Shown here: positions 1 through 64,000 of the stretch, one piece after another | How the letters are laid out: each line of letters starts with the position of its first letter | Numbering within the stretch: position 1 is the first letter of the stretch | Assembly (NCBI GenBank): GCA_044892525.1 | Contig: CM097886.1 | Span: 44,950,001-45,014,000 of the forward strand | DNA from: Schmidtea polychroa | Lineage: Eukaryota | Direction of reading: 5' to 3' | DNA length: 64,000 nt | Made by a program: the position numbers and the translations under genes | The notes under the pieces: generated by a model | The model's database searches: none | What the model was told of the DNA's origin: nothing | Seen by the model: the letters and a program-made list of their open reading frames with translations, nothing else

Positions 1-223
1 AAAGTGATGAAATATTATTTTAAATAGGCATTTATTTGTTAAATCAACTCGGCCTTCTCAGTGTATCTACAGTTCTGGCAGTGGTCAACCAGAAATTAAG
101 GGAAAAATACAGATTGTCTTTTTGGCAAGATTATCAACAAGCGAGGACAATTTTTAATGGATATTATTTGGAAGTATCATTAAAATTATTATTATTATTA
201 TTAATATTATTATTATTAATATT

Positions 224-423
224 ATTGTATTTATTAAAAACTTGTCCATGAATCAGTAAAGAAATAGATGATTTTTTGATATTCACGAATTTTCGGCACT
301 GCCTTTTTCAAGTAATTTTTTGGATCAAAATCACTTGCAAAAGGCAGTGCCGAAAATTCGTGAGTATCAAAATAACATCGATATATTACTGATTCATAGT
401 CAAGTTTTTTAATAAATACAATG
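224..423. mobile_element. Foldback (palindromic) MITE-like element, family A
   Basis: Left arm ATTGTATTTATTAAAAACTTG..ATGAATCAGTAA..TTCACGAATTTTCGGCACTGCCTTTT is the imperfect reverse complement of the right arm AAAAGGCAGTGCCGAAAATTCGTGAG..TTACTGATTCAT..CAAGTTTTTTAATAAATACAAT. Related copies occur at ~9957, ~14820 and ~23540. Confidence 0.7.
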
Positions 424-2721
424 CCAATTGAAAAGAAATAANNNNNNNNNNNNNNNNNNNNNNNNNNNNNNNNNNNNNNNNNNNNNNNNNNNNNNNNNNN
501 NNNNNNNNNNNNNNNNNNNNNNNNNNNNNNNNNNNNNNNNNNNNNNNNNNNNNNNNNNNNNNNNNNNNNNNNNNNNNNNNNNNNNNNNNNNNNNNNNNNN
601 NNNNNNNNNNNNNNNNNNNNNNNNNNNNNNNNNNNNNNNNNNNNNNNNNNNNNNNNNNNNNNNNNNNNNNNNNNNNATTATTAAATTCCATAATGAGTCA
701 GATTGTATTTATTTATGAGTGGCACCTGCATACTGTGTTTGTATATTTAAAAAAATTATTTTAATTAAAATTTATTTAATACTAAATTTATTACTTGGCT
801 TCACCCGGAATAGATTCATTATAATTTATTTTTGTTATCTTATTATTACAAATTTATTTCAATACTTGGCTATATACAATATTTTTAGTCTTTTGTTGAT
901 CATTGAAGGTGATGAAAAATGTTAAGGGATCCTTTGGCCTTTAAGAAGGCACTCGATTACCAAATCTATGCCTGAATTTGAGCGAAAAAAATTGAAAGTT
1001 GAAAATTTAACCATTAACCTAAAAATGACAAACTGATTATGGATAATATGTATATGTGACCTATAGGCAGGCAGACACGTGCACTTTTTTTTGTTATATA
1101 GATAAAAGTCTTATAGCATAAATTCAAAATAATTGAATTGTTTGAATAATTAAAAGATTTATTCAAATATACATAAATTATAAATTTAATTATATAAATA
1201 CCTTTAATGTGATTATTGTTTGATAATGTAAATAATTTTAGCGAGTATTTTTGTTTTTTCAAATTAATCACTTTTTCAAAATTAATTTTCAAAATTAATA
1301 TATCGTTCAAAATGAAAAAGGATTTAAAAACCAAACAAAAGTTAGATATTGTCCAATATTTATTGTAGAATGGCAAAATTCTCAAAAATAATGCATGATC
1401 ATGAATAATAAAATATCTTTTAAGTTATTTTTTAAATTGGATTTTATTAGTGATTAAATTTGAAACACAAAAAACTGTACATGTATCAAAAGATAAACAT
1501 AAAATCATTTCTTGTTCTAAAAATAAAGAAAAATACCCAAATAGTTCAATTTGAATATTTATTGTAAAAAGCAAAAAACGACACCCCAATTTCAAATATT
1601 CCGTAATTATAAAGATTATCTTTAATAGATTTTTTTGAAATTTTGGAATTTTGACTATTATTTAGATATTTTCCTATAAATTTTAATAAGGAAAATTAAT
1701 TTGTAAAAACTGTAGGGATATCTAGCTATCCTTCAAAAAAAATATTGTTACAAAATCATTCATTTATTATATTACTGCAAAAAACTAATTGGTCTCTTAA
1801 TGTATACGATTTTCTTTGAAAGGGGATAAATTTTGTTCTTTGCATAAAGTGCAAGTTTGGATTGTCTCACCTCTGGTCATAACATAAGCATTCACCGCAT
1901 TTTGCAAATTAATTTTATGATATAATGACTTTAACTATAAAACTTCACAAACGATACTTTCCCATTAGTTATTAAAGTTTTTTAATAAAATCATTAAATC
2001 CGAAATGCCTATTTTTGCATACAGCCCTTATTGTGCTCACTAATATTGGACGATGTTTTCAGTCCATAATGTTTTGATCTCGAATATCAATTTACATATA
2101 ATGGATATAATGCCACATACAGTGGAGAGACCTCCCGTCATCTCTGTATTCGAGCTCAAAGTAAAACATTACACTGAATATATATCAAATTAAAATCACT
2201 TCTAATGATTTCTATTTTGTTACATTTTCCTATACATTTTTTGTTTGGTACACTCGAAACAAGATTCAAGGAGTAAAGTTGAGCTATTTCAGTATTTAGA
2301 AAGAATCCAGACTTTATTTTATCAGCACAAAGGATAAATATTTCATAGCACGGGATTTTTGACGATTGTTGCACCAATTTATTTTTATAAAATGATTGAG
2401 AATTGTCGACTAAAACAGTAAAAACGCTAAATAATAATTATTTAATTTCCTCTTTTAAATGCAATAACTATATGAAAGAAATTTTAACTTACTTCAGTCA
2501 CTTTTTCTTTGACCAGTTTCAAACAATAGGGGGGAAAATTTACTTTCAAAATCAACCAACAAATCAGCAATGTTTACTCTATGTGTCACATTTGGCATTG
2601 GTTTGGCAAGGAATTTTAAAAAAGTTACATTTTTGTTTTTTTTTCTTTCTTATATTTGCAATAAAATTACTAGGAATTTTAATAGTTTCCGGACTGATTT
2701 TAACATTTCAATATAATTCAG

Positions 2722-3571
2722 GAGTCGCCTTTGCTGACGGATCATTGTACCGATAGCCCTTTGGCTACTTTGAAACGTGCTTGGCAAAGTCAGCGCTATA
2801 AAAACACAAATAACGAAACGATATGCAATTCGAATGCTACGGATAACCTAAAGTCTAATCAAGCGTATAATTCGTACAGAGTTAAAAATACTGTTAAGGT
2901 TCGATTATTTTACGATTTTACATATTTGTATAAGTATAAAATTGGTATAAATTGTAATATTTCTCTCTTTTGAGAAAGTGTAAGTAGATATAGAAATAAA
3001 TATATTATATTTATTTGTTTAAATAGAATCGATAAAAACAACCGTTTATTCAAATCTTCATTAATTTTAATGAATGATTCATAAGTAAAAATATCCAACC
3101 CTTGTATTTGTCAAACGAAAAAACCTCCAAAAACCAAAGATTTGAGAAAATGTTTCAAGAGATTCATTGAAAATTGGAAATTATAAATTACTAGAAACTA
3201 ATGTTTAAATAAAATTTAAATATAAAATTTCTGAACGTATATCTATATTCGTCAGTTATTTTTCATTCTGAGATGTTTTTATAATTCAGGAAAATGATAA
3301 TCCAAAAACACAACCAATTAAAACAAAAAACGATAATCGAAAACACCCGTCAAAGTCGTTACTTGATGATGAATGGAACAAAAGACGGCCATTTTTCGAT
3401 GACTTCTACAATGGTAATCAGAATCATAAGGGTAACATCCGCCAGCAAAGACATTACAAAAAGTTGGCTAATAAACTTGATAGATGGGAATTAGCAATTT
3501 ATTTGTTTATATCTTTGATAAATGCCATAATTTGTTTAGTTCTAATGCCGCAATATGCGACGGAGGAATGA
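2722..3571 (+). CDS. Probable last two exons (2722-2898, 3290-3571) of a Cys-loop ligand-gated ion channel-like gene (intracellular loop + M4); upstream exons not resolved
   Basis: Both exons follow ATAATTCAG acceptors and join in phase 0 (donor AAG|GT at 2899). The final exon ends RHYKKLANKLDRWELAIYLFISLINAIICLVLMPQYATEE*, resembling the W..VA.VIDR + M4 helix of nAChR/5-HT3 subunits. By-eye similarity only. Confidence 0.45.
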
Positions 3572-4557
3572 TGAGATGATTAAAAGAAATATTTGTAGAT
3601 TTACTGGAAAGTTTGTAGATTTTTATTTCACTCTATGATAAGCAAATAAAATTTTTAAATTATTTTTATTGAAATTTCCTCTGTGCATTTTATATTCAGT
3701 AAAACCAATTATCTTTTTCTTCATCTTTGATTCGTTTTCATTTACAATTTAAATGGAAATAAAATAAATTAAATTGTATATTTATTTTGTAGTATTTTTG
3801 AAAAATAAAATTTTCCGATATTATATTTCAAAATAAATGAAAAAATTTCTTTTAAAAAGTCTAGAAATATTTTAAATAAAAATAAATGAATAAAGCAGGA
3901 AATAGAATACATTTTATCATGAGTATTCATGGAGCAAAATAAACCAATTATTTGAGTAAAGATTTTTGATAATATGTAAAAGGTATAGTGTATGGAATCA
4001 GCTAATAGAATTAAAATTATCCGTGCGCAAAGCTTAATACAACTTTCGTTGCACCTAGGAAACCCCAAAGTAAAGACTTCTTTTTCCTCTTTGATTCATA
4101 ATGTAAGTCGTTGCTCTGCAAAGGAGTTATCGACCTCTTACAGCATGTTTTTGGAGGGATATGTTTGATCCAATTTAGTCAATAAATAATTCTTAAAGAA
4201 AAGTAATTTTATTTTTCATCTTTTGATTATAGGAAAACATCCAACCGACTATTATTTAATTAATAATCATCTTTTATATTTACATCTTCATCATAATATT
4301 TATTTTACAATTGAAGTCAGAACTGTATTAAGTTCGTCCCCCCCCCTATTTTGATCTTAATACATCAATTGAACCCAAAATTTATTATGCTTATTCACGA
4401 GAGGGCTGGATCAGTTAATTAGGTAAAAATTAAATTAAAATTAGTATTTTTAAAATCAAAAACTAAATGTTATAACAAATTTTAGAACTTTAATATATTC
4501 TGTAATATAAAGTTTATAATAGAAAATTTCAAAAGCAAGTTTATTGTTTTAACTAAC

Positions 4558-5598
4558 TGTTGGCGTTCTAGAGGTAGTTACCTGTCATAACTCAGAAAAG
4601 AGGCTAAACTTTCAGATGGTGCTATCGATAGGGGTGATATTTTGTTGCCGGGATAACGCCTAGAAGGCCTAACACGACTATTTCAGACAACCGACTGTAT
4701 ACCCTCGGGTGTGAAGCGCGTTGATATTGTATACAGCGGCGGAATGCAGGGCAGCTAGTTCGGCTAACCACCGCGCTTTGGTTCGTAGTCAGCGCATTCA
4801 GCGGGTCTTGGTGTAATGATTTCTACTCGATTTTGATACGGTTGCTGCAACAGGTGTGAGAGCAAGAACAGACTGAGCAAGAAGAGATCGTGGAACAGAA
4901 GTGGCGTCGACAGATTTAAGACCTTCGGGTAGGAGATGGATTGAAATGATATCTAATTACAGCAAGGCGTTACACTGGGGCACTCAGGCCTCCAACTCCT
5001 TTTCGGTATACATTCTCGACAATAGCTCGTGTTGTCTCCGTATTACAAGACTCTGGGTTCAGCTTTCGGTAACGATCTCGTCGTGAGTCTTGCCGAGTCT
5101 GAAGATTCTCTAATGTAATACTTGTGCTTTTTCTGGGGCGAGCCAAGTGGCTTCCATTTGATTCAGTAGTTTTTGCATTTTACTTAATTGCTCACGTAGC
5201 TTGCAAAGTTCATCCATCAGTTGTAGCTCTTTAGGAGAAAGTGCTATTGGGGCATTTGCTTTTGTCATTTCTGGGAAAGAAAACTAGACATAAGCAAAAG
5301 GATTATAGTTGGGGTTGAATTGGGCATTTTTATAGAAATTTTATTTATTAATGCATGTTATTTTCATTTTTTGCTTTTCAATGTGTTTCTTTTTGCAACT
5401 TCTTACTTGTCATTAATTTTAATTATTTTTGTTTTATTTTTTAATATAGTGTTTGTTTAATAATATGTTTATTTGGAGTATTTTTTATTATTTTAAATAT
5501 ACTTTTTGTCGTATATATGCTTATCCTAACTTCTCCGGCAGGCTTATTTTAAGTACTAGTAATTAATTAATTTTAATTACTAGCCTTCTGGCTCAACA
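4558..5598 (-). mobile_element. Degraded solo LTR related to the large element at 49331
   Basis: On the minus strand it starts TGTTGAGCCAGAAGGCTAG (cf. TGTTGGGCTGAGCCGAAGGGTAG at 49331) and ends GTAACTACC..CGCCAACA (cf. GTAGCTACCCGCCAACA at 53252-53268). It has an A-rich U3-like tract and a pseudogenised homolog of the LTR ORF. No clear TSD. Confidence 0.7.
4620..5268 (-). pseudogene. Pseudogene homologous to the LTR-encoded ORF 51963-52706
   Basis: ATG at 5268 gives ..KLREQLSKMQKLLNQMEATWLAPEKAQVLH*RIFRLGKTHDEIVTES*TQSLVIRRQHELLSRMY. This aligns without gaps to DLQAQIGKYKRKIDELEGTWFSPTRMKEAQKKLHRSEHCRDALISESRAQRSLIKEQSEALHKLY. In-frame stops at 5112, 5061 and further on. Confidence 0.75.
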
Positions 5599-7215
5599 CA
5601 AATAAAGAATTTATTGTCGACTAGAAAATAAAATTTCTCAAGAAAACCAATATTTTATAAACTTGTTACATGTTTTATTAAAAATGTTTCCATTTATTAT
5701 ATTTTGGAATTACTATGTTTCTTACGAATTTGTTCAATCGATCATCTGAAAGTTTCCATTATTAATTCTACGATATGAAGGTAACATTCTTCTAAGGATT
5801 TCTAGAGGAAAGGGGATCACTTCTTGGATATATTGAAATTTCAGCGCGGAACTGTATTCTAGACAGCTTTCCTTGTTGAAAAACAGAATAAAACTTTTAA
5901 TTTTAATATCGAGTTGTTTTTATTTATGGAATGATTGTTAACTATATGTAGACATTTTGCAGCTTTATTTTTTTCATTCCATTAAAATATTTTGATTTTA
6001 AATCATGTTCAATTCTTTTGAATTTACAGAACATCATTGATAGAATAGTAAATCTTAAAATCAGAACTTCCAGCTACTATTAGTTATTAGTTATTTATGA
6101 CAAGAAAGTTTATATTTAAGTTAAATTTTTAAAATTCTAATTGGAAAATGTCGAAGAGGGGATAACAAAATCTGTAATTTTTGTTTTTATCTATGTCAAC
6201 ACTATAAACACTAAAATTATGGACAGTAGGTTCTGCTTAACGCCCGCCAGGAGTCTGTTTGAATTGCATCGAAAGCATTCGGTTCAAACAACATAAGTAG
6301 ATAGAAGCTTGGGAAGACGTATGAAAACTCGCAAGGATCGTGTAACTTGAAATTCTCAGAGTTTCTTATTTCTTTATGTATATAAAGTGTATATTATACA
6401 CATAATTCCGTTTTTACGCAATAGATGTGTTTTCAAAAGACTCGCGTAAAAATGATACAGTATCCAAATAAAAGTATGGGATTAGTTTTACATTTAAAAA
6501 ATCAACTAAAATAATTTCATTTTAGTAAACAAATTTATCATTTTGAAGCGCGTTCCACACTTTTTTATAATACCTTAAAATAAATTTGATTGCGCAGCTT
6601 CTATATTGTTTATCATTTGTAATAGTTAGATATTATCCATAAATATTGCTACTTTATCATCTGTATGTACTTTAGTTTTGCGTGTTTTATTTTATTAATT
6701 TTATTTCTATTTAAATGAGTTTGAAAATTTAAACTGGTATATAGTTTTAGCCACAACCTTGAGTACATGATATTGTATACCCGGTCGTGGGCACAATGTA
6801 TTTTATTCCACTCGTCAAAACATGTTAATTTTCTATGTATTTTATTTTATTATTTTCAGAACATCTAATTTATTTAATTGAATATTTTATTTGGAATTTT
6901 TGAATGACGTTTTGAAATTTTTTATTGAAAAATTTATGATAAGATTTATTTTATTATTATAAGAACTTTTTTTAATTTTCATCACTGATGATAAAAATTG
7001 ATAATGCCTAATTTATGAAAAACTAATTGTAAGTGATTTCGTTGAAATATTAATAATTCTATGTGTTTTAATAATAGTCTTACAAGTGGAAAATTTAACC
7101 ATTCTCTTTAATTTCGAAACTCATTTTAAAAATACTTAATTATAGTGTAAAATTAATTTTATTTCAATCTTTTTCATATAATAATTCTGGAGTTTAAGTG
7201 TATTTTTTATTTATT

Positions 7216-7836
7216 ATGTTTAGAAAGTTGTTTCTTCATTTAAGTAAGACTATCAAAATGCCTGTTATTGGGCTTTTATCAGCAGCTGTAATCAAAGTAA
7301 ATTTGGAAAATAATAACAGTGAATCAAATAAAATTGAAATAAAAAGTTGGTGTCCGTCCAAAGCTTTAATATCTTCTTTACAACTTCAGATGGATATTAC
7401 AGTTGGAATCGTAAATCAAATGTTGCTAGAATTTAATGATTATACAAATCAATTGGAATCGACAATTAAAAATTTAATTAAAAAAATGAAACATGAGCTA
7501 ATTGATGACAAATGTCTTGATGAATGTGTTGAATTGCGTGGATCTTTGCAATTGTTGATTAGCAATATAAATGAAATTGAGTTGTGTTTAAATGCCGCTG
7601 TAAATGTATTAGAAACTTCATTGAGTTCCGCGTTTTTTACTTGTGACAAAACAGTTGAAAATACGATTGTAAGTAGGATTTATAGTTCTGGTTCGAAATC
7701 GCTGACAGATGCCAAAGAATCCATTTTGCAATGCAAGAAATTAAAGGAATTATTGTTTCAAGAATTGTACGAAGAGCAACGGAGCATAATTACTACCACA
7801 GTGACAGATGATCAAAATTCATCAATTATTAAATAA
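7216..7836 (+). CDS. DIABLO: Smac/DIABLO-like mitochondrial helical protein (206 aa, intronless)
   Basis: The basic/hydrophobic N-terminus MFRKLFLHLSKTIK resembles a transit peptide. DDKCLDECVELRGSL..EIELCLNAAVNVLETSLSSAFFT aligns ungapped with Smac [38 protein letters not shown], and SKALI matches SEALM. Confidence 0.6.
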   Translation: MFRKLFLHLSKTIKMPVIGLLSAAVIKVNLENNNSESNKIEIKSWCPSKALISSLQLQMDITVGIVNQMLLEFNDYTNQLESTIKNLIKKMKHELIDDKCLDECVELRGSLQLLISNINEIELCLNAAVNVLETSLSSAFFTCDKTVENTIVSRIYSSGSKSLTDAKESILQCKKLKELLFQELYEEQRSIITTTVTDDQNSSIIK

Positions 7837-8329
7837 AAAAAATTTATGTTTTAAATTATTTTATTTATTTTTTGCCAAATTTATGAAATTATTTAATCGT
7901 CTTATGCGCTTATGTTTATTAATTATTGGAAATTGAGGTGACATTCATTAATATCAATACGAATACATAATAACATTGTTTATAATTATGGTTGTCATAT
8001 ATCTTGCCAGTTTTTATTGAGCTGTGATATTCTATAAATGTGGATTGGTATTTAAATAAGTAAACAGGATAATCCTTGTTGAGGCGTTTAGCACCTTAAG
8101 TTTGTAGTGATACATCAATGGGGACAAATAAAATGGATTGAGAAAATTTTAAGGTAGACTAATTTTCTTGAAATAAACAATCAATGAAGTTAATATATTA
8201 CATTAGCTCAAGTAAAGGTGAAGTAATAAACAATATAAAATCAGTCATATAGTAATGGTTGATTCAGTCTCAACATTTTCATTTAGTTTAGCGGGATAAT
8301 TTTGAAAATAACTCCCACATTCCATGTGG

Positions 8330-9897
8330 TAAATCTAAACTAGAGTACCAATTCTTGTGACAATTGATATCAACCTGTCTTCATTGATGTCGTTCTCTGA
8401 TCATTGCACTTACCCAATTTAGAGCTCCATTATTCTTTGTTTTTTAGATCCAGCAGTTGCATCTCAAAGTCACCAATATCAACAATGTTGATTCAACATT
8501 AAAGGAGGAAAAATTTAGTTCTGATACATTGGCATTGATAGGATTTTTAACAAAAGCTAAAGTTGGTTCACTGCTTCTGAATTCGTGAAACATATTGACA
8601 AAGGCTTCCTTCGTATTTAAAAGTATTTCTTTAAAATAACGAATATTGGAATTATTCTCTTGGTAATATTTTAGTAAACTTGGAAAATGATTAAACGTTT
8701 TTTTTCAAAATCTTGAACAAATATGGATAGTTTTACTTCAAATATAGTAACTTCTAACATTGAAAAATTATATCTTCTTTCCCCTGTAGTTGATTAGTTG
8801 GTTTGTTATATATGAAGATATTTTTATTGTCCTATCCGTTACTGTTTTAGCAGACAATGGTAACTCTTTAATTTTTTGATAAATTTCTACTTTGTTCTTA
8901 AAATCTTGAAATAATATTTCGGATGCTTTTATAAAACAACGTTTTATATATTCACTGTCTGTGTATGATTTTCCTCTCCTAGCAATCTCTTGACTAACCA
9001 CAAAACTTGCAATAATAACATTGCAAGAAAATTGTATCCAGTGATTAAATGCAAAAGTTGATTTTTTTGGGTCTTCTGAAGTTCTTCAATTGCTTTTTCT
9101 TTGCATCACCAACAGGATATTTAATAATAAATGACTTGTGTTTAGTTGTAAAGTGTCTCTTCAAATTTGATTTTTTGTTTTGCGCTAATTTTTCTCCCCA
9201 AATAAGGCAAGTAGGAAGACTATTTGAGTTTTTAAACCTCGGTCCATTTCACTTGAAATTCACGGCTCCCTTCTTCCGTTTTCATTCGTTTCCTTTTTGT
9301 ATCCATCTCAAATGGGTTACACCTAAAAAATTATTTTATTTCAGAATAGTAAAGCAAGCAACCTAAAAATATGAATACACCAAATTACAATAATACCTAC
9401 TTAATTAATAAATACTTCGAATAAACAAGCAATGAAGAAACTATGCAGAAATATATTGTAGATGAATTCATGCGATACATTAATAATAATACTTAATAAT
9501 AATACTTACTTAATTCAATAATACTTATTTAATTAATAAATACTTCGATAAACAATCTCGTGGATGTTTAAAATTTTGCAACATCTGAGCGCATGGTAAT
9601 TTTTTGAAGGCAGGCGGGCCATATAAAAAAGTCGACCACATTTAAAAGTTTAGTTTCATTATGAAAATTGTATAAATTAATTATGCAAATTGCAAAAAGT
9701 TGAGCATAAGAATAAAATATATATAAATGGACTTATGTAAATGTATATGTAAGAGTAATGCTTATGTAAAATAAAAATTTAGATTGTAAAATTGCATATA
9801 AACTTTATGAGCAGTTTTAGTATTTTATATTTTATTAGCTACATATTTTTTATGTAAAATTCAGTTCATTTGGCGGACCGCGGGTTGGCCACTACTG
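8330..9897 (-). mobile_element. Internally deleted hAT transposon (GTF2IRD2/SPIN-type transposase relic)
   Basis: ORF 8768-9001 reads SQEIARRGKSYTDSEYIKRC..LPLSAKTVTDRTIKI; the C-terminal fragment DIGDFEMQLLDLKNK lies near 8430-8480. The hAT-type end CAGTAGTGGCCAACCCGCGG is at 9897 on the minus strand. Confidence 0.75.
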
Positions 9898-9956
9898 CTC
9901 TACTAATAATTAATAAATTATATATTATAAGAACTTTTGTTCCAATTTCTTTTCCA

Positions 9957-10072
9957 TTGTATTTATTAAAAAAGCTTGAAGACTATGAATCAGTAAATAT
10001 ATCGATGTTTTCACATATGAATTGATATATTTAATGATTTATAGTCTTCAAGCTTTTTAATAATTTATATAA
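9957..10072. mobile_element. Short foldback MITE, family A (internally deleted copy)
   Basis: ATTGTATTTATTAAAAAAGCTTGAAGACTATGAATCAGTAAATATATC is inverted against GATATATTTAATGATTTATAGTCTTCAAGCTTTTTAATAA. Confidence 0.7.
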
Positions 10073-12867
10073 TTAATAATTTATTAGATATTTATCAAAT
10101 GTCTATGATGCAATATATTCTAAATATAGAATTTGGAAAATCCAAATACAGCCATACAAACCAAAAATAAGCCTAATTTCTCTTGGTTGTCCTTATTTTT
10201 TATATTTGGCTGTTGCTGCTCAAAAACAAGAACTTTCACAAACTTTAGGATCTCAAATAGTTATCTTGTAGAAAGAAAAATATTCTGAGAGGAAAATAGC
10301 ATCAAGATTAGGAGTACAATCAACTGTTTATCAACTGTATATGAATTATGTTTGTATAAATAATTCTGCAACAGCCTATTTATTATAAATTTTTTAACAA
10401 AATATCGCATAATCAAAGTTTTCCAAAATCAAAAAGAAATTTTAAAAAATTATGAAAATTTATAGGCCGACATTGTGAATTGCTTAAATTGGGACACGTC
10501 GACATATGCCGACACATACAAAATATCGTACATAAACACGTTGGACATACCCGTCGGCAATTGCATTGGTTTTATATGTAGGAGCATATTTTGTGTCCTT
10601 ACAGAAGCAATCAGATTTGAGTTAGTGACCCAATTAGATTTTTAAATATTAAATAAACCACAAACTCAAAACTGAAACCGAATTTAAGTATCTGCATTAA
10701 AACCTAAATAATTGCTTGTGTCATTTTGCGAACATTTTCTAAATTTCACGTATCCGCGAAAGGGTTAAAATTAAAAAATTATTTTGTTAAATATTTTTAA
10801 TTTCATTTATATAATTATATTTTATTGGAGCATTTCAGGTAAACAACAAAAAAAGAAAAGAAAGATTCAATTAGAAAAATCAGATAAATTTCCGATTGAA
10901 GTGAACAGGACCGGTTTTAGGTCGAAATTAATTAATTATTAAACACAACGGAAATAGTTTACTAACTTATTTGGATTATGTTTTTAATTATAATACAGGC
11001 ATTTTTTAAGTAATTTTCTTTGTTGAATAAAAATTATTTTTCGATAATTTTATATTAATTGTTTCTCTATTTCTGTGTCATATTATTTTTGTCTAAAAGG
11101 ACAACTCGCACGTAGAAAAGTCTTTTTAATTTGGTTTCTTATTTATTTACCTAATTTTTTATAATTTTAATTTTGTTATTTTTATTTAGCATTAGGCGGG
11201 AGCAGAGACTAAAAATTGAAGTTGGTTTCGTGAAAACTGAAATAAATGCCAAAAGAGAAAAATTGGGAAAATGTTAAAAATGTAAATTGTTATTTATTTC
11301 AAAATTCCCAAAATTCAAATTTTAAATAACCTGTTTTCTTCAATTTGATATATTTATAATCCCAAAACATTTTTGAATAATTGTTTCTGTCATCTTTATC
11401 CCAAATTCAATGTAATGTGTGTTCCAGTAGTTTATGGTATTATGTGAATGTTGTTAAGTTGGTAGTACAGTACTTGTAATGTATCAACAGGTTCATGCCT
11501 GTTCAGTGTCAATTGTAGTGTGATAGAGGTGGGACTGTGCAAACATTTTACGTATTATTTCATTAATTCAGTGTTAAAAGGGTTAACTTTTTTATGGGGT
11601 CCCAAGAATTAAAAATTTTATTTCTTTCCCCAATAATTGCAGTTTTTCAGGTCTTTCCATCTCTGGCTTTATTCTTTATTATTCTATGTGAATTAAAAAT
11701 TTAACATTTTAAACTAGAAATTTTTGAAAGTTTCGCGTTCAAATAAACAGTTGATCTGTTTCGACTGAGTAATTAGGTATACAATGTCATTGTCAACTTT
11801 TTGTTTCTCTACATTAAACACTTGAAAATAATTCTGACACACAAGATTTTAATATTCATATCTGTCTGTATAAATCATACAAACTCCGGCGGGGTTTCTC
11901 CGTATCATAGACGATTAAAATTCGTTGATTATTATAAATGTTAATTTTCAATTTTAAACTTCGCTTGAAACTGGCCGAGAAATCAAGACATTTTGATTAA
12001 ATAATATCTAAATTTTTCATAAGCAATTTGCCGAGTCTAGAATGTAAAAAGAATTTTTTAATTAATTAAAAAATTAAAAAAAGTTATTTTAAAATATTTT
12101 TATTTTTCAAAAACGCATTTACAGAAATTTAAAATAGAAATGCACATTTATAAAATAAATAAAAAATTGAAAAATTTTCTTTCGATCTGCAACAATAAAC
12201 ACGATTAAAAAGAAATTTAACCTAGCTCAATGTTTAAATTTAAAAACATTTAAAAGAATTTAAAATAAAAAAATATTATAAATAATAAAAATTCATCTGA
12301 ATATGTCAAAACATTTCGAATATTTTCTTATTTAATATAAATTTTTTAAATTTATTTTTTCAAATTATTTATCTGTTGTTCTATACTTTTTTGTAAGTCT
12401 TATATTGAGCTAACCGAAAAATTATATCTCCTATTTTTATTGCTTTTCAAGTTTAGTAATATCATTTAAATATATTTCTCTCAATATTAACAATCAAAAT
12501 GCAAGAATTGTCTAGTTTGGTTTCATTAAAAGCCGATGCTACAAAAAAATTGGACTCGGAATAATAAAATATTTTGCAAACATGAAATTTAGGAAGGTAT
12601 ATTTTTATTTATCAGTTTTTCGGTTTTAAATATATTCCTGTCATCTGTGACAATGTAATTTAGTTAATTAGTAAAAGTGAATATTAAATTAATTAATATT
12701 ATTAACGATTTAATTAAAAATTGCGAGAATGTGTTTTGTTTAATTCCTTATTTATACAATACATTGAAAGATTTTCCTCAGAAGATTTTTTTTGAATAAT
12801 ATTATCAAGATTATTTTTTGAATTTATAAAATTTAATTATAATTTGACTTTTACCTATGGATACAAT

Positions 12868-13420
12868 CAGTGGCGTCGCTGGGGTTGGTGTCACAGTGCG
12901 GTAAACTCACGGTGTCACCCGTCCAGGTTTCAGACACAGATTTATTCTTATTTATTCAGCATGTAATAAGTCAACAGTATCAAAATGACAAAAACGAAAA
13001 GCAAATTAACAGAAGGTATTAAAGAACTGTAACAACGGTAATTTATAGATATTAATACATTCTTTAAAATTTTCCTTTCCTGGTCTTCAGAGCTGCAAAG
13101 TCTATGTCCTTCACGGTTTCACTTTCAATTGATAATAGAGCCAGATCAGAAAGTCTTGACTGTCCCATGATGGATCGTAAATAATTTTTTATCAGCTTTA
13201 GTTTTGAAAAGCTCCGCTCACATGAAGCTACAGACCCACAAATTGTGAGAAATAATTAAAGACTTAGAGACAGTATTGGGATAGATTCAAGGAAGCCTCA
13301 TTCTGCTATAAATTGGAAAACATCAAACAATGACGAGTCCTAGGCTTTGTGGAGATCAATATCAGCTGCTTTCATGTGCCTTCTATCATACAATAAATAC
13401 AGAAAAGCGCTGTAGCTAAT
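12868..13420 (-). mobile_element. hAT transposon 3' relic (ZMYM1-like, hATC dimerisation domain)
   Basis: Minus strand reads SVASCERSFSKLKLIKNYLRSIMGQSRLSDLALLSIESE. A CAGTGGCGTCGCTGGGG terminus is at 12868. Confidence 0.85.
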
Positions 13421-13864
13421 ATCCTACCTAAATTTTTACTTCGATAGCATCAATTAATTATGCTTCGAATTTGTATTAATATTTGTTTTACTTTAGTAAA
13501 GAAAGAATTATTTTTAGCCAAAATTTTTATCACATTGATAGATTTTCAGGTTTCGAGGTGAATAAGCTGTAGATCATAAAGTTCAGATTAGAATAAGAAA
13601 TAAGTTGTTAAAAACCTAATACTTTTGTTGTGAATTAAAAGTTTTACTTGAGAAGACGTGTAGTCATTTGTTATTTTGTCCACATACACAAAAAACTAGC
13701 CTGAGTATTCGCACGAATAATTTAAATTATATTTTAGATAGTATAAAGTGATGATTTCTTGGTAGCAGCATTTATTATTTAAAACAATAAAGTGATAATT
13801 TAAGCCCTTTGCTGAGAATAATGTATTTAATTAAAAAAATTTCGACTATAAGATAGTCCTTGTC

Positions 13865-14003
13865 AATCTCCTGGAATTTAGCAATATTCTTCCCGAACAT
13901 ACATTTCTATCTTACTTTTATTTCCTTTTCCTTAATTAAGAAAAAGGAAATAAAGAAAGATAGAAAGGTTTTTCGGGAAGAAGATTGCTAAATTACAGGA
14001 TTG
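13865..14003. repeat. Foldback palindrome with ~65-70-bp arms centred on TTAATTAA
   Basis: CCTGGAATTTAGCAATATTCTTCCCGAA..CTATCTT..TTATTTCCTTTTCCTTAA is inverted against TTAAGAAAAAGGAAATAAAGAAAGATAG..TTCGGGAAGAAGATTGCTAAATTACAGG. Confidence 0.75.
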
Positions 14004-14995
14004 TTTTATATATTTTATATATTTTATATATATTTTATATATTTGTTTTATATAATTGATTGTTTTATATATTTTAAATATATCACAAAAAAATTTTAAA
14101 GCATCGTCCTACACATTCAATATGTATAACTTAGTCATTCATGCAGGATTTCACATTAATTAGGAAATAAATACTAGTTTGTGGAGCTCCTTGTCCTATT
14201 CTGTTGTCATCTTAACAACCACCATTTTAGTCTCTTCATAGGCGTCCTTTGTAGACGACCCCTAAAAGAAGGCAAATTCTACAACAACTCTTTATTGATA
14301 TCAAGAACACAATTGCAGTCAGTGATAACCAATATGTTCAAATGAGACTTGTTTTTTAACAAATCCAATATTCGGTTTAGTATTGTAAAAAAAATGAGAA
14401 TGTTAATGTAAATTTACTATAATTGTTTTTACATTGTTTTTATTTAACTTAATAGCTTTGTTGACCCAAATTACATCAAATATTTACTAAAATTCATATT
14501 TTTCTAATAACAAAATGTATTTATAGTAATTGTTGCGTTTTGTTACATTTGAAGTTTGAAAAATTTATAAATCATTTGTATATAATTTATGGAGCTCATC
14601 ATAAACAAAATAGCGGTAAAAAATTTCAAAAAGCTTTTTTTTTCTTATGTGATTTTACAATATAATGTTAATAATTATAAAAATTACAAGAATAACAATA
14701 ATAATGACAATAATTCATCAATTTTCATATTAATATTTGGAAGACTATAGATCAAAATCATATATAAAGTACAAGATATTTCAGCACAGTCGAATACACA
14801 CTTGAAAACGTCTACCGAAAATTTGTGAATATCAAAAAAACATCGATATCTTTACTGATTCATATTCAATTGTTTTTTATAAATACAGTGTCAATTGAAA
14901 AGAAATCAGATGTGAAAATCGAAAGAAGTTCTTCTAATAATATAAAATGCTATTTCTATAATGATTTTAATGTTGGGATTATACAAAAATGTATA

Positions 14996-16400
14996 CAGTA
15001 GCCGCTCGCTTAATTCTGCATACTGAAAATTAACTGAATTGCGGAGTTCGGCGATTGTCTAGAAAAAAAGGCTTTTTGATCATTCATTGATCCATTAATT
15101 GATTATTTGAATTTAATAGGGTATTCAGTTATCTTTGAATATCAAAATGATGAAAGTATCTGATAAGAGACTTTCTGATGCAGAAAGATTAGAAATAATT
15201 GGTTTGCTGTCATCATCAACTCCTCCAAAGATGAAGAAAATAGCCCGACATTACAATGTTAATGAAAAGTCAATTTGAAATATCAAAAATAATCAGAAAG
15301 AGATAAAAAGACGTATTGAAAATCTCGCTGACTTGGCCAATTCCAGTAGATATCGAGCCTCATATCCAAAATTTTCCATTGGAAAATGTTCTCGAGTAAT
15401 AGTTGTTTGCAAGTCAAAAGATGAGCTTGGTCATCACGCCGTCAATTCTGAAGTTTAATGCAATCCAGATAGCTAAGACACTTGGAATATTCCAAGACGT
15501 ATTCTCAGCATTTGACCGTTGGCTTCAGAAATTCTAAAAGCGACGTGGGATCAAAAACACAAACTTGTTTGGAGAAGGTGGTGAAATTGATAGAGATGAT
15601 CTTGTTTTGCTCAAGAAATTATCTGATCTTGAGCAATTAACTGACACTTATGACATTATGAATGTCTATAACGTGGATGGTTTAACGAGGTGTTTTATTC
15701 TGAAGTTTGCCGTAGGACGCGTCTTGTACTTCTTTTAATGGATAATGCTCCAGGACATGCTGAAGAGTTTATTAGGGGAAATGTAACAGTTAAGGTTTTT
15801 CCTACGAATGTGAGGAAATAAATATCTTCTGCTGCGAGGTGTCATAGCCTATCATGATTTGCCACTGCAGCTAAAGAATCTCAAAGGCTTTCAGCATCAA
15901 AGATTAGGCGCGTTGCGGCTAGTGTCAGTCACGGAAAACCAGTGACTCTTTCAGATGCTGCTGAGTATGCTGTTGAGGCATGGTCAAATTTGTCAGAGTC
16001 ACCATTGAAAAATTACTTTATCAATGCAAATGTAATTCCAGCACTCAAGAAGTACCAATCGACGTTAGAACCCGAACATTTTGATGAATTTCTATCTGGT
16101 TTAAGCAACTGCTCTATTAGTGGTCAGATTGATATGAGTATAATGCAAGATGAATTACGTTGAGTATGTCATATCGATAGTGAATCATCTGTTGAGTATC
16201 AAGAATGTATATTTGAAGACATTTCTGACATCATTGATAACTCAAAATAGGTGAAACTGCTCCTGAAGAAATAGTTCCTGGAGTAGAATCTGATTAAGAT
16301 CATGAACCTTCACTGATTATTATTCAAAATATTTTTTTAGATGAAGTCATCAACAGATTAATGTCTCTGTCAATTGATTTTCAGGCATTGCACGACAACA
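14996..16400 (+). pseudogene. Degraded pogo/Tigger-type DNA transposon
   Basis: TA|CAGTAGCCGCTCGCTTAATT terminus. CENP-B-like HTH KRLSDAERLEIIGLL..KIARHYNVNEKSI*NIK, then WLQKF*KRRGIKNTNLFGEGG, YDIMNVYNVD and LLMDNAPGH (DDE_1). Many stops and frameshifts; right TIR not found. Confidence 0.8.
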
Positions 16401-16514
16401 AGATTATACCTGCTGAAAAAATGAATCGATGCACTCCGGATCTGTTTCACCTAAACTCTTCTGGTTTTTGGCATTGTTGATTGGAGAGTTTATTAAAAGC
16501 ACAAGTGGTTATAA

Positions 16515-16858
16515 CAGTGGTTCTCAATTAATATAAAAGCGCGGAACACCATTCACATGATATTTTTTACGCGGAACACTGACAAAAAATACTTGTTCAC
16601 AATGAATTATCAATCACAAATTACTATGAATCTGTCGTAAACGTAAAAAATGCCTTCTTCTAAGCAAAGAAAATACCACGCGCAACAATAACAAACAATA
16701 AAAACATTTATATATTTGTATGTTTATATATCTGTGTAACGGCTTTCTTATTGAATCATCTTAAAAAAAATTAATTGAGGTTTTTTATGATGTCCCTTAA
16801 ATGCAAATTTTAAGATAAAATGCCATTTTTTTCGTGGAACACGGGTTGAGAACCACTG
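16515..16858. mobile_element. hAT (Charlie-like) MITE, 344 bp
   Basis: TIRs CAGTGGTTCTCAA / TTGAGAACCACTG with a perfect 8-bp TSD GGTTATAA. Confidence 0.92.
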
Positions 16859-17249
16859 GGTTATAAGAAAGCCAATACAAAAATATATAGAAAATTTTAT
16901 AAAATAAAATAAATAGGCCACCACAATGTTCAAGATAATAAAAAGACGCCATAACAAGCCAGAATACAAAGATGCCGTCATAAGGCATAATGTTTAAACA
17001 AATAAATGTTCATTATAGATATTTAATAATATTCGGAAAAAAAGAAAATAAATAATATAAAATAGGTAAATAATAGATATTTATATATGTAGTTATGTAA
17101 TTAATATAATATTGCCTATCCTATTTTATCTTATTTAACGCATGTTATTAACTTTATTTGTCTTATTAAATTTATTGAATAAGGTATTATCTTGTATGTT
17201 TCTTTCGTTTCTTTGTTGTAAGGAGTCTTGTTCTAGTATTGTTTTTTTG

Positions 17250-18333
17250 TGTCTGTCCCTAAAAGTAAAGTCTCAATAGCTCCCAAGGATATCGGTTCTT
17301 GTCCCTTTAGAAACGTCTCAGAATATTTTTTCCCGAAAATATTTGTGTCGTTTATATTCATATTATAAATATTCTCCTTAAAGTCTTTGTTAGTAGGGTG
17401 TTCATGGGCAATATTAGGGCTGTCACTTATTTTCCAGCTCTATTTTTAATGTCCACTTTTAAAAGAAAAGCAGCCACAAGGTTATTGGCTCTTGTCCTCT
17501 CAAAGCAATCTCAAAATACATATATTTTGCTTAATTCCTTTTCCCCTTCTCTCGAAGATCTCTATGCTACTTATATTGTCAATATTCAGGGTATTACTAA
17601 TGTATTCAGTGGCATTATTAGGGATGTTAGTTACGTTTTTGTTATTAAAAATTATAGCTTCACATATATCAGGGTCACTCTTTCATTGTGAGGGGGACCG
17701 CCTTTCTGGAATAGTCCTGAAAGGCCAATTTCAGAGTTAGCAAACTCTATATCAATACTTAGATCAAATCAAATGGTGGCGTAGTCTGAGTTTGATCAAG
17801 GTCTATAAGCCTTGTATTGTTATTCACTTTAAGATTACTAATGTTTATTTGTGAAGATTTTTTGTCTGTTATGATTTGGGTATTATTATTTGTTGGGGTT
17901 AATGGGATGGGCTTAGTGTAATGTGACCTTTGTGAGGTATTTTGGTTAAAAAAAGTGGTGTGTTATCCTGGTTGTTCACTTGTGCTAGCATCGCGTATCT
18001 GTTATTACTCAAAATCGGCTTTGTGGTGTTATTCAATTGTGTTTGGTTTACTATAGCTACAGATTTGGTCCTGTATGTAGGCCTAACTCGATTGCAGTGT
18101 GATGTGCGTTTGTCGTCGTAATTTTCATCAGTTTGGAACAAATATTCAGTAAGCTGCCTGTGTTCAAGTCTGAGCATACAAAAATAGTCAATAAAAATAC
18201 TGTAGTTAGAGCTCTTAGTGCTGTTTTTGAGCCGTCTGTGTATGTCTACGAACAAATGCCTGCTTAAATTGTGTAGGGTATAAATCCTATTGGAGTTGAT
18301 ATTGGGATTCAGTGTGCCTGGCATTAAATTCAC
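17250..18333 (-). pseudogene. Possible non-LTR retrotransposon ORF1-type relic
   Basis: ORF 17899-18333 contains NRYAML. Downstream interrupted frames (EYISNTLNIDNISSIEIFERRGKG..ILRLL) loosely recall the L2/CR1 ORF1 RRM. Weak. Confidence 0.3.
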
Positions 18334-18923
18334 AGTCGATCTTTAAAATCCGATTTATTTACACTGAAATTGGCAAGTTGCTTTGTTGGATTTCATGTTT
18401 GTGTATAAATTCTTTCCATTTTAGAGTAAATCAACGATTAAATATGCAACACAGAAAATATTTATCTTTTTAATTAATAACCACCTTATTCGATATTTGA
18501 AATGTTGATTTTGAAAGCGAGGTAAGCCGATTTAGGCGTAGAAAATATTAATAATAAGTTTGCATTATCTATAACTACAAAACGTACAAAAGTGGGCTGC
18601 TACAGATTGTCAATATTTTGAAATTTATTGAAACGCAATTCTTTAAATATCTCGTTATAAAAAAATGAACTCATTTTCAAAATAACCTGTTCATTTGAAG
18701 CAACCGATTACGAGAGAATACAACTGCCTATATTATCATGTCTAATATGTCCATCATAATGAATATAAATGTTCAATTACGGAAATGGAAATAAAAAAAA
18801 CATTTTATTTGTTCAAAACATATGAAATAAAAATTCACAGCAATCAAGAGTAAAATAATTAATTTTTATCGTGAGACAAACGTGTTTGTAAATTTGAAGT
18901 AAAAAATGTAGAAAACAAAAGTT

Positions 18924-21900
18924 TTAGAATTTATGAACAAAGTTTTTCGAAACTGTTGATTTAGAATCTTGATTACTGTTTTCGGTTGGATTATTGTCTT
19001 TTCGGTGATGATTATTGGACTCATTGGGAGAGGAACTTTTCACGGGGGACTGAGGTGGTTTGTGGGGTGAAACTGCTGTTTCATTCAACCAAGGAGGTTT
19101 CTGATTCAGAATTCCAATATCAGCAGTTCCGTTTCCCATGAAAGGATCTAGTTAATGGTAGATATTCAAACAAGTAATAAATGCCACAAAGACGCCTTAC
19201 CAAATGTGCTCACGTGCCTGGATTTTGTAACGAATTCCGAAAGACCGTTATCATCGGGTTCAAAGGCAATATTGGCATATGATTGGTTGAATTTGCTAAA
19301 ATCTGTGGAATCAGTGACGGAAAACGTTATGTGATTATCGTCAATTAGATCTGAAATTGAGTTGTTCTGTTGTCCAAATGTAAAGATAGATTTCCCTTCT
19401 GGCGGCTCATCGTGATTAAATGTTACAGATTTGTTCATTTTTGGAGCTGTATTAAATTTCCTTTGCAAAGTCGCTAAAATATCCTCGGGATTTCTGTTTT
19501 TCTTTTTACACCGTAACTCAATCATACGATGTGGAACCTTGTAACACTGGGACCGATGACTATCGATGTTGGAATAATGTTTCTTTTTTCTTTGTTTCGT
19601 TATTTTAGTAGTAAATTTTCTTTTATAAAATTTTCGGCCCATTCCTTCTTGCATATTGTGATGGGTCATTTGATCATCAACATCCCTTCTAGTTATCGTT
19701 TTGTCTAAAATTGCTAAATCTGGTATACTCACTGAATTATACAAAGCGTCTGGAATCTTTCCATGAGATTCCGATAAAGAATGCAATGATGCATAACTAC
19801 TCCAAGCTTTTTTATACATGCGAAACCGTACGTCGTTGTCTGATTGAAATAAGTCCTTAATCATTCCGGCACCATAATGACCAGCAATTTGCTGAGCTTC
19901 TGTAATACTCTGATCTCGATGCAGTTTTACAATAGAAGAATGAGAAACACTTCTTTCTATTGACTTTTTACTCATGAACCATTTCTTAAAATGTTTATTA
20001 TTGAATTTTCTATATCTAGTTTCCCATCTAAAACGAAGTGAAGAAGAACCAATAATTGCTTTTATTCCTTCTTTCGTTCTATCGGAAACTTTCTCATTGA
20101 GGCTGACAAATATGGTTTTATCCATGTGAGATTCTAAAGGGATTTTGCATAAATTTACCAGAGGCTTAATAGTAGCTCCGAGAATGAAAACCGAAAAGAA
20201 AACCATGATAAATGTAGCCGTTTGATAAATGTATCGGAATGTGTAATTATCCCCAATTGTCAATGACAAAGCAAATCCAATCGCACCTCTTAAACCTCCG
20301 TGAGACTGGATAAAAAGTCCTTTTCTGTAATCGAGCTTTTCTTTGCGGAAAAAGTTTGCAATAAATCCGAGCGTGTAAATAACAATATATCGAGATACGT
20401 AACACAAAAAAATCAGATAGCAAGTGAAAGGAACGTCCGTATTAGAGGATATTCCAGTTCCGGAAAATGCCGTTAAACCCATAAGAATAAAGACTATCCC
20501 TTCTGACAAAAGAGCTAGCTGTGTTAAAACTTCAGTTACGATTCTATTGCTTGTATATGATAAATTAGCTACAACGTATTGTTTCTGCATCACAACACAA
20601 AAATATAAACTGAAATAAGTTTTGGTTACTTCTGTTAGATATAAAAATTTTCACCTTAGAATTCCCGATCCTTTTATTGTATCCCCAATTACGTAGGTTA
20701 GGTAGTTCAATGAGAACAAAACTACGAATTGCATCGATTGGTGGTGATAAAATAATTTACTAATGTAACTGATAATAATTGCCATTGTACATGCGAGAAG
20801 AACAGATATCCCAAAAGCATACAAGAAAAATACGAATACTAATCCAACACTCTCGAAGAATCTGAGATTCGTAATAGTTTTCATATCATTAAAGGCGCTG
20901 TAAAATACCTAAATTGGGCATAGATTAAATTAATCTGTTCAGTAATCATAAAATGTTTATTATTTAATTTCCTATGTGATGATCGCATATATGTTGGGGT
21001 TAATCGATGAAATAATAAATTGACAATTATCGATCTGACTCTGAGCGTGTTTTGATAAACAACAATAGCGAAATTTTAGTGATCAGCGCAATTACAATCA
21101 CTTCACTAATTACAATCATGCAAAATGATCTGATAAATAACAGTCTTTTATACTTATTTCAACATTTCGTGAGGAATAGTGCTTTTGAATAAACTCAGAT
21201 TTAGGATTGTTATCTCATTGGCATAATTTATGTTACTTTCCTAACTTTGTCTTTGGGGTTTCCGTCTTTGATTTGATATAAATATCAGTTTCTCTAAATT
21301 TTTTTAAATCACTTTTATATATAATCTTCTAAATGTTTTTTCCAATTTATTTTTTGTGTTGTCTAATTATCTGAATTGTATTCTCAGTTAGGTAGCAACT
21401 TTTGATATCAAATATTTGTGATTGGAAATAGCGAATTAGAAATAAACAATTGCCTCTCGAGCCAATTGGCTTTTGTTGTTATTTTGATTAACTTTTTTTA
21501 TTAACTTTAACTTTTTTTATATTTTTTGAATTATAAATTATCATTGTATTTTTTATTATTGCTTCTTTTACATTATTATAAAAATAAAATCAAGTGCAAT
21601 ACAAAAAAAGGCGTGAAATGAAACACAAGCCCATATCCGATATGTCCACTATATATTTATATATGTATATTTGTAGATATAGATCTATTTATAATTGAGT
21701 TGTTTACGGTCGCTTACATTCAGTGTCGGCTGGATGTCGATTAACGCCTTTAGCATAAAAGTAATGGAGCGCTCTTTTTGTACTGTTTATATTCTCATAT
21801 ATAAAAATCCAGTGAATTCGATTTGCATATCTAAGAGATTAAGACACCATGTACAAACTGTTGTGATTTGCGATTCAAAATAAAAAATAACGGGCATCTC

Positions 21901-24900
21901 CGACATAAAAATATGAAAAGAATATGTTATAAATTTCATTATGCGAACATAGGAATTGACAAAATATTCTTTTTAGTATAAAATCATCTCCCTACAACAC
22001 AACAGATTTTATTAAAAATGAAGCAAATAATAAAATATTATAATGTTTATAATATATTTATTTCATCGACTTTCATGCAAAAAATTACAATACAACTTTT
22101 CGTGATTTAATTGCAGCAAACTTGGTAATTCTAAAATAATTCTCGTGTATTATTTTCTTATTTATATAGTTTCAACAAGATACGAGTATACCTATATCAT
22201 CAAATGGAAAGAAATACAGGCATTGATTTTTTAATGAATTTAATATTAATTTAATATTTTAAACAAAAAACAAAAAATACATAAAATACAATACAATTAA
22301 TTATTTTTGCTCCCTATGGAAGAGCCGACCCTGCATACATATACTTATCCATTAATTTTGAATAATTATTTTATTATTTTTTATTATTTTATTAACTTAA
22401 TTTTTAGTTTTATTTTTAAAAAAATTTGGCTACAAATTCAGCAATATTTAGACACTCAATCATTCTGAGTCTATGTCAACCCATAAACACCTTAAGAAAA
22501 ACAATTGGTAAAAATTGTTCACATTTACACTAGAATGAAATGCTTGAAATGCCACAACCAATGTGTCTATATATAAATTTATAATTATTATATACATATT
22601 CAAATGACTATGGATAGGATTACTGAAGTATAAGATAGGTCTAAATCACACTGTCCGTAAAATTATTTTTTCTAGCCAATATTTTATAAAAAAAACTTTA
22701 CAAATCAGGTCAGTTAATATAGATGTACTAAGGTGGCACTGTACATATGTTCACTGAGTTTACTGGTTATACTAAGTTCATTGAGCTGTGACTGCAATCC
22801 ATCACACGGCATGTATGTAAGTAGTAGGATACCGTTTTAGCTACATTTGGACTTTTAAGGGAAAAAGTGATCGAACTGCTATTCACGAATACTAGACAAC
22901 TTACAGTACTTTAAAATTGTTTTAAAAAAATTATGGTCAGGATATAAAATTATAAATTTTCATTATGCTTATAATATTCATATTATATAACCAAGCAAAT
23001 TATAGAAATTTGAAAATGTTAATATTTTGGCAAAAATAGCAAAATACGGGGTGACGCAATTAAGAAATTGCTTTCCCTCTCGGACTCCCATGATTATGTA
23101 TCTATACATATATATATCATGTTTTATTTTCGCTTCAATTATGCGGATCTGACAGACTTTGGAGCGTATTTTTCGTCCGATCCCGTACATGGCATTTGGT
23201 TTTTGAAAGGTTAGAAAGAACTTGAAAAATTTTAAAGATTTGCTTGAACTTCCGGAACTTGCCACGTGAACATATAATAACTAAATATTGTTAGCACTAT
23301 TTTATTTGGACAGGTAATTTTGATTTTTTTCAAAAAATGTCAATCTAAAATGTCAAATACATACCAAATTCAGTTCTAATTGTATTGTTCAAAATTTCAT
23401 AAATTTCAGATTAAAAATTTTATTTTCTACTTTAAATTATTTGAACTATTATTTTATGAAATTTTTGTAGAAATATTTTGGAAAATTATAATTTATAAAT
23501 ATGTATTTTATTATTATAAGAACTTTTTTCAATTTTCACCACTGATTTCTTTTCAACTGCCTTTTCCATTGATTTTGATCAAAATCAATGGAAAAGGCAG
23601 TGTCGAAAATTCGTGAATAACAAAAAAAACATCGATATCTTTACTGATTCATAGTCAAGCTTTTTAGTAGATACAATGTATTTTATTAATTAAAAATTTC
23701 TGTGAATTTTGTCACTGGAAAACCACAAGAGCCACTCAGAAATTCAAATCTCTATAAATTTCATTATTAGTCCTTACAACAGACATAAGCTTTTAGAGGT
23801 ACTGCTTTTCAAATACAGTGTATATATTTTATACAATTGTGATATTCAATGGAAAACGAGAATCAACCATATGGTCTTCAAACTTCTAATGTTTCTATGA
23901 AACCACAAATCAAAAATATTCCACAGGCTAAATTTTGAAAATTTAAGAAGTGAGGATTGTTTGAAATTTACATTTTATCGTTTGACTCTCACTTTGCATG
24001 TTTATGACAAATGAATTTTTCTTAAAATATTGCCGCAAATGTTTTTATTCGACTCATTTCCCGCTGGAATCAACATGTAATTCCATTTGGAGCAATTGGA
24101 AGTATTTGTCTAAAATCTCATTCAAAAATTATAATTTTTCCTCTAAATGTGCATCAGTTTGAACATAAGTTTACATAAGTTTTACACATTTTTGGATTTG
24201 AAAAAAACCATTCCAAACATTTTACATAATTTTTTTAATTGGAAAAATAGCACAATGTAAAATATTTTGTTATAAAGTATTTGTTAAAAAGTACTTCGGA
24301 AAAAATATTAATAAATTGTCAGCTTATTGTAAACCAGTAATAGCCTCAATCAAAAACGTAACTTAAATATCCAAAGGATGTCAAAACCTCAAATATCATT
24401 ATAATGGTATCCATTAATTTGCAGGAAAGGAAGCCCATTGATTGAGATTCTGATTTTTTAAATTTTTTAAAATTTTATTTAAATTTAAATTTTACTATTT
24501 AATCTTAATTTTCTTTTTTGCTCTCTCTTTTAAAATTCAATATACAAAGAATAAATTTTCATGGCTTTGTGAATTTTCAAAAAATTATAGACCAACTTTG
24601 TTTTGAAATCAATCTGTGCCTGGATATTATACAATGAACGCCAAACTCTTTTATTGCGATCCCTCTCTATAAAACAACTTTTGAACCCCTTCAACAAAAA
24701 TAATCTTTACGATCATTTTCTTTTAAATAATATTTTATGTAATGTTTTAATTTTATTTTTTTTGTATTTTATTTATTTTACATATTTTTTGAATTACCTT
24801 CAATTTCATTAATTTTTATTGATTCATCTCTTTAATTTATTTTAGTCCAATTGCTTTTGTTCACTTTTGATGCTTTATTTTCATTTAACATTTCCAATTG

Positions 24901-26298
24901 TTTTATTATTATTTTGTTAATAGACTTATATACAATATTTGTAGGGAAGTACAGAAATAGGAATGTTATCCTTGGGCCCAAAACCACATTATATTATTTT
25001 TTAGATTTTCCAAACTTGACTTTGTATAAAACAATAAAGTGATAATTTAGGCCTTTTGCTGCGAATAATGTATTTAATGAAAAACTTTCGACTATAAGAT
25101 AGTTCTCTTTATATAATTGATAATAAATCATAGAGTGAAATGATATTCAAGAGAGAAAGAGTTCCGAAAAAACGAAAGTTTTAAGGAAAAAAAACAAAAT
25201 TTTAAAATTTTAGAATTTTTAAGTTCTTTTGGCATTCATTCGGTAACGAACATATTTTGTACAAGACGTTTTGTTTGAACTCTAATTAGGTATTCAAAGC
25301 AAAGTAATCTCGAATGCTGATATTTGAAGTAATTGTATTATATTATTTGGGATAATAATCTAATACTTTCGATAATAACAATAAATTACTTTTGTTTTTA
25401 TAAATATTATTTGTTAATTATATGAAAAATTAAATAAAAAATTAAAATCTTACCACTGCCACTCCATCATTAAGTAATGACTCTCCAAAGACCACATTAT
25501 ACACTAATTTATCGATATGCATAGCTTCAAACACAGAAAGCACGGCAACAGGGTCGACTGCACAAATTAGTATTGAGTATAAACCCGCATCAACTAAATC
25601 CATATCTAATTTAGAATATAGATTCCATCTCGATTTGCTTCCATAATAAAGAAGTGGCATTAGAATTGCAGCATTCAGGATTGTCCCGAAAATAGCGAAC
25701 CAGAGAATGGTTCCAATGTTGCGATAAAAAGTTAACTTGTCGGTCGCCCAACCAGCACCCATAACTATTGGAAAAAGAATTATATTGAAGAAAATCTTTG
25801 CACTCAAAGTTCCATCTAAAGTTACTCCCAATAATAGCATTGCGACAGCTGGGATAATTCCCGCAGTAATTAAAAATGCACTTTCTGGAAATATTTTCCC
25901 AGGAGAAGTTCGATGAGTTAGGCAGACAGTGCGACACAAGGATCGTTTCACCACACTAAAATTTGTGGTGAATTTACAATTTTTATAGCATGCTAAACAA
26001 CAATAATTGAACTCTTTTTCTGATACTAAATATATTTAAAATTAATATAATATGAACTCATTTTATATTTTTTTATACCCAATTTTATGAACACAAAAAG
26101 AATGACAAAAGCTGCTCCTAAAATATAAACTTTGTGATCGTCAATATGAACAAATTCAAATGGATTGTATAAGCCATTTCCACTAGAATTCTCAGTTGAA
26201 TGGGCAACGCTTCTTTTAATCCTCAGAATCTGATTCGCATAAATATTGTTGATTGTAATAAATAAAAAAATTAATAATGCTAAGTATTTAAGTGACAT
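18924..26298 (-). CDS. SLC9A: Na+/H+ exchanger (SLC9A/NHE, CPA1 family), ~881 aa; exons 26298-26079, 25992-25454 (alternative acceptor start 26025), 20908-20655, 20609-19201, 19147-18924
   Basis: Signal peptide plus conserved motifs FPES, AVDPVAVL, FGESLLNDGVAVV, SGIL, SEGIVFILMG, HGGLRGAIGFAL and GATIKPLV. All GT-AG junctions preserve frame (total 2646 nt). Confidence 0.92.
23540..23680. mobile_element. Family A foldback element in NHE intron 2, with a perfect 46-bp palindrome core (23556-23601)
   Basis: ACTGCCTTTTCCATTGATTTTGATCAAAATCAATGGAAAAGGCAGT is its own reverse complement. It is followed by the family A arm GAAAATTCGTGAA..CATCGATATCTTTACTGATTCATAG. Confidence 0.75.
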
Positions 26299-26956
26299 TT
26301 AATATTTCTAAATACTAATAGAACTATTTTTGAAATAACTAATTATATATATAATTTATTACAATTCATTATAACAAGCATTGAGGTCAATTAAATTCAA
26401 TGTTATTATTATTTCAGTTATTTACAATTTTGAAATTGTAAAAACATTTTAAATAAGTAAATGTTATAATTAATCTGCTAAAAATATATTCTTTCAGTTA
26501 ATCTAAATTTGATTTATTATAATTAGGTTTAATTAGTTTTGCAAAATAGAGATTTTGTATAAAATATATTGGTGTGCAAATTACCATTTGTTTAATCACA
26601 AAGAAGAAACAACGCAGAAAAATGCGAAGAATTCAAATCATGAAAGAAAAATAGCAAAAAAACGAATGGGAAGGGCGGATGAGTATCTTCCGCGAAGCAA
26701 AATATAAATGAAAGTAAAGCCAAGTAACAATCCGTTGATGATGGAGCTTCAATGAAGGATCATCGGAGGAAATAAGAAGAAGGAGAAACAGTAGTAAGAA
26801 TTGTTACATTGTCAAAATAATTGATAAAATATTATTGAATTTAAATGAAATTTTGTAAACTTTACTTAAATGATAATTTTAGAAAGAGCGAAGCCTAAAA
26901 AATTAAATTTTGTTTTGTTTTTGGGTATGATTTCTTTAGGTGCGGGTGATCTATGG

Positions 26957-27617
26957 CAGAGGTTCCTAACCTTTTCAAACTCAAGGACCATTTTAAAAAT
27001 TATGTGTATCAGTGGCGGACCATCATTGGACAATCACTCGTGATTAGGTGGTCTGGCGAAACAGTAATACACACAAACCCGAACGCAAGATATTTCTCAT
27101 CATACCTTCGTACGACATTTCGCTTCTTTCTACCCGGAACAACATTTTTTCTTCAGATTCATCTTCTGACGAATCTGATGAATCCTAATTTTGATTACTA
27201 ACGTTGTCTTTTGTGTTTTTAATAAAATATCTGTCCATTTTAGAAATGAATATTATACTTATTTATATAACGAATTTTATTTTATTGACTTTTAAGTTTA
27301 TTCAATATTTTATTTTTTTAACCATGACAGGAAACAAGAAAGCCTATTATGCATGGTTAAAAGTAAATTTAGTTTAAAGTTTTAGCTGTTTGTACTGCCA
27401 TCTGACAATGCATTGCAATATTAATTTATTTTTTAATAGTTTTAAATTTGGGTTACTTTGACATTTTTACACTATTAAAACTATAATTTAAAACGTTTTT
27501 TGTTCCTGAATAAAAGTTTTATTGAAAAATATATTAAAAAACAAAAAACACACAATTCTAGCACCATATTCGTAGACCACGTAACTACTCGTCGCGGACA
27601 CAGGTTGAGAACCTCTG
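26957..27617. mobile_element. hAT MITE, 661 bp
   Basis: TIRs CAGAGGTTCCTAACC / GGTTGAGAACCTCTG; TSD ATCTATGG / ATTTATGG (7/8 match). Confidence 0.85.
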
Positions 27618-28455
27618 ATTTATGGGTCTTATTCTAGAATTCAATAATTGTTTAGAATATACTCCATTTCGTTCTCTGTAAACTATATCGCAAAATTTGC
27701 GTTTGTTTAATTAAAAAATTATATTTTTATTGTTTTTTAATTAATTATTTATGTTACTTCGAAATTAAATTTGTTTGAGTTTTATTTTTCAAGTCGGTTC
27801 CCTCTGACTCCTCGTGTTCTTATTTAAACAAATAAATCGAAATCCAACACAAAATAACTTTATTCTAATTCAATCAAATTACAATTTGTCACTTTATTTG
27901 CACCTTTCGCTCAATATAAATATTGCTCACTAAGGTAGATAACTCAAGGGGCAGTCACCTTTTCTGGTACGAGAATTACACTTGTTTTCCAATTACTATA
28001 TTTCGTTTTCCTATCACTGATTGCCTGATTCTCTGAGTTTCTCTTTGTTTCTTCGACCAACTGGCGACTTGTCTGTTTCTGAGCTCTCTTTTTATATTGT
28101 TTTTCAGGGGCCAATTATCTACAGAATTGCAATTAATTATTTCCCGGAATCATAGATAAACATTTGAGGGTTTCCAAATTATTTTAATTTGTTTCTTCTA
28201 GATTCGCACTCGGAATATTCCCTCGTTTATTTGATCGATCGGGTCTCATTGGGTTTTGGGTTTCCTTTAGCCATCTGGTTTCCCATGGACTCGGGCTTCC
28301 ATTGGCTCGAGCTTTCCATTACAGATTAATTAATTTTAATTAATTTGCTTTTTTGCATTAACTTTCTTTGTGAACCCCTTATTAAATTTTCATTATAATT
28401 TCTGACCTTGCCTATCAATTTGGCGTTCAACCATACCCGATACCCCGTTCAATAT

Positions 28456-29092
28456 TGTTGGGTTATTGAGTCGTTGGTGAAATTTAAATTTAATGAATTA
28501 TTTCTCTGACTCCAACCGTGCCTTTTGTTGACCCACAAATAACAATTAACACTGGAAACTTTATTGAATATCACAAATATTTTCACAATGATACAATTGA
28601 CTCAACAAGCTAACTACCGATTATACAGTACTTATTATAACACTATGGTGAGAAGAATAGCATACGCGTATAAGCTTGATTTGACAAATCTCTCACAACT
28701 GAGTATAAAAATTGGTATTTTAACTGGATGTTTTCTAGTTTAACTTGGATTTACTCGCCGAAATTTTGAATTGATTAGATAGAATTGATTATCACAATTG
28801 ATTATGTCTCAAACATTTTTATTTCTCATTCCAATAACTTTTTCAAATAGGAATTTGTTTATATTTAATTGTGTTATTATTAGACTTCGCAAATTAGATA
28901 TAAATTTGACTGATAAGAATCACTTGAAAAAAGCCATGCCAAAAATTTGTGAATTAGTACTAATTAGTACTGACCTTTGCCTTTGTTTTCTTGTCTGATT
29001 TCTTTTGTTTCATTCCTCTTTCTAATTTCCCATTCATTTTTATTTCCATTCTATTCTCCGGGTTCCCCTAAATCGTCCCGTTTGTCGTGACA
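28456..29092 (-). mobile_element. LTR relic, family B, copy 1
   Basis: Minus strand starts TGTCACGACAAACGGGACG and ends CCCAACA, with AATAAA ~105 nt before the end. It shares blocks (TGTTGGGTTATTGAGT, TCTGACTCCAA.CGTG, CCACAAATAACA, AATTAGTACTGACCTT) with 32849-33774. Confidence 0.6.
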
Positions 29093-29949
29093 ATTTTCCC
29101 CAAGTAATTTTATTTATTTATTCATAAATTTGTTATTTAGGTATCCTAAACAATATTGATTTTTGATTTTTAGTAAGTTTTAATTAATTTTACCAATATT
29201 TGTTATGCCTTCCATTTATATATATATATTTTCTCATTTTAGTACTAACCCCAACAATTTTATTTTTACTGAAATTAATTAACCTTTGCACCTTTGTCTT
29301 GACGGACTTTTGTGATAATTTGAATTCCATTTATACATCTCATTAAATTTTTCGAAATGCAGAAAATGTAAACACATTGAAAACATTTTAGAAGTAAATC
29401 TTTCTGATGTACGCTATTCGATATTCGAATGGAAACTATATTGGAAATTCTATTATGATTAGATGATACTAAAATTTGTTTCTTACCACTTTATTCTGGC
29501 ATATATCCATTTTCTTGTCACAGAAGATTGCAATTGAAGAGGTTAGAAATTGCAATTATCAGTGGCTTGTTCAATATATTTTGAGATATCATTTTTACTA
29601 AACTTATTTTGATATTAGATAAATCTTCAGTAAAATATTTCTTAGTTATCAATAAAGTAGAATACTTTTGGGAACAGTTCTACTCTTGAATGAGTATATA
29701 CCAACGTCATATACATAATCTTATGAAGTGGAGCAAATCAAACAAGGTTTTAAAATCTTTCCCCATTAAGGTACCATCTATTGTACAAAGATAAAAATAA
29801 TCTACTTTTATTGTTTATAGGAAAATTAAACTCTTATTTGTAATTTTCTATTAGAACTGAACGATAAAGTTTTATTAAATTCAGCAATTTTTATTTCAAA
29901 ACCTTATTCAAATAACCCTAATTTTTTTGCAACAATTACACCTCCACTC

Positions 29950-30780
29950 GAACTCAAGCTCGAAATTGTCCTTGAACCAATTTGGAAATCTTCGAATTCA
30001 GTCTTATCATCACAATTCGTGACTCCCAGAATTAAGGCTTCTTTGATCTAAAGATGAAAATTCTGTTTTTACTTTCATCGGACGAGCTACTGTTTATTCT
30101 GTCGTCATTATTATTTCCTTAGACTAATCTGAAGTCCGATACATGTCGATTAATATCATCCACTGATATTGATGTTTCAGAGATCCAAGTTTCTATGCCG
30201 TAAAACATCGAGCTCCTCCAGGCTTTACATAAACTATTTTTTACATAAACCAGGGATTGTGCAAAGGTTTGGCTTGAAACTTGAATGAATATCCCTAACA
30301 TATTGTGATCTAAGATTTTCTGGGAAAAAATCTATGCTAACATCAAATATACAGTTCACTCTGTGTCCCGCGCCACTGATGGCATCGTCCTTTCACCTGC
30401 TAATGGACTTTTCCCACAATACCGTTTACCAGTAAACCATCTTTATGCGGAATACTTCACACTTCATTGGAGTGGAAAGTTCTACAACTGTCCAAGAGTA
30501 TTTTCAACGGTACACCAATTAAAGATGATCATAAACGTATACGGAATTGCTATAATGCGTTGTATGCACTGATAGGCTTTATCAAACCTTTTGTCCAAGG
30601 ATCGACACGTTTACAAGTTTGACAATGTTCTACAATTTTTTTAACTACGGATGAATCTATATTTTTAGCTATGAACAATGTTCGGTTTTATTCAAACTAG
30701 TTGAATGAGTTATATTGACGCTCGAACATTCACTTGGCCCAATCCTTTCGCGCAGACGAATCAACCATATAATTTTCCAA
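29950..30780 (-). pseudogene. Degraded LTR-retrotransposon integrase
   Basis: RTLFIAKNIDSSVVKKIVEHCQTCKRVDP (Zn finger), GVPLKILLDSCRTFHS and NGIVGKVH*QVK (core), with many stops. Confidence 0.65.
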
Positions 30781-31297
30781 AATGATTTTATAATTTCTTC
30801 CGTATAGGTCAGCATTACTAAACCTTATGCTTATGGTGATAGAGAAGGATATTTTAGTCAATACAGACAAAATAAGAGAGAAAAGAAGAGCCAATGCTCC
30901 GTGTATAAGTAAATATTTAAAAATCCTTTGTAATTAATATGTATTTGTATAACCCCATGTTAAAATTATCTTTTATATATTTGTTCATAATACACATAAT
31001 TAATTATGCTTTTTTTAAAGGCCGATTCCCCTGGTTTTGCCGAGCAGCTTAAATCTCTCAGTGCGCTACTGGTTTAATCTGGTTTTATCCATGTTTAATT
31101 AATTTTTTGTAACCCTAACAAATAATAAATTTAGAACAATGAATAAATTATTTAAAGGTGATAAATAAATCATAGCTTTAATACTTCTAATGGCATTCTA
31201 ACATTATAAAACTGTAGAAATTCAAGCAAATCAGATGAATTAAATTGCAATAATTATTTCTTTAAATTCAGAATTAATACTCAAAATAAAGTTGAAA

Positions 31298-32239
31298 TTA
31301 TCCATTTTGATTAAAAATAATTGGATTTCTTAAGTATAAAGCATAACTTGGTGGTGGGATAGTATTCATATTTGGTCCTCCTTTTAAGTTTTCTAAACTA
31401 TCTGACATACTATTTTCTGGGGAAGTCTCCATGGGAAACTTTTCTTCAACTGGTATTGTTGTAAAATTGTTAAATCCAATAATTTCGTCATAGGAAGGAG
31501 GAGTTGTTGGAAGTATTGCTATAGAGTTGCATGGCTCGTTTACAGCAGATTGAACACGAGATTGGTCAGAAGGAGCAGTAGGGACATTCGCAATAGGCAT
31601 TTGTTCAAATTGTATTTCTTCAATTTTAGAGGGATCACGAACTTTAACATTGGAGCTTTTAGTAAATCTACATACAATGCATAATACCATTAGAGAAACA
31701 ATACTTATTCCAATATACAGAGTCAAATAATACCATTTTGTATATTTAGAGCACTGCATTTGCTTCAACTCTATCTCAATGTTGGAAAGATTTTGTGAAC
31801 TTCTTGAAACAAAACATCCATAGTTATACGATACTGAAACTGTATATCCACCTTTTGGTTGTGATTCGCAACATTTTCTAGTCCGGCGTCGTTCACATGT
31901 GGTGTTGGTCACCGGCCTCCAGTAAGACCAAGTTTCCCATGGACACCAATTTTTATAACTTAAACAGTTTTCTTGGAAGCAAACTCCTAGCACAGAATTT
32001 AGATTACTTACAAATGGTTTCGTATCTATATAATTTCTTAATTCACGTCTATTAGATGAGCAAGCTGAGCCTTGAGATTGAACATTGTCACATAGGCAAT
32101 ATCTATGATATCCTTTCATGCAATGATGTTTAACCCATTCACATTGTATAGTTGATGACCATGAACTCCAATTACATGCAGATCGAGGTGCAATAAGCCA
32201 CCAATTGAATAAACAACAGATTAAAAGGATACTAGTCAT
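31298..32239 (-). CDS. Intronless type I membrane protein: signal peptide, two thrombospondin type-1-like (WxxW) repeats, TM, cytoplasmic PTAP and 2x PPxY (313 aa)
   Basis: CNWSSWSS..C..RYC and CPWETWSYW..CERRRTRKC; TM at aa ~169-190; PTAP at aa 220-223; PPSY at aa 247-250 and 296-299. Confidence 0.8.
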   Translation of the reverse strand: MTSILLICCLFNWWLIAPRSACNWSSWSSTIQCEWVKHHCMKGYHRYCLCDNVQSQGSACSSNRRELRNYIDTKPFVSNLNSVLGVCFQENCLSYKNWCPWETWSYWRPVTNTTCERRRTRKCCESQPKGGYTVSVSYNYGCFVSRSSQNLSNIEIELKQMQCSKYTKWYYLTLYIGISIVSLMVLCIVCRFTKSSNVKVRDPSKIEEIQFEQMPIANVPTAPSDQSRVQSAVNEPCNSIAILPTTPPSYDEIIGFNNFTTIPVEEKFPMETSPENSMSDSLENLKGGPNMNTIPPPSYALYLRNPIIFNQNG

Positions 32240-32848
32240 AAATAATAACTAAATTAATAACTATTAGTTCAACTATTCAACGATTTGATGATGATTTGTT
32301 TACATCGACAGGATCGCTAATTGGCATGACGGATTTGTAATAAAGCTTAATTATTTCATTTCGTTTGGAATCACAATTGAATGTTTGAAATTTATTTAAT
32401 GTGAATGGATTGCCATTCATACAAATCGGTATTCTTGAAATAAATAAAAACTCACAACTTATCTAGTACTTATTTGAACAAAATTGGATTAATAATTTAT
32501 CAAACCGTTTGTACACACTCGGTACTGTGATCAATTCCCTATGGAACATCATAACCTTGTTTACCACATCCCTTACAAAGTAAGAAAGATAGATATTTAT
32601 TGGATGTTTATTGAAATAGATATTTGTAATACTAAGCAAAAATGCAGTAGAATTAGGCACTAAAATATTGTTCATTACAAATGGCTCTATAAGAAATTAT
32701 TTGAAATGAACTTTTTTATATTTTTCACGCCTGATCTTAGGAATTAAATATAGAAAATCCATCTTCAGAAAAATAAATGTTTAAAAATTTGATTTAAATT
32801 ACGGTTTCAGATAATTCATTTCTCAGGTATGATTCTAGAATTGGCTAT

Positions 32849-33774
32849 TGTTGGGTTATTGAGTTGGTGATAAATTTAAATGTTACTCTGACTCCAAGCG
32901 TGTCTTTGACTGATCCACAAATAACACTTGACAACAGAAATCTTTATTGATAATCACAAATAACTTTCACTTTACACTGACAATAAATTCAACACTTGGG
33001 CTTGGTGACTATACAAGGCTTATTACAACACTCAGTGAGGAACAGCACTTGCGTATAACACCGGATTAAAAGATCACAAATTACTGATTTATCAACTGGG
33101 ACTTTGAGCTGGTTGTTTTCTTTGACCTTCACAAGTTTATTCAAATAATCAAGTAACTTCTTTTCGTTTTATTTTTCAGCTAATTCTTTTATTCAAATCT
33201 TTTCCAACAATTATTCTTCACAATTATTTTCTTTACAATTTTTTTTCACAATCGTTTCTCCAACAACGTTTCGTCCAACGTTGTCTAATTTTTCTCCAAT
33301 AATTTTATCTCTCAAATCGTCTCACAAATTGTCTCTACCAAATTGTCTTAATTTCACGTCAGTTTTTGTCTCTAATTTTGGGCTCATTTTGTCTCTACTA
33401 GTTTCTCTTTATATAGTTTGCTTCTATTGTGGCACTCAAAATAATCAAGTGTTTTACCACTTTTTTCTCCTGCTTTCCCCATCTGTTCCATTTTTATCTC
33501 CGACGGCTGTCAAGCTATTTTCCCTCTTTCCTTTTTTGTTTAACCGCCTTCTCCCAGCAATTACGTTATCACTGGCAGGCTGTTGAGATAAGAATATTGT
33601 TGTTTTCTTTTTTCCCGATTCCAAAATTCCTTTTTGTACTAATTAATTAGTACTGACCTTAGTTTTGATTTTCATGTTTGATTTCTTTTGTTTCTCTCCT
33701 CTTTCTCATTTCTCATTTCTTTCTTTCCGCTTTCTTTTCTGAGTTCCCGTAGATCGTCCCGTTTATCGTGGCGA
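32849..33774 (-). mobile_element. LTR relic, family B, copy 2, preceded by a G-rich polypurine tract
   Basis: Homologous ends to 28456-29092. On the minus strand GGGGGGGGGGGTGAAGA (33775-33791) lies immediately upstream of TCGCCACGATAAACGGGACG. Confidence 0.6.
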
Positions 33775-35116
33775 TCTTCACCCCCCCCCCCAGGTAATTT
33801 AATTTATTTCTTTATAAATTATTATTTAGGTGTCCTCAACACTATCCATAAAATAATTATGGTTTCCTATTCGAATTAGGGATTTAGAAATTAGTTCAAT
33901 ATCTCAAATATAATTTATAATGAAACATTGGATAGTATTTCAAAGATTTTTTTTTCAATTATATATTATTTTTCAGTTGCAATAACATTATAATTTGAAG
34001 TATTTAATAAAATTTTTAGAGACTATTTTTTAACTAAAATAATTATTTTTTAAAAAAATCTTTTGTTTTACGATTCCAAAATTTTAATCTTTTATAAACC
34101 CTTCAGTTTTTACCATTAAACTTTATTATTAGTACGTTTATAAAATATTTTTTAAATTTTTTAAATATTATAAATATTTGTACTTACAGTTTCTAAGTTT
34201 TCACATTTTAAATTTTCATACAATTCAGTGCAAAATCTTAGAATATATTTTTCCATAAGTTTATTCTCCTTATATAAAAATCACAAAAAATCTCATGTTT
34301 AAATTTCCTAAAAAAATTACAATGAATCAAGGTGAGATGTTTAATCTCGATAGCAAATGAATCATGTTTACTAGGAAGGGTACATATTTACGTTTTCATT
34401 AATGATTAATTTGTGATTTCTGGAGCGCAGATCAATGGTTATTTATTTCATTTTAACCAATCTTAGTCGACAAAGTTTAAAATCTTCGTTTTATACTCAT
34501 TAAATATATGTAATGGAGTCTTCCATTTTTGCTTATTGGTGAAACAATTGATCTAATGGTTTTTGAATGCCATTTTCTATTATTACTTTTCAATATGCAA
34601 AACATATGATTCTGTATTTTTTGGAATAAAGAAAAAACATTATCATTAAATAATATCATTCAAGATTACAGAAAATGATCCGAAATACAAATACAATGAA
34701 ATAAAAGTTTTTATAATTTAGTATGTAGCTATGGACTTACAGCCGCATTTTAGTACCCCCTTACAACTCAATAATTAAACAAATATTTTCATTAATTATT
34801 TCCTTTTATTTCATTATTTTAATTTAATTAATTAATTATAATTTTATTTCTTTATTTTATTATTTAATTTAATTTATTTTAGTTTAAATTTAAATTATTA
34901 ATTCTTATCAGTAATTCTTATTACTCCTTTTACTAATTTACGCAAACTGAGACAAAAATGTTCAAAATATAAAAGATATATTAGTCAAATTTATTATACA
35001 TTTAATTCTAAAAAAAATCAATAAAAATAAATTTTATAACAAAGATTTATTTAAATAACATCCGGTATATCTTCAGCTGTTTCTTTGAATTGCGATAATG
35101 ATGGACCCGGATCGAA

Positions 35117-35876
35117 TTATTGAACAACAAATGAGTCACCTCCCATATAATGCATATATGCATAACTTTTATTTTTCCCCACCCAAACCCTTTTATCATC
35201 TGCGTTGGTAAGTGCAATTTTTTCATTTTTTATGGTGAATAGCTGGTGATTTTTGCTAGTTATTCTAGTTTGCGGTACAGAAAAAATTTGGTTAGTATTA
35301 TAACAATCCAGGTACGACTGATGTTTTATGTCACTACCTTTCAATGTTACTCCTTTAGCCTTTTTTAGTCTCATCATCACCTAAGAAACTATAACATTTA
35401 GGTCTAAGAAAAACCCATTCCTTATATTTTATACCTTTATTATCGACTTTGAACTTCCCAATGACAGAATCAATGTTTCTACTGTACAATGAATGACTAG
35501 GATCGTAATTAGAAGTGTCTAGTAAATTATCACGGATCATGGGTGGTAAAAGAACATCAAGTTTGCAATTAATTACTTCAAGGAAAAATGAATCCGTATC
35601 ACCTGCAACGATAATAATTTTACAGTTGAATTCGTTACGATATTTTTGTAACTCTTCATACTGCAACTGATACATTCTAAGTTTCGATAAGTCCAGTACA
35701 GTTTGGCCAATGTAACTGGGTCTATCTAAACCAGGGGTCTCAAACACGCGGCCCGCAACGAAAAAACATAGATTTGTAATTTAACCAAACTTATTTAACA
35801 ATTAAAATCATAATTGGCTGTATAAATTAAAACTTATCTTTTTAATTATTTTTATTTATACATATGACGTTATACA

Positions 35877-35954
<78 letters not shown>

Positions 35955-36480
35955 CATTCTTAATAATAAAAAAATGTTTTTTAGTTTTGTTGAGTTTTTA
36001 ATTAAATAAATATTAACGTCGGAGTTTCAGACTCCACATGTTCTGAAAAACAATTATTTATGTTGCGGCCCGCCGGCTCATAATACTAGTCTAATGCGGC
36101 CCGCAGGCCAGTTTGAGTTTGAAACCCCTGATCTAAACAAATAGCTTCCTTATTTAGCAAGACTGATACTAAGTCATTGTCAATTTCATAAGTCCTTTTA
36201 AACGTTGGTTTAGATGTATATGTAATTAGCCTAGAAGCCGAATGACATAGCCGCAAATCAGACGTTTTTTTCAGATTCTCTACGGTCTTGCTGTAAAGAC
36301 TATTATTTCATAACTTATAATAATTTTTATCCAAGGCATTACTCGATTCTGACCTAAGTCGGGTTTAGGTATCAATGAAATCTTTAAAAATATTGATATG
36401 GTATTTACTTTGACACATCAATAACCAGAATCTGAAGCTTAATACTAGGAAAATACCTACGACCTAAAGCGTTTACAGAA
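35117..36480 (-). pseudogene. Polinton/Maverick-type protein-primed DNA polymerase B relic, interrupted by a hAT MITE
   Basis: YKL*NNSLYSKTVENLKKR (~36290), LDRPSYIGQTVLDLSKLRMY, GDTDSF, GKFK, LRPKCYS, KKAKGV and KIALTNADDKR. Confidence 0.85.
35732..36130. mobile_element. hAT MITE, 399 bp, containing an (ATT)n microsatellite
   Basis: TIRs CAGGGGTCTCAAAC / GTTTGAAACCCCTG with a perfect TSD ATCTAAAC; (ATT)n at ~35878-35955. Confidence 0.92.
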
Positions 36481-36760
36481 ATTTCTTATTGGTACAAAAA
36501 ATCACCAATTATATAGTTTCAAAAGTTCTAAAAAGACATTGACAAAAAGGACGATGAAAGGTTTTGGATAGGTAAAAATAAAAGCTGTATATTTGGACAT
36601 GTAAGGTTAAATAATAATATTAAACATAGATATTGTTGAAAATGATGATGATCACAGTGAATTAGATGACAGAGAAATTGAAGATAATGAAGATCAATTA
36701 ATTGATATAGACGATATTCAATTCTCTGACGATGATGAGGAATTTTATTTAATAAACTTT
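36480..36760 (+). pseudogene. Second PolB C-terminal fragment in opposite orientation
   Basis: TKNHQLYSFKSSKKTL..DDERFWIGKNKSCIFGH versus SKNHQLFTIKNEKIALTNADDKRVWVGKNKSYAYMH in ORF 35117-35380. Confidence 0.6.
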
Positions 36761-38483
36761 TATAAAAATTATCATTGTTGATTTTTTTTTGTTTTATTTT
36801 AGGTGTCGTTTTTTTAAAAATCAGTTACCGATATTATTATCGTGTTATTAGTACTGGGTGGTTTGTACTTGGTTCTTACTACTTGGTTGCTGGTACCTAA
36901 TTGTTGGTACTTATTTATTAGTACCTGATGAATGGTNNNNNNNNNNNNNNNNNNNNNNNNNNNNNNNNNNNNNNNNNNNNNNNNNNNNNNNNNNNNNNNN
37001 NNNNNNNNNNNNNNNNNNNNNNNNNNNNNNNNNNNNNNNNNNNNNNNNNNNNNNNNNNNNNNNNNNNNNNNNNNNNNNNNNNNNNNNNNNNNNNNNNNNN
37101 NNNNNNNNNNNNNNNNNNNNNNNNNNNNNNNNNNNNNNNNNNNNNNNNNNNNNNNNNNNNNNNNNNNNNNNNNNNNNNNNNNNNNNNNNNNNNNNNNNNN
37201 NNNNNNNNNNNNNNNNNNNNNNNNNNNNNNATTCATTCAAATTTGCTTAAAAATTTACCTTAAAAGTTGTCTTTGTAAATTATTGCATTAAAATTTTCAT
37301 TACTTCTTAAAATTTGTCACAAGACATCGTTTCATAAAGATATGTTACTTTTAAAAATTATTTTATCTTACTTATTTAAAAATTATTACATATTTTCTTT
37401 AATTTCTCAGAAGACATCGATTCTTCAATGTATCTTACCATAAATGCCTGTACAAAAATCCTGGAACCAAAATACCTTTTCACTATAGTGCTTCAGATTG
37501 ACATAAAACATATTGGCTCTCTACACCTTAGTTCATTTTAATCTGAAAATCTTTAGCCTAAAATAACCCCTCCCTATAATGCTTCACATTGACATAGGGA
37601 GGGGGTTTCATCGGATGGCCTTGCTGCAGTGTCCGAATATTACTACCAATTATTATTCGGATCATAATTTTGACGAAGTTCAAGTTGAGTATCAAACAAA
37701 AGAACGATTATTTTTATAAGATTATTGAACAATTACCAAACGTTGTGCAAATGTATATTTTTTCATGGTGAATTGTTAAAGTGTACAATAAACAAAAGAT
37801 AATTAGTGATATTTATAAAATTGTAAAAATGGTTGCTATGACATTTTAAAATTATATATCGTCCCTATTTAAAAGCTCTTTATTATATGATAAATGTACA
37901 TTGTGTGAAACTCATTTGATATTAATATTATTCTTTTTAACGCCAACAGTATATTTTATTAATAGTAGTAATAAAATATAAATATACAAGAGAACTAGAG
38001 ATTATACGAATAAAATTTTCAACCAAAACTCGTGTCAAATCTAATTCATATAGTTGTCCTTTAGCATCTGGATATTACTGTAGAATTCATTTCGTTTATT
38101 AATGATCTTTTCACTGAATGAATTATGTACATATATAGATATATTTGTAGCATTATATTTACATGTCAACATCATCAACAGGTTTTAGGTTAGATCCCTA
38201 AAAGTACATCATGATAGAAGTGTAATAAATTTATCATACAAATGGCTTATAGACTTCTTTAAGATCATTTACTACCTCATAGATTTTATGTACGTAATCA
38301 GCTCTATAAATAAACCTATTAAATTTAATTTAATTTCGTAAATCGTAAACCTTTCACGGCTTAGGTTTTCTTTTGACATTTGGACATTCTTTTCATTGTC
38401 TTTCATACGATCTTTCTTTAAAGTGAGTTTCTGTTGAAAACTTTAACAATTTGAAAATCAAGAATCGATTCGAAAAGTTAAAT

Positions 38484-38840
38484 GATGTATTGGATGATAA
38501 TTATATTATTGGATGATAATTATATTATTGGATATAATTATATTATTTTTAAACAAGGTTACGTGGCGCCTTGTCGTTTCGTTTGGGTTAGGCAGTGTTC
38601 GAAAATTTGAATAAAAACCTATATAGCGATAATTTACCTTAGTAAATTCATAAAAAAAACTAAGATAATTCTTAAATTTGCGAATCTAAAGTTTCAATAC
38701 TAATCAAGAAGATTCGAGTTCTAATACCAGGATAATTCTTAAATTTGCGAATCTAAAGTTTCAAAACTAATTAAGAAGATCCAAGTTCTAATACCAAAAA
38801 TTCAGATTTTAATATAAATTAGAAGATTCAAGTTCTAATA
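38484..38840. repeat. Short tandem repeats (~20-nt unit x3 at 38484-38545; ~67-nt unit x2-3 at 38660-38840)
   Basis: ATTGGATGATAATTATATT repeated; GATAATTCTTAAATTTGCGAATCTAAAGTTTCAA..AAGAAGAT..AGTTCTAATA repeated. Confidence 0.75.
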
Positions 38841-39579
38841 AAGAAAAAGCCAATCTTAAATATACATCGAAAAGTATTTTTATCATAAAACGAAACAAGA
38901 TCCTAAGAAAATTTAAATCATAACTCAATTACAATTACTTACAATTATAGATAAACCTATCCCCAATTATAAGGTGCTTATTTTTATTATAAATAAAAGT
39001 TGTTGTTGATTAAGTTATTTATTATTAATATTTTTAATTATGGTAAGTATTGTAACTTGTAAACCCAGCAAACATTCGCTAGTAACATACACATACCCCG
39101 ATTGTCCCGCCACACTTTTTTATCGGTGACTCTATCGGGTCCTTCATATCTCTTTTACATAAATTAACAAGACATAAATTAANNNNNNNNNNNNNNNNNN
39201 NNNNNNNNNNNNNNNNNNNNNNNNNNNNNNNNNNNNNNNNNNNNNNNNNNNNNNNNNNNNNNNNNNNNNNNNNNNNNNNNNNNNNNNNNNNNNNNNNNNN
39301 NNNNNNNNNNNNNNNGCTTGTACATAATATTGTAACTGAAGATACAATTTTATATGCACACCAAAAAGTTGGACATCTTTAATTTTTAAAATATTATTTT
39401 TGGATTTTGACCATTCATAAAAACTTTCAAAATGACTCTTGCAATACCCTTGATTGCCTTGTATCACCACAATAAGTATTCGGCTATCCTAAGAAAAACC
39501 CTTCAAAACGAATTATTGATCGCCAAAATACTTGGTCAGTAACTTTCAATAATCAACTTTGAATTAGCGGGCCCCTACT

Positions 39580-40120
39580 TTAAAGTCGATTTGACCTACA
39601 TTATTTTTTATAAAATTTTCGATTATTAAAAGTTTTCAAAATATCCCTTATTTATTACGCATTACATATTGTCACTCTTTCTACCCTCAAAATTATTTTT
39701 TAATAAAACTATAGAATCTGTGTATTATTTAAACTATATAGCGTGCGTGTTTTTAACTTAATTTGGCCCACCAGGGTCATACTTTTAAAGTCGATTAATT
39801 AAACTATATAGTGTGTGTGTGACTTATATATTAATTAAACTATATAGATTATGTATTTGTTCCAGTGGGCCCATAGTTTTAAACTCGATTTTAGATACAT
39901 AATTTTCGATTTTTAAAAATTCTTAAAAGTTGTTGAAATATCAGTAATTTATTGCCCATTATATAGTCACTTTTTCTACCCCAAAAGTATTATTAAAAAT
40001 ATATAGTGTCTGTGTGTGACTTATATATTAAACTACATAGGATATGTCTTTGTCCCAGTGGGCCCATGGCTTTAAAGTCTATTTGAAAAACCATTAAATT
40101 GGATTGACCTACATAATTTT
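39580..40120. repeat. Imperfect local duplications / minisatellite-like block
   Basis: Recurring TTTAAAGTCGAT, AAACTATATAG, GTGTGACTTATATATTAA and CCAGTGGGCCCAT. Confidence 0.55.
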
Positions 40121-40570
40121 TTCATGACCTACATAAAAATTTGGTGGTTTTCATAGTTACGTTACATACTTTTTGCATCTTGTATAATATTACTAGTTTT
40201 TTAGAAAATACCTATTCTTCGGGGGTGGCAGTGGTTTCCCCCAAAGGGCAAATATCTATCTACTGAAGTCATATATAGACGCTATAGTATTTGCAATTTT
40301 ATCTTTTGATTCTAAATTGTTGTTATTTTTACTTGTATAAACATTACCCGTAATATTCTAACAATTCAAAAGCTAGTATTTATTTGAACCGGATGTTTTT
40401 TTTAACAAAAAGTAATGTCATAAGTGGTCAGTCAAATTATTATTGTAAAATTTTTAAACATATTTAATAGATATTTTGCACAATTAATTACTAAAAATTC
40501 TAATTTATGCTACTTAAGTATTAGTATCATCCTAAATGGCTAGAGCAATGTCAGATAAGAATCAGCACAA

Positions 40571-41108
40571 TCTAATATATAAGGATGAAAGTTTGTTTGT
40601 TTTCTACAGAATTCCCCATCGTTGGACCTAGGGTGCTGAAATTTTGCATGTGGCCTTCATTTGACTCGGGACAGGTCATAGGATATGTTTCGCCCCCAGG
40701 TAACCACCGCTAGGGTACCCTTAATCGGTTTTTTGTCTGTCCACTCAGCAATTTACCATATAAATAATAATTTATTATATTCTTGCTACTTGCAGTTGAA
40801 AGTATATAATTTAGTCAAAAGTTTTCAAATCAGAATTCAAACATAGAGAATTTGAATTTAATTTGATTAGTAAACCAGTTTGCAATTGGAAAAATATTGC
40901 CAGTTATTTTTCGATTTAAATTGGAGTGCGTTTTCGATTTTACAAATTGAAATTTATTTTGAAAGCTTTTCTTATTGTGAATTAAACATGGAATTGAAGC
41001 TGTTATAAAATTAATACTGGAACGTAATAACATCATTAAACAAAAAATTAATTTAAATGAATTTTTATAATAAATGTAAACGCGGGCAAAGCCGGGTACA
41101 ACAGCTAA
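40571..41108 (+). mobile_element. Non-autonomous Helitron (~540 bp)
   Basis: A|TCTAATATATAAGGATGAAAGTTTGTTTG 5' end; 3' GC hairpin CGCGGGCAAAGCCGGG followed by CTAA|T. Matches the TC..CTRR pattern at an A|T site. Confidence 0.75.
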
Positions 41109-43290
41109 TGCTAAATAATTATATATCTGCAAATTCAAATATGAAAACTAAATTATTTCTGTAAATTCCATTTATAATGTATAAACCTTACCCTTGAGAT
41201 TTGTTATCAAGATTTGAAATTTTGGTTAATAGTAATTGATGTTTCTCTATTAAATATAGAAAATTTAGAATTAAAATACTTTCAGAAAATCTAACGATCA
41301 AGTAAAACTTTTTTTTGTAGCAATTGTAAATGATCGTTATAAACTTAAAATGTTCAATTTAAAGAAAATTTTTATTAATAAGAATATACTCTTATCGAAT
41401 TCTTGCTGTTTTGATAATTTTAATTTTTGAAGAGATTCCTTTTCTTGTGATAATTTAGATCTTTCTAAATTTAAATTGATTATATTTCATTAACTTAAAT
41501 GATAATTTAACCGTCAGAAAGTTTCTTTAAAGCTACTGGCAAATTGCAGAAAGGAAACTTCAAAGCCATAAATATGCTAACTTAAATTTAATAATATTAA
41601 TAATATTTTCAAAAATGTAATATCGCTAATTTTAAACAAGAAATATTATTTAATAAAATATTAATATAAATAAATTACTTTGTAAATTTCAACCCATTAA
41701 CCATAACATTTAATTTTTTAACATAGAAAGATGAATGTGGGGGTTTGGATAATAATTTATTTTCAATGCTTTGTCAATTGCTTATCAAAAAGTAATTATA
41801 GTTATAAATAATTAGTTATAAATAATCTGAAAATATTTATTTGGTAGATAATATAAGTAATACAATTGTAATAATAAATGGTAAACAATAATTATAATAC
41901 GAGTAAAACAATTTACCTAAAATTAAATTATTGAGCGTAAAACTAGTATATAAATTAAAGTAAAAAGCAGTTTATATATGTATAATAATCTCAGGAGTCA
42001 GAAAATTTTAATATCAAGTTTAAATTAATATTGATTAAAAGCATCGACAAAAAGATCAAATCTCCAACTGTAAGAAAAATAATTCTTACCGCATTAGTAA
42101 CAGCGGCGATATTCCGAGAAACAAATTAATTCTATATACCTGGTGATTGTCAAATATATAAAGCGGGTTTTGGAACAGAAAAACTAGTGGTGAAAATTTG
42201 TTAAGAGAATTTTAATGGAGAAACTATTGTCGAATAATAGATATTTAACCATAAACATAGAATTTATGGTCCGATTTTGATTAATCGATGGCCTCGTGAA
42301 TATTTGGTCATTAAGTAAATTAAGAACTATATTTTAAAATTAAGTAAATCAAGGGCTATATTTTGAAATTAAGTAAATTAGTGTAATACTTTTTTCCACG
42401 CCAGGTATCAATCTAAGGCTGGGTGGGATTGCTTTCTCTTTTCCCACATATGCCAACATTGTCAACCTGGACGAGTGTTTGGTCGATGCAGAAAGAGAGG
42501 GGTATAAACTCACGCCACCCAGAACCCGTTTTAGATAGTACGATAAGGAGTAGTTCTGGCTATAAAGCTCACCTGCTTATCGACTTTCACCTACCATGTA
42601 CATCACCAATATAGCCATCGTCATGGGTACATGGATAGAATTTACAATAGTAGTAAGGATGTTTACCGAAAATTTTCCCTTAAGTTTTTCATCTGTTTGC
42701 ACAAACTCGATTTTGTTTCAGTTGTTTTTTTCCCCAAAAACGCCATCACAATAATCATTTTATTTATGTTATATCATTCTAAATAATTATATTTATATTT
42801 ATTAGAAACATCTTTGGAGGTGATTCAAGTATTAATAGAATCCATGAATTATAAATTTTATAACAATCTAAAAATATATTTATAAAAACAGTCCTTTTTT
42901 TTAAAAAATAATCTTTTTTTTTGTTTCAATTATATTGACAGAATTCCAGAGATTGTAATGTTAACAAAAGTTGCTTGTGTTGAGTCTTGCCTTTGATCAA
43001 GCAAACATGTAGTTAGATTCTCAAATATCCTACCAAATTATATAAAATGATTCAAAAAATGTTTTTTTATAATTGTGCATCTTGCTTTCTAATCAAATAA
43101 TACTTTATTGTGTTCATTAAATTATCAATTTTATCGAATTTTTAAAAAATAATTATTCGCTGAAACCTATCTTTAAATTTCCTATAGAAAATAATAATTC
43201 AGGATACTTTGGAGCATGTCGACGACACAAAGCGGAGTCTAGATGTATTATATTAGTGTAAAATAAAAGCATAGCATATTATATTATTAA

Positions 43291-45813
43291 CACTAGGACG
43301 GCCAGAGCGGTCATTTTGACCGTTAAGCAATTTCATTTTTATTTTGTGAGAAAACGAAAAGGAATTAACGTCTCATATTTTGTGACAATTATTCATTTTT
43401 AGTGAACTTGTTGTGCATATCAAAGCTTCAATTATAGCATTTGTCACGACTGACATAATGAGGCCATCCCCATGGAAGGCCGAACCGGTCAATTTGACCG
43501 GTATCTTGAAACACACAAGAAAGTCACACATAATCATCTTACATACTAGAAAATATAAAACCAAATATAATTTACACACAACCGAAGCATTTAACAGTCA
43601 TTTGGGAATGTTTTCCACAGTAAACTTTACTACATACATGGCATATAGCTCCGGATTTGTTATCACAATGAGGAGCAGTACAAGTTTTTCGCTTCTTTAA
43701 TTTTGGTTGTTCAGAACAGAGTTCACCAGAGATGGGACTTGCTGTTCGACGGCTTTTGAACTCCTCACAAAGAGATGTAGCTAATTCAAAAATAAAATCC
43801 CTTCTTTTTATAGTTGATCCCGTAGCATCTTTGAAAATAACATGAGCGTTGAGAGCTGCTTTATCAAGCAAATCATAGAAAGTAGCGACTGGCCATCTTG
43901 CTGTTGCGGCTTTACTGCTGTATAAACGCAACATGCTATCCGTGGTATCTACAGCTGTCTTATTTTTGTTATAAAAGTGTATCATTTCAGGCTTTCTCTT
44001 TTCGTCAGATCTCACACTAGCAGTAGAATGGAATGTTGACATGACAATGACTTTCTTGTCCGATTTGCCTTGATAGGAAACAGTGACAGTGTTTTGACAC
44101 GATAAATGAGTCGATTCAAAAGAGGCTTTTTCTCCAAGTGAGCTAATGATAAAAAGCGTGAATTTAATTTTACAGTACCAACCAATGTTGTTCGATTTAC
44201 AAGGAGATGTTCAGCTAGTGAGAGACTTGTAAAGAAATTGTCAGTGCAGACATTGTATCCTTTATTGAAAAATGGCTCCATTAGTTTCCTGACTACAAAA
44301 TCACCCAGCCGTAATCCACAGCGTTCGTTTCTATCGTGAGCCCCTAAATATGGCATTTGATTGATGACAAATTTGGTTTTGACATCACTGAGAATCCAGT
44401 ATTTGATACCGAATTTATCAGGCTTATTTGGCATAAATTGGATGAAGCAACACCTATTTTTTAGCGGCAAAAGTTGCTCGTCGACAGTAAGGAAGGGATT
44501 AGGAGTATAAACTTGAAGACAGTTTGAAACAAAAGTCAAATATTTCACGAAAATGGGCATATTTATCTTGTTCTACTCTTTGACGTCGAGAACATTGTTC
44601 ATCAAAACGAAGAAAGCGCAGTATCTCACGGAAACGGTTCCGAGACATGACTTCTCTGAAGTAAGGAGATCCAAATTGAGATGACCAGATTGAATTGATA
44701 GAATGTCGGCGAAAGCCTAACACACCACGGAGATACAGCAATCCAAGAAAAGCATCTAATTCTTGTAGACTGATACACCAGTCTGACGAAGCTTCTTTTC
44801 CTTTCATAATTGTGTATTTTTGAATTAACTTCAGCATTCCCTCAGAGACTATCAAGCGCCAAGCGCTCAGGGGTGAGTCAATTTTGCGCTTTGCAAAAGC
44901 TTTCACACCAGGTGTTCCACTAAAAATATTGTGCGCAGGGAATCTGCCAACACTAATAGCGTGATTGTTTTCTACTCGATTCCAAAGAGTGCCATTCCTG
45001 CTAGATAAAAGCTGATTTTCTAATGAAGAAATTGAGCTATTGACTGACTCATTGTCACTTTCTAACGAACTTCCATTATCATCAGAGTTCCATTCATGTA
45101 ACTCTTCGTCAGAATCATTTCTTTCGGGCTCATCATCACTTCCCATAGGCTGATCTTCATCTTCGGAGAGAGCAGCGTCAATATTCCATAGCTTCTGTAA
45201 AGCACGTTGAGCAGCAATTCTTTTAGTTGGCATATTTGATTCTAAAATAATGATAAAAACTCCGTCAGTAAAATAAGAAACGTCAAATTTATTATTGGAT
45301 TCTAATGAAAACACGGTTTTATAATGTTTGTTATCCCAAGAAGTTCAAAGATTTTCTATAATAATTATTAGATATTTTCTTATGACATTTCGTTAAGTTT
45401 TTCGTTTGATTCTTTTAATTTACCAAATTTCAAAACTTAGAACTCTTAATGCTTGCTTAATTACACTTTTAATAAGCACTATCTTTGAATAAAAGCAAGA
45501 GAATATTTATAAACAAGAAATGAAGTATACATACATACCAGTCTGAATAAACGCGAAGACAATGTTTAAAATAGTGTAGCTTTGTGTCAGCTAAACAAAT
45601 ATTTTTATTTCATTGTTGTAAGTAGTTTAATAAATTAACTACTGTTAGAATAAAAATAGTTAAATTTTGAAAGCGTGTTAGTAGCACAAAGAAAGTATTG
45701 CTGAATGAGTTGCATCATAGAAATCTCAGCATGAAAATAAGGAGCATATGTGCACCGGTCAAATTGACCGGTTTGGCCTTCCAAGGTATAAAATATTTCC
45801 GGCCGTCCTAGTG
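43291..45813 (-). mobile_element. piggyBac transposon (PGBD4-like), complete ends, frameshifted transposase
   Basis: TTAA|CACTAGGACGGCC .. GGCCGTCCTAGTG|TTAA. The transposase from ATG 45233 is split over ORFs 44499-45314, 44012-44560 and 43572-44042, with TVDEQL, TDNFFTS, VDTTD and a C-terminal Cys-rich domain. Confidence 0.95.
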
Positions 45814-46478
45814 TTAATAAATTATAGTACATTATAATTACAATTATTCAGTAGTACTAATCATATAGCAGACAGATAATATAAATAAATAACACAGTAA
45901 CTTAATATAAATATATATTATACCCGAATAGGAATATAAATATGCACAAAATTTAATTTATTAAATTTAATTATATTTATATTATGTATTACTATGAATA
46001 AATTTTAGTATGTATACGGCCACACAAATTATTATATTCACCAAAAATTCGATGGTATATGACCTATAAAAACACCGAAAAATTTATAATTTTTTACCCA
46101 ACAATAGCTGGATAATGTGTTCTATTTAAATTAATATTTAGATTTTATTAGTATATATATTTTCAAAGTATATATTTTCAAATTCAAATTATTTATACGT
46201 TTTGAAATTCAATTTATTTGACAAGTTATTTAAATTTGTTTTAAATCTTAAATTTTCATTAACTCGAACACTGTTAAAAAGTTTTAACCATAATATTGTT
46301 TCCTAATAGCTAATTTATATTAAATAAAGCAAAAAAATTAATCAAAATATGTTTTCTATGAAATTTTGTTAATTAAATTGTAATTTGAATACGGATAAAA
46401 TAATAAAAAAATATCATTTCTTTATTTTTGATGGTTGATATTAAATATATGTTGATATTTAAATTTTTGATGTCCTAA

Positions 46479-47327
46479 ATGTACTTTTTTGTAATGAGTA
46501 AAAATCTTTTATTATACACTATTAATGAAGATTATCATATTTTAACTATTATATTAACTGTTATGATAATAATTTGGAGCTTAATATATCATTTTTTTCG
46601 TGCATGTTTTTCCAATTATAGTGACGAGTTTGCGTGTCGTCTTGTTACGTATCTCCACGGAGTTTTGGCCATATGCAGCTGTACTCTATTCATAATTTAC
46701 GAAAAAAAGAATCCATTTGATTCTTATAATTATGGTTAAAGTATATTTTTCAAAATCAATTAATTTTAAATTTAACCATCAGGTAAAGAATCGACAGTTA
46801 TAATGCAAATGATATTTTCTGTATCCCTTGGATATTTTATTTATGATTTCGTTTGGTGTTTTATGAAAAATTCTGAAAGTTTTTAAGTTTATACATAAAT
46901 ATATCTAATAAATAAATTTGTAGGCTTTTTTATGATGTTCCATCATTTGGTCAGTATTGCTGGTCTTTCTGTGGCTATATTCAGTCGTCGCTATGGGTTT
47001 GAGTTGTTATGTACCATTTTAGGCACCGAAATAACAAATCCGCTTTTACAGCTTCGTTGGTTCCTCAAATATTTTCAGCATAAGTGCTTACGACAAACAT
47101 TTTGTTATTGTTCATTTATTAATTTAGGTTTCTTTGTGATATTTTTCTTTTTTAGAATTGTTTTAGGAACTTTGTTACTGTATTTGTATTTGTCGAGTGA
47201 CAGCACTGATTTTCTAGGCAGAATCGGGGGATTCACTATTTACGTTATTGGATGGATATTTTGGATTCAAATTTTAAGATTTGTAATTAAAAAATATTTC
47301 TTTTCATTTTCAAATCAAGAAGTTTAA
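46479..47327 (+). CDS. TLCD5: TLC-domain membrane protein (TLCD5/TMEM136-like), 251 aa; exons 46479-46734, 46783-46878, 46924-47327
   Basis: CRLVTYLHGV, SLGYFIYDFVWC, MFHHLVS and EITNPLLQLRWFLK. Introns of 48 and 45 nt keep frame (756 nt). Confidence 0.8.
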
Positions 47328-47784
47328 ATTTTGGATATGAATTTATTTTTTATTTTTTAAATACTTTTTCACGTGATAATTCTTTAAAATTTATTAGATA
47401 CTTTTACAATGAAAATATTTTGAAAATGTAGGTCATATTTTGAGATGGTTAGTCGTTTTGAACTTAACCGAGTTTTGATTTGTTGTTATGTGATTTAATT
47501 AAATATATTATATATAGTTTGTATTTTTATGATTACGTGAAGATTACAATAAATCCAAAAATACATTTAAGGTTTGTTAATTTAATTGTAATTAGTGGCG
47601 TAACTAGGGTCTAAATGCAACCCGAGCAGCTGCCTATAACAATAATAGTCATAATTTTAAATTGGTCATTTTAGAAGTGATTTTTATTGAATCGGAAAAA
47701 ATACAATTTAAACATGTTTTAAAATGCAATAGTTATACATAAGGTAGATGGTAGTTCTACTATGTTAATGGTAATTTACTATGT

Positions 47785-48063
47785 TGTTATTATTATTGTT
47801 ATATATAGTTTTATTATTTATAGTCAGAGTTTATCTGACAAAATATTCTGTCCCCCTATGGGTAATGGTCGCAAAGGTACTTGTCACACTCAACATGTCA
47901 CAAGGGTATATTAATAATAATAATAATAACCCTGTAATAATAATAATCTGTAATCTATCTGTAATTGTGAGTTGTTGAGTGTGAGTAGTACCCATAAAGG
48001 AACAAAATATCTTGTCGGATAAACTCGGAGTATATATAATAAAACTATAAATAATAATAATAA
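47785..48063. repeat. Foldback element with ~80-bp arms
   Basis: TATAGTTTTATTATTTATAGTCAGAGTTTATCTGACAAAATATTCTGTCCCCCTATGGGTA is inverted against TACCCATAAAGGAACAAAATATCTTGTCGGATAAACTCGGAGTATATATAATAAAACTATA. Confidence 0.75.
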
Positions 48064-48763
48064 TTTATTACTTTATTTTTTAACATAGTAAATTTACCAT
48101 TTACAGTACATATTGCAAGAAAATCGAATGCCGATCAAGCTAATTGAAGCAGTATGTGGCCATTATTACTATGTTTGAATTATCAACAGCACTGTCGAGG
48201 TTATCAATATGCATCAAATCTCGTTCAATTGAAATTAAAGCGAGAGACAATTCGTAATCTATCTGTAATCTTAAGATAGCGGGAAATTTCGGTTTTTATT
48301 AAGCAACTTAATTTTTTACAGCAGAAATTTATAATTATAAAAATATATTCAAGCTTTATCATTTTATACATAAGAATATTGGTATTTACGCCAATATTTA
48401 TGTACAATTACCCAGTGTTGCTAGACATCCCGGTTTCCCGGAAGTGGTTTTCGGGATACTCATTAGAAATAATCGCTATTATTTCTAATCTTTTTTATAT
48501 AATCATAAAAATGATTATATGTATTTCAACCGAGATGTTGCATTGAGCGAGGTTTACAGTACATTGCCAAAGAATTGTCAATTTTTTTATAATAAATGTC
48601 TTTCTTACTTTATTAAAAGATTTCGATTTGTTTATTTACATCCCGATTCGGCATGGTAAATATTTGGTAACCCTAAATCCACTATTCAAACTATAGATCA
48701 ATTTGTTATTTGGTCGTTTCTGAAGAAGTGACGATAAAGGAAATTGTAAATGAATTTTTTCTT

Positions 48764-48784
48764 GGGTTAGGGTTAGGGTTAGGG
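48764..48784 (+). repeat. Interstitial telomere-type repeat GGG(TTAGGG)3 (G-quadruplex-competent)
   Basis: Exact GGGTTAGGGTTAGGGTTAGGG. Confidence 0.9.
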
Positions 48785-49656
48785 ACACATTTCTGTAACT
48801 ATAGAATTGGTGAGTCTTAGGTAACCCACATCTTACCCGTTCGTGTCGTTTGCGACGAAACCCAAGATACAATAACTTTTTTAACCATCCGACACCCGTT
48901 GAGCGATCAACGTTGGTGATGTGTCGCATGGGTAAATACTCGCGAGAAGTCAGTGTACATCTGTATTTTTATAATCACCGAGCATTCCAATGGGTTCATG
49001 GACTGCCAATAGAAATTCTGTGCAAGACTTTGGTTAGGTCCCTTTATGTCATGTTACAATGACGCGAACCTGGCTGATGGCTTGTCCCTCATGCTATGAT
49101 GTGAGACGGCGTTACCCAGCTGGAAAATCTTTCACAAATGCATTTGGATTGGAAGTGAAAATGAACTACATACAAGTTTATTAATGTATAAGGACAACAC
49201 TAAAGTGACTATCAGATATGTAAATCAAGAAAAGTTGAGTGTCCAGGGATTCGAACTAAATTGATAACTAAGTACTAAACGAAAGAATCGTATATTAATT
49301 TCGATTAAAAGTCAGAAATTTTGATCCTTCTGTTGGGCTGAGCCGAAGGGTAGCTGGGAGATTAGGTCAAATGTACTAAAGTAAAATAAAGAAATAAAAT
49401 AAACAAAGTTACGAACAAAATAGAATAGAACATAAGAAAAACAATAATTAGAAAATAGGAATTAAAACAAAAAAATATAAAAATAAGAAAAATTAAAATA
49501 GGACAATAGAATGACGAAAAATAACGTAAAATATATTAGATAATAAGGAAATTAAGGAAAATAAATAAAAACATAATTTTAATAAAGAAAATAGGAAGAA
49601 ATAACCCAAAAACAAGGAAAATAAATTAAATTAATAAAATAAGGCGGTATTCAATT

Positions 49657-49693
49657 CTGATTGGTCCGCGTAAATAGAAAACTAATATATAAG
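49657..49693 (+). promoter_or_regulatory. LTR promoter: inverted CCAAT/Y-box (CTGATTGGTC) and TATA box (TATATAAG, 49686)
   Basis: Consensus motifs just after an A-rich U3-like tract, followed by an ATG-free ~185-nt stretch ending at the donor G|GTAAGG (49892). Confidence 0.5.
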
Positions 49694-51962
49694 CAGACAT
49701 TAAAATCATTATAATTACCGTTAATTCAACAACTACTATAGAACTAGCGATTCACAGCAACAGACACTGACTTACAGGATCATCACAAGGACTATTCCAA
49801 GACTCAAGAAACTTCATCTAAATCTATATTCGATTCTAGTATTAATTAATTCTACTTAGTACTTTTCGACTCAGCCTATTTGAAACACTCGGTAAGGATT
49901 TTTGGATTTCTTATTTTGAATTTATAAGTAATGGTATAATCTAATTATAATTTAAATTTAAAGATCTTACCTTTTCTTTTCGTTTGATTTCAAGCATGTT
50001 ATTTAATTTAATGATATGGTTATTTAATAATAAATGATTTACTTTCTAGGAATTATTGATTTTCCTTTGATGAATTATTTTTATGAGTTATTATTATGTT
50101 AATTAAATTTTTGAGGAACGTGGCGTTGAGATACTCTATGTCATGGTGTGAGGTGCCTTCGGGAGCTCCACCGGTGGACATAGGGTATTTGAATCACGCA
50201 GCTAGATTGGGCCGAAATGTGAGGGCTTCTTCACGGGTCCAATCGCTGAAGGTGCGACCAAAATCTATAGGCAAATTGTGGCAGAAAATTGATAGTCAGA
50301 TAGTGATTGAAAACAAAGATATGTAATAAATGAATCGGAGGATTCTTAGGTATTCGCGCAGTGATTGAGGGCGTCACACCATCGTCTCCAGATATCGTTT
50401 CCACTAAGCCAAATTTTCTCTATCATCGATGTAAGTTGTGTGTCAAACAATCGTTCGGACATTAGTGGGGCTATATGTGATATATCTTCGATGTTCATGC
50501 TTGCGCTCGGAACCTATTCCTACAAATTTTCGGCCTATGACCTTTTGAACTGTTATTTCTTTCATCTAAAAGTTCTCTTGAAGACATAGTCGCAAGGAAG
50601 CTCAAAGTAGATTGCTTCAGATAATTATTAGGATTATTCAAAATGACTGTTTACGAATAGATTGTAGAACCACGTAAAATGATTTATTTCAGATAATTAT
50701 TAGAATTTCATAAAACGAGTTTGTTCCAAATAAAATTTTTAATTACATAAAATAATTTACTTCAATTAATTTTTTAGAATTATATAAAAATATTTACTTC
50801 AACCAATTTTCATAATTACATAAATGATTGGCATCAAATAATTCGAAATGAAAAATGCAACTAAGTCGAGCCAAGAAAAATATGTATATTTTTTTTTAGT
50901 TAGCCTGATGAGTCTTGTTACTTAAATGTAAAATTCCCGTATTTCATGAAGTTGGAAATCCAGCGGGATAGGTAGAAAATCTCCAGAATTTCAGGAACAG
51001 ATCGATAAATCGCATTTGAGAGGTTAAAAAGAAATCCACCCTTGGAGCAAATTATATCCAACATTTACGACATAGAGAATCGTAATTTCTTCCAATGTTT
51101 CCGTGAGAATTATTAGGCCATCAGCAGGTGCAGGGGAATTGTGAGCAATTACGCAGTAGATAGTAACCAGAGAATATGCCAGCATGCAAACATTGAAGAA
51201 CCTCCATTAGTAGTTACGAGTAGAGATAAGTGTGTGAAGTCGCAACTCGCATGCGTCACACATGTTCAAACACACTATAGCAGCCAATCGCAGGGTGTAA
51301 AGTTACACTAACCTTTACTCATAGAAAATCAGGCCGAACGTGTCAGATGGAGTTTTCCGTTATCTAATTAAACCACTGACCGGCATTAGATTTCATCGCT
51401 CGGGATGGATAGTCAACCATCAGGCTGATATTTTGCTTATCTACTTAGTAGGATTTGCTCTGCTACTTTCTCACATCGATACAATTTTCCGTTATCACAA
51501 ATAAATAATCAAAAAATTAAATAACTTTCCGTTCATCATAAACGAACTATTTAAAGGAAATTATGGACCTCCCTTTACCGTAAGTACTTAATCGACCCCG
51601 GTACATGATACACGCATCGAAATCACTCATTTGGGGGGAAAAATCAACAATTTCACTCGATTCTCTGCAAACGTGAATTAGTGACTTCAAGCGGATTAAA
51701 TAAATAATAATTTTCATCGACCGAGAATTTCTCTCACTAGTGGTAATGTCTCCCTTTCCTTGTGCGAAATCTGGCTTGATCGATTTATCTTCTTATAATT
51801 AAAGACCCAAAAGGTATGAGGATCCATCGTGCAGTAGAATCTTGTTGACCGGTAAACCCATAATTTTGTCTATGATCAGTAGAGTATGAGTGTGGTCAGA
51901 TGGCGACACTCTCGTTGTTTTAATCTATTTTCATTTTTCATTTTTCTTCACAGTCACTCAAA

Positions 51963-52706
51963 ATGTTGCCCAATTCCACAACCATTCTCAGACCTTGTTT
52001 TTCTTGCTCCGACAAGAATTCGATCATCAAAGATCTCCAGGCCCAAATCGGGAAGTATAAAAGAAAAATAGATGAGTTAGAGGGGACATGGTTTAGTCCC
52101 ACCCGGATGAAGGAGGCTCAGAAGAAGCTGCACCGAAGCGAGCACTGTCGAGACGCGTTAATTTCGGAGAGTCGGGCGCAGAGGAGCCTAATAAAAGAGC
52201 AGTCGGAGGCGCTACACAAATTATACGTCCAGGCAGCAACTACAAGGAAGATCGCGAAGATCCCAATTAATGAAGCCAGTAATCTTTTCCCAGCACATCA
52301 TGATATCTCTGGCGGGTCTTCATCTCCAGTCGGAAAGTCCTGCCATGGGTGCGTGGAGACCGAGCTCTCTCCCAGAAGTCAAGACGTCGTATTCACCGGA
52401 ACTAGTAAGGTACCGTCAAGCACCGCATCTTCCTCAAGAGTGCAAATACCGACCGCTTCAAAACCTAAACGTCGGCAATTGTCACGCGCCGAACGAAAAC
52501 GAAAGCAACGCGAGCGGGCTTCCGTCAAACAGATTTTACCATCAATCGCCACCCCAGTCGAGGGCAGCAGTAATTCAGCAGTCGTCGATCTAACAACCGG
52601 AATCTCAGGGCGAGTCATCTCCGCTACCGGGGTGTCATGGGAAGAAAATGCCGCCGAATTCTTCGATTTAAACGAGTTACTCGCCGACTCGGAGTGGGAA
52701 AAATGA
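51963..52706 (+). CDS. LTR-encoded 247-aa protein: CxxC + coiled coil, basic NLS-like tract, acidic-aromatic C-terminus (transactivator-like)
   Basis: Acceptor TTTTTCTTCACAG ends 10 nt before the ATG; KPKRRQLSRAERKRKQRER; WEENAAEFFDLNELLADSEWEK; AATAAA at 52842. A homolog exists at 4620-5268. Confidence 0.75.
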   Translation: MLPNSTTILRPCFSCSDKNSIIKDLQAQIGKYKRKIDELEGTWFSPTRMKEAQKKLHRSEHCRDALISESRAQRSLIKEQSEALHKLYVQAATTRKIAKIPINEASNLFPAHHDISGGSSSPVGKSCHGCVETELSPRSQDVVFTGTSKVPSSTASSSRVQIPTASKPKRRQLSRAERKRKQRERASVKQILPSIATPVEGSSNSAVVDLTTGISGRVISATGVSWEENAAEFFDLNELLADSEWEK

Positions 52707-52841
52707 GAACTTCCCCGTAAAATGGCTTCATCCTCTAGAGGGACTTGAACATCTACTGATAACATTTTCTATCTTTGTGTTTCCTTGTTCTTGTAAATTG
52801 GGTGGTATAAGTTTGTAATATATGTGTATAAAAATTCTCAC

Positions 52842-52900
52842 AATAAACCATTTTTGTCTGCATACGTTTTTTTTGTGTTTATTTTAAGACAGTTGATTCG
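52842..52900 (+). terminator. Polyadenylation signal in the LTR (candidate R/U5 boundary)
   Basis: AATAAA at 52842-52847 followed by a T/GT-rich downstream element. Confidence 0.5.
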
Positions 52901-53276
52901 AAATTGGTAAATAGCATTGAGAGTCGCAAAAAATTAGGAGCATTAGTCAATTGGCAATCCCAGTTAGAAACATGGCGATTGGTGACGGGATAAAAGACGT
53001 AAGTCCTTCTATCGGCAGTCAGGGTTAGGAAGTCGAGGCCTCAGTAAGGAGTAGTCCGAAGGAGATGGCTCACCTGCTTACTGGCGTCTCGCCGACATAG
53101 CACAGTTCCAACGTGAAGCGATTCACGGGTGCTATGTTGGAGTATAGGTTATGTACGGGCCCTGCTCAGCGATGACCGGGATAAAGACGAGTGTAATTGA
53201 TGGGGGCATTCATCCTCTAGACTAAAAATGGTACTAAAGAAGGTCATCCGAGTAGCTACCCGCCAACATAATTTTA

Positions 53277-53294
53277 TGGGGGCTCAGCCGGGAT
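53277..53294 (+). promoter_or_regulatory. Primer-binding site complementary to the 3' end of tRNA-Pro
   Basis: TGGGGGCTCAGCCGGGAT versus the canonical tRNA-Pro PBS TGGGGGCTCGTCCGGGAT (16/18). Confidence 0.85.
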
Positions 53295-53601
53295 CTAGAT
53301 TGAAATTTCCATTGACTAGTGCGAACTTGACTGGGATTTATTATTGAAATTTTGTCGAATAGTGTGAATTCACCGGGATTAGTGATTTTAATTGACTGGC
53401 GAATGCAAATTGACTAATGCTTATCGAGTCTTATTATAAAATCACGAGTAGAAAATAATAAAATTAATGATATAAATAAAGTAACTTTAATAATGGAGAA
53501 ATAAGACAAAAGTAAAATAAATTATAACGATTTAAAAGGAGAATGTTTGATGAAACAACCACTAATTAGTTATATATTACTGAAACATTTTTTATATAGA
53601 C

Positions 53602-54087
53602 ATGACGAAATTCGGGGACCAGATACAACAATTAATCAACTTCATAAATATCGAGAATGACTCCCTTAAAACGCTGACACAAAAGAGAGAAAGAATTAAC
53701 ATCATACTACTCCAATCAATCGGACAAACACCAGTCGTCCCCAACCACATGTTATTAGCCACAGGACTAAGTCACCCAGATGGGAAGGTAAACCCGGAAA
53801 CCGTGTATCAATGGTATCAAGAGAGATTGAACCACCCAGCATTAAATCTTGATTATCAACGTATAAAAGACCCCTTAAATACCATATCAGATACAATCGA
53901 GCGGAAAATACAAGAAAAACTGACTCTACTACGAACTTGTTTTGCTTGTAAACTTCGTCCTATTCGCGTACTGTTTTTGCCGTGTGGACACCTCAGTCAC
54001 TGCGAAGAATGTGTGAACGATTTAAAACGATGTACGGTATGTAGGCATGAGATAAAAGAAACTCATATGGTTTATTATGGTGAATAA
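53602..54087 (+). CDS. 161-aa protein with a C-terminal IAP/MIB/MYLIP-type C3HC4 RING (putative E3 ligase), inside the retroelement leader
   Basis: CFAC-x11-CGH-x3-CEEC-x6-CTVCR..I..THMVYYGE. Acceptor TTTTTTATATAG is 2 nt before the ATG; AATAAA signals at ~54084, ~54147 and ~54205. No BIR motif. Confidence 0.88.
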   Translation: MTKFGDQIQQLINFINIENDSLKTLTQKRERINIILLQSIGQTPVVPNHMLLATGLSHPDGKVNPETVYQWYQERLNHPALNLDYQRIKDPLNTISDTIERKIQEKLTLLRTCFACKLRPIRVLFLPCGHLSHCEECVNDLKRCTVCRHEIKETHMVYYGE

Positions 54088-54652
54088 AACTGTTACAGAT
54101 ACAATAACATCTATGAACATCAAATTGATACTGACAATTGAATGAGAATAAATGTAATTGTTGTGTGAAATTTTATTAAAGTTTTAATTTTTATTTCTAT
54201 GACGAATAAATTTTTGTTGTGAACTGAGTAATTTATGGCTTTTAATTTTATTTTATAACTTTGTTTTGGAATCAAGCGAAAAGAAAACCGAAATAACGTG
54301 GAATTAGTCCCAATATAGGCTGTAAGGGTACAAACCGAGCCACCTTAGGGCGGTACGTTCTATCATACGATAAAACCAATTGGGAGGGGATAACCGATCA
54401 ACCTAAGTGAGGAGCGTAGGGCGGGGTACCATCGCAAATGATGAGAAGTTTCTGCGGCATGACTGATCACCATGCCAATGTAGAAATGGATCATCGCGAT
54501 CGTCGTGCGTTGTGAGCAAGGGGAGAAAGGGGAAAACACTCCCAAGCGGTAAAGATTAAGTCGACAAATTAAAAGTAGACAGAGAAAATAGTAATCTTGA
54601 GTAAAAGAAGAGAAGAGAAGTAGAAGCATGCAGAGTAAGGAATGTTAAAGCC

Positions 54653-54799
54653 GAGCTGTAAAATAGCCCAGCCGGTCAAGGAAAACGAAAACTGAGCTGT
54701 GAAAAGTCCAGCCAGTTCGGAGATATTAAGATCGAGTTGTTGAATAGTCCAACCGGTCAGAAGGAAGAAGATTGAGCTGTTGAATAGTGCCAGCCAGTC
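54653..54799 (+). repeat. Four-unit 40-41-nt direct repeat array
   Basis: GAGYTGT.(.)AA.AG..CCARCCRGTY at 54653, 54694, 54734 and 54774, separated by 15-16-nt purine-rich spacers. Confidence 0.85.
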
Positions 54800-56169
54800 G
54801 TAAAGGCCTAGAAAAGCGAGAGATAGCAGTTAAGCTACAATGAGCTAATATCTGAATTAATAGAGAAAGGGAATATTAAAGCTAGCTAGAAACAAATTGA
54901 ATGTAATTACGAAAATTGGAGTTTAGAGAGGAAATAAACGAGCTCGTGGAAAAGATAATAAGATTATAATGAAAAAGGAAAGGGAAGAAGGAAACGAATT
55001 AAAGAGATAATGGAAAATAAAGAATAGGCGAAACGATGATAATGAGTAAAGAGGAAAGTAACCAACTAATTAAAGGGATCCCAGTGAAGTAGAGAAACTC
55101 TACGGAATATTTTTTTTTTGGTTAAACCGGGAAAATGCATTTTATTGGTTCCAGAGTAGAACCGAGTGGAATAATAGTAAATATGAAAAGTAAAATAGCG
55201 ACAACAGCGCAAAAGGATTAGGAAAATGAAAGGGGGGTAATAAGCAGTGACCGACAACGACCTATTCATATTATAAGTGATAAAAATAGATAATTATTGC
55301 GACTCTATAGATAATTGTTACTACCCCATATAGATAATTTAAAATCGACGAAAAATTCGGGCTGATGGGAGATTATAACCCGCGGAAGTAATTGCATAAA
55401 AAATAGGGGAAGCATAAACAGAACCTAAAAGGTGTCTGTGTTTGAATGTTGCAGAAAGAATGATGAAGTCGTGTAAGCAGATGCAACACGAGATCATTTT
55501 TTCATTTTAGATATCAAACCAATCCAGTCAACCAAGACAATCCAGAACCTGCACAAAAGGAATTCGAAGAAATCGACAATCGACCAAGAATAAATCCATT
55601 CAGAACCCGCACCGAGAGACACAGCAACCGGAAGACTCCAGAACGGAAGAAGATACAGATAGCGACATCTCCAACTTCGAACGAATCATCGATATATTCA
55701 ACCTCATAGTATTAGCAGCCATCTGTCAAGGACTAGTAAATCTCCTCAGAATCCCAGTAGCAGATTCATACAGAATACTTATCGAAGGAAACACAATCAG
55801 AACCGAACTCGTCCAATTCAGTAGCCGCTAATTACCAAGAAGCGTAAGAAAGGAATCACGGATAAACCCAATCTTAGATCTTCAAGTAAGCCAGGAGACG
55901 TATTATTTTCAGGAGACGAATTACAACAACTCAAAAGAGGACGATCTATTAAACATCAAAGAGGAATATCACAAGGATCAAGAAGAACCAATCAAGTACC
56001 TATATTTGACCAAGAAAATCTCGGATACACCCCTAGTCGATCTCGAAGCAGAGAAAGTCTGTCCGACATCACTAATAGTTTAGCAACGTCAACCGAGGAA
56101 TTATCAGCCCAAAGTTTAGTCACATCGTTAGACAATTTGAAAGAAACAGACGAATCTAGAACACCAATC

Positions 56170-57594
56170 ATGACGAATGTCGTAAAAACCGACGAGTATA
56201 AAGAGAAGTTCAGAGGAGAACCGTTCAACGGAAATGCAAACAAGTTAGCAACGTTCATAACCAACTTCGAAGTTTATATCGATGTGTGCGGATGGACATC
56301 CGAAGCAGTTAGTAAAAGGATGCCGTTGTTTTTGTGCGATAGCGCATTAGAAGTGTATTTAGAGGCTAAAGAAAGAAATACGAAATTAGATAAATGGGAC
56401 GATATCAAAACATTCCTGAAGAAAACTTTCGGAGCTAGCAAACCAATAAATCAAGCACTCGGCGAACTAGCAAATAGGAAACAAAGAGCAAATGAATCCA
56501 TTACGTTATATGCCAGCGAATTGCGGAGATTGGCAAAGAAAGCAATGAATGGGAAATTACCAGAAGAAAATTTGATCGGTTATTTCATAGAGGGATTACG
56601 CCGAGAAGAAGTAAGAGCATCTGTAGGCTGTCAGATGTGTACAACGTTAGAAGAGGCCATAGATTGGGCTACGAGGTGCGAACTCCACCTCCCAGCACAA
56701 ATGAACATCATGCAAGAGGATGGGAGGATAGCGACAGCCAAAGTAAAAACGGATAATGGAGATAATAACAACCAGGAACCAAAAATGAATCAATTCATAC
56801 CAGGAGCGCATCAAATTTTTAAACCACCACAAGGACGATCAAATGGGAATAATGGTAATCGTAACAACCTGAATAATGAGAACAATTTTAATAATTGACG
56901 AAATATGAACGATAACAAGCAGTGCCGAACATGCGGTAAACCAGGACACTGGGACAGAGATTGCTATAGAAATTCAAATTGTAATCGTTGCGGACGGCGT
57001 GGACATACCGAAAATGTATGCCAATTGCGAGGTTGTTTTAACTGTGGTCAGCCAGGTCACATCTCCAGAGATTGCCGAGAAAGGGGTCAACAACAACGAC
57101 CACCACAGCGAAATAATAATTATATGGCGAATCCGCAACGACAAAGTAACCCTAGCGAAGGAAACCAAATGAACGTTATGCAGGAAATCTCGCAGATGAA
57201 ACAGATGATGCAACAAATGATGAGACCAAGACCAGAATCAGCACCACAACAAACCCAGAATATACGTATGATGAGGAGTACCGAAAATCTCAACAATTAT
57301 GAAGTACATCAACATGTACAAGAATGGCAAAGACTGCAGGCCGAGGAAGAGAGGATAAAACAAGAACGCAACCAACAACGCCAAGAACAACCATTGCGAA
57401 TAAATATGATGAAGTTAGTAAAAGACCTGAAAAGCCAGTATTGCTACAATTACGGGAAAAACCCAAGGGTAGTACCCATGACGGAACCAGAAAAGGTAAA
57501 AGAAACAACAACGGAAATGAAAACAGAATTCAACCACGATTTTAAAAGGAAACCAGAGAATTCAGAAAATATTCTGGAAAAAGATAAAAGATAA
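56170..57594 (+). CDS. gag: Gag: capsid (56170-56898) and nucleocapsid with three CX2CX4HX4C knuckles (56923-~57077), interrupted by one in-frame TGA at 56896
   Basis: PFNGNANKLATFITNFE..W..F..KQRANESITLYASELRRLA..FIEGL; CRTCGKPGHWDRDC, CNRCGRRGHTENVC and CFNCGQPGHISRDC. Both parts are in frame 1. Confidence 0.9.
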
Positions 57595-58360
57595 AATAGA
57601 AAAGAAACATGAAGAAACGGAAATAAGAATAAAAGAGGGAAACAACCAAAACAAGGAGCAAATCAGTCAGTTAAACCACCAAATGCTACAAGAATCGGAA
57701 TCAGAAGAAACAACGATATTCGAAAATAGAAAACTAAAGAGAGTACCTAGGATGAGAAATTTGCGAATCAACATGATGAAAAGGACAAAAGGTACGTCGT
57801 CCTCAGACGAAGACTATGTGAGCAGTTTGGGTGGAGAAATACTACAGCTAAACGAAATAAGCGAACCTCCGAAAGGGGAAATCAAAGAGGAAGAAAGCGA
57901 AAGCGAGATAACCAGTGGAAGTGAAGACGAGGATATCGAAATAAAGTTGAGAAAAGCAAGGGAGGAAGCGATAAAACAGGTAGCCGAAATACTCCCGGTG
58001 GTAGTGAGAAACCAAGAGTTCATCGATGTAATACCATTCAGGCGATTCGTACAAAAAGTGATGAAATTGGAAGGAAACGAGAAAGATTTAATACCAAACG
58101 AGGAAAAATCAATTATAAAAAAGTATATGGAAAAAATGAAGCAGGCCGATACCACGCGGTATGTAATAAAAATCAGAACGAGCAGAGGACTTGAAAGAAT
58201 GTGGATCAAAAGTACAGTCACCGACGAACTTTTCGATTGGATACGAGAACATTTGGGAAGTTCGAGAAAGAAAGAATATCTGTATCAATACCAAGGAGAA
58301 CAGATCAAACCAGATATGCACTTAGTGGGAAATGTAGTGATGGTATGGTGGATGATGTAG
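57521..58360 (+). CDS. Polyprotein segment in frame 2 (acidic region + ubiquitin-like C-terminus), linking gag to the long frame
   Basis: Open from 57521 to the TAG at 58358. Repeats the LRINMMK heptapeptide of the upstream frame. Ends YVIKIRTSRGLERMWIKSTVTDELFDWIREHL..YQYQGEQIKPDMHL. Confidence 0.7.
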   Translation, partial: KQNSTTILKGNQRIQKIFWKKIKDKIEKKHEETEIRIKEGNNQNKEQISQLNHQMLQESESEETTIFENRKLKRVPRMRNLRINMMKRTKGTSSSDEDYVSSLGGEILQLNEISEPPKGEIKEEESESEITSGSEDEDIEIKLRKAREEAIKQVAEILPVVVRNQEFIDVIPFRRFVQKVMKLEGNEKDLIPNEEKSIIKKYMEKMKQADTTRYVIKIRTSRGLERMWIKSTVTDELFDWIREHLGSSRKKEYLYQYQGEQIKPDMHLVGNVVMVWWMM

Positions 58361-61300
58361 TCATGATGTACGATAAAATAATATTACGAGCGGAAGACGA
58401 CACCTCGTTAAGCGAAATGGGTATGTGGGACAATCATCAGATAATCAGGATAGTACCAATGGATGAATTTCGAACAAGAGATATAACATATCAAAAAGAA
58501 ATACGAGACCGGATGAAAACGTTATATCAAAAATCTACAGAAATAATTGAAATCCACCAACAATGGTTAAAAGAAAAGGAACTACAAGGAAAAATCACGA
58601 AACTAAGTACCAGATCCTGCAGACGGACCCCATGGGAAAGAGTGTGGAATGCAGAAAATAAGGAATGGGAAATCCGGAAAGGAATCTTCGTAGAAACAGA
58701 CATTGGTGAGACAGAAAGTGAATCGGAGGAAGAAGAAGAGGAACCTCCAGAATATGAAGAGGAAGGAAGGGGACAGACATCAGATGACGAAAGCGAGACG
58801 GATGTCACATCAGAAAGCGAAAATGAAGCGAGACACATTCATGCAATGAGGAAAAAGGAACGTGAATATGCTGATATGGACGGCGAGGAAGCGACGGAAG
58901 CAAGAGAACGAGAAGAGAGAGAAAGATATAAACAATTAGGCGATATCCTAATAAAGGGAGCGAAGAATCAAAAACGACAAGTAATAACATTAGCTAACTT
59001 CATTTTAAAAATATCGGATAATATCCATTATCTGAGGGAGATAGTAAAAACTATAGAAGAATACCGACAATACAACGAATGGTACCCGGAACAACTGGAG
59101 CAAATTATCGGGAAGTGGCGAAACCATGAGTGGTCACAAGATACCCAAGAGAGATACCGAATCCGAATCAAATACCCAGATAAGAATGTTGAGGAAGTAG
59201 AAGTACACCCAACCATCAAAATCAGGGAATTAAAAAAGAAATTGGCATACGAAACTCCTTTCCATCTACAACTGCAAGGAAAATCACTAGACGATAATGC
59301 AGACGTCGGAATAACACCCATGAGATTGGAAGAGACAAATGTATTAACGATGGCAGAAACGTTGGGGAAACCATTAAAAAGGAAAAGTAAAAGTGACAAA
59401 CCGACAAAAGGCAGTTTGAGTACTCCAAGTCCGAACAAAGCCCCAAGTAAATCTAATGAAACTGAAGAAGTTGAAGAGATTATCCTCGAAGATAGTGACG
59501 ATGAACCAGGAGAAAGATCACCGCTATTAGTAAGATGGCCGACAGGAGCCGAAATGTGGACTAATAACCAGCCATCAACGAGTTATCAACAACCAACGAA
59601 ACTAAACATCAAAGAAATCATCGACAATACTACGGAAACCGAAACGGACGAACAATTCCTGAAGCAAAGAGAACCAACGAAAATAACACCAGAAGGTCAA
59701 ACGGATAAAATAATAGATGAATGGAACGAGTGGCTGAGAAATAACGATAGTTCATTACCCAGAACGGATAACGAAAGAAATCCGAATTACGAAAATACCA
59801 GAGAAGCCGGAACGATGATGGAAAAACGGGCAAAAGGAAGGCCTAAGAAACAAGGAGGAAAGTCTGAGTTCAAAACCAAGGAACAATTAAAGCAAGAACA
59901 AGGGCAAGTTCGATTGGAAAAATTGGATAAAATAGTATGGGATCTAAAGGAAGCCCAACCAACGGTTGAAAGAGGAGAAAAATGGATACGAGAATTGATA
60001 AAAGATATGTTAATAATAACAAACCCACAACTTAGACGCTTGTGGCAACGGAAAGTAGCGAGTGTGGAAGCTAGACAGTTATGGCACACCGTTTCGGGGA
60101 TAATCCCAAAGTTAATCAAAGAGAAAACGAAAACCACCAAAACGGATTGGGATGAAACGAAGAGAGTGATTGAACAGCTCACGACAAATGCAAATGATGA
60201 CGAACATCATCTAGTGGTAATCACTTATTTGACGTATAATTTGATGGGATTAGCGGCAAGAAAAATACCGAATAAACAGTTTGCAAATCACGTGGAAATG
60301 ACCGTTTCAATCATAGAGAATACTATTGAACCACATATTATTCGTGCCGGAGGATGGAAAAGACTTATACAAGCGCCACGAAAAAATGAGCAAGAAAGGT
60401 CGATGCAAGTTAGGTTGAAGAAGTTGTTGAATGAACTAGAATGGGAACTACCCATGAAAGACCCAGCAAGCCGAAAAGCATCGATAAATTCGTTAATGAT
60501 GACTATGATGATATGGATGTTGTGCACAAGTGGAGCAACGGGTTTTACCATCTACGATTGTGATAATATGATAATGAGAGATAAATACTCATTGAGAGAC
60601 ATAGAAGAATGCAGACAAGCATCACCCAACAAATTAGACATAGTAAGAACAAAAGTTACTTACCATGTATACCAAGAATCAGATTTCATTAGAACGCAAG
60701 CAAGGGAATGCGTGGTATCAAAAAAGGTACTCGCATATTACTGTGGACAATATTCGTATTCGACTCTTATACTACCCGGTCTGGATAAAGAAATCGTATC
60801 AATACAACGAGAGGACTGTAAAGAGCTATTTAGAACCGGAGCGCTAAAAATGCATAACGGAGTGACGATTCACGGACAAACTGGAATGATTAAAACCGAA
60901 AGCGTTTACGTATCCGGAAAAGTAAAATCATCAGATGGGTCATGTAACGGAGGTACGTATACGATCCGAGGCGAGGTAATATCGGGAGTAGTAGTAATCG
61001 AGTCCTATACGGTTGAACTAAAGGAATACGAAGCGCAATTTGACGCAAATAATTACCAAATGAAGACCAACCCAGCGTGTAGAGCTACAGAAAACGTATG
61101 CAGGACAGGAGTATCAACTATAATCTATGAAGCTAATACCCAAAAATGCCGACTCCAACTGTTAAAAAGTGCTTTGTTCAATGAAGTAAAAGGAGAAATT
61201 TATGAGAACGAGAACGACGAGGATGGAAACGACAGAGTGAGAATGCGAAATGGAAAACCAATGCCACCATCTCCCAGAGAAAAAAGACTCTCAACGCAGA

Positions 61301-64000
61301 AAACACCAACAGCGTTAATTACCGACGATCCAGATCTAGGTATGAGATTTATCAAAGAAAAAGAAACCACCAAATGCGACAGTATAGTATATAAAACCAA
61401 TTACGCTGGTATCTATATGTCGAGACAAATAATCGATAGAGCAGTGGGAAAGATAGCAACGGAGGACGTAAAACTATACTTATATGCAAATAATAAAATG
61501 GATTTTCTATTTCATCGTGGACAAACGACCTTGCAAAAAGTATATTACGATCTGATACAAAACGATTGTTCATTGAATAAAGAAATACTGAAAACAAAGC
61601 TAGCTATTGCGATAACACACCCAGATAACACGATGCCATCACTCCCATTACCAGATGGACATTTTGGTAGAATGGTAGGAGAAGTGATGTACACATACCA
61701 GTGTACCAAGACGTATGCACGAATGCCAGAAAAATCCATACTACCCGAAAAGAGATGTGCAAACGAATTAGAAATCCGTTATAAAGGACAAAATCGATTC
61801 GTCCAACCAGTCACGAGAATTATGAATCCAGTGGGTTTCTACCCAAATCTCTTTAACTGTTCTAATGCATACGGACCTTTGTATGAAAGACCCGATGGCA
61901 AATGGATGATGTTACCGGGAAAAACCATATCCGAGGAGCCCAAGAAATATGGATTAATAGAACTCGCCACAGAGCTGGATTTCAAACCTATAGACGTGTC
62001 AAACGGTGGTATGTATTCCCCAGAAGATCTAGAAACAGCACGACTTAACGTACTCTTCCCAGCCAGACGAGAATCCATTTTGTCAAATATGGTTACAATA
62101 ACTGGGGGAACAAATTATCAATCAGGCCCGAATTACGAACTGCTATTATCGCCAGACCATTTTCAACAAGCTACGTCAAACATGATGAAAGCCATGTGGG
62201 GAAGATTTTTAGTTTTTGGACAAATGATGGCCGGAATATTGGGGATCATACTCATAATTCAGATAGTCAGAGTAATACTAACACAAATGTTAGCTTGTTT
62301 TGATATATACAAGCGAGAAAAGAAAGTAAATTGGAAAATGATAGTAGGCTTTCTACCATTCCTAGCTAAAACCATGGTGTTACATGGTCACTCAAAGGAC
62401 ATTCACCGAATAAAACGATTAATTAAAATATTAACAAAGATTAAAGGAACCGACGAAGAAGTAGGCAGACGATTCCGGAAAGTAATGTACGATGAAGCAA
62501 CAAGACGACAATTGAAAAAGAATAAGCCAAAATTTTTGGACCGATTTAGAAGTCAATCATCTAACAGCAATAGTGACGACGATGATAACGGGAACGATAA
62601 ATGTATATATCCAAACAGAAACCCAAACGAAAAACCAATGGAAACAGCACCATATTGGGAGAAGGAAAAGACAAACACCTGGATCGCCAATGGAAGCTAT
62701 ATACCGCCAGATATCGTGGGACCACAAGCAGCTTTGACCATGACACAAAATATGTATCCGCAATTACCGAGTCAACCAGGTATGCATTATATGCCAACAC
62801 GACGTACCAAAAGTGTAGATCAAGCAGATGACGTAAGAACAATAGCAGCGATGAGTCTACCTGGAGGTCCAGCAGTAACAGTTATGATTCAAATCAATGG
62901 TAAAGAAACCAATGCTATGATAGACACCGGAGCTAATGTATCAGCGATAGCGATTAATCAAATTCCCAGTAAGCACTGGAAGGATATCGAATCAACAACA
63001 ATCCACATCATAGCATGTAGTAAAGAAACAGTAGACGTGGTCGGAAGATGGTGGACTACATTGAGATACCAGGACAACGAAATTGAAACGTATTTGGCAG
63101 TAATACCAAAACTTAGCGTACCATGCATAATCGGAACGGATCTGATGCCAGAATTATTAAAAGAAGTGGTAATAGACTTAACAACCATGTGTCTAAAGGA
63201 CAAAACCGGTAGAATATGCAAAATGAATGCAGTAATCAGATGTCCAGAAAAAATAATAGTACCAGCGAAATCGCAGATGATTTGTCAGATAAAGGTGGAT
63301 ACGGGTATGGAAGGAGAAGTTATCTTTGAACCAAGCAAGTCATTCGAAAAGCGACGAGAGTTACCACTCGCAAGGGAAATAATCACAATAAACCAAGAAG
63401 GAGTGATACCGCTCAACATCACGAATTTCGAAGAGGAAGACAAAATCATTTATGAGAACGAAAAATTGGGAAGATTGACCCCAATGATGGACATAGAATT
63501 ACCGAAAGTGACCAACGAGATGATCAAAGATGATGAATTATGGACAATAGATAGTATGTTGTTGACGAATGATGAAAAGAAAAAATTGCACCGATTGTTG
63601 GTAGAATATAAAGATATATTCGCCATCTCAGATTTAGATTTGGGTACATGCGATGTTACCCTACATGCAATACCACTCATAGATGAAACTCCAATTGCAC
63701 TAAGACCATACAAGCTAGCAGAAATGCAAAAAGAAATAGCCGAAGCAGAAGTACAAAAGATGCTAGACGCAAAAGTAATCGAACCGAGTTGCTCACCCTG
63801 GCAATTCCCAGTGGTCATGGTAAAAAAGAAAGATGGCACCCAACGATTCTGTATCGATTATCGGAAGTTAAACGCAGTAACCAAGAGAGATACCTATCCA
63901 TTGCCGGACATCAATGAGATGTTATTGATATTGCAAGGGGCAGCATATTTTACTTCTTTAGATCTAAAAAGTGGATACTGGCAGATTAAAGTCAAAGATG
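58195..64000 (+). CDS. pol: Long polyprotein frame (~1935 codons, no stop in window): Ubl domains, Bcl-2-like domain, signal peptide, Env-like glycoprotein, protease, RT (partial)
   Basis: Frame 1 was translated by hand from after TGA 58192-58194 to the window end with no stop; first ATG is at 58345. It is absent from the supplied ORF track, presumably because it lacks a stop. Confidence 0.92.
59980..60372 (+). other. Bcl-2-fold-like domain within the polyprotein
   Basis: RELIKDML ~ Bcl-xL BH4 RELVVDFL; KRVIEQL ~ EQVVNEL; a hydrophobic alpha5 LVVITYLTYNLMGL; IEPHIIRAGGW ~ BH2 LEPWIQENGGW. The NWGR motif is not conserved. Confidence 0.6.
60484..62385 (+). other. env: Chuvirus-like / class III (gB-type) envelope glycoprotein domain with internal signal peptide and TM
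   Basis: Hydrophobic SLMMTMMIWMLCTSGATG then FTIYDC, YYCGQYS, GEVMYTYQC, CANELEIRYKGQNRFVQPVTRI, GGMYSPEDL, LFPARRESIL and TM WGRFLVFGQMMAGILGIILIIQIV. REKR at 61276. Confidence 0.85.
62854..63200 (+). other. Retropepsin aspartic protease domain
   Basis: INGKETNAMIDTGANVSAI (DTG at 62923) and CIIGTDL. Confidence 0.92.
63560..64000 (+). other. Reverse transcriptase N-terminal part (Gypsy type)
   Basis: PIALRPY..EVQKMLDAKVIEPSCSPWQFPVVMVKKKDGTQRFCIDYRKLNAVTKRDTYPLP..SLDLKSGYWQI. Confidence 0.95.

Follow-up and report, generated by a model that had tools for sequence, protein, structure and literature searches.

Two long terminal repeats (LTRs), lying in opposite orientation with 43.7 kb between them in a 64,000-nucleotide stretch of Schmidtea polychroa DNA (the window), very probably carry the same protein gene, which belongs to no known family and represents a gene family located within LTRs. 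One of them, element A, is decayed, and the other, LTR B, holds the gene as an intact open reading frame (ORF) (Table 1). According to the explanation that we consider the best as a whole, with a probability of roughly 55%, the gene would be a U3 gene expressed by splicing, most likely for a nuclear regulator of the element itself, and A would be its dead relative. An earlier note on this DNA had described A as an ancient solo-LTR relative validating the ORF and the termini of B: its observation is confirmed and its interpretation is partly supported. In particular, the coordinates of the two LTRs (1041 and 3938 nt) and the shared layout of their termini were correct. The window consists of AT-rich eukaryotic DNA with three assembly gaps, and planarian DNA is reported to contain over 70% A/T (PMC11410931).

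Table 1. Position and basis of the features of element A, of LTR B and of the element downstream of LTR B
Feature	Position	Strand	Basis or remark
Element A, LTR of 1041 nt	4558..5598	minus	TG...CA; decayed, probably solo, probably internally deleted
A-rich 5' tract of A with TATA-like box at 5334	5330..5580	minus	composition and motif scan
Putative splice acceptor of A (pyrimidine tract and CAG)	5271..5288	minus	motif; ATG 2 nt on
ORF remnant of A, 196 codons	4681..5268	minus	single frame, six in-frame stops; HMM iE 1.1e-20; hhalign probability 98%
Ungapped 66-codon block of A	5002..5199	minus	protein alignment; homologous to B aa 25-90
LTR B, 3938 nt, 5' LTR of Burro-like element	49331..53268	plus	3' end set by PBS-like site; 3' LTR beyond window
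Candidate internal U3 promoter of B	49659..49893	plus	inverted CCAAT, TATA 49686, ATG-free first exon, donor 49892
Tandem repeat within LTR B	50616..50843	plus	period 37/72
Putative splice acceptor of B (tract and CAG)	51936..51953	plus	motif; ATG 9 nt on
Intact LTR ORF of B, 247 aa	51963..52706	plus	predicted helices, linker, basic helix, acidic-aromatic tail
TATA box 52827, AATAAA 52842 and GU/U-rich downstream element	52827..52890	plus	putative U3/R/U5 junction, short R
PBS-like 18-mer, tRNA-Pro type	53277..53294	plus	sequence match; 8 nt past LTR B
Accessory ORF with C-terminal C3HC4 RING	53584..54087	plus	Pfam E 6.8e-12; no BIR found
Gag: capsid, three CCHC knuckles	55825..57594	plus	Pfam, translation; stop at 56896-56898
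Polyprotein frame: weak ubiquitin-like and Bcl-2-like segments, Monjiviricetes-type fusion glycoprotein, protease, RT start	58195..64000	plus

The LTR reading frame and its relatives

Residues 25 to 90 of the B ORF (52035 to 52232) align without gaps with A from 5199 to 5002, 17 of the 66 residues being identical, with a score of 103. This is the alignment of about 65 residues reported before, when the two stops of A that fall within the block went unmentioned. The score was reached by 0 of 2000 shuffles in each of four nulls (whole, 10-aa block and two heptad-preserving shuffles), whose maxima ranged from 60 to 72, and by 0 of 60 block shuffles compared against the whole window, where the best other tile scored 48 (118 scored). 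Shuffling and coiled-coil masking had been proposed as controls, and the match survives the heptad-preserving shuffles. A tblastn search of the 247-aa ORF, also proposed and here confined to the window, missed A at default settings and recovered it with permissive ones at an E value of 4.9e-07, while blastn of A against B returned solely A-rich low-complexity matches, none of them informative.

A profile built from 11 outside relatives, with A left out, hits A from 5238 to 4792, and A and B are the only matches to it in the window. Since B was used to find those relatives, its own match is not independent, whereas that of A is. It follows that homology extends over about 150 codons and includes, beyond the coil, the basic tract. 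If the stops are read as X, this tract of A holds 6 R/K of 16 residues, in register with the tracts of the relatives, as the earlier reading of a basic tract in A had implied. The default tblastn miss and the 17 identities in 66 residues could be taken to mean that the match between A and B is an artefact of coiled-coil composition, a reading whose probability we regard as practically negligible: it is refuted by the heptad-preserving shuffles, by the 11-relative profile, which matches A independently and past the coil, and by hhalign.

Within the block, identity between A and B at codon positions 1, 2 and 3 amounts to 27, 39 and 20 of 66, compared to about 17 to 18 expected, the third position being near its background (16.9); the difference between positions 2 and 3 is significant (Fisher p 0.0015). 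Furthermore, pS is 0.89 and pN 0.48, with pS exceeding pN in 2000 of 2000 bootstraps. Such a codon pattern supports long purifying selection, which would have acted in the past along the lineages; since A is a pseudogene, this concerns the lineages and none of it acts on A now. Thus, the proposal of an ORF under selection stands for the past lineages, but the dN/dS value that had been suggested as a check takes no usable figure, as pS is saturated, the block was chosen by protein similarity and A decayed later.

A search with B among 1.84 billion representatives yielded 11 relatives at an E value of at most 0.001, and profile searches added five more, so the LTR ORF, presented earlier as an old family feature, is borne out as a real and old protein family with 16 outside relatives. 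The family is conserved across subfamilies at 20 to 40% identity. A Met precedes the TW motif by 39 to 48 residues in 11 of the 16 relatives, by 39 in A and by 40 in B. A basic tract with at least 7 R/K in 16 residues occurs in B and in 10/16 relatives, and the acidic tail is clear in just about 6/16, many relatives being truncated. These relatives are known as proteins alone, and the location of their genes in LTRs is putative. Eleven of them are fused to 11 different unrelated Pfam domains, a pattern that gene models splicing into a dispersed repeat would produce. The fused database proteins (P0001, P0003, P0005, P0006, P0008, P0009 and P0013-P0017) may be annotation chimeras or cases of real splice trapping by the LTR.

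No name for the family emerged from the other searches. A word-index protein search with B alone gave 0/1016 candidates at an E value of at most 0.01; sequence searches of Pfam, PHROGs and PDB with the LTR ORF gave no match above cutoff, and no host homologue of the LTR ORF was found in the protein searches. The best ESM Atlas score, 0.84, is a lead-level match to an unnamed cluster, and Rfam gave 0 matches across the window. Burro elements, accessory ORFs and retroviral genes encoded in U3 each represent a kind already known. A literature search by listings and abstract openings found no description of an LTR-encoded coiled-coil/Arg-rich family in Burro-type elements, which the figures or supplements of the primary Burro papers may show.

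Termini, extent and decay of element A

The terminal motifs that the earlier note listed as shared do exist, but they require gaps of 5 nt at the 5' end and of 7 nt at the 3' end, so the dots in its patterns stand for variable gaps. Both LTRs run from TGTTG to CAACA. TGTTG is found 166 times in the window, counting both strands (5-mers of this kind recur about once per 770 nt), and two unrelated LTRs of the window have the same ends, which makes the terminal 5-mers generic. Past the terminal bases, the similarity score of the 5' end was met by 9 to 50 of 3000 random sequences and that of the 3' end by 1 to 28 of 3000; an earlier scoring of the ends had given weaker values (606 to 1679 and 215 to 601 of 20,000, respectively). 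The ends of A score nearly equally against the two unrelated LTRs. In an unbiased scan of 7,124 TG-starting positions, each end of B found its best non-self match in an end of A, with small margins (20 versus 17 and 18 versus 17.5), and the two matched ends enclose the ORF in the correct order and orientation. The termini of B are supported.

At the 4558 boundary of A, the GC content jumps from 16% to 45%, and the A-rich tract of A has the same position as the A-rich tract of B in the composition scan. The flanks of A, compared for a target-site duplication, agree at 2/4, 3/5 and 1/6 positions, with a chance of 0.16 for at least 3/5; a duplication is not significant, at chance level. Beside A, the best match to a PBS within 200 nt is only 9/18, and the internal region of B has no match by tblastn or blastn in 501 to 4557 and 5599 to 12000. 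Nine purines occur among the 20 nt upstream, where a polypurine tract was sought. Thus, the description of A as a solo LTR holds as far as no PBS or internal sequence lies beside it, while its flanks match at 3/5, which happens by chance in 16% of cases.

It is possible to regard A instead as a stray pseudogene, derived from some accessory ORF, enclosed by chance between TGTTG and CAACA, both common words, and, hence, uninformative on the termini of B. The frequency of the 5-mers, the lack of a significant target-site duplication and the near-equal scores of the ends against the two unrelated LTRs would agree with such a coincidence, which is nevertheless very improbable: it has to account for two ends that are both top non-self matches in the scan and flank the ORF with proper order and orientation, as well as for the sharp GC step at 4558 and the A-rich 5' tract like that of B.

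The in-frame stops of A, at 5112, 5061, 4986, 4959, 4800 and 4791, correspond to about 0.2 to 0.25 substitutions per site; it follows that A is decayed, with no age given. A frameshift is not apparent over about 150 codons, an outcome with a p value of about 0.2 at a low indel rate and about 0.001 at a high one, so that it is unremarkable if the rate is low and odd if it is high. Judged from its reading frame, A is a pseudogene, a dead copy from a subfamily other than that of B: with six relatives, all from one clade, it shares 28 to 39% identity and with B 20%, and its placement in the tree has 64% support. Being nearer to other subfamilies than to B, A is not an old copy of the B family. Therefore, of the word "ancient", the decay with its six stops is retained, but A is undated and no old member of the family of B. 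The TpG ratio of A is raised (1.32), and targeted mutation was considered as an explanation but rejected, other elements reaching 1.18 to 1.28.

After its basic tract, A shows neither an acidic tail nor TATA/AATAAA in the motif scan, and the distance from the ATG to the LTR end is 711 nt in A and 1306 nt in B. Since A is without the acidic tail and the promoter/poly(A) block, the four-fold contrast in length may represent a deletion rather than a lineage difference. The values of 1.0 and 3.9 kb are right, but the difference between lineages put forward with them is not established by a single decayed copy, the 3' LTR of B being outside the window. In our model, A would go back to LTR-LTR recombination, after which it would have ceased to be coding and probably been deprived of a portion of its 3' half. 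The value of this dead fragment is that it testifies, in addition to B, to the ORF and to the termini.

The window holds further repeats and genes. Two solo LTRs of another family (33841-32849 and 29256-28456, minus strand), with TGTTG...CAACA ends, are 78% identical over 663 aligned bases; the former has a clean 4-bp target duplication, and the LTR ORF is absent from both by profile search. A third LTR-like stretch, at about 28400-27780 (minus), has a short motif in common with those two. A DNA transposon (43470-45786) is bounded by 33-nt terminal inverted repeats and has a DDE_Tnp_1_7 transposase that is split among three frames. Short related inverted-repeat elements, probably a MITE family, lie at 236-387, 9969-10058, 14801-14875 and 23589-23664. 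Host genes are represented by Na/H exchanger pieces with unusually long open frames (19166-20650 and 25442-26035, minus) and by a TLC-domain exon (46899-47327, plus). An ORF of 316 aa (31298-32248, minus), with no Pfam match, combines a Cys/Trp-rich part, one hydrophobic segment and PPxY-like motifs. Another, of 141 aa (35355-35780, minus), contains a GDTDS motif, which we take to recall family B DNA polymerase.

LTR B and its element

The TATA and poly(A) signals 3' of the B ORF would place this ORF in U3. The stretch downstream of that block is the most T/G-rich among the 12 TATA-AATAAA pairs of the window. Given that no TATA/AATAAA follows the ORF of A, B is the source of the U3 reading. 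For mouse mammary tumor virus (MMTV) and RSV, a U3 location of the poly(A) signal and a very short R are described (PMC12789967), which the block of B would fit. An acceptor-like site precedes the ATG in both A and B, whereas just 5 of the 2112 ATGs of the window have one. The extra 2.3 kb that B has 5' of the ATG contains the tandem repeat and a probable intron, whose candidate donor is one of 10 GTRAG sites in B, and A has its TATA-like box at the place matching the second TATA of B (49686). From these motifs, the U3 position and the splicing of the LTR gene appear likely. Together with the ATG-free exon and the donor at 49892, the second TATA could allow every LTR to work as a unit of its own.

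The first nine bases of the PBS-like site equal the conserved start reported for proline-tRNA-primed ERV sequences (PMC10602909). Nine nucleotides of this site are complementary to 49336-49344, at the start of LTR B, a length reached by 0 of 20,000 random 30-mers; A retains six of those nine complementary bases (686 of 20,000 random). Through such complementarity, the two ends of the RNA could be held together, or the 5' strand of the primer tRNA, once freed, could be bound. Just 5' of LTR B, we noticed an 85-nt inverted repeat (47789-48064) and three telomere-type TTAGGG units (48767-48784).

As the predicted domain order shows, LTR B belongs, as the 5' LTR, to a Burro-like Ty3/Gypsy element with an env, which the window leaves inside the reverse transcriptase (RT). 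Retrotrans_gag is followed by CCHC knuckles (Pfam E values of 6.8e-12 and 1.3e-11), with three knuckle motifs in the translation. The mononegavirus-type env (PF24664; E value of 5.5e-70) shares its frame with protease and RT and comes after the BCL2-like region; ubiquitin/SUMO-like and BCL2-like motifs precede it in the right order, with sub-cutoff E values of 0.005 and 0.02. In the published elements, a dUTPase-like segment was called through HHpred between protease and RT; here, the stretch 63211-63450 matched 0 Pfam families. The frame changes 5' of the polyprotein, near 57.5 kb and at 58.2 to 58.4 kb; in this copy, gag and the region 5' of the polyprotein are broken, and the LTR ORF is open.

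This organization resembles that of the giant planarian elements Burro/GYPSM1, for which an accessory ORF 5' of gag, a CCHC Gag, a ubiquitin-like and then a BCL2-like segment (both below cutoff here) and a mononegavirus-type env that shares its frame with the protease and RT behind it are reported (PMC6431247). Different from Burro/GYPSM1, gag and the region upstream of the polyprotein are broken in this copy, and MATH, BIR and ankyrin were not found: in the ORFs scanned up to 64000, the RING stands alone. Thus, the element is Burro-like and not Burro1. The RING ORF, between PBS and gag, is possibly a reduced counterpart of the IAP region of Burro1, and the leader contains tandem repeats of 40 nt (54652-54798) and 21 nt (55286-55339). 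The text section on the Burro/GYPSM1 elements names no LTR-encoded protein (PMC6431247). The expansion of Burro1 is reported to be limited to two planarian families (PMC13465017).

Predicted structure and candidate functions of the LTR protein

AlphaFold2 predicts for the B ORF two long helices, aa 15-39 and aa 46-99, which are interrupted at the invariant Trp43/Pro46, with a pLDDT of 85 to 97 over aa 21-100, followed by a disordered linker, a basic helix (aa 175-194) and an acidic-aromatic tail (aa 226-246). A homodimer model of aa 12-118 scored 0.44, compared with 0.00 for the best control, with at least 75% contact agreement between runs and a pLDDT of at least 78. In benchmarks, the same mark was reached by 21/30 solved pairs and 0/23 single chains (microbial) and by 17/29 solved pairs and 0/30 single chains (eukaryotic), but by 1/7 eukaryotic pairs without an older solved relative; the pass of a long coiled coil may reflect its likeness to solved ones. 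Foldseek against BFVD and PDB gave 0 matches at an E value of at most 0.001. The best VIA-align Z score is 8.3 (rmsd, 3.6; 96 aligned), among tied helical matches that include ESCRT-III and Mediator subunits, a level that is common for long helices and neither names nor excludes a fold. As neither Pfam, above its cutoff, nor the fold searches provided a clear counterpart, the function is deduced from motifs: the modeled dimer, the basic tract and the acidic tail point to a nuclear regulator.

In the mechanism that we propose, the gene lies in U3 and would be read from a spliced mRNA through the acceptor just 5' of the ATG. This mRNA would start at the second promoter near the 5' end of the LTR or, for the copy in the 3' LTR, upstream in the element, and would end at the LTR poly(A) site. 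The product would dimerize through a parallel coiled coil, kinked at a conserved Trp-Pro, and would continue with a flexible linker, a helix rich in Arg/Lys that serves nuclear import and nucleic-acid binding, and an acidic-aromatic tail. Most likely, it would act as a nuclear trans-acting regulator that raises the transcription of its own element, like Tas of foamy virus. In our ranking, the role of transcriptional activator comes first, as a tentative assignment based on motifs, followed by RNA-export factor and then by host decoy.

Known systems offer partial parallels. In foamy virus, a second, internal promoter makes a regulator of the virus's own promoters (PMC12789967). Our working model would share with foamy Tas/Bet the second promoter and the self-acting regulator; however, the foamy internal promoter is in env and the candidate here in U3, and no homology was found. 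MMTV sag is an ORF in a long U3, expressed from spliced RNA (PMC12548423); the layout predicted for LTR B would resemble it in the ORF inside a long U3, in the poly(A) signal 5' of the start site and in a very short R (PMC12548423, PMC12789967). Different from MMTV Sag, which is a type II membrane superantigen, the LTR protein combines a charged coiled coil and a basic tract, and it has no Pfam match to Sag. A predicted parallel coiled-coil dimer with a basic region also recalls bZIP proteins (PF00170), matched at a Pfam E value of 0.036 in 1/12 members. In bZIP proteins, however, the basic region stands directly ahead of the zipper, whereas the basic tract of the LTR protein lies about 75 residues after the coil (aa 15-99).

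An RNA-export factor of the Rev/Rex/Rem type would use its Arg-rich motif to bind structured RNA of the element, its coil to oligomerize and its tail to recruit export factors for the long unspliced RNA. Rev combines an Arg-rich motif with an export signal and with motifs for oligomerization (PMC6435700). Both spliced and unspliced RNAs seem to be required by the element, and the likeness to HIV Rev (PF00424) would extend to the Arg-rich motif of the relatives, the predicted oligomerization module and the presumed spliced expression. Furthermore, the Arg-rich part of Pfam REV (profile positions 25-53) is matched by one relative at an E value of 0.0007 to 0.0013. That match, however, stays below cutoff (19.1 versus 22 bits), concerns a low-complexity tract in 1/12 members and does not include B. 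The predicted architecture also differs, with the long parallel coil apart from the basic tract, and the folding of the U5/leader stretch is not above that of shuffles (z of -1.3), with no response element coming to light there. On balance, we consider export unlikely.

Alternatively, the protein could be a coiled-coil decoy directed at the host, opposing piRNA/chromatin silencing or cell death, loosely as Sag serves MMTV. The element also has the RING ORF and the weak Bcl-2 and ubiquitin-like segments; Burro1 is reported to guard stem cells against apoptosis through its RING/BIR region (PMC13465017) and to be under PIWI control (PMC8532177), and solo LTRs, too, would express an LTR gene that is complete in itself. 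Against these points, the searches gave no host homologue, and the conserved basic tract and acidic tail would better suit a nucleic-acid regulator, so that we rank the decoy as rather improbable.

The preferred reading, a transcriptional regulator, suggests that these elements keep a regulator gene within their terminal repeats, like some complex retroviruses. In a wider and, in our judgment, doubtful version of it, the giant, env-bearing Ty3/Gypsy elements in an invertebrate would have independently evolved the control circuit of a complex retrovirus: an old, fast-diverging U3 regulator (coiled-coil dimer, Arg-rich motif and acidic tail) with its own promoter, intron and poly(A) site, solo LTRs acting as expression units and host splice traps, and an LTR start that pairs with the PBS region, closing the RNA ends.

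Burro-type elements are known for captured anti-apoptotic cargo and are reported to benefit planarian stem cells. For the control that such long elements exert on their own expression, the LTR family offers a concrete candidate, a putative regulator of the Tas or Rev type beyond Retroviridae. At the least, gene annotation is corrupted by the repeat, as the 11 chimeric proteins of the databases show. If the proposed reading is true, solo LTRs would be potential protein-coding units and terminal-exon traps.

Follow-up and report, generated by a model that had tools for sequence, protein, structure and literature searches.

It is highly probable that the window (the whole stretch of 64,000 nucleotides of Schmidtea polychroa DNA that was analysed; G000:C2:44950001-45014000 of a 781-Mb source genome) carries a broken copy of a young Burro-like Gypsy element of about 30 kb; its accessory genes probably dampen the cell-death and stress signalling of the host in those cells in which the element replicates. 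The gene order of the element is gag-env-pol, with a gB-type env and a Ty3/Gypsy pol. The initial annotation had proposed a single giant, complex, env-bearing Gypsy element with a cell-death and ubiquitin cargo, and the module content bears this out. It had also predicted a length of more than 22 kb; the element exceeds this and is larger still, whole copies being about 30 kb. The domains follow the PR-RT-RH-IN order by which Ty3/Gypsy elements (Metaviridae) are recognized, and the other marks of Ty3/Gypsy are present as well, namely TG...CA LTRs, a tRNA primer site and a short target duplication. In addition, the best PDB match of the reverse transcriptase was the Ty3 RT (E 5e-88), followed by 8r0s ('Enzymatic polyprotein', 2e-58), and retroviral chains scored 6e-31 and weaker.

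All features given below by window coordinates lie on the + strand. The 5′ LTR (49331..53268) is 3,938 bp long and is bounded by TG (49331) and CA (53268), termini that recur in other copies. A TATA-like motif was found at 49686, and AATAAA lies about 427 bases ahead of the LTR end. The primer-binding site (53277..53294), 18 bases long and 8 bases past the LTR, is exactly complementary to the 15 bases at the 3′ end of a host tRNA-Pro(TGG) together with the CCA. Exact matches to it number 1,058 in the genome, some of which may belong to a sister family. The LTR itself encodes an ORF of about 247 aa with an ATG start (51963..52706), and thus the LTR start and the LTR ORF of the initial annotation both stand. 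This ORF is laid out as a CxxC, a coiled-coil-like stretch, a second CxxC, a basic patch and an acidic-aromatic tail, and is 65-79% identical among four LTR types. It has no PDB match and no confident Pfam match and falls into no known family, so the earlier label 'transactivator-like' was a guess from composition that homology in PDB or Pfam does not support. Judged from its layout, the LTR ORF may be a regulator. A search of Rfam over 49300-56200 gave 0 matches.

Downstream of the LTR, the RING ORF (53602..54087) encodes 161 aa with a C-terminal IAP-type RING and no BIR. The RING ORF had already been recognized, and its RING is of IAP type: PF13920 was matched at E 6e-12, and the best PDB matches were the cIAP2/cIAP1 RING (E 9e-11). 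No BIR was found by Pfam in the ORFs of the window copy or by tblastn in the window copy and ten other copies (40 stretches). The gag region (56170..57594) encodes a capsid (PF03732, E 7e-12) and then three CCHC knuckles (E 1e-11), as first noted. It is followed by an acidic spacer and a first ubiquitin-like stretch (57521..58360), which was recognized by eye, has no Pfam match and is bounded by frame changes at both ends. A second ubiquitin-like domain (59150..59390) is weakly supported, with a Pfam ubiquitin match of E 0.011, below the cut-off, and PDB matches of E 0.07-0.6; it is 41-43% identical in the sister family. The ubiquitin-like domains of the initial annotation are thus weakly supported.

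The Bcl-2-fold domain (59965..60385) was assigned by profile and structure model. As a single sequence it gave a weak Pfam match (E 0.04). A profile was built from nine rows of three element families, one copy (L074) with stops in its range being left out. With this profile, all 60 PDB matches listed were Bcl-xL/Bcl-2 (best E 0.0019), and seven of the nine rows matched PF00452. The alignment-based model (pLDDT 73) had Foldseek matches that were, among those listed, all of the Bcl-2 family, with probability 1.00, TMq 0.46-0.58 and a best E of 0.007, none reaching E 0.001. Profile and model thus support the suspected Bcl-2-like domain. A BH2-like GGW is invariant in it. The BH1 signature is not kept, and because it is lost, a BH3-binding anti-apoptotic role of the domain is uncertain. 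By phmmer, the domain by itself had no meaningful PDB match and just one match, a repeat protein, among 1.84 billion representatives. A single-sequence model (pLDDT 59) was uninformative and was set aside, since it matched generic helical bundles only (best Z 8.6).

The env (60496..62400) lies in frame between gag and pol and encodes a gB-type/Monjiviricetes fusion glycoprotein (PF24664, E about 1e-70 to 5.5e-70) with 16 Cys, a REKR site and a transmembrane segment at 62224-62280. Next come an aspartic protease with DTG (62881..63156; Pfam E 1.5e-9) and the start of the RT (63730..64000; Pfam), so that the env-like gene and the PR-RT of the initial annotation were both recovered. In the region between PR and RT (63190-63520), Pfam gave no match to a dUTPase-like domain; in Burro, the published call of such a domain was made with HHpred. 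The element continues past the window, and the RNase H and integrase that were expected downstream were both found there. The rest of the RT (YIDD), RNase H, integrase, ankyrins and a long tail occupy L001 1001-6102, and the stretch from RT to ankyrins continues the RT frame of the window. Two small frames (L001 6103-7057) are followed by a whole TRAF-like ORF (L001 7145-8533) with a RING, Cys/His-rich fingers, a coiled coil and a MATH domain, by coiled-coil-looking ORFs (L001 8727-9782 and a second frame ending at L002 656), and by a truncated 3′ LTR (L002 1582-2973). In all ten other copies, the TRAF query matched this separate 3′ ORF only and nothing in the polyprotein. In the protein libraries searched, the RING ORF had no relative, and the TRAF ORF matched one generic TRAF. 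These outcomes are not evidence of novelty, because the libraries seem to be poor in planarian element proteins.

Ten other copies, selected for having both RING and Bcl-2-region matches, were compared with the window copy. Because of this selection, the RING and Bcl-2 modules are not an independent count in them. All 21 query modules were present in the same order in 10/10 copies, and the accessory ORFs were thus found in every other copy checked. The copies are 29.6-30.5 kb long (one length was recomputed from the main LTR match), with LTR matches of 3.7-4.2 kb and LTR pairs 98.7-100% identical. A 4-bp target duplication is visible in seven of them, and the window copy has lost its 3′ end. 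The 30 bases preceding the 3′ LTR, where a polypurine tract would be expected in a Ty3/Gypsy element, are conserved in 10/10 copies and are not purine-rich. Furthermore, five of the ten have a single stop-free frame of 4,732-4,794 aa from gag to the ankyrins. The initial annotation had described gag, Ubl, Bcl-2, env and pol as separate genes; in unbroken copies they form one frame. A hand count that is independent of the chosen copies placed the RING upstream of at least 33 of the 40 Bcl-2-region matches listed, on the same strand and at 6.2-10.5 kb. In the whole genome there are at least 150 related copies, and all 150 scored of the 3,493 candidates matched the RING ORF at 75% or more.

Pairwise dN/dS was 0.00-0.36 across all 13 modules measured (for each of three modules, one copy matching less than 80% of the length was excluded). 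For instance, it was 0.01-0.03 in env, which is among the most constrained modules, 0.06-0.16 in RING and 0.12-0.19 in TRAF, and the value for the LTR ORF (0.15) comes from the sole unsaturated pair of seven. Judged by these ratios, purifying selection acts on every module measured, and the LTR pairs indicate that the insertion of the family was recent.

Different parts of the element differ in divergence. Three other copies with different LTR types differed at synonymous sites by 0.03-0.12 in gag, the Bcl-2-like domain, env and RNase H, and by 1.0-1.9 in RING, with saturation in the LTR ORF. When 500-base tiles were compared with six copies, the internal core was mostly 92-99% identical, with a few tiles at 83-90%, and the LTR was 66-91% identical or unalignable. 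None of the six had a match to the last kilobase ahead of the 3′ LTR. The divergent part forms one uninterrupted block that spans the LTR, which is what the exchange of an LTR-centred module by template switching would produce. These comparisons indicate that old LTR-centred modules sit on one shared core. We infer that template switching exchanges them: switching between co-packaged RNAs would swap a module made of the 3′ tail, LTR, LTR ORF and RING on the shared core.

As for expression, a T/C-rich tract and a YAG stand just ahead of the ATG of both the LTR ORF and the RING ORF in four LTR types, and the letters differ. The LTR ORF has a pyrimidine tract and CAG just upstream, and the RING ORF has a T-tract and TAG just before its ATG. 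In a strict acceptor test, the LTR ORF alone passed (1/6 starts; background 12/319 ATGs). Contigs of a putative RNA run, which give no strand, level or start and whose RNA status is the guess of the tool, cover 28/30 bins of the element. In the same run, part of a neighbouring host gene is skipped, and coverage of single-copy DNA close by is sparse. Together, these contigs hint weakly at transcription of the family. Among the 15 of 65 joint rows listed for RNA-like runs, there was no splice joint inside the element. Separately, positions 50503-51504 were uncovered in run X1, which may reflect an intron or subfamily divergence.

We propose that a full-length RNA would yield the polyprotein, to be cut by the element protease and host signal peptidase, and that spliced RNAs would express the two small 5′ ORFs (LTR ORF and RING ORF) and probably those at the 3′ end as well. 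The env would serve particle movement between cells. The TRAF, the IAP-type RING, the ankyrins and the Bcl-2 fold could act as decoys or ligases in the TRAF-cIAP-NF-κB/death pathway, and direct binding of caspases is unlikely because BIR is absent. A fuller version of this proposal is possible, and we put it forward only tentatively. In it, the BIR-less family runs a complex-retrovirus programme in which a spliced LTR regulator, a BIR-less ligase, TRAF, ankyrins and a Bcl-2 fold would mimic the TRAF-cIAP-NF-κB hub rather than block caspases, recombined LTR modules would give differently controlled subfamilies, and element TRAFs would inflate the TRAF expansion reported for planarians.

The same features could be read as those of a still-infectious virus that passes between animals, with the cargo as its viral counter-defence kit. 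The low dN/dS of env (0.01-0.03), LTR pairs up to 100% identical, and subfamily mosaics, which imply co-packaging, agree with this. However, a constrained env is equally expected for movement from cell to cell within one animal. In addition, the nearest published element comes from Schmidtea mediterranea and, compared by eye, has clearly diverged, which fits the vertical descent argued in the accessible text of PMC13524379. We therefore consider such an infectious virus improbable.

The genome also contains a BIR-bearing sister family. BIR domains were found in all 150 scored places (of 309 candidates), mostly in frames of 392-393 aa. Two BIR-bearing elements have the same skeleton, with a MATH domain inside the polyprotein and with TRAF, BIR-RING and coiled-coil ORFs after pol, and the TRAF query also matched the polyprotein in both. 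The two families are 93% identical in RT, 85-86% in RNase H and 80-81% in integrase, 58-59% in env, 32-33% in Bcl-2-like and 28-30% in the leader RING. The sister family fits the domain list described for Burro1. The B-IAP of Burro1 was reportedly presented by Lee et al. in Dev Cell in 2026. This IAP-derived protein reportedly shields stem cells from death brought about by caspases (accessible text of PMC13465017). It is very unlikely that the window element is Burro1 itself, as its host orthologue and with that published anti-apoptotic role. The skeleton is the same as that of Burro1, and the RT is 93% identical to that of the BIR-bearing family. However, neither the window copy nor the ten others have a BIR, and B-IAP matches them via its RING part only. 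Moreover, their polyprotein lacks MATH, and a separate family, only 58-59% identical in env, has both BIR and MATH. The window family is thus Burro-like but not Burro1, because it lacks the BIR-RING gene and the MATH in the polyprotein. Instead of an IAP-derived gene such as B-IAP of the Burro group, the window family has only an IAP-type RING that lacks a BIR, and this RING is shared with the sister family (28-30% identical).

The window copy is damaged. It has a stop codon within gag (56896-56898), a frame change near 57521-57594, and a loss of about 470 bases with a frame change near 58330, and it is unable to make the whole polyprotein. Its 5′ LTR and internal region span 25,251 bp, so its 3′ LTR starts 25,251 bases past the 5′ LTR start. 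This LTR had been expected to match 49331-53268; it does so for its first 1,354 bases (5 substitutions, 3 gaps), beyond which it is missing. The remainder was absent within 17 kb downstream, and a pattern search for the LTR end with the expected target duplication gave 0 matches. Since only five substitutions separate its LTRs, the window copy is a recent insertion. The stop, the two frame changes and the truncated 3′ LTR might suggest that nested or unrelated insertions had piled up around an ordinary Gypsy element, but this is hardly credible and is refuted by the copy comparison, the LTR pairs and dN/dS, because modules, order and spacing are the same in 10/10 copies between matching LTRs, one frame runs from gag to the ankyrins in 5/10, and dN/dS is far below 1. 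The cargo of the Burro-like element is thus not nested junk, given the same modules in all ten copies and the purifying selection on them.

The genome contains two sister families at high copy number, of which only one has B-IAP, and this natural contrast can test whether B-IAP explains the success of Burro and the reported stem-cell benefit. Furthermore, selection acts on the small ORFs that lack annotation, so these deserve functional work. Many of the 150 scored MATH matches lie in element-typical frames of 487 or 4,791 aa, and host-like clusters rank highest. This suggests that part of the planarian TRAF/MATH expansion, as counted in the accessible text of PMC6109357, is element cargo.

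The element can be compared with several known systems. In foamy viruses, as in the window family, a long LTR overlaps an accessory ORF, there is more than one accessory gene, and splicing is likely. Unlike them, the window family has a Ty3/Gypsy RT and a class III-like env inside the gag-pol frame, and its genome is two to three times larger.

The closest likeness is to Burro, which the initial annotation had named as a comparator and whose published layout (PMC6431247, section 7) matches. That section describes Burro/GYPSM1 of Schmidtea mediterranea as longer than 30 kb, with LTRs, an internal region of up to 25 kb and a polyprotein that extends from gag to the ankyrins over about 4,900-5,100 aa. 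Its domains are gag, Ubi/SUMO-like, BCL2-like, an in-frame env, pol and ankyrins, with MATH/TRAF, BIR and Smc cargo, and a proviral nature was proposed. The window family shares with Burro and with the Burro-like element of Dugesia tigrina a length of about 30 kb, LTRs and an ORF of 4.7-5.1 thousand aa (PMC6431247). With these elements it also shares gag, three CCHC knuckles, a BCL2-like domain before env and, on weak matches, a Ubi/SUMO-like domain, PR-RT-RH-IN, ankyrins, an in-frame env related to mononegavirus fusion proteins, and TRAF/MATH and coiled-coil cargo (PMC6431247). However, its TRAF is a separate whole ORF after pol, and that of D. tigrina is an upstream accessory ORF (PMC6431247). 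BURRO1 and BURRO4 are under PIWI control (accessible text of PMC8532177).

In addition, six Schmidtea GAG-ENV-POL elements, Smed_errantivirus_5 and _6 included, have been presented as HSV/gB-type errantiviruses (accessible text of PMC13524379). Smed_errantivirus_5 and _6 share the gag-env-pol order and the gB-type env with the window family. By eye, on lineage-specific stretches, the window env is nearest to Smed_errantivirus_5 of the six, and the sister env to _6. The accessible text of PMC13524379 lists no primer tRNA or LTR for these two, and 'Bcl', 'ankyrin' and 'accessory' have no matches in its main text. Section 7 of PMC6431247 makes no mention of an ORF encoded in the LTR, of a leader RING lacking a BIR, of a primer tRNA or of LTR subfamilies. 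The literature surveyed did not contain the conserved LTR ORF, the BIR-less RING, the splice-acceptor-like sites or the LTR-module mosaic, which the primary Burro descriptions may hold, and Burro-2, -3 or -4 may already have the layout of the window family. Thus, the odd gene set is real, yet it is largely published for Burro (PMC6431247, section 7). To this the layout without a BIR, the conservation of the LTR ORF, the sites that resemble splice acceptors and the mosaic of LTR modules add modestly. Since the main architecture was already known, what is gained is a further family of such elements, not a new kind.

The primer tRNA of the element is the tRNA-Pro(TGG) of a long tandem array of genes with a unit of 475 bp, located from position 130901009 onward on contig C1 of the same assembly (G000:C1, stretch L045). 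A pattern search for tRNA-Pro(TGG) over the whole genome gave 2,190 matches. In addition, the primer site has a 9-base core (window 53281-53289) whose reverse complement occurs among the first bases of the LTR (window 49336-49344). From their sequences, the two RNA ends could pair with each other through these two segments. Within the LTR, a block of about 180 bases (window 50075-50252) can be aligned in all of the divergent LTR types of the family at 77-87%, and its flanks cannot be aligned. A search of this block against Rfam gave no match.

Additional families with env, showing 35-38% identity to that of the window element, were found in stretches L074-L079, L083, and L085-L087, and in several of these families a Bcl-2 Pfam match lies immediately 5′ of env. 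Other multi-copy Bcl-2-like matches were found in L080 (G000:C1:50165001-50171000) and L081 (G000:C1:15403001-15409000), and comparison of the modules of the window element with these two stretches gave no match. Inspection by eye showed an ORF of TBP-like appearance adjoining the Bcl-2-like match in both stretches, and a P-loop ATPase resembling a packaging ATPase in L080. This type is possibly a Polinton-like element with a Bcl-2 of its own.

On G000:C2, the contig of the window, two regions (about 3-5 Mb and 105-124 Mb) hold clusters of MATH domains, and the frames that encode them are short, about 180-230 aa. These clusters probably represent exons from an expansion of TRAF genes in the host, separate from the TRAFs carried by the elements. 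Furthermore, the window includes a host TLCD5-like gene with a TLC domain (46249-47521), a transposase remnant (43287-45817; PF13843) that we take to be piggyBac-like, and a short inverted-repeat element (47789-48064) at which depth is very high. RNA-like contigs extend over the TLCD5-like gene and show a poly(A) loose end at 47521.

About 10 kb past the window copy, at about 45.04-45.07 Mb of G000:C2, the family has a further copy in minus-strand orientation. Certain copies follow one another at a distance of 26.2 kb (G000:C4 46239036-46291880), as in tandem arrays in which neighbours share an LTR.

Follow-up and report, generated by a model that had tools for sequence, protein, structure and literature searches.

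The analysed window, 64,000 nt of Schmidtea polychroa contig CM097886.1, contains at 49331..53268 the 3938-bp 5′ LTR of an element that, judged by its sequence features, is a Burro-type giant Ty3/Gypsy; this LTR and all features described below are located on the plus strand. It starts with TGTTGG at 49331 and terminates with CCAACA at 53268. The "TG..CA" ends, together with the 4-bp target duplications and the near-identical 5′/3′ pairs of sibling copies, indicate a genuine LTR, as the first-pass annotation had it, and every coordinate given there proved right when checked against the sequence. The genome contains at least 52 matches of this LTR, with 40 of 2729 candidates scored; roughly 22 are essentially full length and have identical ends. 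Target duplications of 4 bp flank 14 solo LTRs and the five checked pairs, all of them copies other than the one at 49331, whose 3′ LTR is truncated.

The LTR carries a 247-aa ORF (51963..52706). In six sibling elements, the 5′/3′ LTR pairs are full length and 99.4–99.98% identical. The 3′ LTR of the 49331 element ends at LTR position 1354, without the ORF; since there are only five mismatches with the 5′ LTR over that stretch, it represents a truncation. The argument that the idea of an LTR gene fails because this 3′ LTR lacks the ORF was therefore rejected, the loss being local to the 49331 copy. The expectation that 3′ LTRs carry the same gene held for nine of the 12 examined, which have an intact ORF of normal length, but not for the 49331 element itself; in the other two, one ORF has lost its stop and one starts only at the second Met. 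Solo LTRs also retain the gene, the ORF being intact in all 14 of those having the 4-bp target duplication.

Eight nucleotides past the LTR end lies the primer-binding-site-like sequence TGGGGGCTCAGCCGGGA (53277..53293), which we take to be tRNA-Pro-like. A site of this kind is conserved 7–9 nt downstream of the LTRs, and the combined LTR–PBS pattern yielded 647 genome matches against 0 in the control. The genome pattern search revealed no tRNA gene with a matching end, and its sole match was rejected as the PBS tRNA because it belonged to the PBS of another element. No polypurine tract was found upstream of the examined 3′ LTRs, which have a conserved non-purine flank instead.

Farther downstream are a RING-finger accessory ORF (53602..54087), with an acceptor-like AG ahead of its ATG and AATAAA at its stop, and, according to domain matches, the start of the gag-(Bcl-2-like)-env-PR-RT region (55825..64000). 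The env is in frame between the Bcl-2-like region and the protease (fusion protein E 5.5e-70; Bcl-2 E 0.044, below the cut-off). In the 49331 copy the coding region is broken by an in-frame stop near 56897 and by frame changes near 57.5 and 58.3 kb. Giant size, long LTRs and the Gypsy order PR-RT-RH-IN correspond to Burro / GYPSM1; ankyrin and MATH matches were found in the element, and BIR and ubiquitin-like domains gave no Pfam match there. The likeness to Burro / GYPSM1, as described in the accessible text of PMC6431247, comprises 25.3 kb between LTR starts, gag with CCHC knuckles, a weak Bcl-2 match, a mononegavirus-type fusion protein between gag and protease, RT-RNase H-integrase, and accessory ORFs of the ankyrin, MATH/TRAF and RING types. 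The differences are the missing BIR match and the broken polyprotein here, and the fact that the accessible text of PMC6431247 names accessory ORFs but no LTR-internal gene, intron or RNA element.

The LTR ORF is intact in many LTRs and is under purifying selection (dN/dS 0.116 for 10 A1 representatives, dS near 1), and its length differences are whole codons. Constraint is strongest in the basic tract (0.04), the N-terminal domain (0.045) and the tail (0.076), as compared to 0.26 and 0.48 in the linkers. The ORF has at least 150 full-length genome matches (6979 first-look candidates), and no stop occurs in 141 of the best 150, a sample biased to the best. The protein layout is repeated in clades at 65–68% and 33–38% protein identity, where the DNA is mostly not alignable, and homologues at 33–38% still retain the promoter, donor, acceptor, basic helix and acidic tail. 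Two kinds of overlapping frames, a +107-aa one and those on the minus strand, were rejected since stops break them in most copies. One could suppose that the ORF is itself a decaying or incidental frame with no functional gene, as no homologue was found beyond this genome (near and longer lengths; 1.84 billion representatives; PDB sequences) and no transcript was seen. We give this virtually no chance in view of a dN/dS of 0.12 with dS near 1, the whole-codon length changes and the occurrence of 33–38% homologues at the same location.

Expression of the ORF would involve a predicted ATG-free leader exon of 175 nt (49717..49891) and a predicted 2062-nt intron (49892..51953) with the donor CG|GTAAGG at 49892 and a pyrimidine tract and acceptor AG ending at 51953. 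Every one of the 26 aligned A1-clade LTRs retains the Y-box, TATA, donor GTAA(G/A), acceptor AG, stop and AATAAA, and identity drops to 0.2–0.65 in the middle of the intron. The spliced leader is free of upstream ATGs in 30 of the 31 scored LTRs (33 tried, two without a donor found), compared with 41 ATGs if unspliced; the chance of a single 175-nt leader having no ATG is about 0.10, and the 31 leaders are mutually related. These conserved signals and the dN/dS values support the previously proposed LTR gene as a selected and probably spliced one. The splice joint 49891/51954 was not found in the searched contigs of X1, X2, X5 and X6; X6 contigs match the leader, the hairpin and the ORF and leave a gap at the middle of the intron, which subfamily divergence explains equally well.

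Downstream of the ORF, an AATAAA (52842..52847) followed by a U/GU-rich tract may serve as the poly(A) signal for the ORF mRNA. It is conserved in 6/6 of A1 and 3/3 of A2, is not fixed in A3 and occurs in 0/3 of the ORF-less family C; the hexamer alone is of little weight with its 15 occurrences within the LTR. Beyond it lies a late conserved motif, GTAAG.CCTTCTA (52999..53016), which is donor-like in A1, A2, A3 and C and has lost its GT in family B. A TATA near 52827 was rejected, as it is not conserved in the A1-clade alignment.

The promoter comprises a Y-box (inverted CCAAT), ATTGG at 49660..49664, kept in clades A1, A2 and A3, the family B chimera and family C, and a TATA box, TATATAAG (49686..49693), kept across the aligned LTRs. 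The putative start site, 49717, is 31 nt from the TATA and opens a 25-nt first-exon unit (49717..49741), which is single in this copy. In most copies the unit is followed by a GT donor, a 20–28-nt spacer and an identical unit ending in AG, which together form a probable micro-intron of 44–54 nt. We suggest that this micro-intron is self-renewing and marks the cap position. With respect to LTR anatomy, we lean slightly towards an R of about 45–70 nt, in which case the gene would lie within a 3.5-kb U5. Splicing would then remove the micro-intron at the 5′ end of the genomic RNA, and every minus-strand transfer would restore it. Two units occur in 55 of 70 LTR starts and are identical in 49 of the 55 (both LTRs counted for some elements), although the 19 distinct unit sequences differ on average by 8.6 of 22 nt. 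The 2–3 nt preceding the second unit vary among elements (diversity 0.51–0.55, compared with 0.029 on average across 11 close copies), yet match between both LTRs of a pair. At their ends, the spacers frequently repeat the opening 3–8 nt of the unit as a partial copy, as though the acceptor RNA stopped there. The lack of the late AATAAA in family C is also consistent with a short R. Against it, some subfamilies show hardly any variation in intron length (of 16 L008-type LTRs, 15 have 47 nt), which fits in-register annealing with mismatched ends at any R length; no conserved poly(A) hexamer was found by eye at a suitable distance, and the duplicated unit is absent from family C. The first-pass annotation put R at about 3 kb; in this alternative anatomy R would be about 3.1 kb, ending beyond 52842. 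Such a length is not established, as the self-renewing start-site intron fits a very short R equally, and since the RING ORF has its own AATAAA at its stop, the one at 52842 may end a subgenomic mRNA and not R.

Within the predicted intron lies a two-hairpin RNA element (50115..50258), a candidate response, export or packaging element, which owing to its location would be carried by unspliced RNA only. Its folding z is −5.46, compensatory changes occur at 11 of 48 pairs, and 98% of cells are paired, a value reached in 0 of 500 shuffles (these controls ignore relatedness). It is the most invariant 100-nt block of the A1-clade alignment (81 invariant columns) and has no match in Rfam. Neither this hairpin nor the micro-intron was present in the first-pass annotation. 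Clade A3 and family B have different hairpins at a similar position (z −4.38 and −3.73). Family C, with an LTR of 1.5–1.6 kb, gag only (Gag 43% identical over 164 aa) and no LTR ORF, retains the hairpin (77%) and lacks the A-type promoter sequence, and the chimeric LTR L033 has an A-type promoter (85%) but another hairpin and another ORF set; identity values below 0.3 in this promoter/hairpin comparison denote no alignment and not a measured identity. Across the LTR families, the hairpin keeps company with the ORF, not with the promoter. Since hairpin and ORF are physically linked, joint travel is expected even without binding. The Gag that family C encodes also leaves room for a hairpin that serves in packaging or is directly bound by a host export factor.

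The protein consists of a CxxC motif (residues 12–15), a helix (15–41), an invariant ExTWFxP kink, a second helix (46–98), a disordered linker, a basic helix, another linker and a tail. The Arg/Lys-rich helix spans residues 167–185 (52461..52517), has a related tract in A3, and is predicted as helical at residues 175–188 in the structure model. The acidic-aromatic tail, residues 226–247 (52638..52703), has a net charge of −7 over 22 aa and includes a motif that we take to be of the LxxLL type. The tail has a charge of −7 to −8 with 7–8 W/F/Y/L in A1 and A2, −4 to −5 in A3, and is missing in family B ORF2. The protein features noted earlier were upheld for the long helices, the basic helix and the conserved tail, but the tail is weaker in A3 and absent in family B. 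Pfam gave only a sub-threshold coiled-coil match for the LTR ORF, Foldseek with the protein models (pLDDT 55.5 and 59.9) gave nothing at E 0.001 or better, and no canonical class of nuclear export pattern is common to A1, A2 and A3. Atlas matches of 0.84 and 0.90 were set aside because of few shared features. In family B, the first LTR ORF ends in PRKRGRPRK, presumably an AT-hook-like DNA-binding motif; this ORF was rejected as a relative of the 247-aa ORF (probability 0.4%), and ORF2 is weakly related near the TWF kink (probability 88%, E 3e-6, 52 columns).

The LTR identity, the selection on the ORF, the conserved promoter and splice signals and the covarying hairpin are established. Our tentative reading, held with somewhat less than even confidence, is that the LTR promoter drives a spliced mRNA of the gene and that the gene product binds the intronic hairpin and favours full-length RNA in a "Rev/Tat-like" manner. 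Transcription would begin at 49717, splicing of 49891 to 51954 would yield the ATG-free leader, and poly(A) would be added past 52842; the long helices may mediate oligomerisation, the basic helix may bind the hairpin, and the acidic tail may recruit a host factor for export, elongation or co-activation. Solo LTRs could be donors of the protein in trans, and the ORF-less family C its user. A switch of this kind would be required by the element, whose genomic RNA has to retain the intron and pass several acceptor-ORF-AATAAA units. The Rev/Tat-like reading is supported by the ORF selection, the layout kept across clades, the ATG-free leader, the hairpin conservation and covariation, the retention of the hairpin but not the promoter by family C, and the combination in L033. 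Two features of Rev/Rex/CERV-type systems are present, a conserved predicted Arg-rich helix (167–185) and a structured element that by its position only unspliced RNA would carry, and Cer1 CERV provides a precedent in a Gypsy element (accessible text of PMC10309623). The counterpoints are that no transcript or junction, no conserved export pattern and no sequence or fold match giving a function were found, and that the tail resembles an acidic activation domain.

The last point leads to the main rival, a Tas/Bel1-like transactivator, the view taken in the first-pass annotation: a helical dimer would bind LTR promoter DNA via the basic helix and activate via the selected, W/F/Y/L-rich tail of A1 and A2. 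The size and layout of foamy Tas proteins (209–308 aa, dimerising, with acidic activation domains; accessible text of PMC3798896) are similar, and the PRKRGRPRK end in family B is in line with this possibility. We consider it somewhat less likely than the Rev/Tat-like reading. Against it, the A-type promoter is shared with an LTR whose ORFs are different and is missing from family C, the tail fades in A3 and is missing in family B ORF2, and no homology to known transactivators was found in sequence or fold. Short acidic-hydrophobic tails are also generic protein-binding motifs, which would suit an accessory protein acting on the host or particle (silencing, an apoptosis/ubiquitin adaptor, or a nuclear import helper), the basic tract being a nuclear localisation signal and the hairpin a separate element for packaging or constitutive export. 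The remaining accessory ORFs of Burro encode RING, MATH/TRAF, ankyrin and Bcl-2-like modules (accessible text of PMC6431247), and a second-hand account (accessible text of PMC13465017) reports that host apoptosis is a target of the RING-BIR product of Burro1. We judge this rather improbable, because it leaves unexplained why only this gene sits first after the promoter, in the LTR beside the hairpin, and because the basic tract is a long conserved helix exceeding the needs of a localisation signal.

Joining the Rev/Tat-like reading with the short R gives an "inside-out" Burro LTR, a picture that we offer as rather doubtful in its entirety. U3 would measure 390 bp, R would be a few tens of bases long and maintained by the self-renewing micro-intron, and the 3.5-kb U5 would hold a swappable hairpin and its cognate RNA-binding activator, thousands of scattered solo LTRs being complete regulator genes that supply an independently evolved switch in trans, used also by gag-only parasites. 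Gypsy elements normally hold their genes between the LTRs. As a selected LTR gene survives solo-LTR formation, regulator genes that can still be expressed would persist after the host's usual disarming of an element. Should the protein and hairpin be a Rev/Tat-like pair, which is testable in planarians, this would represent an independent origin of complex-retrovirus regulation in a second invertebrate Gypsy lineage after Cer1. The micro-intron may preserve in the DNA a trace of the start site and of strand transfer, and it is relevant to the handling of a 3.5-kb strong-stop DNA. The element family is already known; the literature covered gives no account of an LTR-internal gene or micro-intron for the Burro elements of planarians, though Grohme 2018 and Lee 2026, or their supplements, may describe these features.

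The closest parallel is CERV of Cer1, a Gypsy-group element of C. elegans: according to the accessible text of PMC10309623, CERV is a novel nuclear protein from a spliced mRNA. The likeness of the planarian system to CERV, and to HIV Rev/RRE as described there, lies in a helical hairpin, a basic tract, a Cys motif, an intron-containing genomic RNA that needs export and an intronic RNA element with structure. The coding sequence of CERV comes from gag plus an ORF between pol and a 492-bp LTR (same source), whereas the planarian gene is wholly LTR-internal and its product, of predicted role only, shows no sequence similarity in database searches and no conserved export-signal pattern. Foamy Tas/Bel1 resembles the planarian protein in length, near 250 aa (249 for bovine Tas), in having an acidic C-terminal region and a basic one, and possibly in forming a dimer, but is made from an internal promoter outside the LTR (accessible text of PMC3798896). 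Homology between Tas/Bel1 and the planarian protein was not detected.

MMTV sag, HIV nef and foamy bel2 are LTR-overlapping ORFs located in U3 and expressed from the 3′ LTR copy. The planarian gene resembles them in that the coding sequence is present in both LTRs, but the analogy to sag and nef drawn earlier does not extend to a location in U3, as the ORF begins 2.25 kb downstream of the probable start site. It differs also in having its own predicted leader, intron and poly(A) signal, which would make each LTR, solo ones included, a complete unit.

The segment 49331–53268 is confirmed as an LTR, as the first-pass annotation had proposed: it starts with TGTTGG and finishes with CCAACA, and a search of its own genome (40 scored out of 2729 candidates) gave at least 52 matches, about 22 of them essentially full length with 75–98% identity. 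Several matches are paired, with 20–26 kb between the members. Judged by what adjoins them, the matches are 5′ LTRs (with a PBS-like site after them, 53277–53293 in the window), 3′ LTRs (with a constant flank before them) or solo LTRs, 14 of which were seen with 4-bp target duplications. The 5′ and 3′ members of six compared pairs share 99.4–99.98% identity. A short telomere-like TTAGGG run (48765–48785) lies 550 bp upstream of the window LTR.

Between the LTRs lie a RING ORF, gag and CCHC knuckles, a weak match to Bcl-2, a mononegavirus-type fusion protein, protease, RT, RNase H and integrase, as well as ankyrins and a MATH/TRAF ORF. This content matches the planarian Burro elements (PMC6431247), and the host is taken to be a planarian. 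Its gag-pol is broken, and its 3′ LTR, located 25.3 kb downstream, differs from the 5′ LTR by 5 mismatches. The RING ORF (53602–54087) stands directly after the PBS in elements of clades A1 (that of the window copy), A2 and A3, whose LTR ORFs are homologous, and of family B, another LTR type. It may be related to the RING-BIR product of Burro1, reported second-hand in PMC13465017; no match to a BIR domain was found in this ORF or the element. The polyprotein stretch 59150–59370 appears ubiquitin-like by eye and has no Pfam match. Before the 3′ LTRs a polypurine tract is absent, and a non-purine flank of ~50 nt, able to fold and with 93–94% identity between families A, B and C, stands in its place (537–581 in stretch L032 of the same genome, just before the 3′ LTR; also in L009, L014, L015, L021, L023, L033 and L190–L193); plus-strand priming may be unusual. 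Tandem arrays sharing LTRs, each with at least three LTRs at a regular spacing of 26 kb or 13.5 kb, occur in the own genome G000 at C4:46.23–46.29 Mb, C4:69.86–69.91 Mb and C1:77.27–77.32 Mb. Elsewhere in the window, diverged direct repeats 4.4–4.7 kb apart (28453–29101 and 32846–33782) flank a minus-strand ORF of 316 aa and possibly form with it an older LTR element; further long ORFs are one of 494 aa (19166–20650) and three with mutually staggered frames (212, 186 and 281 aa; 43572–45344, minus strand).

The 247-aa ORF within the LTR (51963–52706) is a genuine gene. It is intact in all 14 solo LTRs, and 141 of 150 genomic protein matches, a set chosen as the best, are free of stops. Its dN/dS is 0.116 over 10 representatives (Nei–Gojobori, dS near 1), with the lowest values in the N-terminal domain (0.045), the basic tract (0.04) and the tail (0.076). 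The window element's own 3′ LTR stops at LTR position 1354, yet the ORF is of normal length in 9 of the 12 3′ LTRs examined. The earlier claim of an LTR-encoded protein is sustained at the level of a selected ORF that solo copies keep intact. Among the first 30 of 647 LTR–PBS junctions, 13 have a homologue within the final 1.5 kb of their LTR (three with 77–79% identity, four with 65–68% and six, in one clade, near 33–38%, two of the latter six being frameshifted) and 17 have none. All clades have in common PCFSC, the ExTWFxP kink and the basic tract, and the acidic-hydrophobic end is kept in all of them, the exception being one frameshifted copy. AlphaFold predicts helices at 15–41 and 46–98, in the basic tract and, over a short length, in the tail, with disorder elsewhere; database searches by sequence and fold gave no homologue and no fold match.

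Signals for a transcription unit are conserved as well: Y-box, TATA, donor, acceptor, stop and AATAAA are kept in 26/26 aligned A1 LTRs, while the intron (49892–51953) diverges, and A2 and A3 also have promoter, donor and acceptor. In 30 of 31 LTRs the predicted spliced leader (exon 49717–49891) contains no ATG ahead of the ORF (33 were tried, two lacking a donor under the pattern used); unspliced RNA would have 41 ATGs before the ORF. One ATG-free leader has a chance of about 10%, and the scored copies share ancestry. An AG immediately precedes the RING ORF, the MATH ORF and a third internal ORF, but not a fourth. The contigs examined showed no joint between 49891 and 51954 and yielded no usable evidence. 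We infer that the LTR transcribes and splices its ORF, and to this extent the earlier proposal of a transcription unit holds for its signals. Where the intron is least conserved, there is a 72-bp tandem duplication (50616–50843), inside which the window element's 3′ LTR is truncated.

Of 70 LTR starts, 55 have two units: a first one of ~25 nt that begins 31 nt from the TATA, then a GT donor and a spacer, then a second one with AG at its end. The other 15 include single-unit copies and pattern misses, and paired LTRs were entered twice. The two units are identical in 49/55, while 19 distinct unit sequences differ on average by 8.6 of 22 nt. Most simply, splicing would remove this short intron from genomic RNA and strand transfer would restore it; the cap would then lie at 49717. 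Among 11 close copies, no non-homopolymer site varies more than the bases just before unit 2, but the two LTRs of a pair agree there; a G at this place in 10/55 would weakly fit cap copying. The window element has the single-unit form in its 5′ LTR and the double-unit form in its 3′ LTR, and stretch L075 has three units after the TATA, two identical and one older and diverged. Spacer ends that partly repeat the beginning of the unit suggest an acceptor RNA ending there, i.e., a short R, towards which we lean slightly. The constant intron length of some subfamilies fits in-register annealing with R of any length. An R of 3.1 kb, close to the length first proposed, is somewhat less likely. The AATAAA after the ORF is conserved in A1 (6/6) and A2 (3/3); it is not fixed in A3 (four examined), stands at about −90 in 5/7 family B LTRs and is absent in family C (0/3).

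Nowhere is the LTR alignment more invariant than in a block within the intron (50115–50258), which folds into two hairpins (z −5.46) with no Rfam match. Compensatory changes in 11/48 pairs (17 distinct sequences) exceed 500/500 shuffles, which ignore relatedness, and every slid control. Clade A3 and the LTR of L033 have stable hairpins, unrelated to the A1 type, at a similar position. Family C, an abundant gag-only element (L177:6808–8451; L190–L191) that makes up 15–16 of 30 sampled junctions, has LTRs of 1.5–1.6 kb without an ORF and a 14-kb body with gag; pol gave no match in four stretches tested (two complete). The hairpin (77%), the late motif (52999–53016 in the window) and the PBS are nevertheless retained, and the leader repeat region is shared with autonomous elements, while the A-type promoter sequence is not kept. 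Family B LTRs have a different pair of ORFs, of which one shows weak relatedness to the 247-aa protein at the TWF kink and the other has an AT-hook-like C-terminal motif. The minus-strand L033:2296–5977, 20 kb beyond the window, is a complete 3′ LTR (3.7 kb) that belongs to a neighbouring Burro element and carries two ORFs different from the 247-aa one. Its first 729 nt (promoter and leader) are 90% identical to the A2-type L172, so it is a chimera of an A-type promoter and leader with the family B cassette. Taken together, these LTR types indicate that protein type travels with hairpin type rather than with the promoter, although linkage alone could also explain this.

The observation behind the transactivator interpretation thus stands, and the interpretation itself is supported in part only. 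The literature searched does not describe Burro LTRs with an internal gene, hairpin or micro-intron, though Grohme 2018 or Lee 2026 may do so. The reading we prefer, tentatively, is an RNA-targeted regulator: the spliced LTR mRNA would yield the protein, its basic helix would bind the intronic hairpin, and its tail would recruit a host factor by which full-length RNA is made or exported. The Cer1 CERV (PMC10309623) is a precedent for this within Gypsy; against it, no export-signal pattern is conserved. A DNA transactivator of the Tas type is somewhat less likely: tail and protein size fit Tas (PMC3798896), but promoter swapping and the weak A3 tail fit less well. A host-directed adaptor is a little less likely again.

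Follow-up and report, generated by a model that had tools for sequence, protein, structure and literature searches.

The Burro elements, which count among the largest retrotransposons of animals, are described as de-repressed upon PIWI loss (PMC8532177). One ubiquitin/SUMO-like motif has already been reported for them in print (Arkhipova and Yushenova 2019, PMC6431247), in an account of Burro/GYPSM1 that cites Grohme 2018 and Jurka 2007. The literature found lists the cargo of these elements, and holds no test of it. A second comparable group is that of the Platyhelminthes GAG-ENV-POL errantiviruses with an HSV/gB-type env (PMC13524379), which share with the element described here an env between gag and pol, a chuvirus-like glycoprotein and young multi-copy insertions; the terms ubiquitin, UBL, SUMO and Bcl do not occur in the main text of that source.

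Ubiquitin-like domains (Ubls) may also be integral parts of larger proteins. In BAG1, Dsk2, Ddi2, USP11, UHRF1 and parkin, the beta-grasp is built into a larger protein and has no modifier tail, as is the case here. A different arrangement is known from pestiviruses, whose Ubl inserts keep a cleavable C-terminal glycine. These ubiquitin, SUMO and LC3 inserts also lie in a viral-type polyprotein, but they are derived from the cell by recombination (PMC12908451).

This report addresses a stretch of 64,000 nt of Schmidtea polychroa DNA, here called the window, for which a preliminary description had proposed two or three ubiquitin/SUMO-like domains embedded in a polyprotein. The interval lies within a decayed copy of a high-copy gypsy LTR retroelement, and its layout matches that of the Burro-type giant gypsy elements as described in PMC6431247. 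Like Burro/GYPSM1 in that description, the element combines a giant frame, a gag with three CCHC knuckles, Ubl, Bcl-2-like domain, in-frame env, PR-RT-RH-IN and ankyrin repeats, along with RING and TRAF/MATH cargo. It differs in that the TRAF gene of the window family is a separate downstream ORF outside the polyprotein. The text on Burro names one Ubl (its figure 2A may show more), whereas three are found here, each behind a helical segment. The feature is thus real but largely known, and the three-Ubl count and related details are refinements of the published motif. The three Ubls, the repeat of helix plus Ubl, the variation from one to three, the selection test and a function for the Ubls were not found in the literature searched, whose figures and supplements may bear on them.

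Layout of the Host Element

The retroelement occupies the final 15 kb of the window (Table 1), and its parts follow one another in a single frame in the order gag, cargo, Bcl-2-like domain, env and pol. The frame 58195-63999 is open to the end of the window and covers a weak Bcl-2 match, the PF24664 glycoprotein, the protease and the start of the RT. Beyond the window, the same frame continues through RT, RNase H, integrase and ankyrin repeats, and an ORF for a TRAF-type ligase follows downstream. The partial 3' repeat that partners the 5' LTR is located 10-12 kb past the window end, and the end of the 5' LTR was placed by projection from the two LTRs of another copy. The gag of the window copy is interrupted by an in-frame stop at 56896-56898. 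The RING protein of the element, which the preliminary description put forward as a possible partner of the Ubls, is a genuine ORF.

The Burro-type assignment draws on several features. One frame, roughly 4,800 aa long (4,732 and about 4,811 aa in related copies), has env placed between gag and pol, and the cargo includes Bcl-2-like, ankyrin, RING and TRAF/MATH parts, the Bcl-2 match being below the cut-off. A related copy has long LTRs and a total size near 30 kb, with a 3.85-kb LTR pair that is 99.97% identical and a span of about 29 kb.

Table 1. Features of the element copy, in window coordinates
Feature	Position	Strand	Basis or remark
5' LTR	49331..53260	+	Ends approximate; 49331-50684 is 95.5% identical to the partial 3' repeat
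RING-finger accessory ORF in the LTR-gag interval	53584..54087	+	PF13920 E 6.8e-12; counterpart ORF in another copy
gag: capsid and three CCHC knuckles	55825..57080	+	PF03732 E 6.8e-12; PF00098 E 1.3e-11
Likely element-protease site ahead of the first Ubl module (inferred)	57761..57778	+	Repeated motif; same place in family D
H1, helical segment preceding U1	57944..58150	+	Alignment of 15 such segments; no family match
U1, ubiquitin-fold, 5' part; tail missing here	58151..58327	+	Related copy modelled as beta-grasp
Deletion junction, 469 bases, frame-shifting, this copy only	58327..58334	+	Copy comparison; genome-wide uniqueness
U2, ubiquitin-fold, 3' part; head missing here	58334..58464	+	Related copy modelled as beta-grasp
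PPxY in acidic linker	58744..58755	+	19/20 loci (L001-L020) and subfamily A'; absent from B, C, E
Likely element-protease site between the two modules (inferred)	58834..58851	+	Repeated motif; same place in family D
H3, helical segment preceding U3	58921..59130	+	H3+U3 alignable to helix+Ubl units of B, C, E
U3, complete compact Ubl without Gly-Gly	59149..59367	+	PF00240 E 0.0047; leave-one-out profile
Bcl-2-like domain	59908..60370	+	PF00452 E 0.044 (below cut-off); 3.8e-5 in family C
Hydrophobic helix, probably the membrane anchor and also the signal peptide of env	60484..60543	+	Sequence; 5/5 families
env, viral fusion glycoprotein, in frame ahead of protease	60544..62320	+	PF24664 E 5.5e-70
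Aspartic protease and RT start; frame runs beyond window	62878..63999	+	PF00077 E 1.5e-9; PF00078

Three Ubl Domains and a Deletion in the Window Copy

The intact frame of this element family contains three Ubl domains (U1, U2 and U3), of which U3 alone is whole in the window. This answers the earlier estimate of two or three, as a single frame runs through three complete Ubl-like segments in 15 of 19 related loci; of the remaining four, two have a stop in U3, one has a frameshift past U2 and one has no match to U1. U3 starts at 59149-59155 in the long frame, and both its peptide and the frame-2 start at 58151 were correctly placed in the preliminary description. The piece that had been taken for the C-terminal half of a Ubl is present and reads 58363-58464, three bases later than the start of 58360 first given. 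The beta-grasp pattern proposed for frame 2 at 58151-58357 stands for the head of U1, whose fold is modelled in a related copy, but its last ten codons (58328-58357) are an out-of-frame reading past a deletion junction. The two pieces are therefore not halves of one domain: the one in frame 2 is the head of U1, and the supposed C-terminal half belongs to U2 as its tail.

The junction is a peculiarity of the window copy. At about window position 58327-58334, 25 of 26 measured related copies carry 469 additional bases, and the remaining copy (L008) gave no call. In a DNA search of the genome, for which 40 of 343 candidates were scored, the 39 copies other than the window align from query position 331-372, and most of them show a second, separate piece that ends near 327. 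The junction itself occurs once in the 781-Mb genome. It may represent an assembly error, since contigs of four public runs have loose ends on both sides and no contig joining across the junction is listed among them. A programmed frameshift at 58330-58360 was considered and ruled out, because the relatives carry the additional 469 bases and read on without a change of frame, and because the genome has no second junction of this kind. The two-frame picture in the window is a deletion in one copy and not recoding, and the window copy is itself unable to make the Ubl-bearing proteins proposed below.

Fold and Sequence Evidence for Ubiquitin-like Identity

A ubiquitin-like fold is supported for all three domains as first proposed, for U3 by sequence profiles and for U1 and U2 by modelling. 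An AlphaFold model of U1-H2-U2 from a related copy contains two predicted beta-grasps, one each for U1 and U2, with the beta-beta-alpha-beta-beta-beta topology of solved Ubls. The model was built from a 9-row alignment and has a mean pLDDT of 62 (mostly 60-85 in both domains and below 50 in part of H2); as the alignment included clearer Ubls, the model leans to that fold and is not fully independent. Foldseek places ISG15 and di-ubiquitin first for this model (E 1e-7). In VIA comparisons, the model of U1 reaches Z 10.2 with an rmsd of 2.0 over 69 residues, and that of U2 reaches Z 10.1 with an rmsd of 1.9-2.4 over 72-75 residues, with ties among the Ubl subclasses BAG1, ISG15, SUMO, FAT10, UBX, Dsk2 and Ddi2. 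The Ubls of USP11, UHRF1 and parkin are further structural matches. The AlphaFold check proposed at the outset thus yields beta-grasps for U1 and U2, but for U3 a low-confidence model only. A single-sequence model of the whole U1-U3 region (pLDDT 39.6) shows a strand-strand-helix start in each segment, and was set aside for the fold search.

The single-sequence evidence for U3 is weak, because its match to the Pfam ubiquitin family (PF00240) is under the curated cut-off (E 0.0047 in the window, 0.003-0.005 across the window and related copies) and its best PDB sequence matches, which are ubiquitin variants, have E values of 0.18-0.24. None of 14 segments passes the Pfam ubiquitin cut-off, the best reaching 20.1 bits against 25.4. 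Weak matches to PF00240 are found for 6 of the 14 (best E 0.0023), and weak matches to Rad60-SLD (PF11976) for 3 (best E 0.0046). When the 14 natural segments are pooled in one profile, the best 60 PDB sequences are almost all ubiquitin, ISG15 and ubiquitin-derived chains, and the top single-stretch match has E 9.9e-9. A leave-one-out profile built free of U3 gives the U3 of a related copy 15.2 bits against a shuffle maximum of 8.6, and a profile made from families B, C and E only yields 7.2-8.0 bits for the U3 of A and A', the highest of 200 shuffles being 4.6, but no more than 1.9 bits for that of family D. Additionally, H3+U3 aligns with the helix+Ubl units of B, C and E over 140 columns at a probability of 87.8% (hhalign). 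The profile similarity of U3 to Ubls is accordingly above chance. U1 and U2 do not rise above shuffles in leave-one-out profiles, and their profile-profile probabilities against the other families are weak (0.5% and 13.7%).

Outside this genome, no relatives were found at E 0.01 among 6,763 and 715 candidates. A search of 1.84 billion representatives gave one match, which on inspection is a PAS/GGDEF/EAL-like protein and was judged to be chance, and ESM Atlas scores were all at or below 0.80, the Ubl clusters there serving as leads only. The element Ubls differ from the known integral Ubls in this respect, and also in that no subclass is favoured.

Copies, Other Families and Selection

Four more env-bearing families (B, C, D and E) were found by profile searches with env, Bcl-2 and MATH, and the same order of parts is present in all four. 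Family D has three Ubls, B and C have two each and E has one, so that each of the five env-bearing families examined has at least one. The frames of family D measure 4,791 aa and hold a MATH domain inside the polyprotein, placed after U2 and before the helical segment that precedes U3, and are hence Burro1-like; by comparison with this family, the published Burro Ubl motif corresponds to the U3 position. A helical segment of about 70-95 residues stands ahead of the Ubl in every case, although H1 and H2 are scarcely alignable to the others. A resemblance of H1-H3 to TFIIS N-terminal or CID domains was considered, but gave no signal above reversed controls with shallow profiles, and the matches of PF08711 and PF04818 included no element copies. 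In a tree of 13 units, the order of duplication was not recovered, and within-position pairs alone were well supported.

Conservation across copies, a check put forward in the preliminary description, is evident. U2 has no fewer than 150 copies with an identity of 96% or higher (of 639 candidates, 150 were scored), and many of these lie in open frames that are 4,732 or about 4,811 residues long. Between one A frame and four closely kin A' frames, which is effectively one comparison, U1, U2 and U3 are 90-95% identical and pS is 0.46-0.71, synonymous sites being near saturation. The corresponding dN/dS values of 0.01-0.04 (U1 0.028-0.044, U2 0.010-0.013, U3 0.034-0.041) may be read against those of the capsid (0.014), the protease (about 0.02), env (0.036) and the acidic linkers (0.08-0.19). 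All three Ubls are under strong purifying selection, close to that on capsid and protease.

These values bear on a purely structural role, in which the Ubls would be small stable folds acting as spacers or solubility aids in a polyprotein of 4,700 residues. The change in Ubl number from one to three across families and the widely different surfaces of the units would suit such a role. We consider it quite improbable, however, as selection is near the level of capsid and protease across whole domains, and as the identity between families A and D in the aligned parts (U1 48%, U2 41%, U3 46%) is beyond what a spacer needs.

Tails and Candidate Cleavage Sites

Ubiquitin-like inserts that act as processing signals in pestivirus polyproteins were the known system to which the preliminary description referred. 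By this explanation, the Ubls would mark the polyprotein for cutting by a host protease, for which their embedding in a viral-type polyprotein speaks. To compare the tails, 13 segments were aligned to a near-authentic ubiquitin of the same genome. Each matches ubiquitin at 9-17 of 76 positions (12-22%), and in every one the tail position lacks Gly-Gly, in agreement with the earlier statement that terminal GG motifs are missing. One Gly-Gly is present in the linker past U2 of family D, outside the tail position. In families A and D, U3 has a single Gly behind it, by which a cut of the ATG4 or UFSP type keeps a slight chance, but this Gly is missing after the other units. Whereas the pestivirus inserts are taken up from the cell, the element Ubls are old and diverged.

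The likely cuts are marked instead by a different motif. It occurs at 57764, ahead of the U1-U2 module, and at 58834, between that module and the H3-U3 part, bracketing the former in families A and D, and also after the knuckles, at the protease end and at the RNase H/integrase and integrase/ankyrin borders; in A' it is found at both capsid ends. One match falls inside H2. There are 6 motifs per frame in A, 8 in A' and 5 in D against shuffle means of 0.8-1.0, but the maxima of 300 shuffles (A 6, A' 5, D 6) equal or exceed the count in A and D, and the frames of B, C and E have none. As the motif was defined post hoc, after inspection of the sequence, the evidence lies in its placement and not in its count, and from that placement it is likely to be the cleavage site of the element's own aspartic protease. 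Pestivirus-type processing is unlikely because Gly-Gly is missing and another motif flanks the modules, and we regard a host-protease signal as very improbable. That the domains have a ubiquitin fold and are integral, not cut at their own end, is by comparison highly probable.

Candidate Binding Surfaces and the PPxY Motif

The preliminary description also suggested decoys or proteasome/p97 adaptors. Such domains would bind ubiquitin receptors, SIMs or p97 cofactors, either in competition or by docking, and the Ubl fold, with SUMO, Dsk2, Ddi2, UBX and BAG1 among its tied structural matches, is in keeping with this. A decoy would be expected to retain the surface that it mimics. At the alignment column of Ile44, the 13 segments divide into three with Gln (the U3 of the window and those of families A and D), six with Tyr, three with Lys or Thr and a single one with Ile. 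The Leu8-Ile44-Val70 patch is lost in U3, and position 44 is hydrophobic in U2, C2 and E, the register of the alignment being uncertain; U2 of A and D has Tyr there, or Met in the register set by hand. The suggestion is therefore weakened by U3 and by the single Ile, but keeps a foothold in U2. Given the few positions shared with ubiquitin and a structural search in which no subclass is prominent, a decoy or shuttle is improbable.

The same surface matters for a built-in budding signal, in which the Ubls and PPxY on an uncleaved, anchored Gag precursor would recruit ESCRT for the release of enveloped particles, the Ubls standing in for attached ubiquitin and PPxY for a late domain. In one study, a ubiquitin fusion is reportedly able to replace a late domain. 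The ubiquitin-binding domains of ESCRT, however, require the Ile44 patch, and this position is polar in 6 of the 13 segments, U3 included. The PPxY motif between U2 and H3 is of the late-domain type, which binds Nedd4-like ligases (PMC3751857), and its retention in family A and A' (Table 1) favours this explanation, as does the location of the Ubls between nucleocapsid and predicted membrane anchor. In B, C and E the motif is missing, and the sole match in family D falls within the MATH domain. The presence of a Ubl in all env-bearing families examined also fits, but these families share ancestry, so that its co-occurrence with env is not independent. A budding signal is unlikely on this balance; it is still the main rival to the explanation that we prefer, followed by the decoy or shuttle and the structural role, with the pestivirus-type cut least likely.

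A Proposed Docking Role in Two Accessory Proteins

Our preferred explanation, held with slightly more belief than doubt, is that the Ubls are integral docking surfaces of two accessory proteins freed by the element protease. Cuts near 57770 and 58845 by this protease, with a putative signal-peptidase cleavage near 60544, would release two products. The first would be a soluble H1-U1-H2-U2-PPxY protein, which in family D would include the TRAF/MATH domain. The second would be a membrane-anchored H3-U3-Bcl-2-like protein, whose tail would double as the signal peptide of env. Host or element partners that belong to the ubiquitin and cell-death machinery would then be docked by the Ubls, by way of surfaces outside the Ile44 patch. 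Position and company are what somewhat favour docking: the Ubl units sit between the Gag zinc knuckles and the Bcl-2-like domain, and are accompanied by the RING ORF, the TRAF-type ligase ORF, the Bcl-2-like domain and, in family D, MATH.

A bolder conception is that Burro-type elements encode a "pre-ubiquitinated" Gag, in which an amplified unit of helix plus Ubl recruits budding or extraction machinery without conjugation. One to three such units would lie between the nucleocapsid and a Bcl-2-like domain whose tail is the env signal peptide. We hold this to be doubtful; if true, a virus that has gag, env and pol in one frame would thereby achieve both its targeting to the membrane and its release.

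For the Burro-type elements, the present results narrow the options for the Ubls, which are three and not one, are constrained like capsid and protease, and are not cleavage signals of the modifier type. The docking explanation adds that the Ubls likely fall in two separable accessory proteins, each of which could be expressed alone.

Features of the long frame and the LTR

Structurally, the start of env is directly preceded by a hydrophobic helix in all five env-bearing families examined, and the helix of the window element may be used twice, as a tail anchor and as a signal peptide, judging from its sequence. In a variant of family E with a repeat-expanded Gag, what follows the Bcl-2-like domain in the frame is not recognizable as env. 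The short Trp-rich motif 3' of U2, the second ubiquitin-like domain, is shared with family D; the motif and the helix before it are together 33% identical across 45 residues. The 260-codon ORF within the LTR also reads without a stop in another copy of the element, in its 5' and its 3' LTR, and its matches are weak and confined to coiled coils.

The window copy itself is older and decayed: its own 3' repeat matches its 5' LTR over just 1.4 kb at 95.5%, against an LTR identity of 99.97% in another copy. Its coding sequence is interrupted by a stop at 56896-56898, changes frame near 57521-57594 and has lost 469 bases to the deletion at ~58327-58334.

Features and their locations (L, local coordinates of other loci; G000, the genome)
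Feature	Location	Remarks
Hydrophobic helix	window 60484-60543	between Bcl-2-like domain and env start
Trp-rich motif	window 58630-58700	
260-codon ORF	window 51924-52706	
5' LTR, part matched by the 3' repeat	window 49331-50684	
3' repeat	L057:582-1973	
TRAF-type ligase ORF	L021:6097-7527	6-7.5 kb beyond window end; RING, zinc fingers, coiled coil, MATH
BEL/Pao-like family	L034:2550-6008(-); L035:2467-6513(-); L036:3174-7358(+); L039:3163-4632(+)	near-authentic ubiquitin
Family-E variant	L051:5799-9500	
piggyBac-like transposase	window 43572-45344(-)	PF13843; fragmented
Host sodium/hydrogen exchanger gene exons	window 19166-26035(-)	PF00999
IWS1/Med26-domain ORFs	G000 C2:164-172.5 Mb and C31	340-520 aa; cluster of at least 12, near-identical

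Accessory genes and ubiquitin in BEL/Pao-like elements

Downstream, the TRAF-type ligase ORF is an accessory gene of the window's own element, and two coiled-coil ORFs come next after it.

A BEL/Pao-like family, unrelated to the Burro-type element, bears a near-authentic ubiquitin immediately before its DUF1759 Gag at all four loci; the L035 ubiquitin matches PF00240 at E 1.8e-57, and both L035 and L036 hold two ubiquitin units with Gly-Gly ends. The preliminary description had mentioned as background that ubiquitin-like inserts serve as processing signals in pestivirus polyproteins; the pestivirus-like case of this genome is the BEL/Pao-like ubiquitin, not the Burro cargo.

What the first reader, a model, noticed from the sequence alone, without database searches (positions are those of the whole stretch)
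59980..60372. Bcl-2-like domain encoded by a retrotransposon
Seen: the segment WIRELIKDML..RQLWHTVSGII..WDETKRVIEQL..HHLVVITYLTYNLMGLAARK..FANHVEMTVSIIENTIEPHIIRAGGWKRLIQ. It follows the BH4 / alpha2 / alpha4 / hydrophobic alpha5 / alpha6-BH2 order and spacing of Bcl-xL (RELVVDFL, QVVNEL, WGRIVAFFSF, LEPWIQENGGW). BH1 NWGR and the BH3 GD are lost, as in many divergent poxviral Bcl-2-fold proteins. Knowledge: vBcl-2s are known from large DNA viruses; I know of none in an LTR retroelement. Inference: anti-apoptotic or immune-modulating function protecting the host cell during replication.
Basis: inference. Interest (0 to 1): 0.9.

Follow-up and report, generated by a model that had tools for sequence, protein, structure and literature searches.

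The report
Helical module before a retroelement's envelope gene
The flagged 131 residues are real, conserved, all-helical coding sequence lying just before the envelope protein of an endogenous retrovirus-like element, but their likeness to the cell-death regulator Bcl-2 stays below every significance threshold and cannot yet be confirmed or excluded.

Summary
All quoted peptides are at 59980-60372 (+), inside an uninterrupted frame of more than 1,900 codons that runs to the window's end.

That frame belongs to a Ty3/gypsy-type endogenous retrovirus with the known non-canonical order gag - env - pol:
- Gag capsid and three CCHC knuckles
- a long linker
- the flagged helical module
- a signal peptide and a Monjiviricetes-type fusion glycoprotein (Pfam E 5e-70)
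- protease and reverse transcriptase

The Bcl-2 reading is neither confirmed nor refuted.

For it:
- Pfam PF00452 matches at 15-16 bits (E 0.018-0.04; cutoff 31.4), ending on the GGW.
- Foldseek on a 144-residue AlphaFold model puts Bcl-2-family chains at the top of both the PDB and the viral library.

Against it:
- Those Foldseek hits have E 0.5-2.4, TM 0.2-0.3 and rmsd 13-15 A, on a model with pLDDT 46.
- Ribosomal_L17 scores as well as Bcl-2 on the same residues.
- Control pieces of the same protein reach E 0.02-0.06.
- phmmer against 1.84 billion proteins and against the PDB finds no Bcl-2 relative.
- BH1 and BH3 are absent.
- The only relatives found lack the half that carries the match.

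My best reading is a lineage-specific cytosolic helical module preceding the Env signal peptide (about 0.4). A true divergent Bcl-2 fold is about 0.22.

The parts
54270..55824 (+). Probable 5' end of the element (LTR and leader). Bounds are approximate.
   Evidence: GC and A-over-T skew rise here, after the neighbouring gene's stop and an AT-rich tail. No second LTR lies in the window to confirm it.
55825..63999 (+). Polyprotein gene of the element: gag - linker - helical module - env - protease - RT. It is cut by the window's end. It is broken three times (one in-frame stop, two frameshifts), all upstream of the finding. The first ATG of the gag frame is at 56170.
   Evidence: Pfam domains in order on one strand. 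Comparison with the continuous relative P0004. Open frames.
56320..56604 (+). Gag capsid domain (Retrotrans_gag PF03732; also a weak Ty3_capsid match)
   Evidence: E 6.8e-12; coordinates.
56923..57075 (+). Three CCHC zinc knuckles (nucleocapsid)
   Evidence: zf-CCHC E 1.3e-11; motif scan.
59161..59307 (+). Weak ubiquitin-like (beta-grasp) segment in the linker
   Evidence: Pfam ubiquitin E 0.02-0.035. In the PDB, ubiquitin variants at E 0.07 and GABARAP/Atg8 at about 1. Sub-threshold.
59824..59850 (+). Basic GRP-core motif (AT-hook-like), conserved in P0001 and P0004
   Evidence: Invariant columns in alignment A1; alignment. The AT-hook reading is my inference.
59890..60444 (+). All-helical module between a low-complexity linker and the Env signal peptide
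   Evidence: AlphaFold secondary structure shows nine helices, at low confidence; hydropathy.
59980..60372 (+). The finding as flagged
59980..60144 (+). The best-conserved block of the whole linker. It has three invariant Trp and lies almost wholly outside the Pfam Bcl-2 match (the two overlap by three codons).
   Evidence: 73% identity to P0004 over 55 residues, against 28-44% elsewhere in the linker; invariant columns.
60136..60357 (+). Sub-threshold match to Pfam Bcl-2 (PF00452, profile columns 27/28-100). It ends on the Trp of GGW.
   Evidence: 15-16 bits, E 0.018-0.041, cutoff 31.4.
60232..62670 (+). Stretch with no counterpart in relative P0004. It covers the last 47 residues of the finding plus the whole env.
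   Evidence: BLASTP and tblastn of P0004 against the window; P0004 sequence.
60454..60540 (+). Predicted Env start and signal peptide: basic n-region, hydrophobic core, small residues at -3 and -1
   Evidence: Hydropathy peak; sequence. The cleavage site is my inference from the -3/-1 rule.
60493..62313 (+). Fusion glycoprotein (Pfam Monjiviricetes_fusion PF24664). The ectodomain has 14 Cys.
   Evidence: E 5.5e-70 to 3.2e-71, profile columns 3-208 and 244-579 of 653; Cys count.
62224..62301 (+). Env transmembrane anchor
   Evidence: Strongest hydropathy peak of the frame, 2.53.
62881..63156 (+). Retroviral aspartyl protease (RVP PF00077)
   Evidence: E 1.5e-09.
63820..63996 (+). Start of reverse transcriptase (RVT_1), cut by the window's end
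   Evidence: E 1.1e-06, profile columns 1-85 of 205.
53584..54084 (+). Neighbour: the last coding exon of a host gene, ending in a C3HC4_3 RING finger. Not part of the element.
   Evidence: E 6.8e-12; translation.

Best explanation
The segment is the core of a lineage-specific, all-alpha module of an endogenous retrovirus-like element (Ty3/gypsy type, gene order gag - env - pol). It is not a demonstrable Bcl-2 homologue.

Shown: in this copy gag-linker, module, env, protease and RT share one reading frame, with no stop between the module and env or between env and protease. The module ends about 30 residues before the Env start and signal peptide.

Inferred mechanism: when the polyprotein, or an Env precursor with a long leader, is made, the internal signal peptide inserts into the ER membrane. 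The glycoprotein ectodomain goes into the lumen. The helical module stays on the cytosolic face, held at the membrane by the hydrophobic core of the signal peptide. There it would act as a membrane-proximal leader or adaptor that keeps the Gag side next to Env. This is comparable in layout to the cytoplasmic domain of the foamy-virus Env leader peptide. Its first 55 residues, with three invariant tryptophans, are the constrained part. On this reading the Bcl-2-like helix spacing and the GGW in the last 73 residues are chance.
For: Domain order and the single open frame.
Signal-peptide-like segment directly after the module, and a strong transmembrane anchor later.
Conservation peaks in the first 55 residues (73% against 28-44% in the linker). 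That block lies almost wholly outside the Pfam Bcl-2 match.
The Bcl-2 signals are all sub-threshold and matched by noise: L17 on the same residues; controls; Imm9 at E 0.023 on P0001.
No Bcl-2 relative by phmmer in 1.84 billion representatives or in the PDB.
The gag - env - pol order with a class III Env is described for nematode, bryozoan and flatworm Ty3/gypsy elements (PMC13524379).
Single polyproteins that include Env are described for nematode elements (PMC9094657).
The foamy-virus Env leader has a cytoplasmic domain of about 60 residues that binds Gag through tryptophans (PMC7828637).
Against: The adaptor role is an analogy only.
- No Gag-binding evidence exists.
- The conserved tryptophans are 13-20 residues apart, not a WxxW pair.
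- P0004 keeps the conserved block although it has no env.
- Bcl-2-family proteins do head both Foldseek lists, and the Pfam match spans 73 profile columns in 73 residues without net gaps. A pure-chance view has to absorb both.
- Both structure models are of low confidence, so the fold is simply unknown.
- Whether the product is one polyprotein or a spliced Env mRNA is not known.
Confidence: 0.4

Rival explanations
1. A true, highly divergent Bcl-2-fold domain, captured long ago from a host or a DNA virus. It has lost BH1 (NWGR) and BH3 and keeps the alpha4-alpha8 spacing and the BH2 GGW. After signal-peptidase cleavage the Env signal peptide could serve as its C-terminal membrane anchor, giving the topology of a tail-anchored cellular Bcl-2. 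It would damp cell death in cells where the element is active.
For: PF00452 is first or second among the Pfam hits in six different cuts. It always ends on the GGW Trp, with 73 columns in 73 residues.
The AlphaFold secondary structure of the 144-residue cut has eight helices of 13, 10, 21, 16, 22, 17, 7 and 5 residues. The last five resemble alpha4-alpha8 as I know them, with GGW between the last two (the comparison is from my knowledge).
Foldseek gives about 38 Bcl-2-family chains in the PDB top 50. In the viral library 4 of the top 5 and 8 of the top 50 are vBcl-2, E1B-19K or an adintovirus Bcl2.
A hydrophobic segment follows 44 residues after GGW.
The same linker may hold another host-like module, the ubiquitin-like segment.
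Against: Every score is below significance: 16 bits against a 31.4 cutoff; Foldseek E 0.5-2.4, TM 0.2-0.3, rmsd 13-15 A, on a pLDDT-46 model.
The Pfam and Foldseek signals share the same amino-acid signal and the same single family, so they are not independent.
The 191-residue model gave no Bcl-2 hit.
L17 and control pieces score alike.
No Bcl-2 chain reaches E 10 in the PDB by phmmer, and none was found in 1.84 billion representatives.
BH1 and BH3 motifs are absent by reading.
The best-conserved block lies almost wholly outside the match, and the relatives lack the matched half.
Confidence: 0.22
2. A passive spacer. The segment only has to stay open so that translation runs from the linker into env. 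Its helices and the GGW carry no function of their own.
For: Much of the surrounding linker is low-complexity and poorly conserved at 28-44%. No family match reaches threshold. P0004 does without the second half.
Against: 73% identity over the first 55 residues, well above the linker and above gag (54%). The segment is predicted helical throughout rather than disordered.
Confidence: 0.2
3. Two modules of different origin that merely abut. The first 84 residues would belong to the old gag-pol linker. The last 47 residues would have arrived with the captured glycoprotein gene as its upstream leader. On this reading the 'domain' is a chimera.
For: P0004 follows the window up to residue 84 of the finding, then continues with the stretch just before the protease. 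It therefore lacks exactly the rest of the finding plus env. P0001 ends at the same residue.
Against: P0001, P0003 and P0004 are one 90% cluster, so this is a single event. It may be a deletion derivative with an arbitrary end point, or a gene-model intron. No DNA of these relatives could be fetched. The Pfam glycoprotein profile begins at the signal peptide, not upstream of it.
Confidence: 0.12
4. The conservation reflects an RNA signal (packaging, splicing or export) that overlaps the coding sequence, rather than the protein.
For: Only the sharp conservation peak of the first 165 bases.
Against: Six overlapping 150-nt pieces fold no better than shuffles, with z from -0.85 to +0.78. There are no Rfam matches. 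Conservation was measured on protein only, since no relative's DNA was available.
Confidence: 0.05

Closest known systems
GAG-ENV-POL Ty3/gypsy 'errantiviruses' of Nematoda, Bryozoa and Platyhelminthes (PMC13524379), and the 'non-canonical nematode endogenous retroviruses' of Sacco et al. 2022 (J Gen Virol 103:1739). The latter I know only by its title and its citation there; the paper is not held.
   Same: Ty3/gypsy Gag with CCHC knuckles, a class III-type fusion glycoprotein between gag and pol, then protease and RT. The glycoprotein is of negative-strand RNA-virus type (Pfam Monjiviricetes_fusion).
   Different: In this copy the linker, env and pol sit in one frame with no stop between them. 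About 1,000 codons separate the knuckles from env, including a weak ubiquitin-like segment and the flagged helical module. I could not check whether the published elements share these, because no sequences of them were at hand.
Bcl-2 family (Pfam PF00452) and viral Bcl-2 homologues of herpes-, adeno-, pox- and adintoviruses
   Same: All-alpha, about 140 residues, eight predicted helices, a hydrophobic central helix, GGW near the end, and a hydrophobic segment downstream. This is the top-ranked family in Pfam and Foldseek, at sub-threshold scores.
   Different: No significant sequence or structure match. BH1 NWGR and the BH3 motif are absent. The segment is embedded in a retroelement polyprotein rather than being a free gene. 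The downstream hydrophobic segment is the Env signal peptide.
Foamy-virus Env leader peptide (Elp/LP) (PMC7828637)
   Same: A sizeable cytosolic domain directly N-terminal to the hydrophobic ER-targeting segment of Env, with conserved tryptophans. It is a candidate Gag-Env link.
   Different: No sequence relation. Here the module is longer and helical, the tryptophans are not a WxxW pair, and the module is continuous with Gag in one frame. A signal-peptidase-type site follows the hydrophobic core.
Atlas virus and related nematode Belpaoviridae elements (PMC9094657)
   Same: Gag, Pol and an RNA-virus-derived Env are encoded as one polyprotein without stops.
   Different: A different retroelement family (BEL/Pao), Env at the C-terminus, and a class II (phlebovirus-like) fusogen.

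Membership tests
Bcl-2 family (PF00452) | Profile match at or above Pfam's gathering score (31.4 bits) | tested here: not met
   14.9-16 bits, E 0.018-0.041 in six cuts. Ribosomal_L17 scores equally on the same residues. Controls reach E 0.02-0.06.
Bcl-2 family (PF00452) | BH1 motif (NWGR type) at the start of the central helix | tested here: not met
Read from the translation: no such motif before the hydrophobic helix.
Bcl-2 family (PF00452) | BH3 motif (Leu, then Gly-Asp four residues on) in helix 2 | tested here: not met
   Absent from the translation.
Bcl-2 family (PF00452) | BH2 motif with GGW between helices 7 and 8 | tested here: met
   GGW at 60349-60357 aligns with the last profile columns. 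The upstream Trp of the canonical BH2 is not present.
Bcl-2 family (PF00452) | Globular bundle of about eight helices around a central hydrophobic hairpin | tested here: inconclusive
   Eight helices are predicted, but at pLDDT 46 and pTM 0.30. TM-score to Bcl-2 structures is 0.2-0.3 and rmsd 13-15 A. The 191-residue model (pLDDT 56) matched only helical repeats.
Bcl-2 family (PF00452) | Detectable pairwise similarity to some family member | tested here: not met
   No Bcl-2 chain at E 10 or better in the PDB. No true hit in 1.84 billion representatives or in the word-indexed search.
Bcl-2 family (PF00452) | BH3-groove binding or anti-apoptotic activity | not testable with these tools
GAG-ENV-POL Ty3/gypsy endogenous retrovirus | Ty3/gypsy-type Gag with CCHC nucleocapsid | tested here: met
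   PF03732 at E 6.8e-12; zf-CCHC at E 1.3e-11; three knuckles.
GAG-ENV-POL Ty3/gypsy endogenous retrovirus | Viral fusion glycoprotein with signal peptide and transmembrane anchor, placed between gag and pol | tested here: met
   PF24664 at E 5.5e-70; hydropathy peaks at the signal peptide and the anchor.
GAG-ENV-POL Ty3/gypsy endogenous retrovirus | Aspartyl protease followed by reverse transcriptase | tested here: met
   RVP at E 1.5e-09; RVT_1 at E 1.1e-06, cut by the window's end.
GAG-ENV-POL Ty3/gypsy endogenous retrovirus | RNase H, integrase and two LTRs | not testable with these tools
   The window ends inside RT. No LTR pair lies within the window.
Foamy-virus-type Env leader peptide (analogy only) | N-terminal WxxW pair that binds Gag | tested here: not met
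   The conserved Trp residues are 13-20 residues apart.

The most novel reading that the evidence does not exclude
A metazoan LTR retroelement carries a divergent Bcl-2-fold domain inside its Gag-Env-Pol polyprotein. The domain sits so that the Env signal peptide becomes its C-terminal membrane anchor after cleavage, which mimics a tail-anchored cellular Bcl-2. This would be the first Bcl-2-like protein known from a reverse-transcribing element. It would suggest that such elements manage cell death in the cells where they are active.
Probability: 0.2. Interest if true: 0.85.

Novelty: new member of a known kind. Interest (0 to 1): 0.4.

Why it matters
Viral Bcl-2 homologues are known from large DNA viruses. 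My literature searches found none reported from an LTR retroelement. A confirmed one would be a new way for a retroelement to deal with its host cell.

Even without that, the locus is useful. It shows a gag - env - pol element in which linker, a captured RNA-virus glycoprotein and pol lie in one frame. A conserved helical module sits exactly where the polyprotein must cross from the cytosol into the ER. That placement bears on how such elements make and assemble Env, and it can be examined by descriptive means: transcripts, peptides, structure, and distribution of the module among copies.

Tried and rejected
Searches that found nothing useful:
- Exhaustive phmmer of the 191-residue piece returned only a repetitive protein (P0002, nine stretches), which I rejected as spurious.
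- Three word-indexed protein searches returned only P0001.
- Two metagenome scans and two viral-contig scans gave no related locus.
- Six exact look-ups of encoding contigs (P0001, P0003, P0004 and three window ORFs) were not on record. So I had no DNA of relatives, no dN/dS and no host identification.
- phmmer against the PDB for the module gave only AP-2 alpha, malate dehydrogenase, integrin and ribosomal S6 at E 0.3-1.8, which I rejected.
- The env piece has no PDB sequence relative.
- Minus-strand ORFs over the finding have no family match.
- No stable RNA structure, Rfam family or tRNA was found.

Ideas considered and dropped:
- Splice model for the env-less form of P0004. Reading the window around the two junction points, I saw no donor and acceptor pair in compatible phase. 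Without P0004's DNA this stays open.
- A weak likeness (E 2.1) between the finding's last part and a P0004 segment upstream of its ubiquitin-like region. I treated it as chance.
- The RING-finger exon next to the element as an IAP-like partner. No BIR domain was found, and it looks like the end of a host gene.

Not possible: a profile-profile comparison with a Bcl-2 alignment, because no Bcl-2-family sequence came back as a usable hit and none may be typed.

Slips I must declare:
(a) While recalling the layout of the Pfam profile, I wrote a stretch of a human Bcl-2-family sequence from memory in my private reasoning.
I also looked at those places in my reasoning. They are not repeated in this report.
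Full report
1. The observation

The segment lies in a single frame that stays open for more than 1,900 codons up to the last base of the window. The stop frequency in the two other + frames is 0.079 per codon. By chance, 131 open codons would occur with probability about 2e-5 and the whole frame about 1e-69. This is translated sequence. Minus-strand ORFs across it match no family.

2. The surroundings

On the + strand Pfam finds, in order:
- a Ty3/gypsy Gag capsid domain (PF03732, E 6.8e-12)
- CCHC zinc knuckles (E 1.3e-11; three by motif scan)
- a viral fusion glycoprotein, Monjiviricetes_fusion PF24664 (E 5.5e-70, profile columns 3-208 and 244-579 of 653)
- a retroviral aspartyl protease (E 1.5e-09)
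- the start of RVT_1 (E 1.1e-06), cut by the window's end

The glycoprotein is preceded by a methionine, a basic stretch, a hydrophobic core and small residues at -3 and -1. I read this as a signal peptide. It is followed by the strongest hydrophobic peak of the frame, the membrane anchor.

The element is therefore an endogenous retrovirus-like Ty3/gypsy element with the order gag - env - pol. That order, with a class III-type Env, is described for Ty3/gypsy elements of nematodes, bryozoans and flatworms (PMC13524379). That paper cites Sacco et al. [quoted passage not shown] The cited paper itself is not held.

The copy in the window is broken three times, by one in-frame stop and two frameshifts. 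All three lie upstream of the finding, judged against the continuous relative P0004. From the linker through env into RT there is no stop.

The background is AT-rich (25-30% GC, against about 40% in the element). It carries a Na+/H+ exchanger gene, a piggyBac-like transposase remnant and a RING-finger exon. I could not identify the host. A nematode or flatworm is an inference from the literature above.

3. The segment itself

It is the core of an all-helical stretch (about 59890-60444). This stretch lies between a low-complexity linker and the Env signal peptide.

The only relatives found anywhere are three UniParc/MetaClust proteins of one 90% cluster: P0001, P0003 and P0004. Against P0004:
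- the first 55 residues of the finding are 73% identical
- the next 29 residues are 45% identical
- the rest of the linker is 28-44% identical
- gag is 54% identical

Three tryptophans in the block are invariant.

P0004 then passes directly to the stretch just before the protease. It lacks the last 47 residues of the finding and the whole env. P0001 ends at the same residue. This could be a deletion derivative, a gene-model intron or an older env-less state. I could not decide, because no DNA of these proteins is on record.

4. Testing the Bcl-2 reading

(a) Pfam. PF00452 matches in six different cuts at 14.9-16 bits, E 0.018-0.041. The match always covers profile columns 27/28-100 and ends on the Trp of GGW, with 73 columns in 73 residues. 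The gathering score is 31.4 bits. Ribosomal_L17, an unrelated fold, scores E 0.0076-0.08 on the same residues. Ten control pieces of 131 residues from domain-free parts of the same polyprotein gave best E-values of 0.02 (ubiquitin, possibly real), 0.033, 0.057 and 0.1 or worse. P0001 gave Imm9 at 0.023. The Pfam hit is therefore at the edge of noise.

(b) Pairwise searches. phmmer of the 191-residue piece against 1.84 billion representatives gave one spurious repeat protein. phmmer of three cuts against the PDB gave no Bcl-2 chain at E 10 or better. The word-indexed search gave nothing.

(c) Structure. No alignment could be built, so AlphaFold ran on single sequences.
- The 191-residue cut gave pLDDT 56, pTM 0.37 and nine helices. 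Its Foldseek hits were designed and natural helical repeats at E above 0.1.
- The 144-residue cut gave pLDDT 46, pTM 0.30 and eight helices.
- For the 144-residue model, Foldseek listed no hit at E 0.001 or better. About 38 of the top 50 PDB hits are Bcl-2-family chains (BFL-1, Bcl-xL, BAK, MCL-1, BAX, Bcl-2, A1), at E 0.5-2, TM 0.2-0.3 and rmsd 13-15 A.
- In the viral library, 4 of the top 5 and 8 of the top 50 hits are herpesviral vBcl-2s, adenoviral E1B-19K or an adintovirus Bcl2, at E 0.8-2.4.

The family enrichment is real as a ranking. But members of one family rise together, and the Foldseek score contains the same amino-acid signal as Pfam. It therefore counts as roughly one weak observation. 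The three-dimensional agreement is poor.

(d) Motifs. GGW is present. BH1 (NWGR type) and BH3 are absent.

(e) Conservation. The constrained block lies almost wholly outside the Pfam match, and the matched half is missing from the relatives.

5. Weighing

Neither is any confirmation threshold. I put a true Bcl-2 fold at about 0.22.

The reading I prefer, at about 0.4, is a lineage-specific helical module on the cytosolic side of the Env signal peptide. The layout is shown. The role is inferred. When the internal signal peptide inserts into the ER membrane, the module stays cytosolic and membrane-tethered. There it could link the Gag side to Env. This is comparable to the cytoplasmic domain of the foamy-virus Env leader peptide, which binds Gag through tryptophans (PMC7828637). 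Single polyproteins that include Env are known from nematode elements (PMC9094657).

Other rivals:
- a passive spacer (0.2), opposed by the 73% block
- a chimera of an old linker end and a leader that came with env (0.12)
- an overlapping RNA signal (0.05), opposed by fold z-scores of -0.85 to +0.78 and no Rfam match

6. Novelty and score

The element is a new member of a known kind. The module is uncharacterised. No Bcl-2-like protein of an LTR retroelement turned up in the literature search. Interest is 0.4. The Bcl-2 reading, if later confirmed, would deserve about 0.85.

7. Declared slips

(a) In my private reasoning I wrote from memory a stretch of a human Bcl-2-family sequence.
They are not repeated here.

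Noticed in passing
window 59161-59307 (+): The linker holds a weak ubiquitin-like (beta-grasp) segment. Pfam ubiquitin scores E 0.02-0.035. PDB ubiquitin variants score E 0.07 and GABARAP/Atg8 about 1. It lies in a stretch of about 180 residues that P0004 lacks at this position. P0004 seems to have a similar segment elsewhere in its linker.
   Followed up: partly
window 59824-59850 (+): A basic motif with a Gly-Arg-Pro core (AT-hook-like) about 45 residues before the finding. It is invariant in P0001 and P0004.
   Followed up: no
window 59890-63999 (+): Linker, env, protease and RT are in one frame, with no stop between the module and env or between the env tail and protease. A second, weaker hydrophobic segment follows the Env anchor. 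How Env is released from such a product is unexplained.
   Followed up: partly
window 60232-62670 (+) versus P0004: Relative P0004 (1602 aa) lacks this whole stretch, which is the end of the finding plus env. It joins the two flanks in frame. P0001 ends at the same residue. It is an env-less derivative or a gene-model intron; which one is undecided.
   Followed up: partly
window 53584-54084 (+), with 51924-52703 (+): Just upstream of the element there is a coding exon ending in a C3HC4_3 RING finger (E 6.8e-12) and a coiled-coil-like open stretch in GC-richer DNA. This is probably the 3' end of a host gene. This RING subtype also occurs in IAPs, but no BIR domain was seen.
   Followed up: partly
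window 43575-45344 (-): A piggyBac-type transposase (DDE_Tnp_1_7) spread over three overlapping frames, so broken by at least two frameshifts.
   Followed up: no
window 19169-26035 (-): Exons of a Na+/H+ exchanger gene (PF00999, E 6.6e-23 and 9e-10), separated by AT-rich introns.
   Followed up: no
window 28961-29057 and 33644-33740: A 97-nt direct repeat pair, 79% identical and 4.7 kb apart, flanking a GC-richer stretch with an open frame of 316 codons that has no Pfam match. It is possibly another mobile element.
   Followed up: no
window 38656-38789: Two tandem copies of a 67-nt unit (90% identical), next to an assembly gap.
   Followed up: no
window 442-676, 36937-37230, 39183-39315: Runs of N (assembly gaps or masking). 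Left as they are.
   Followed up: no
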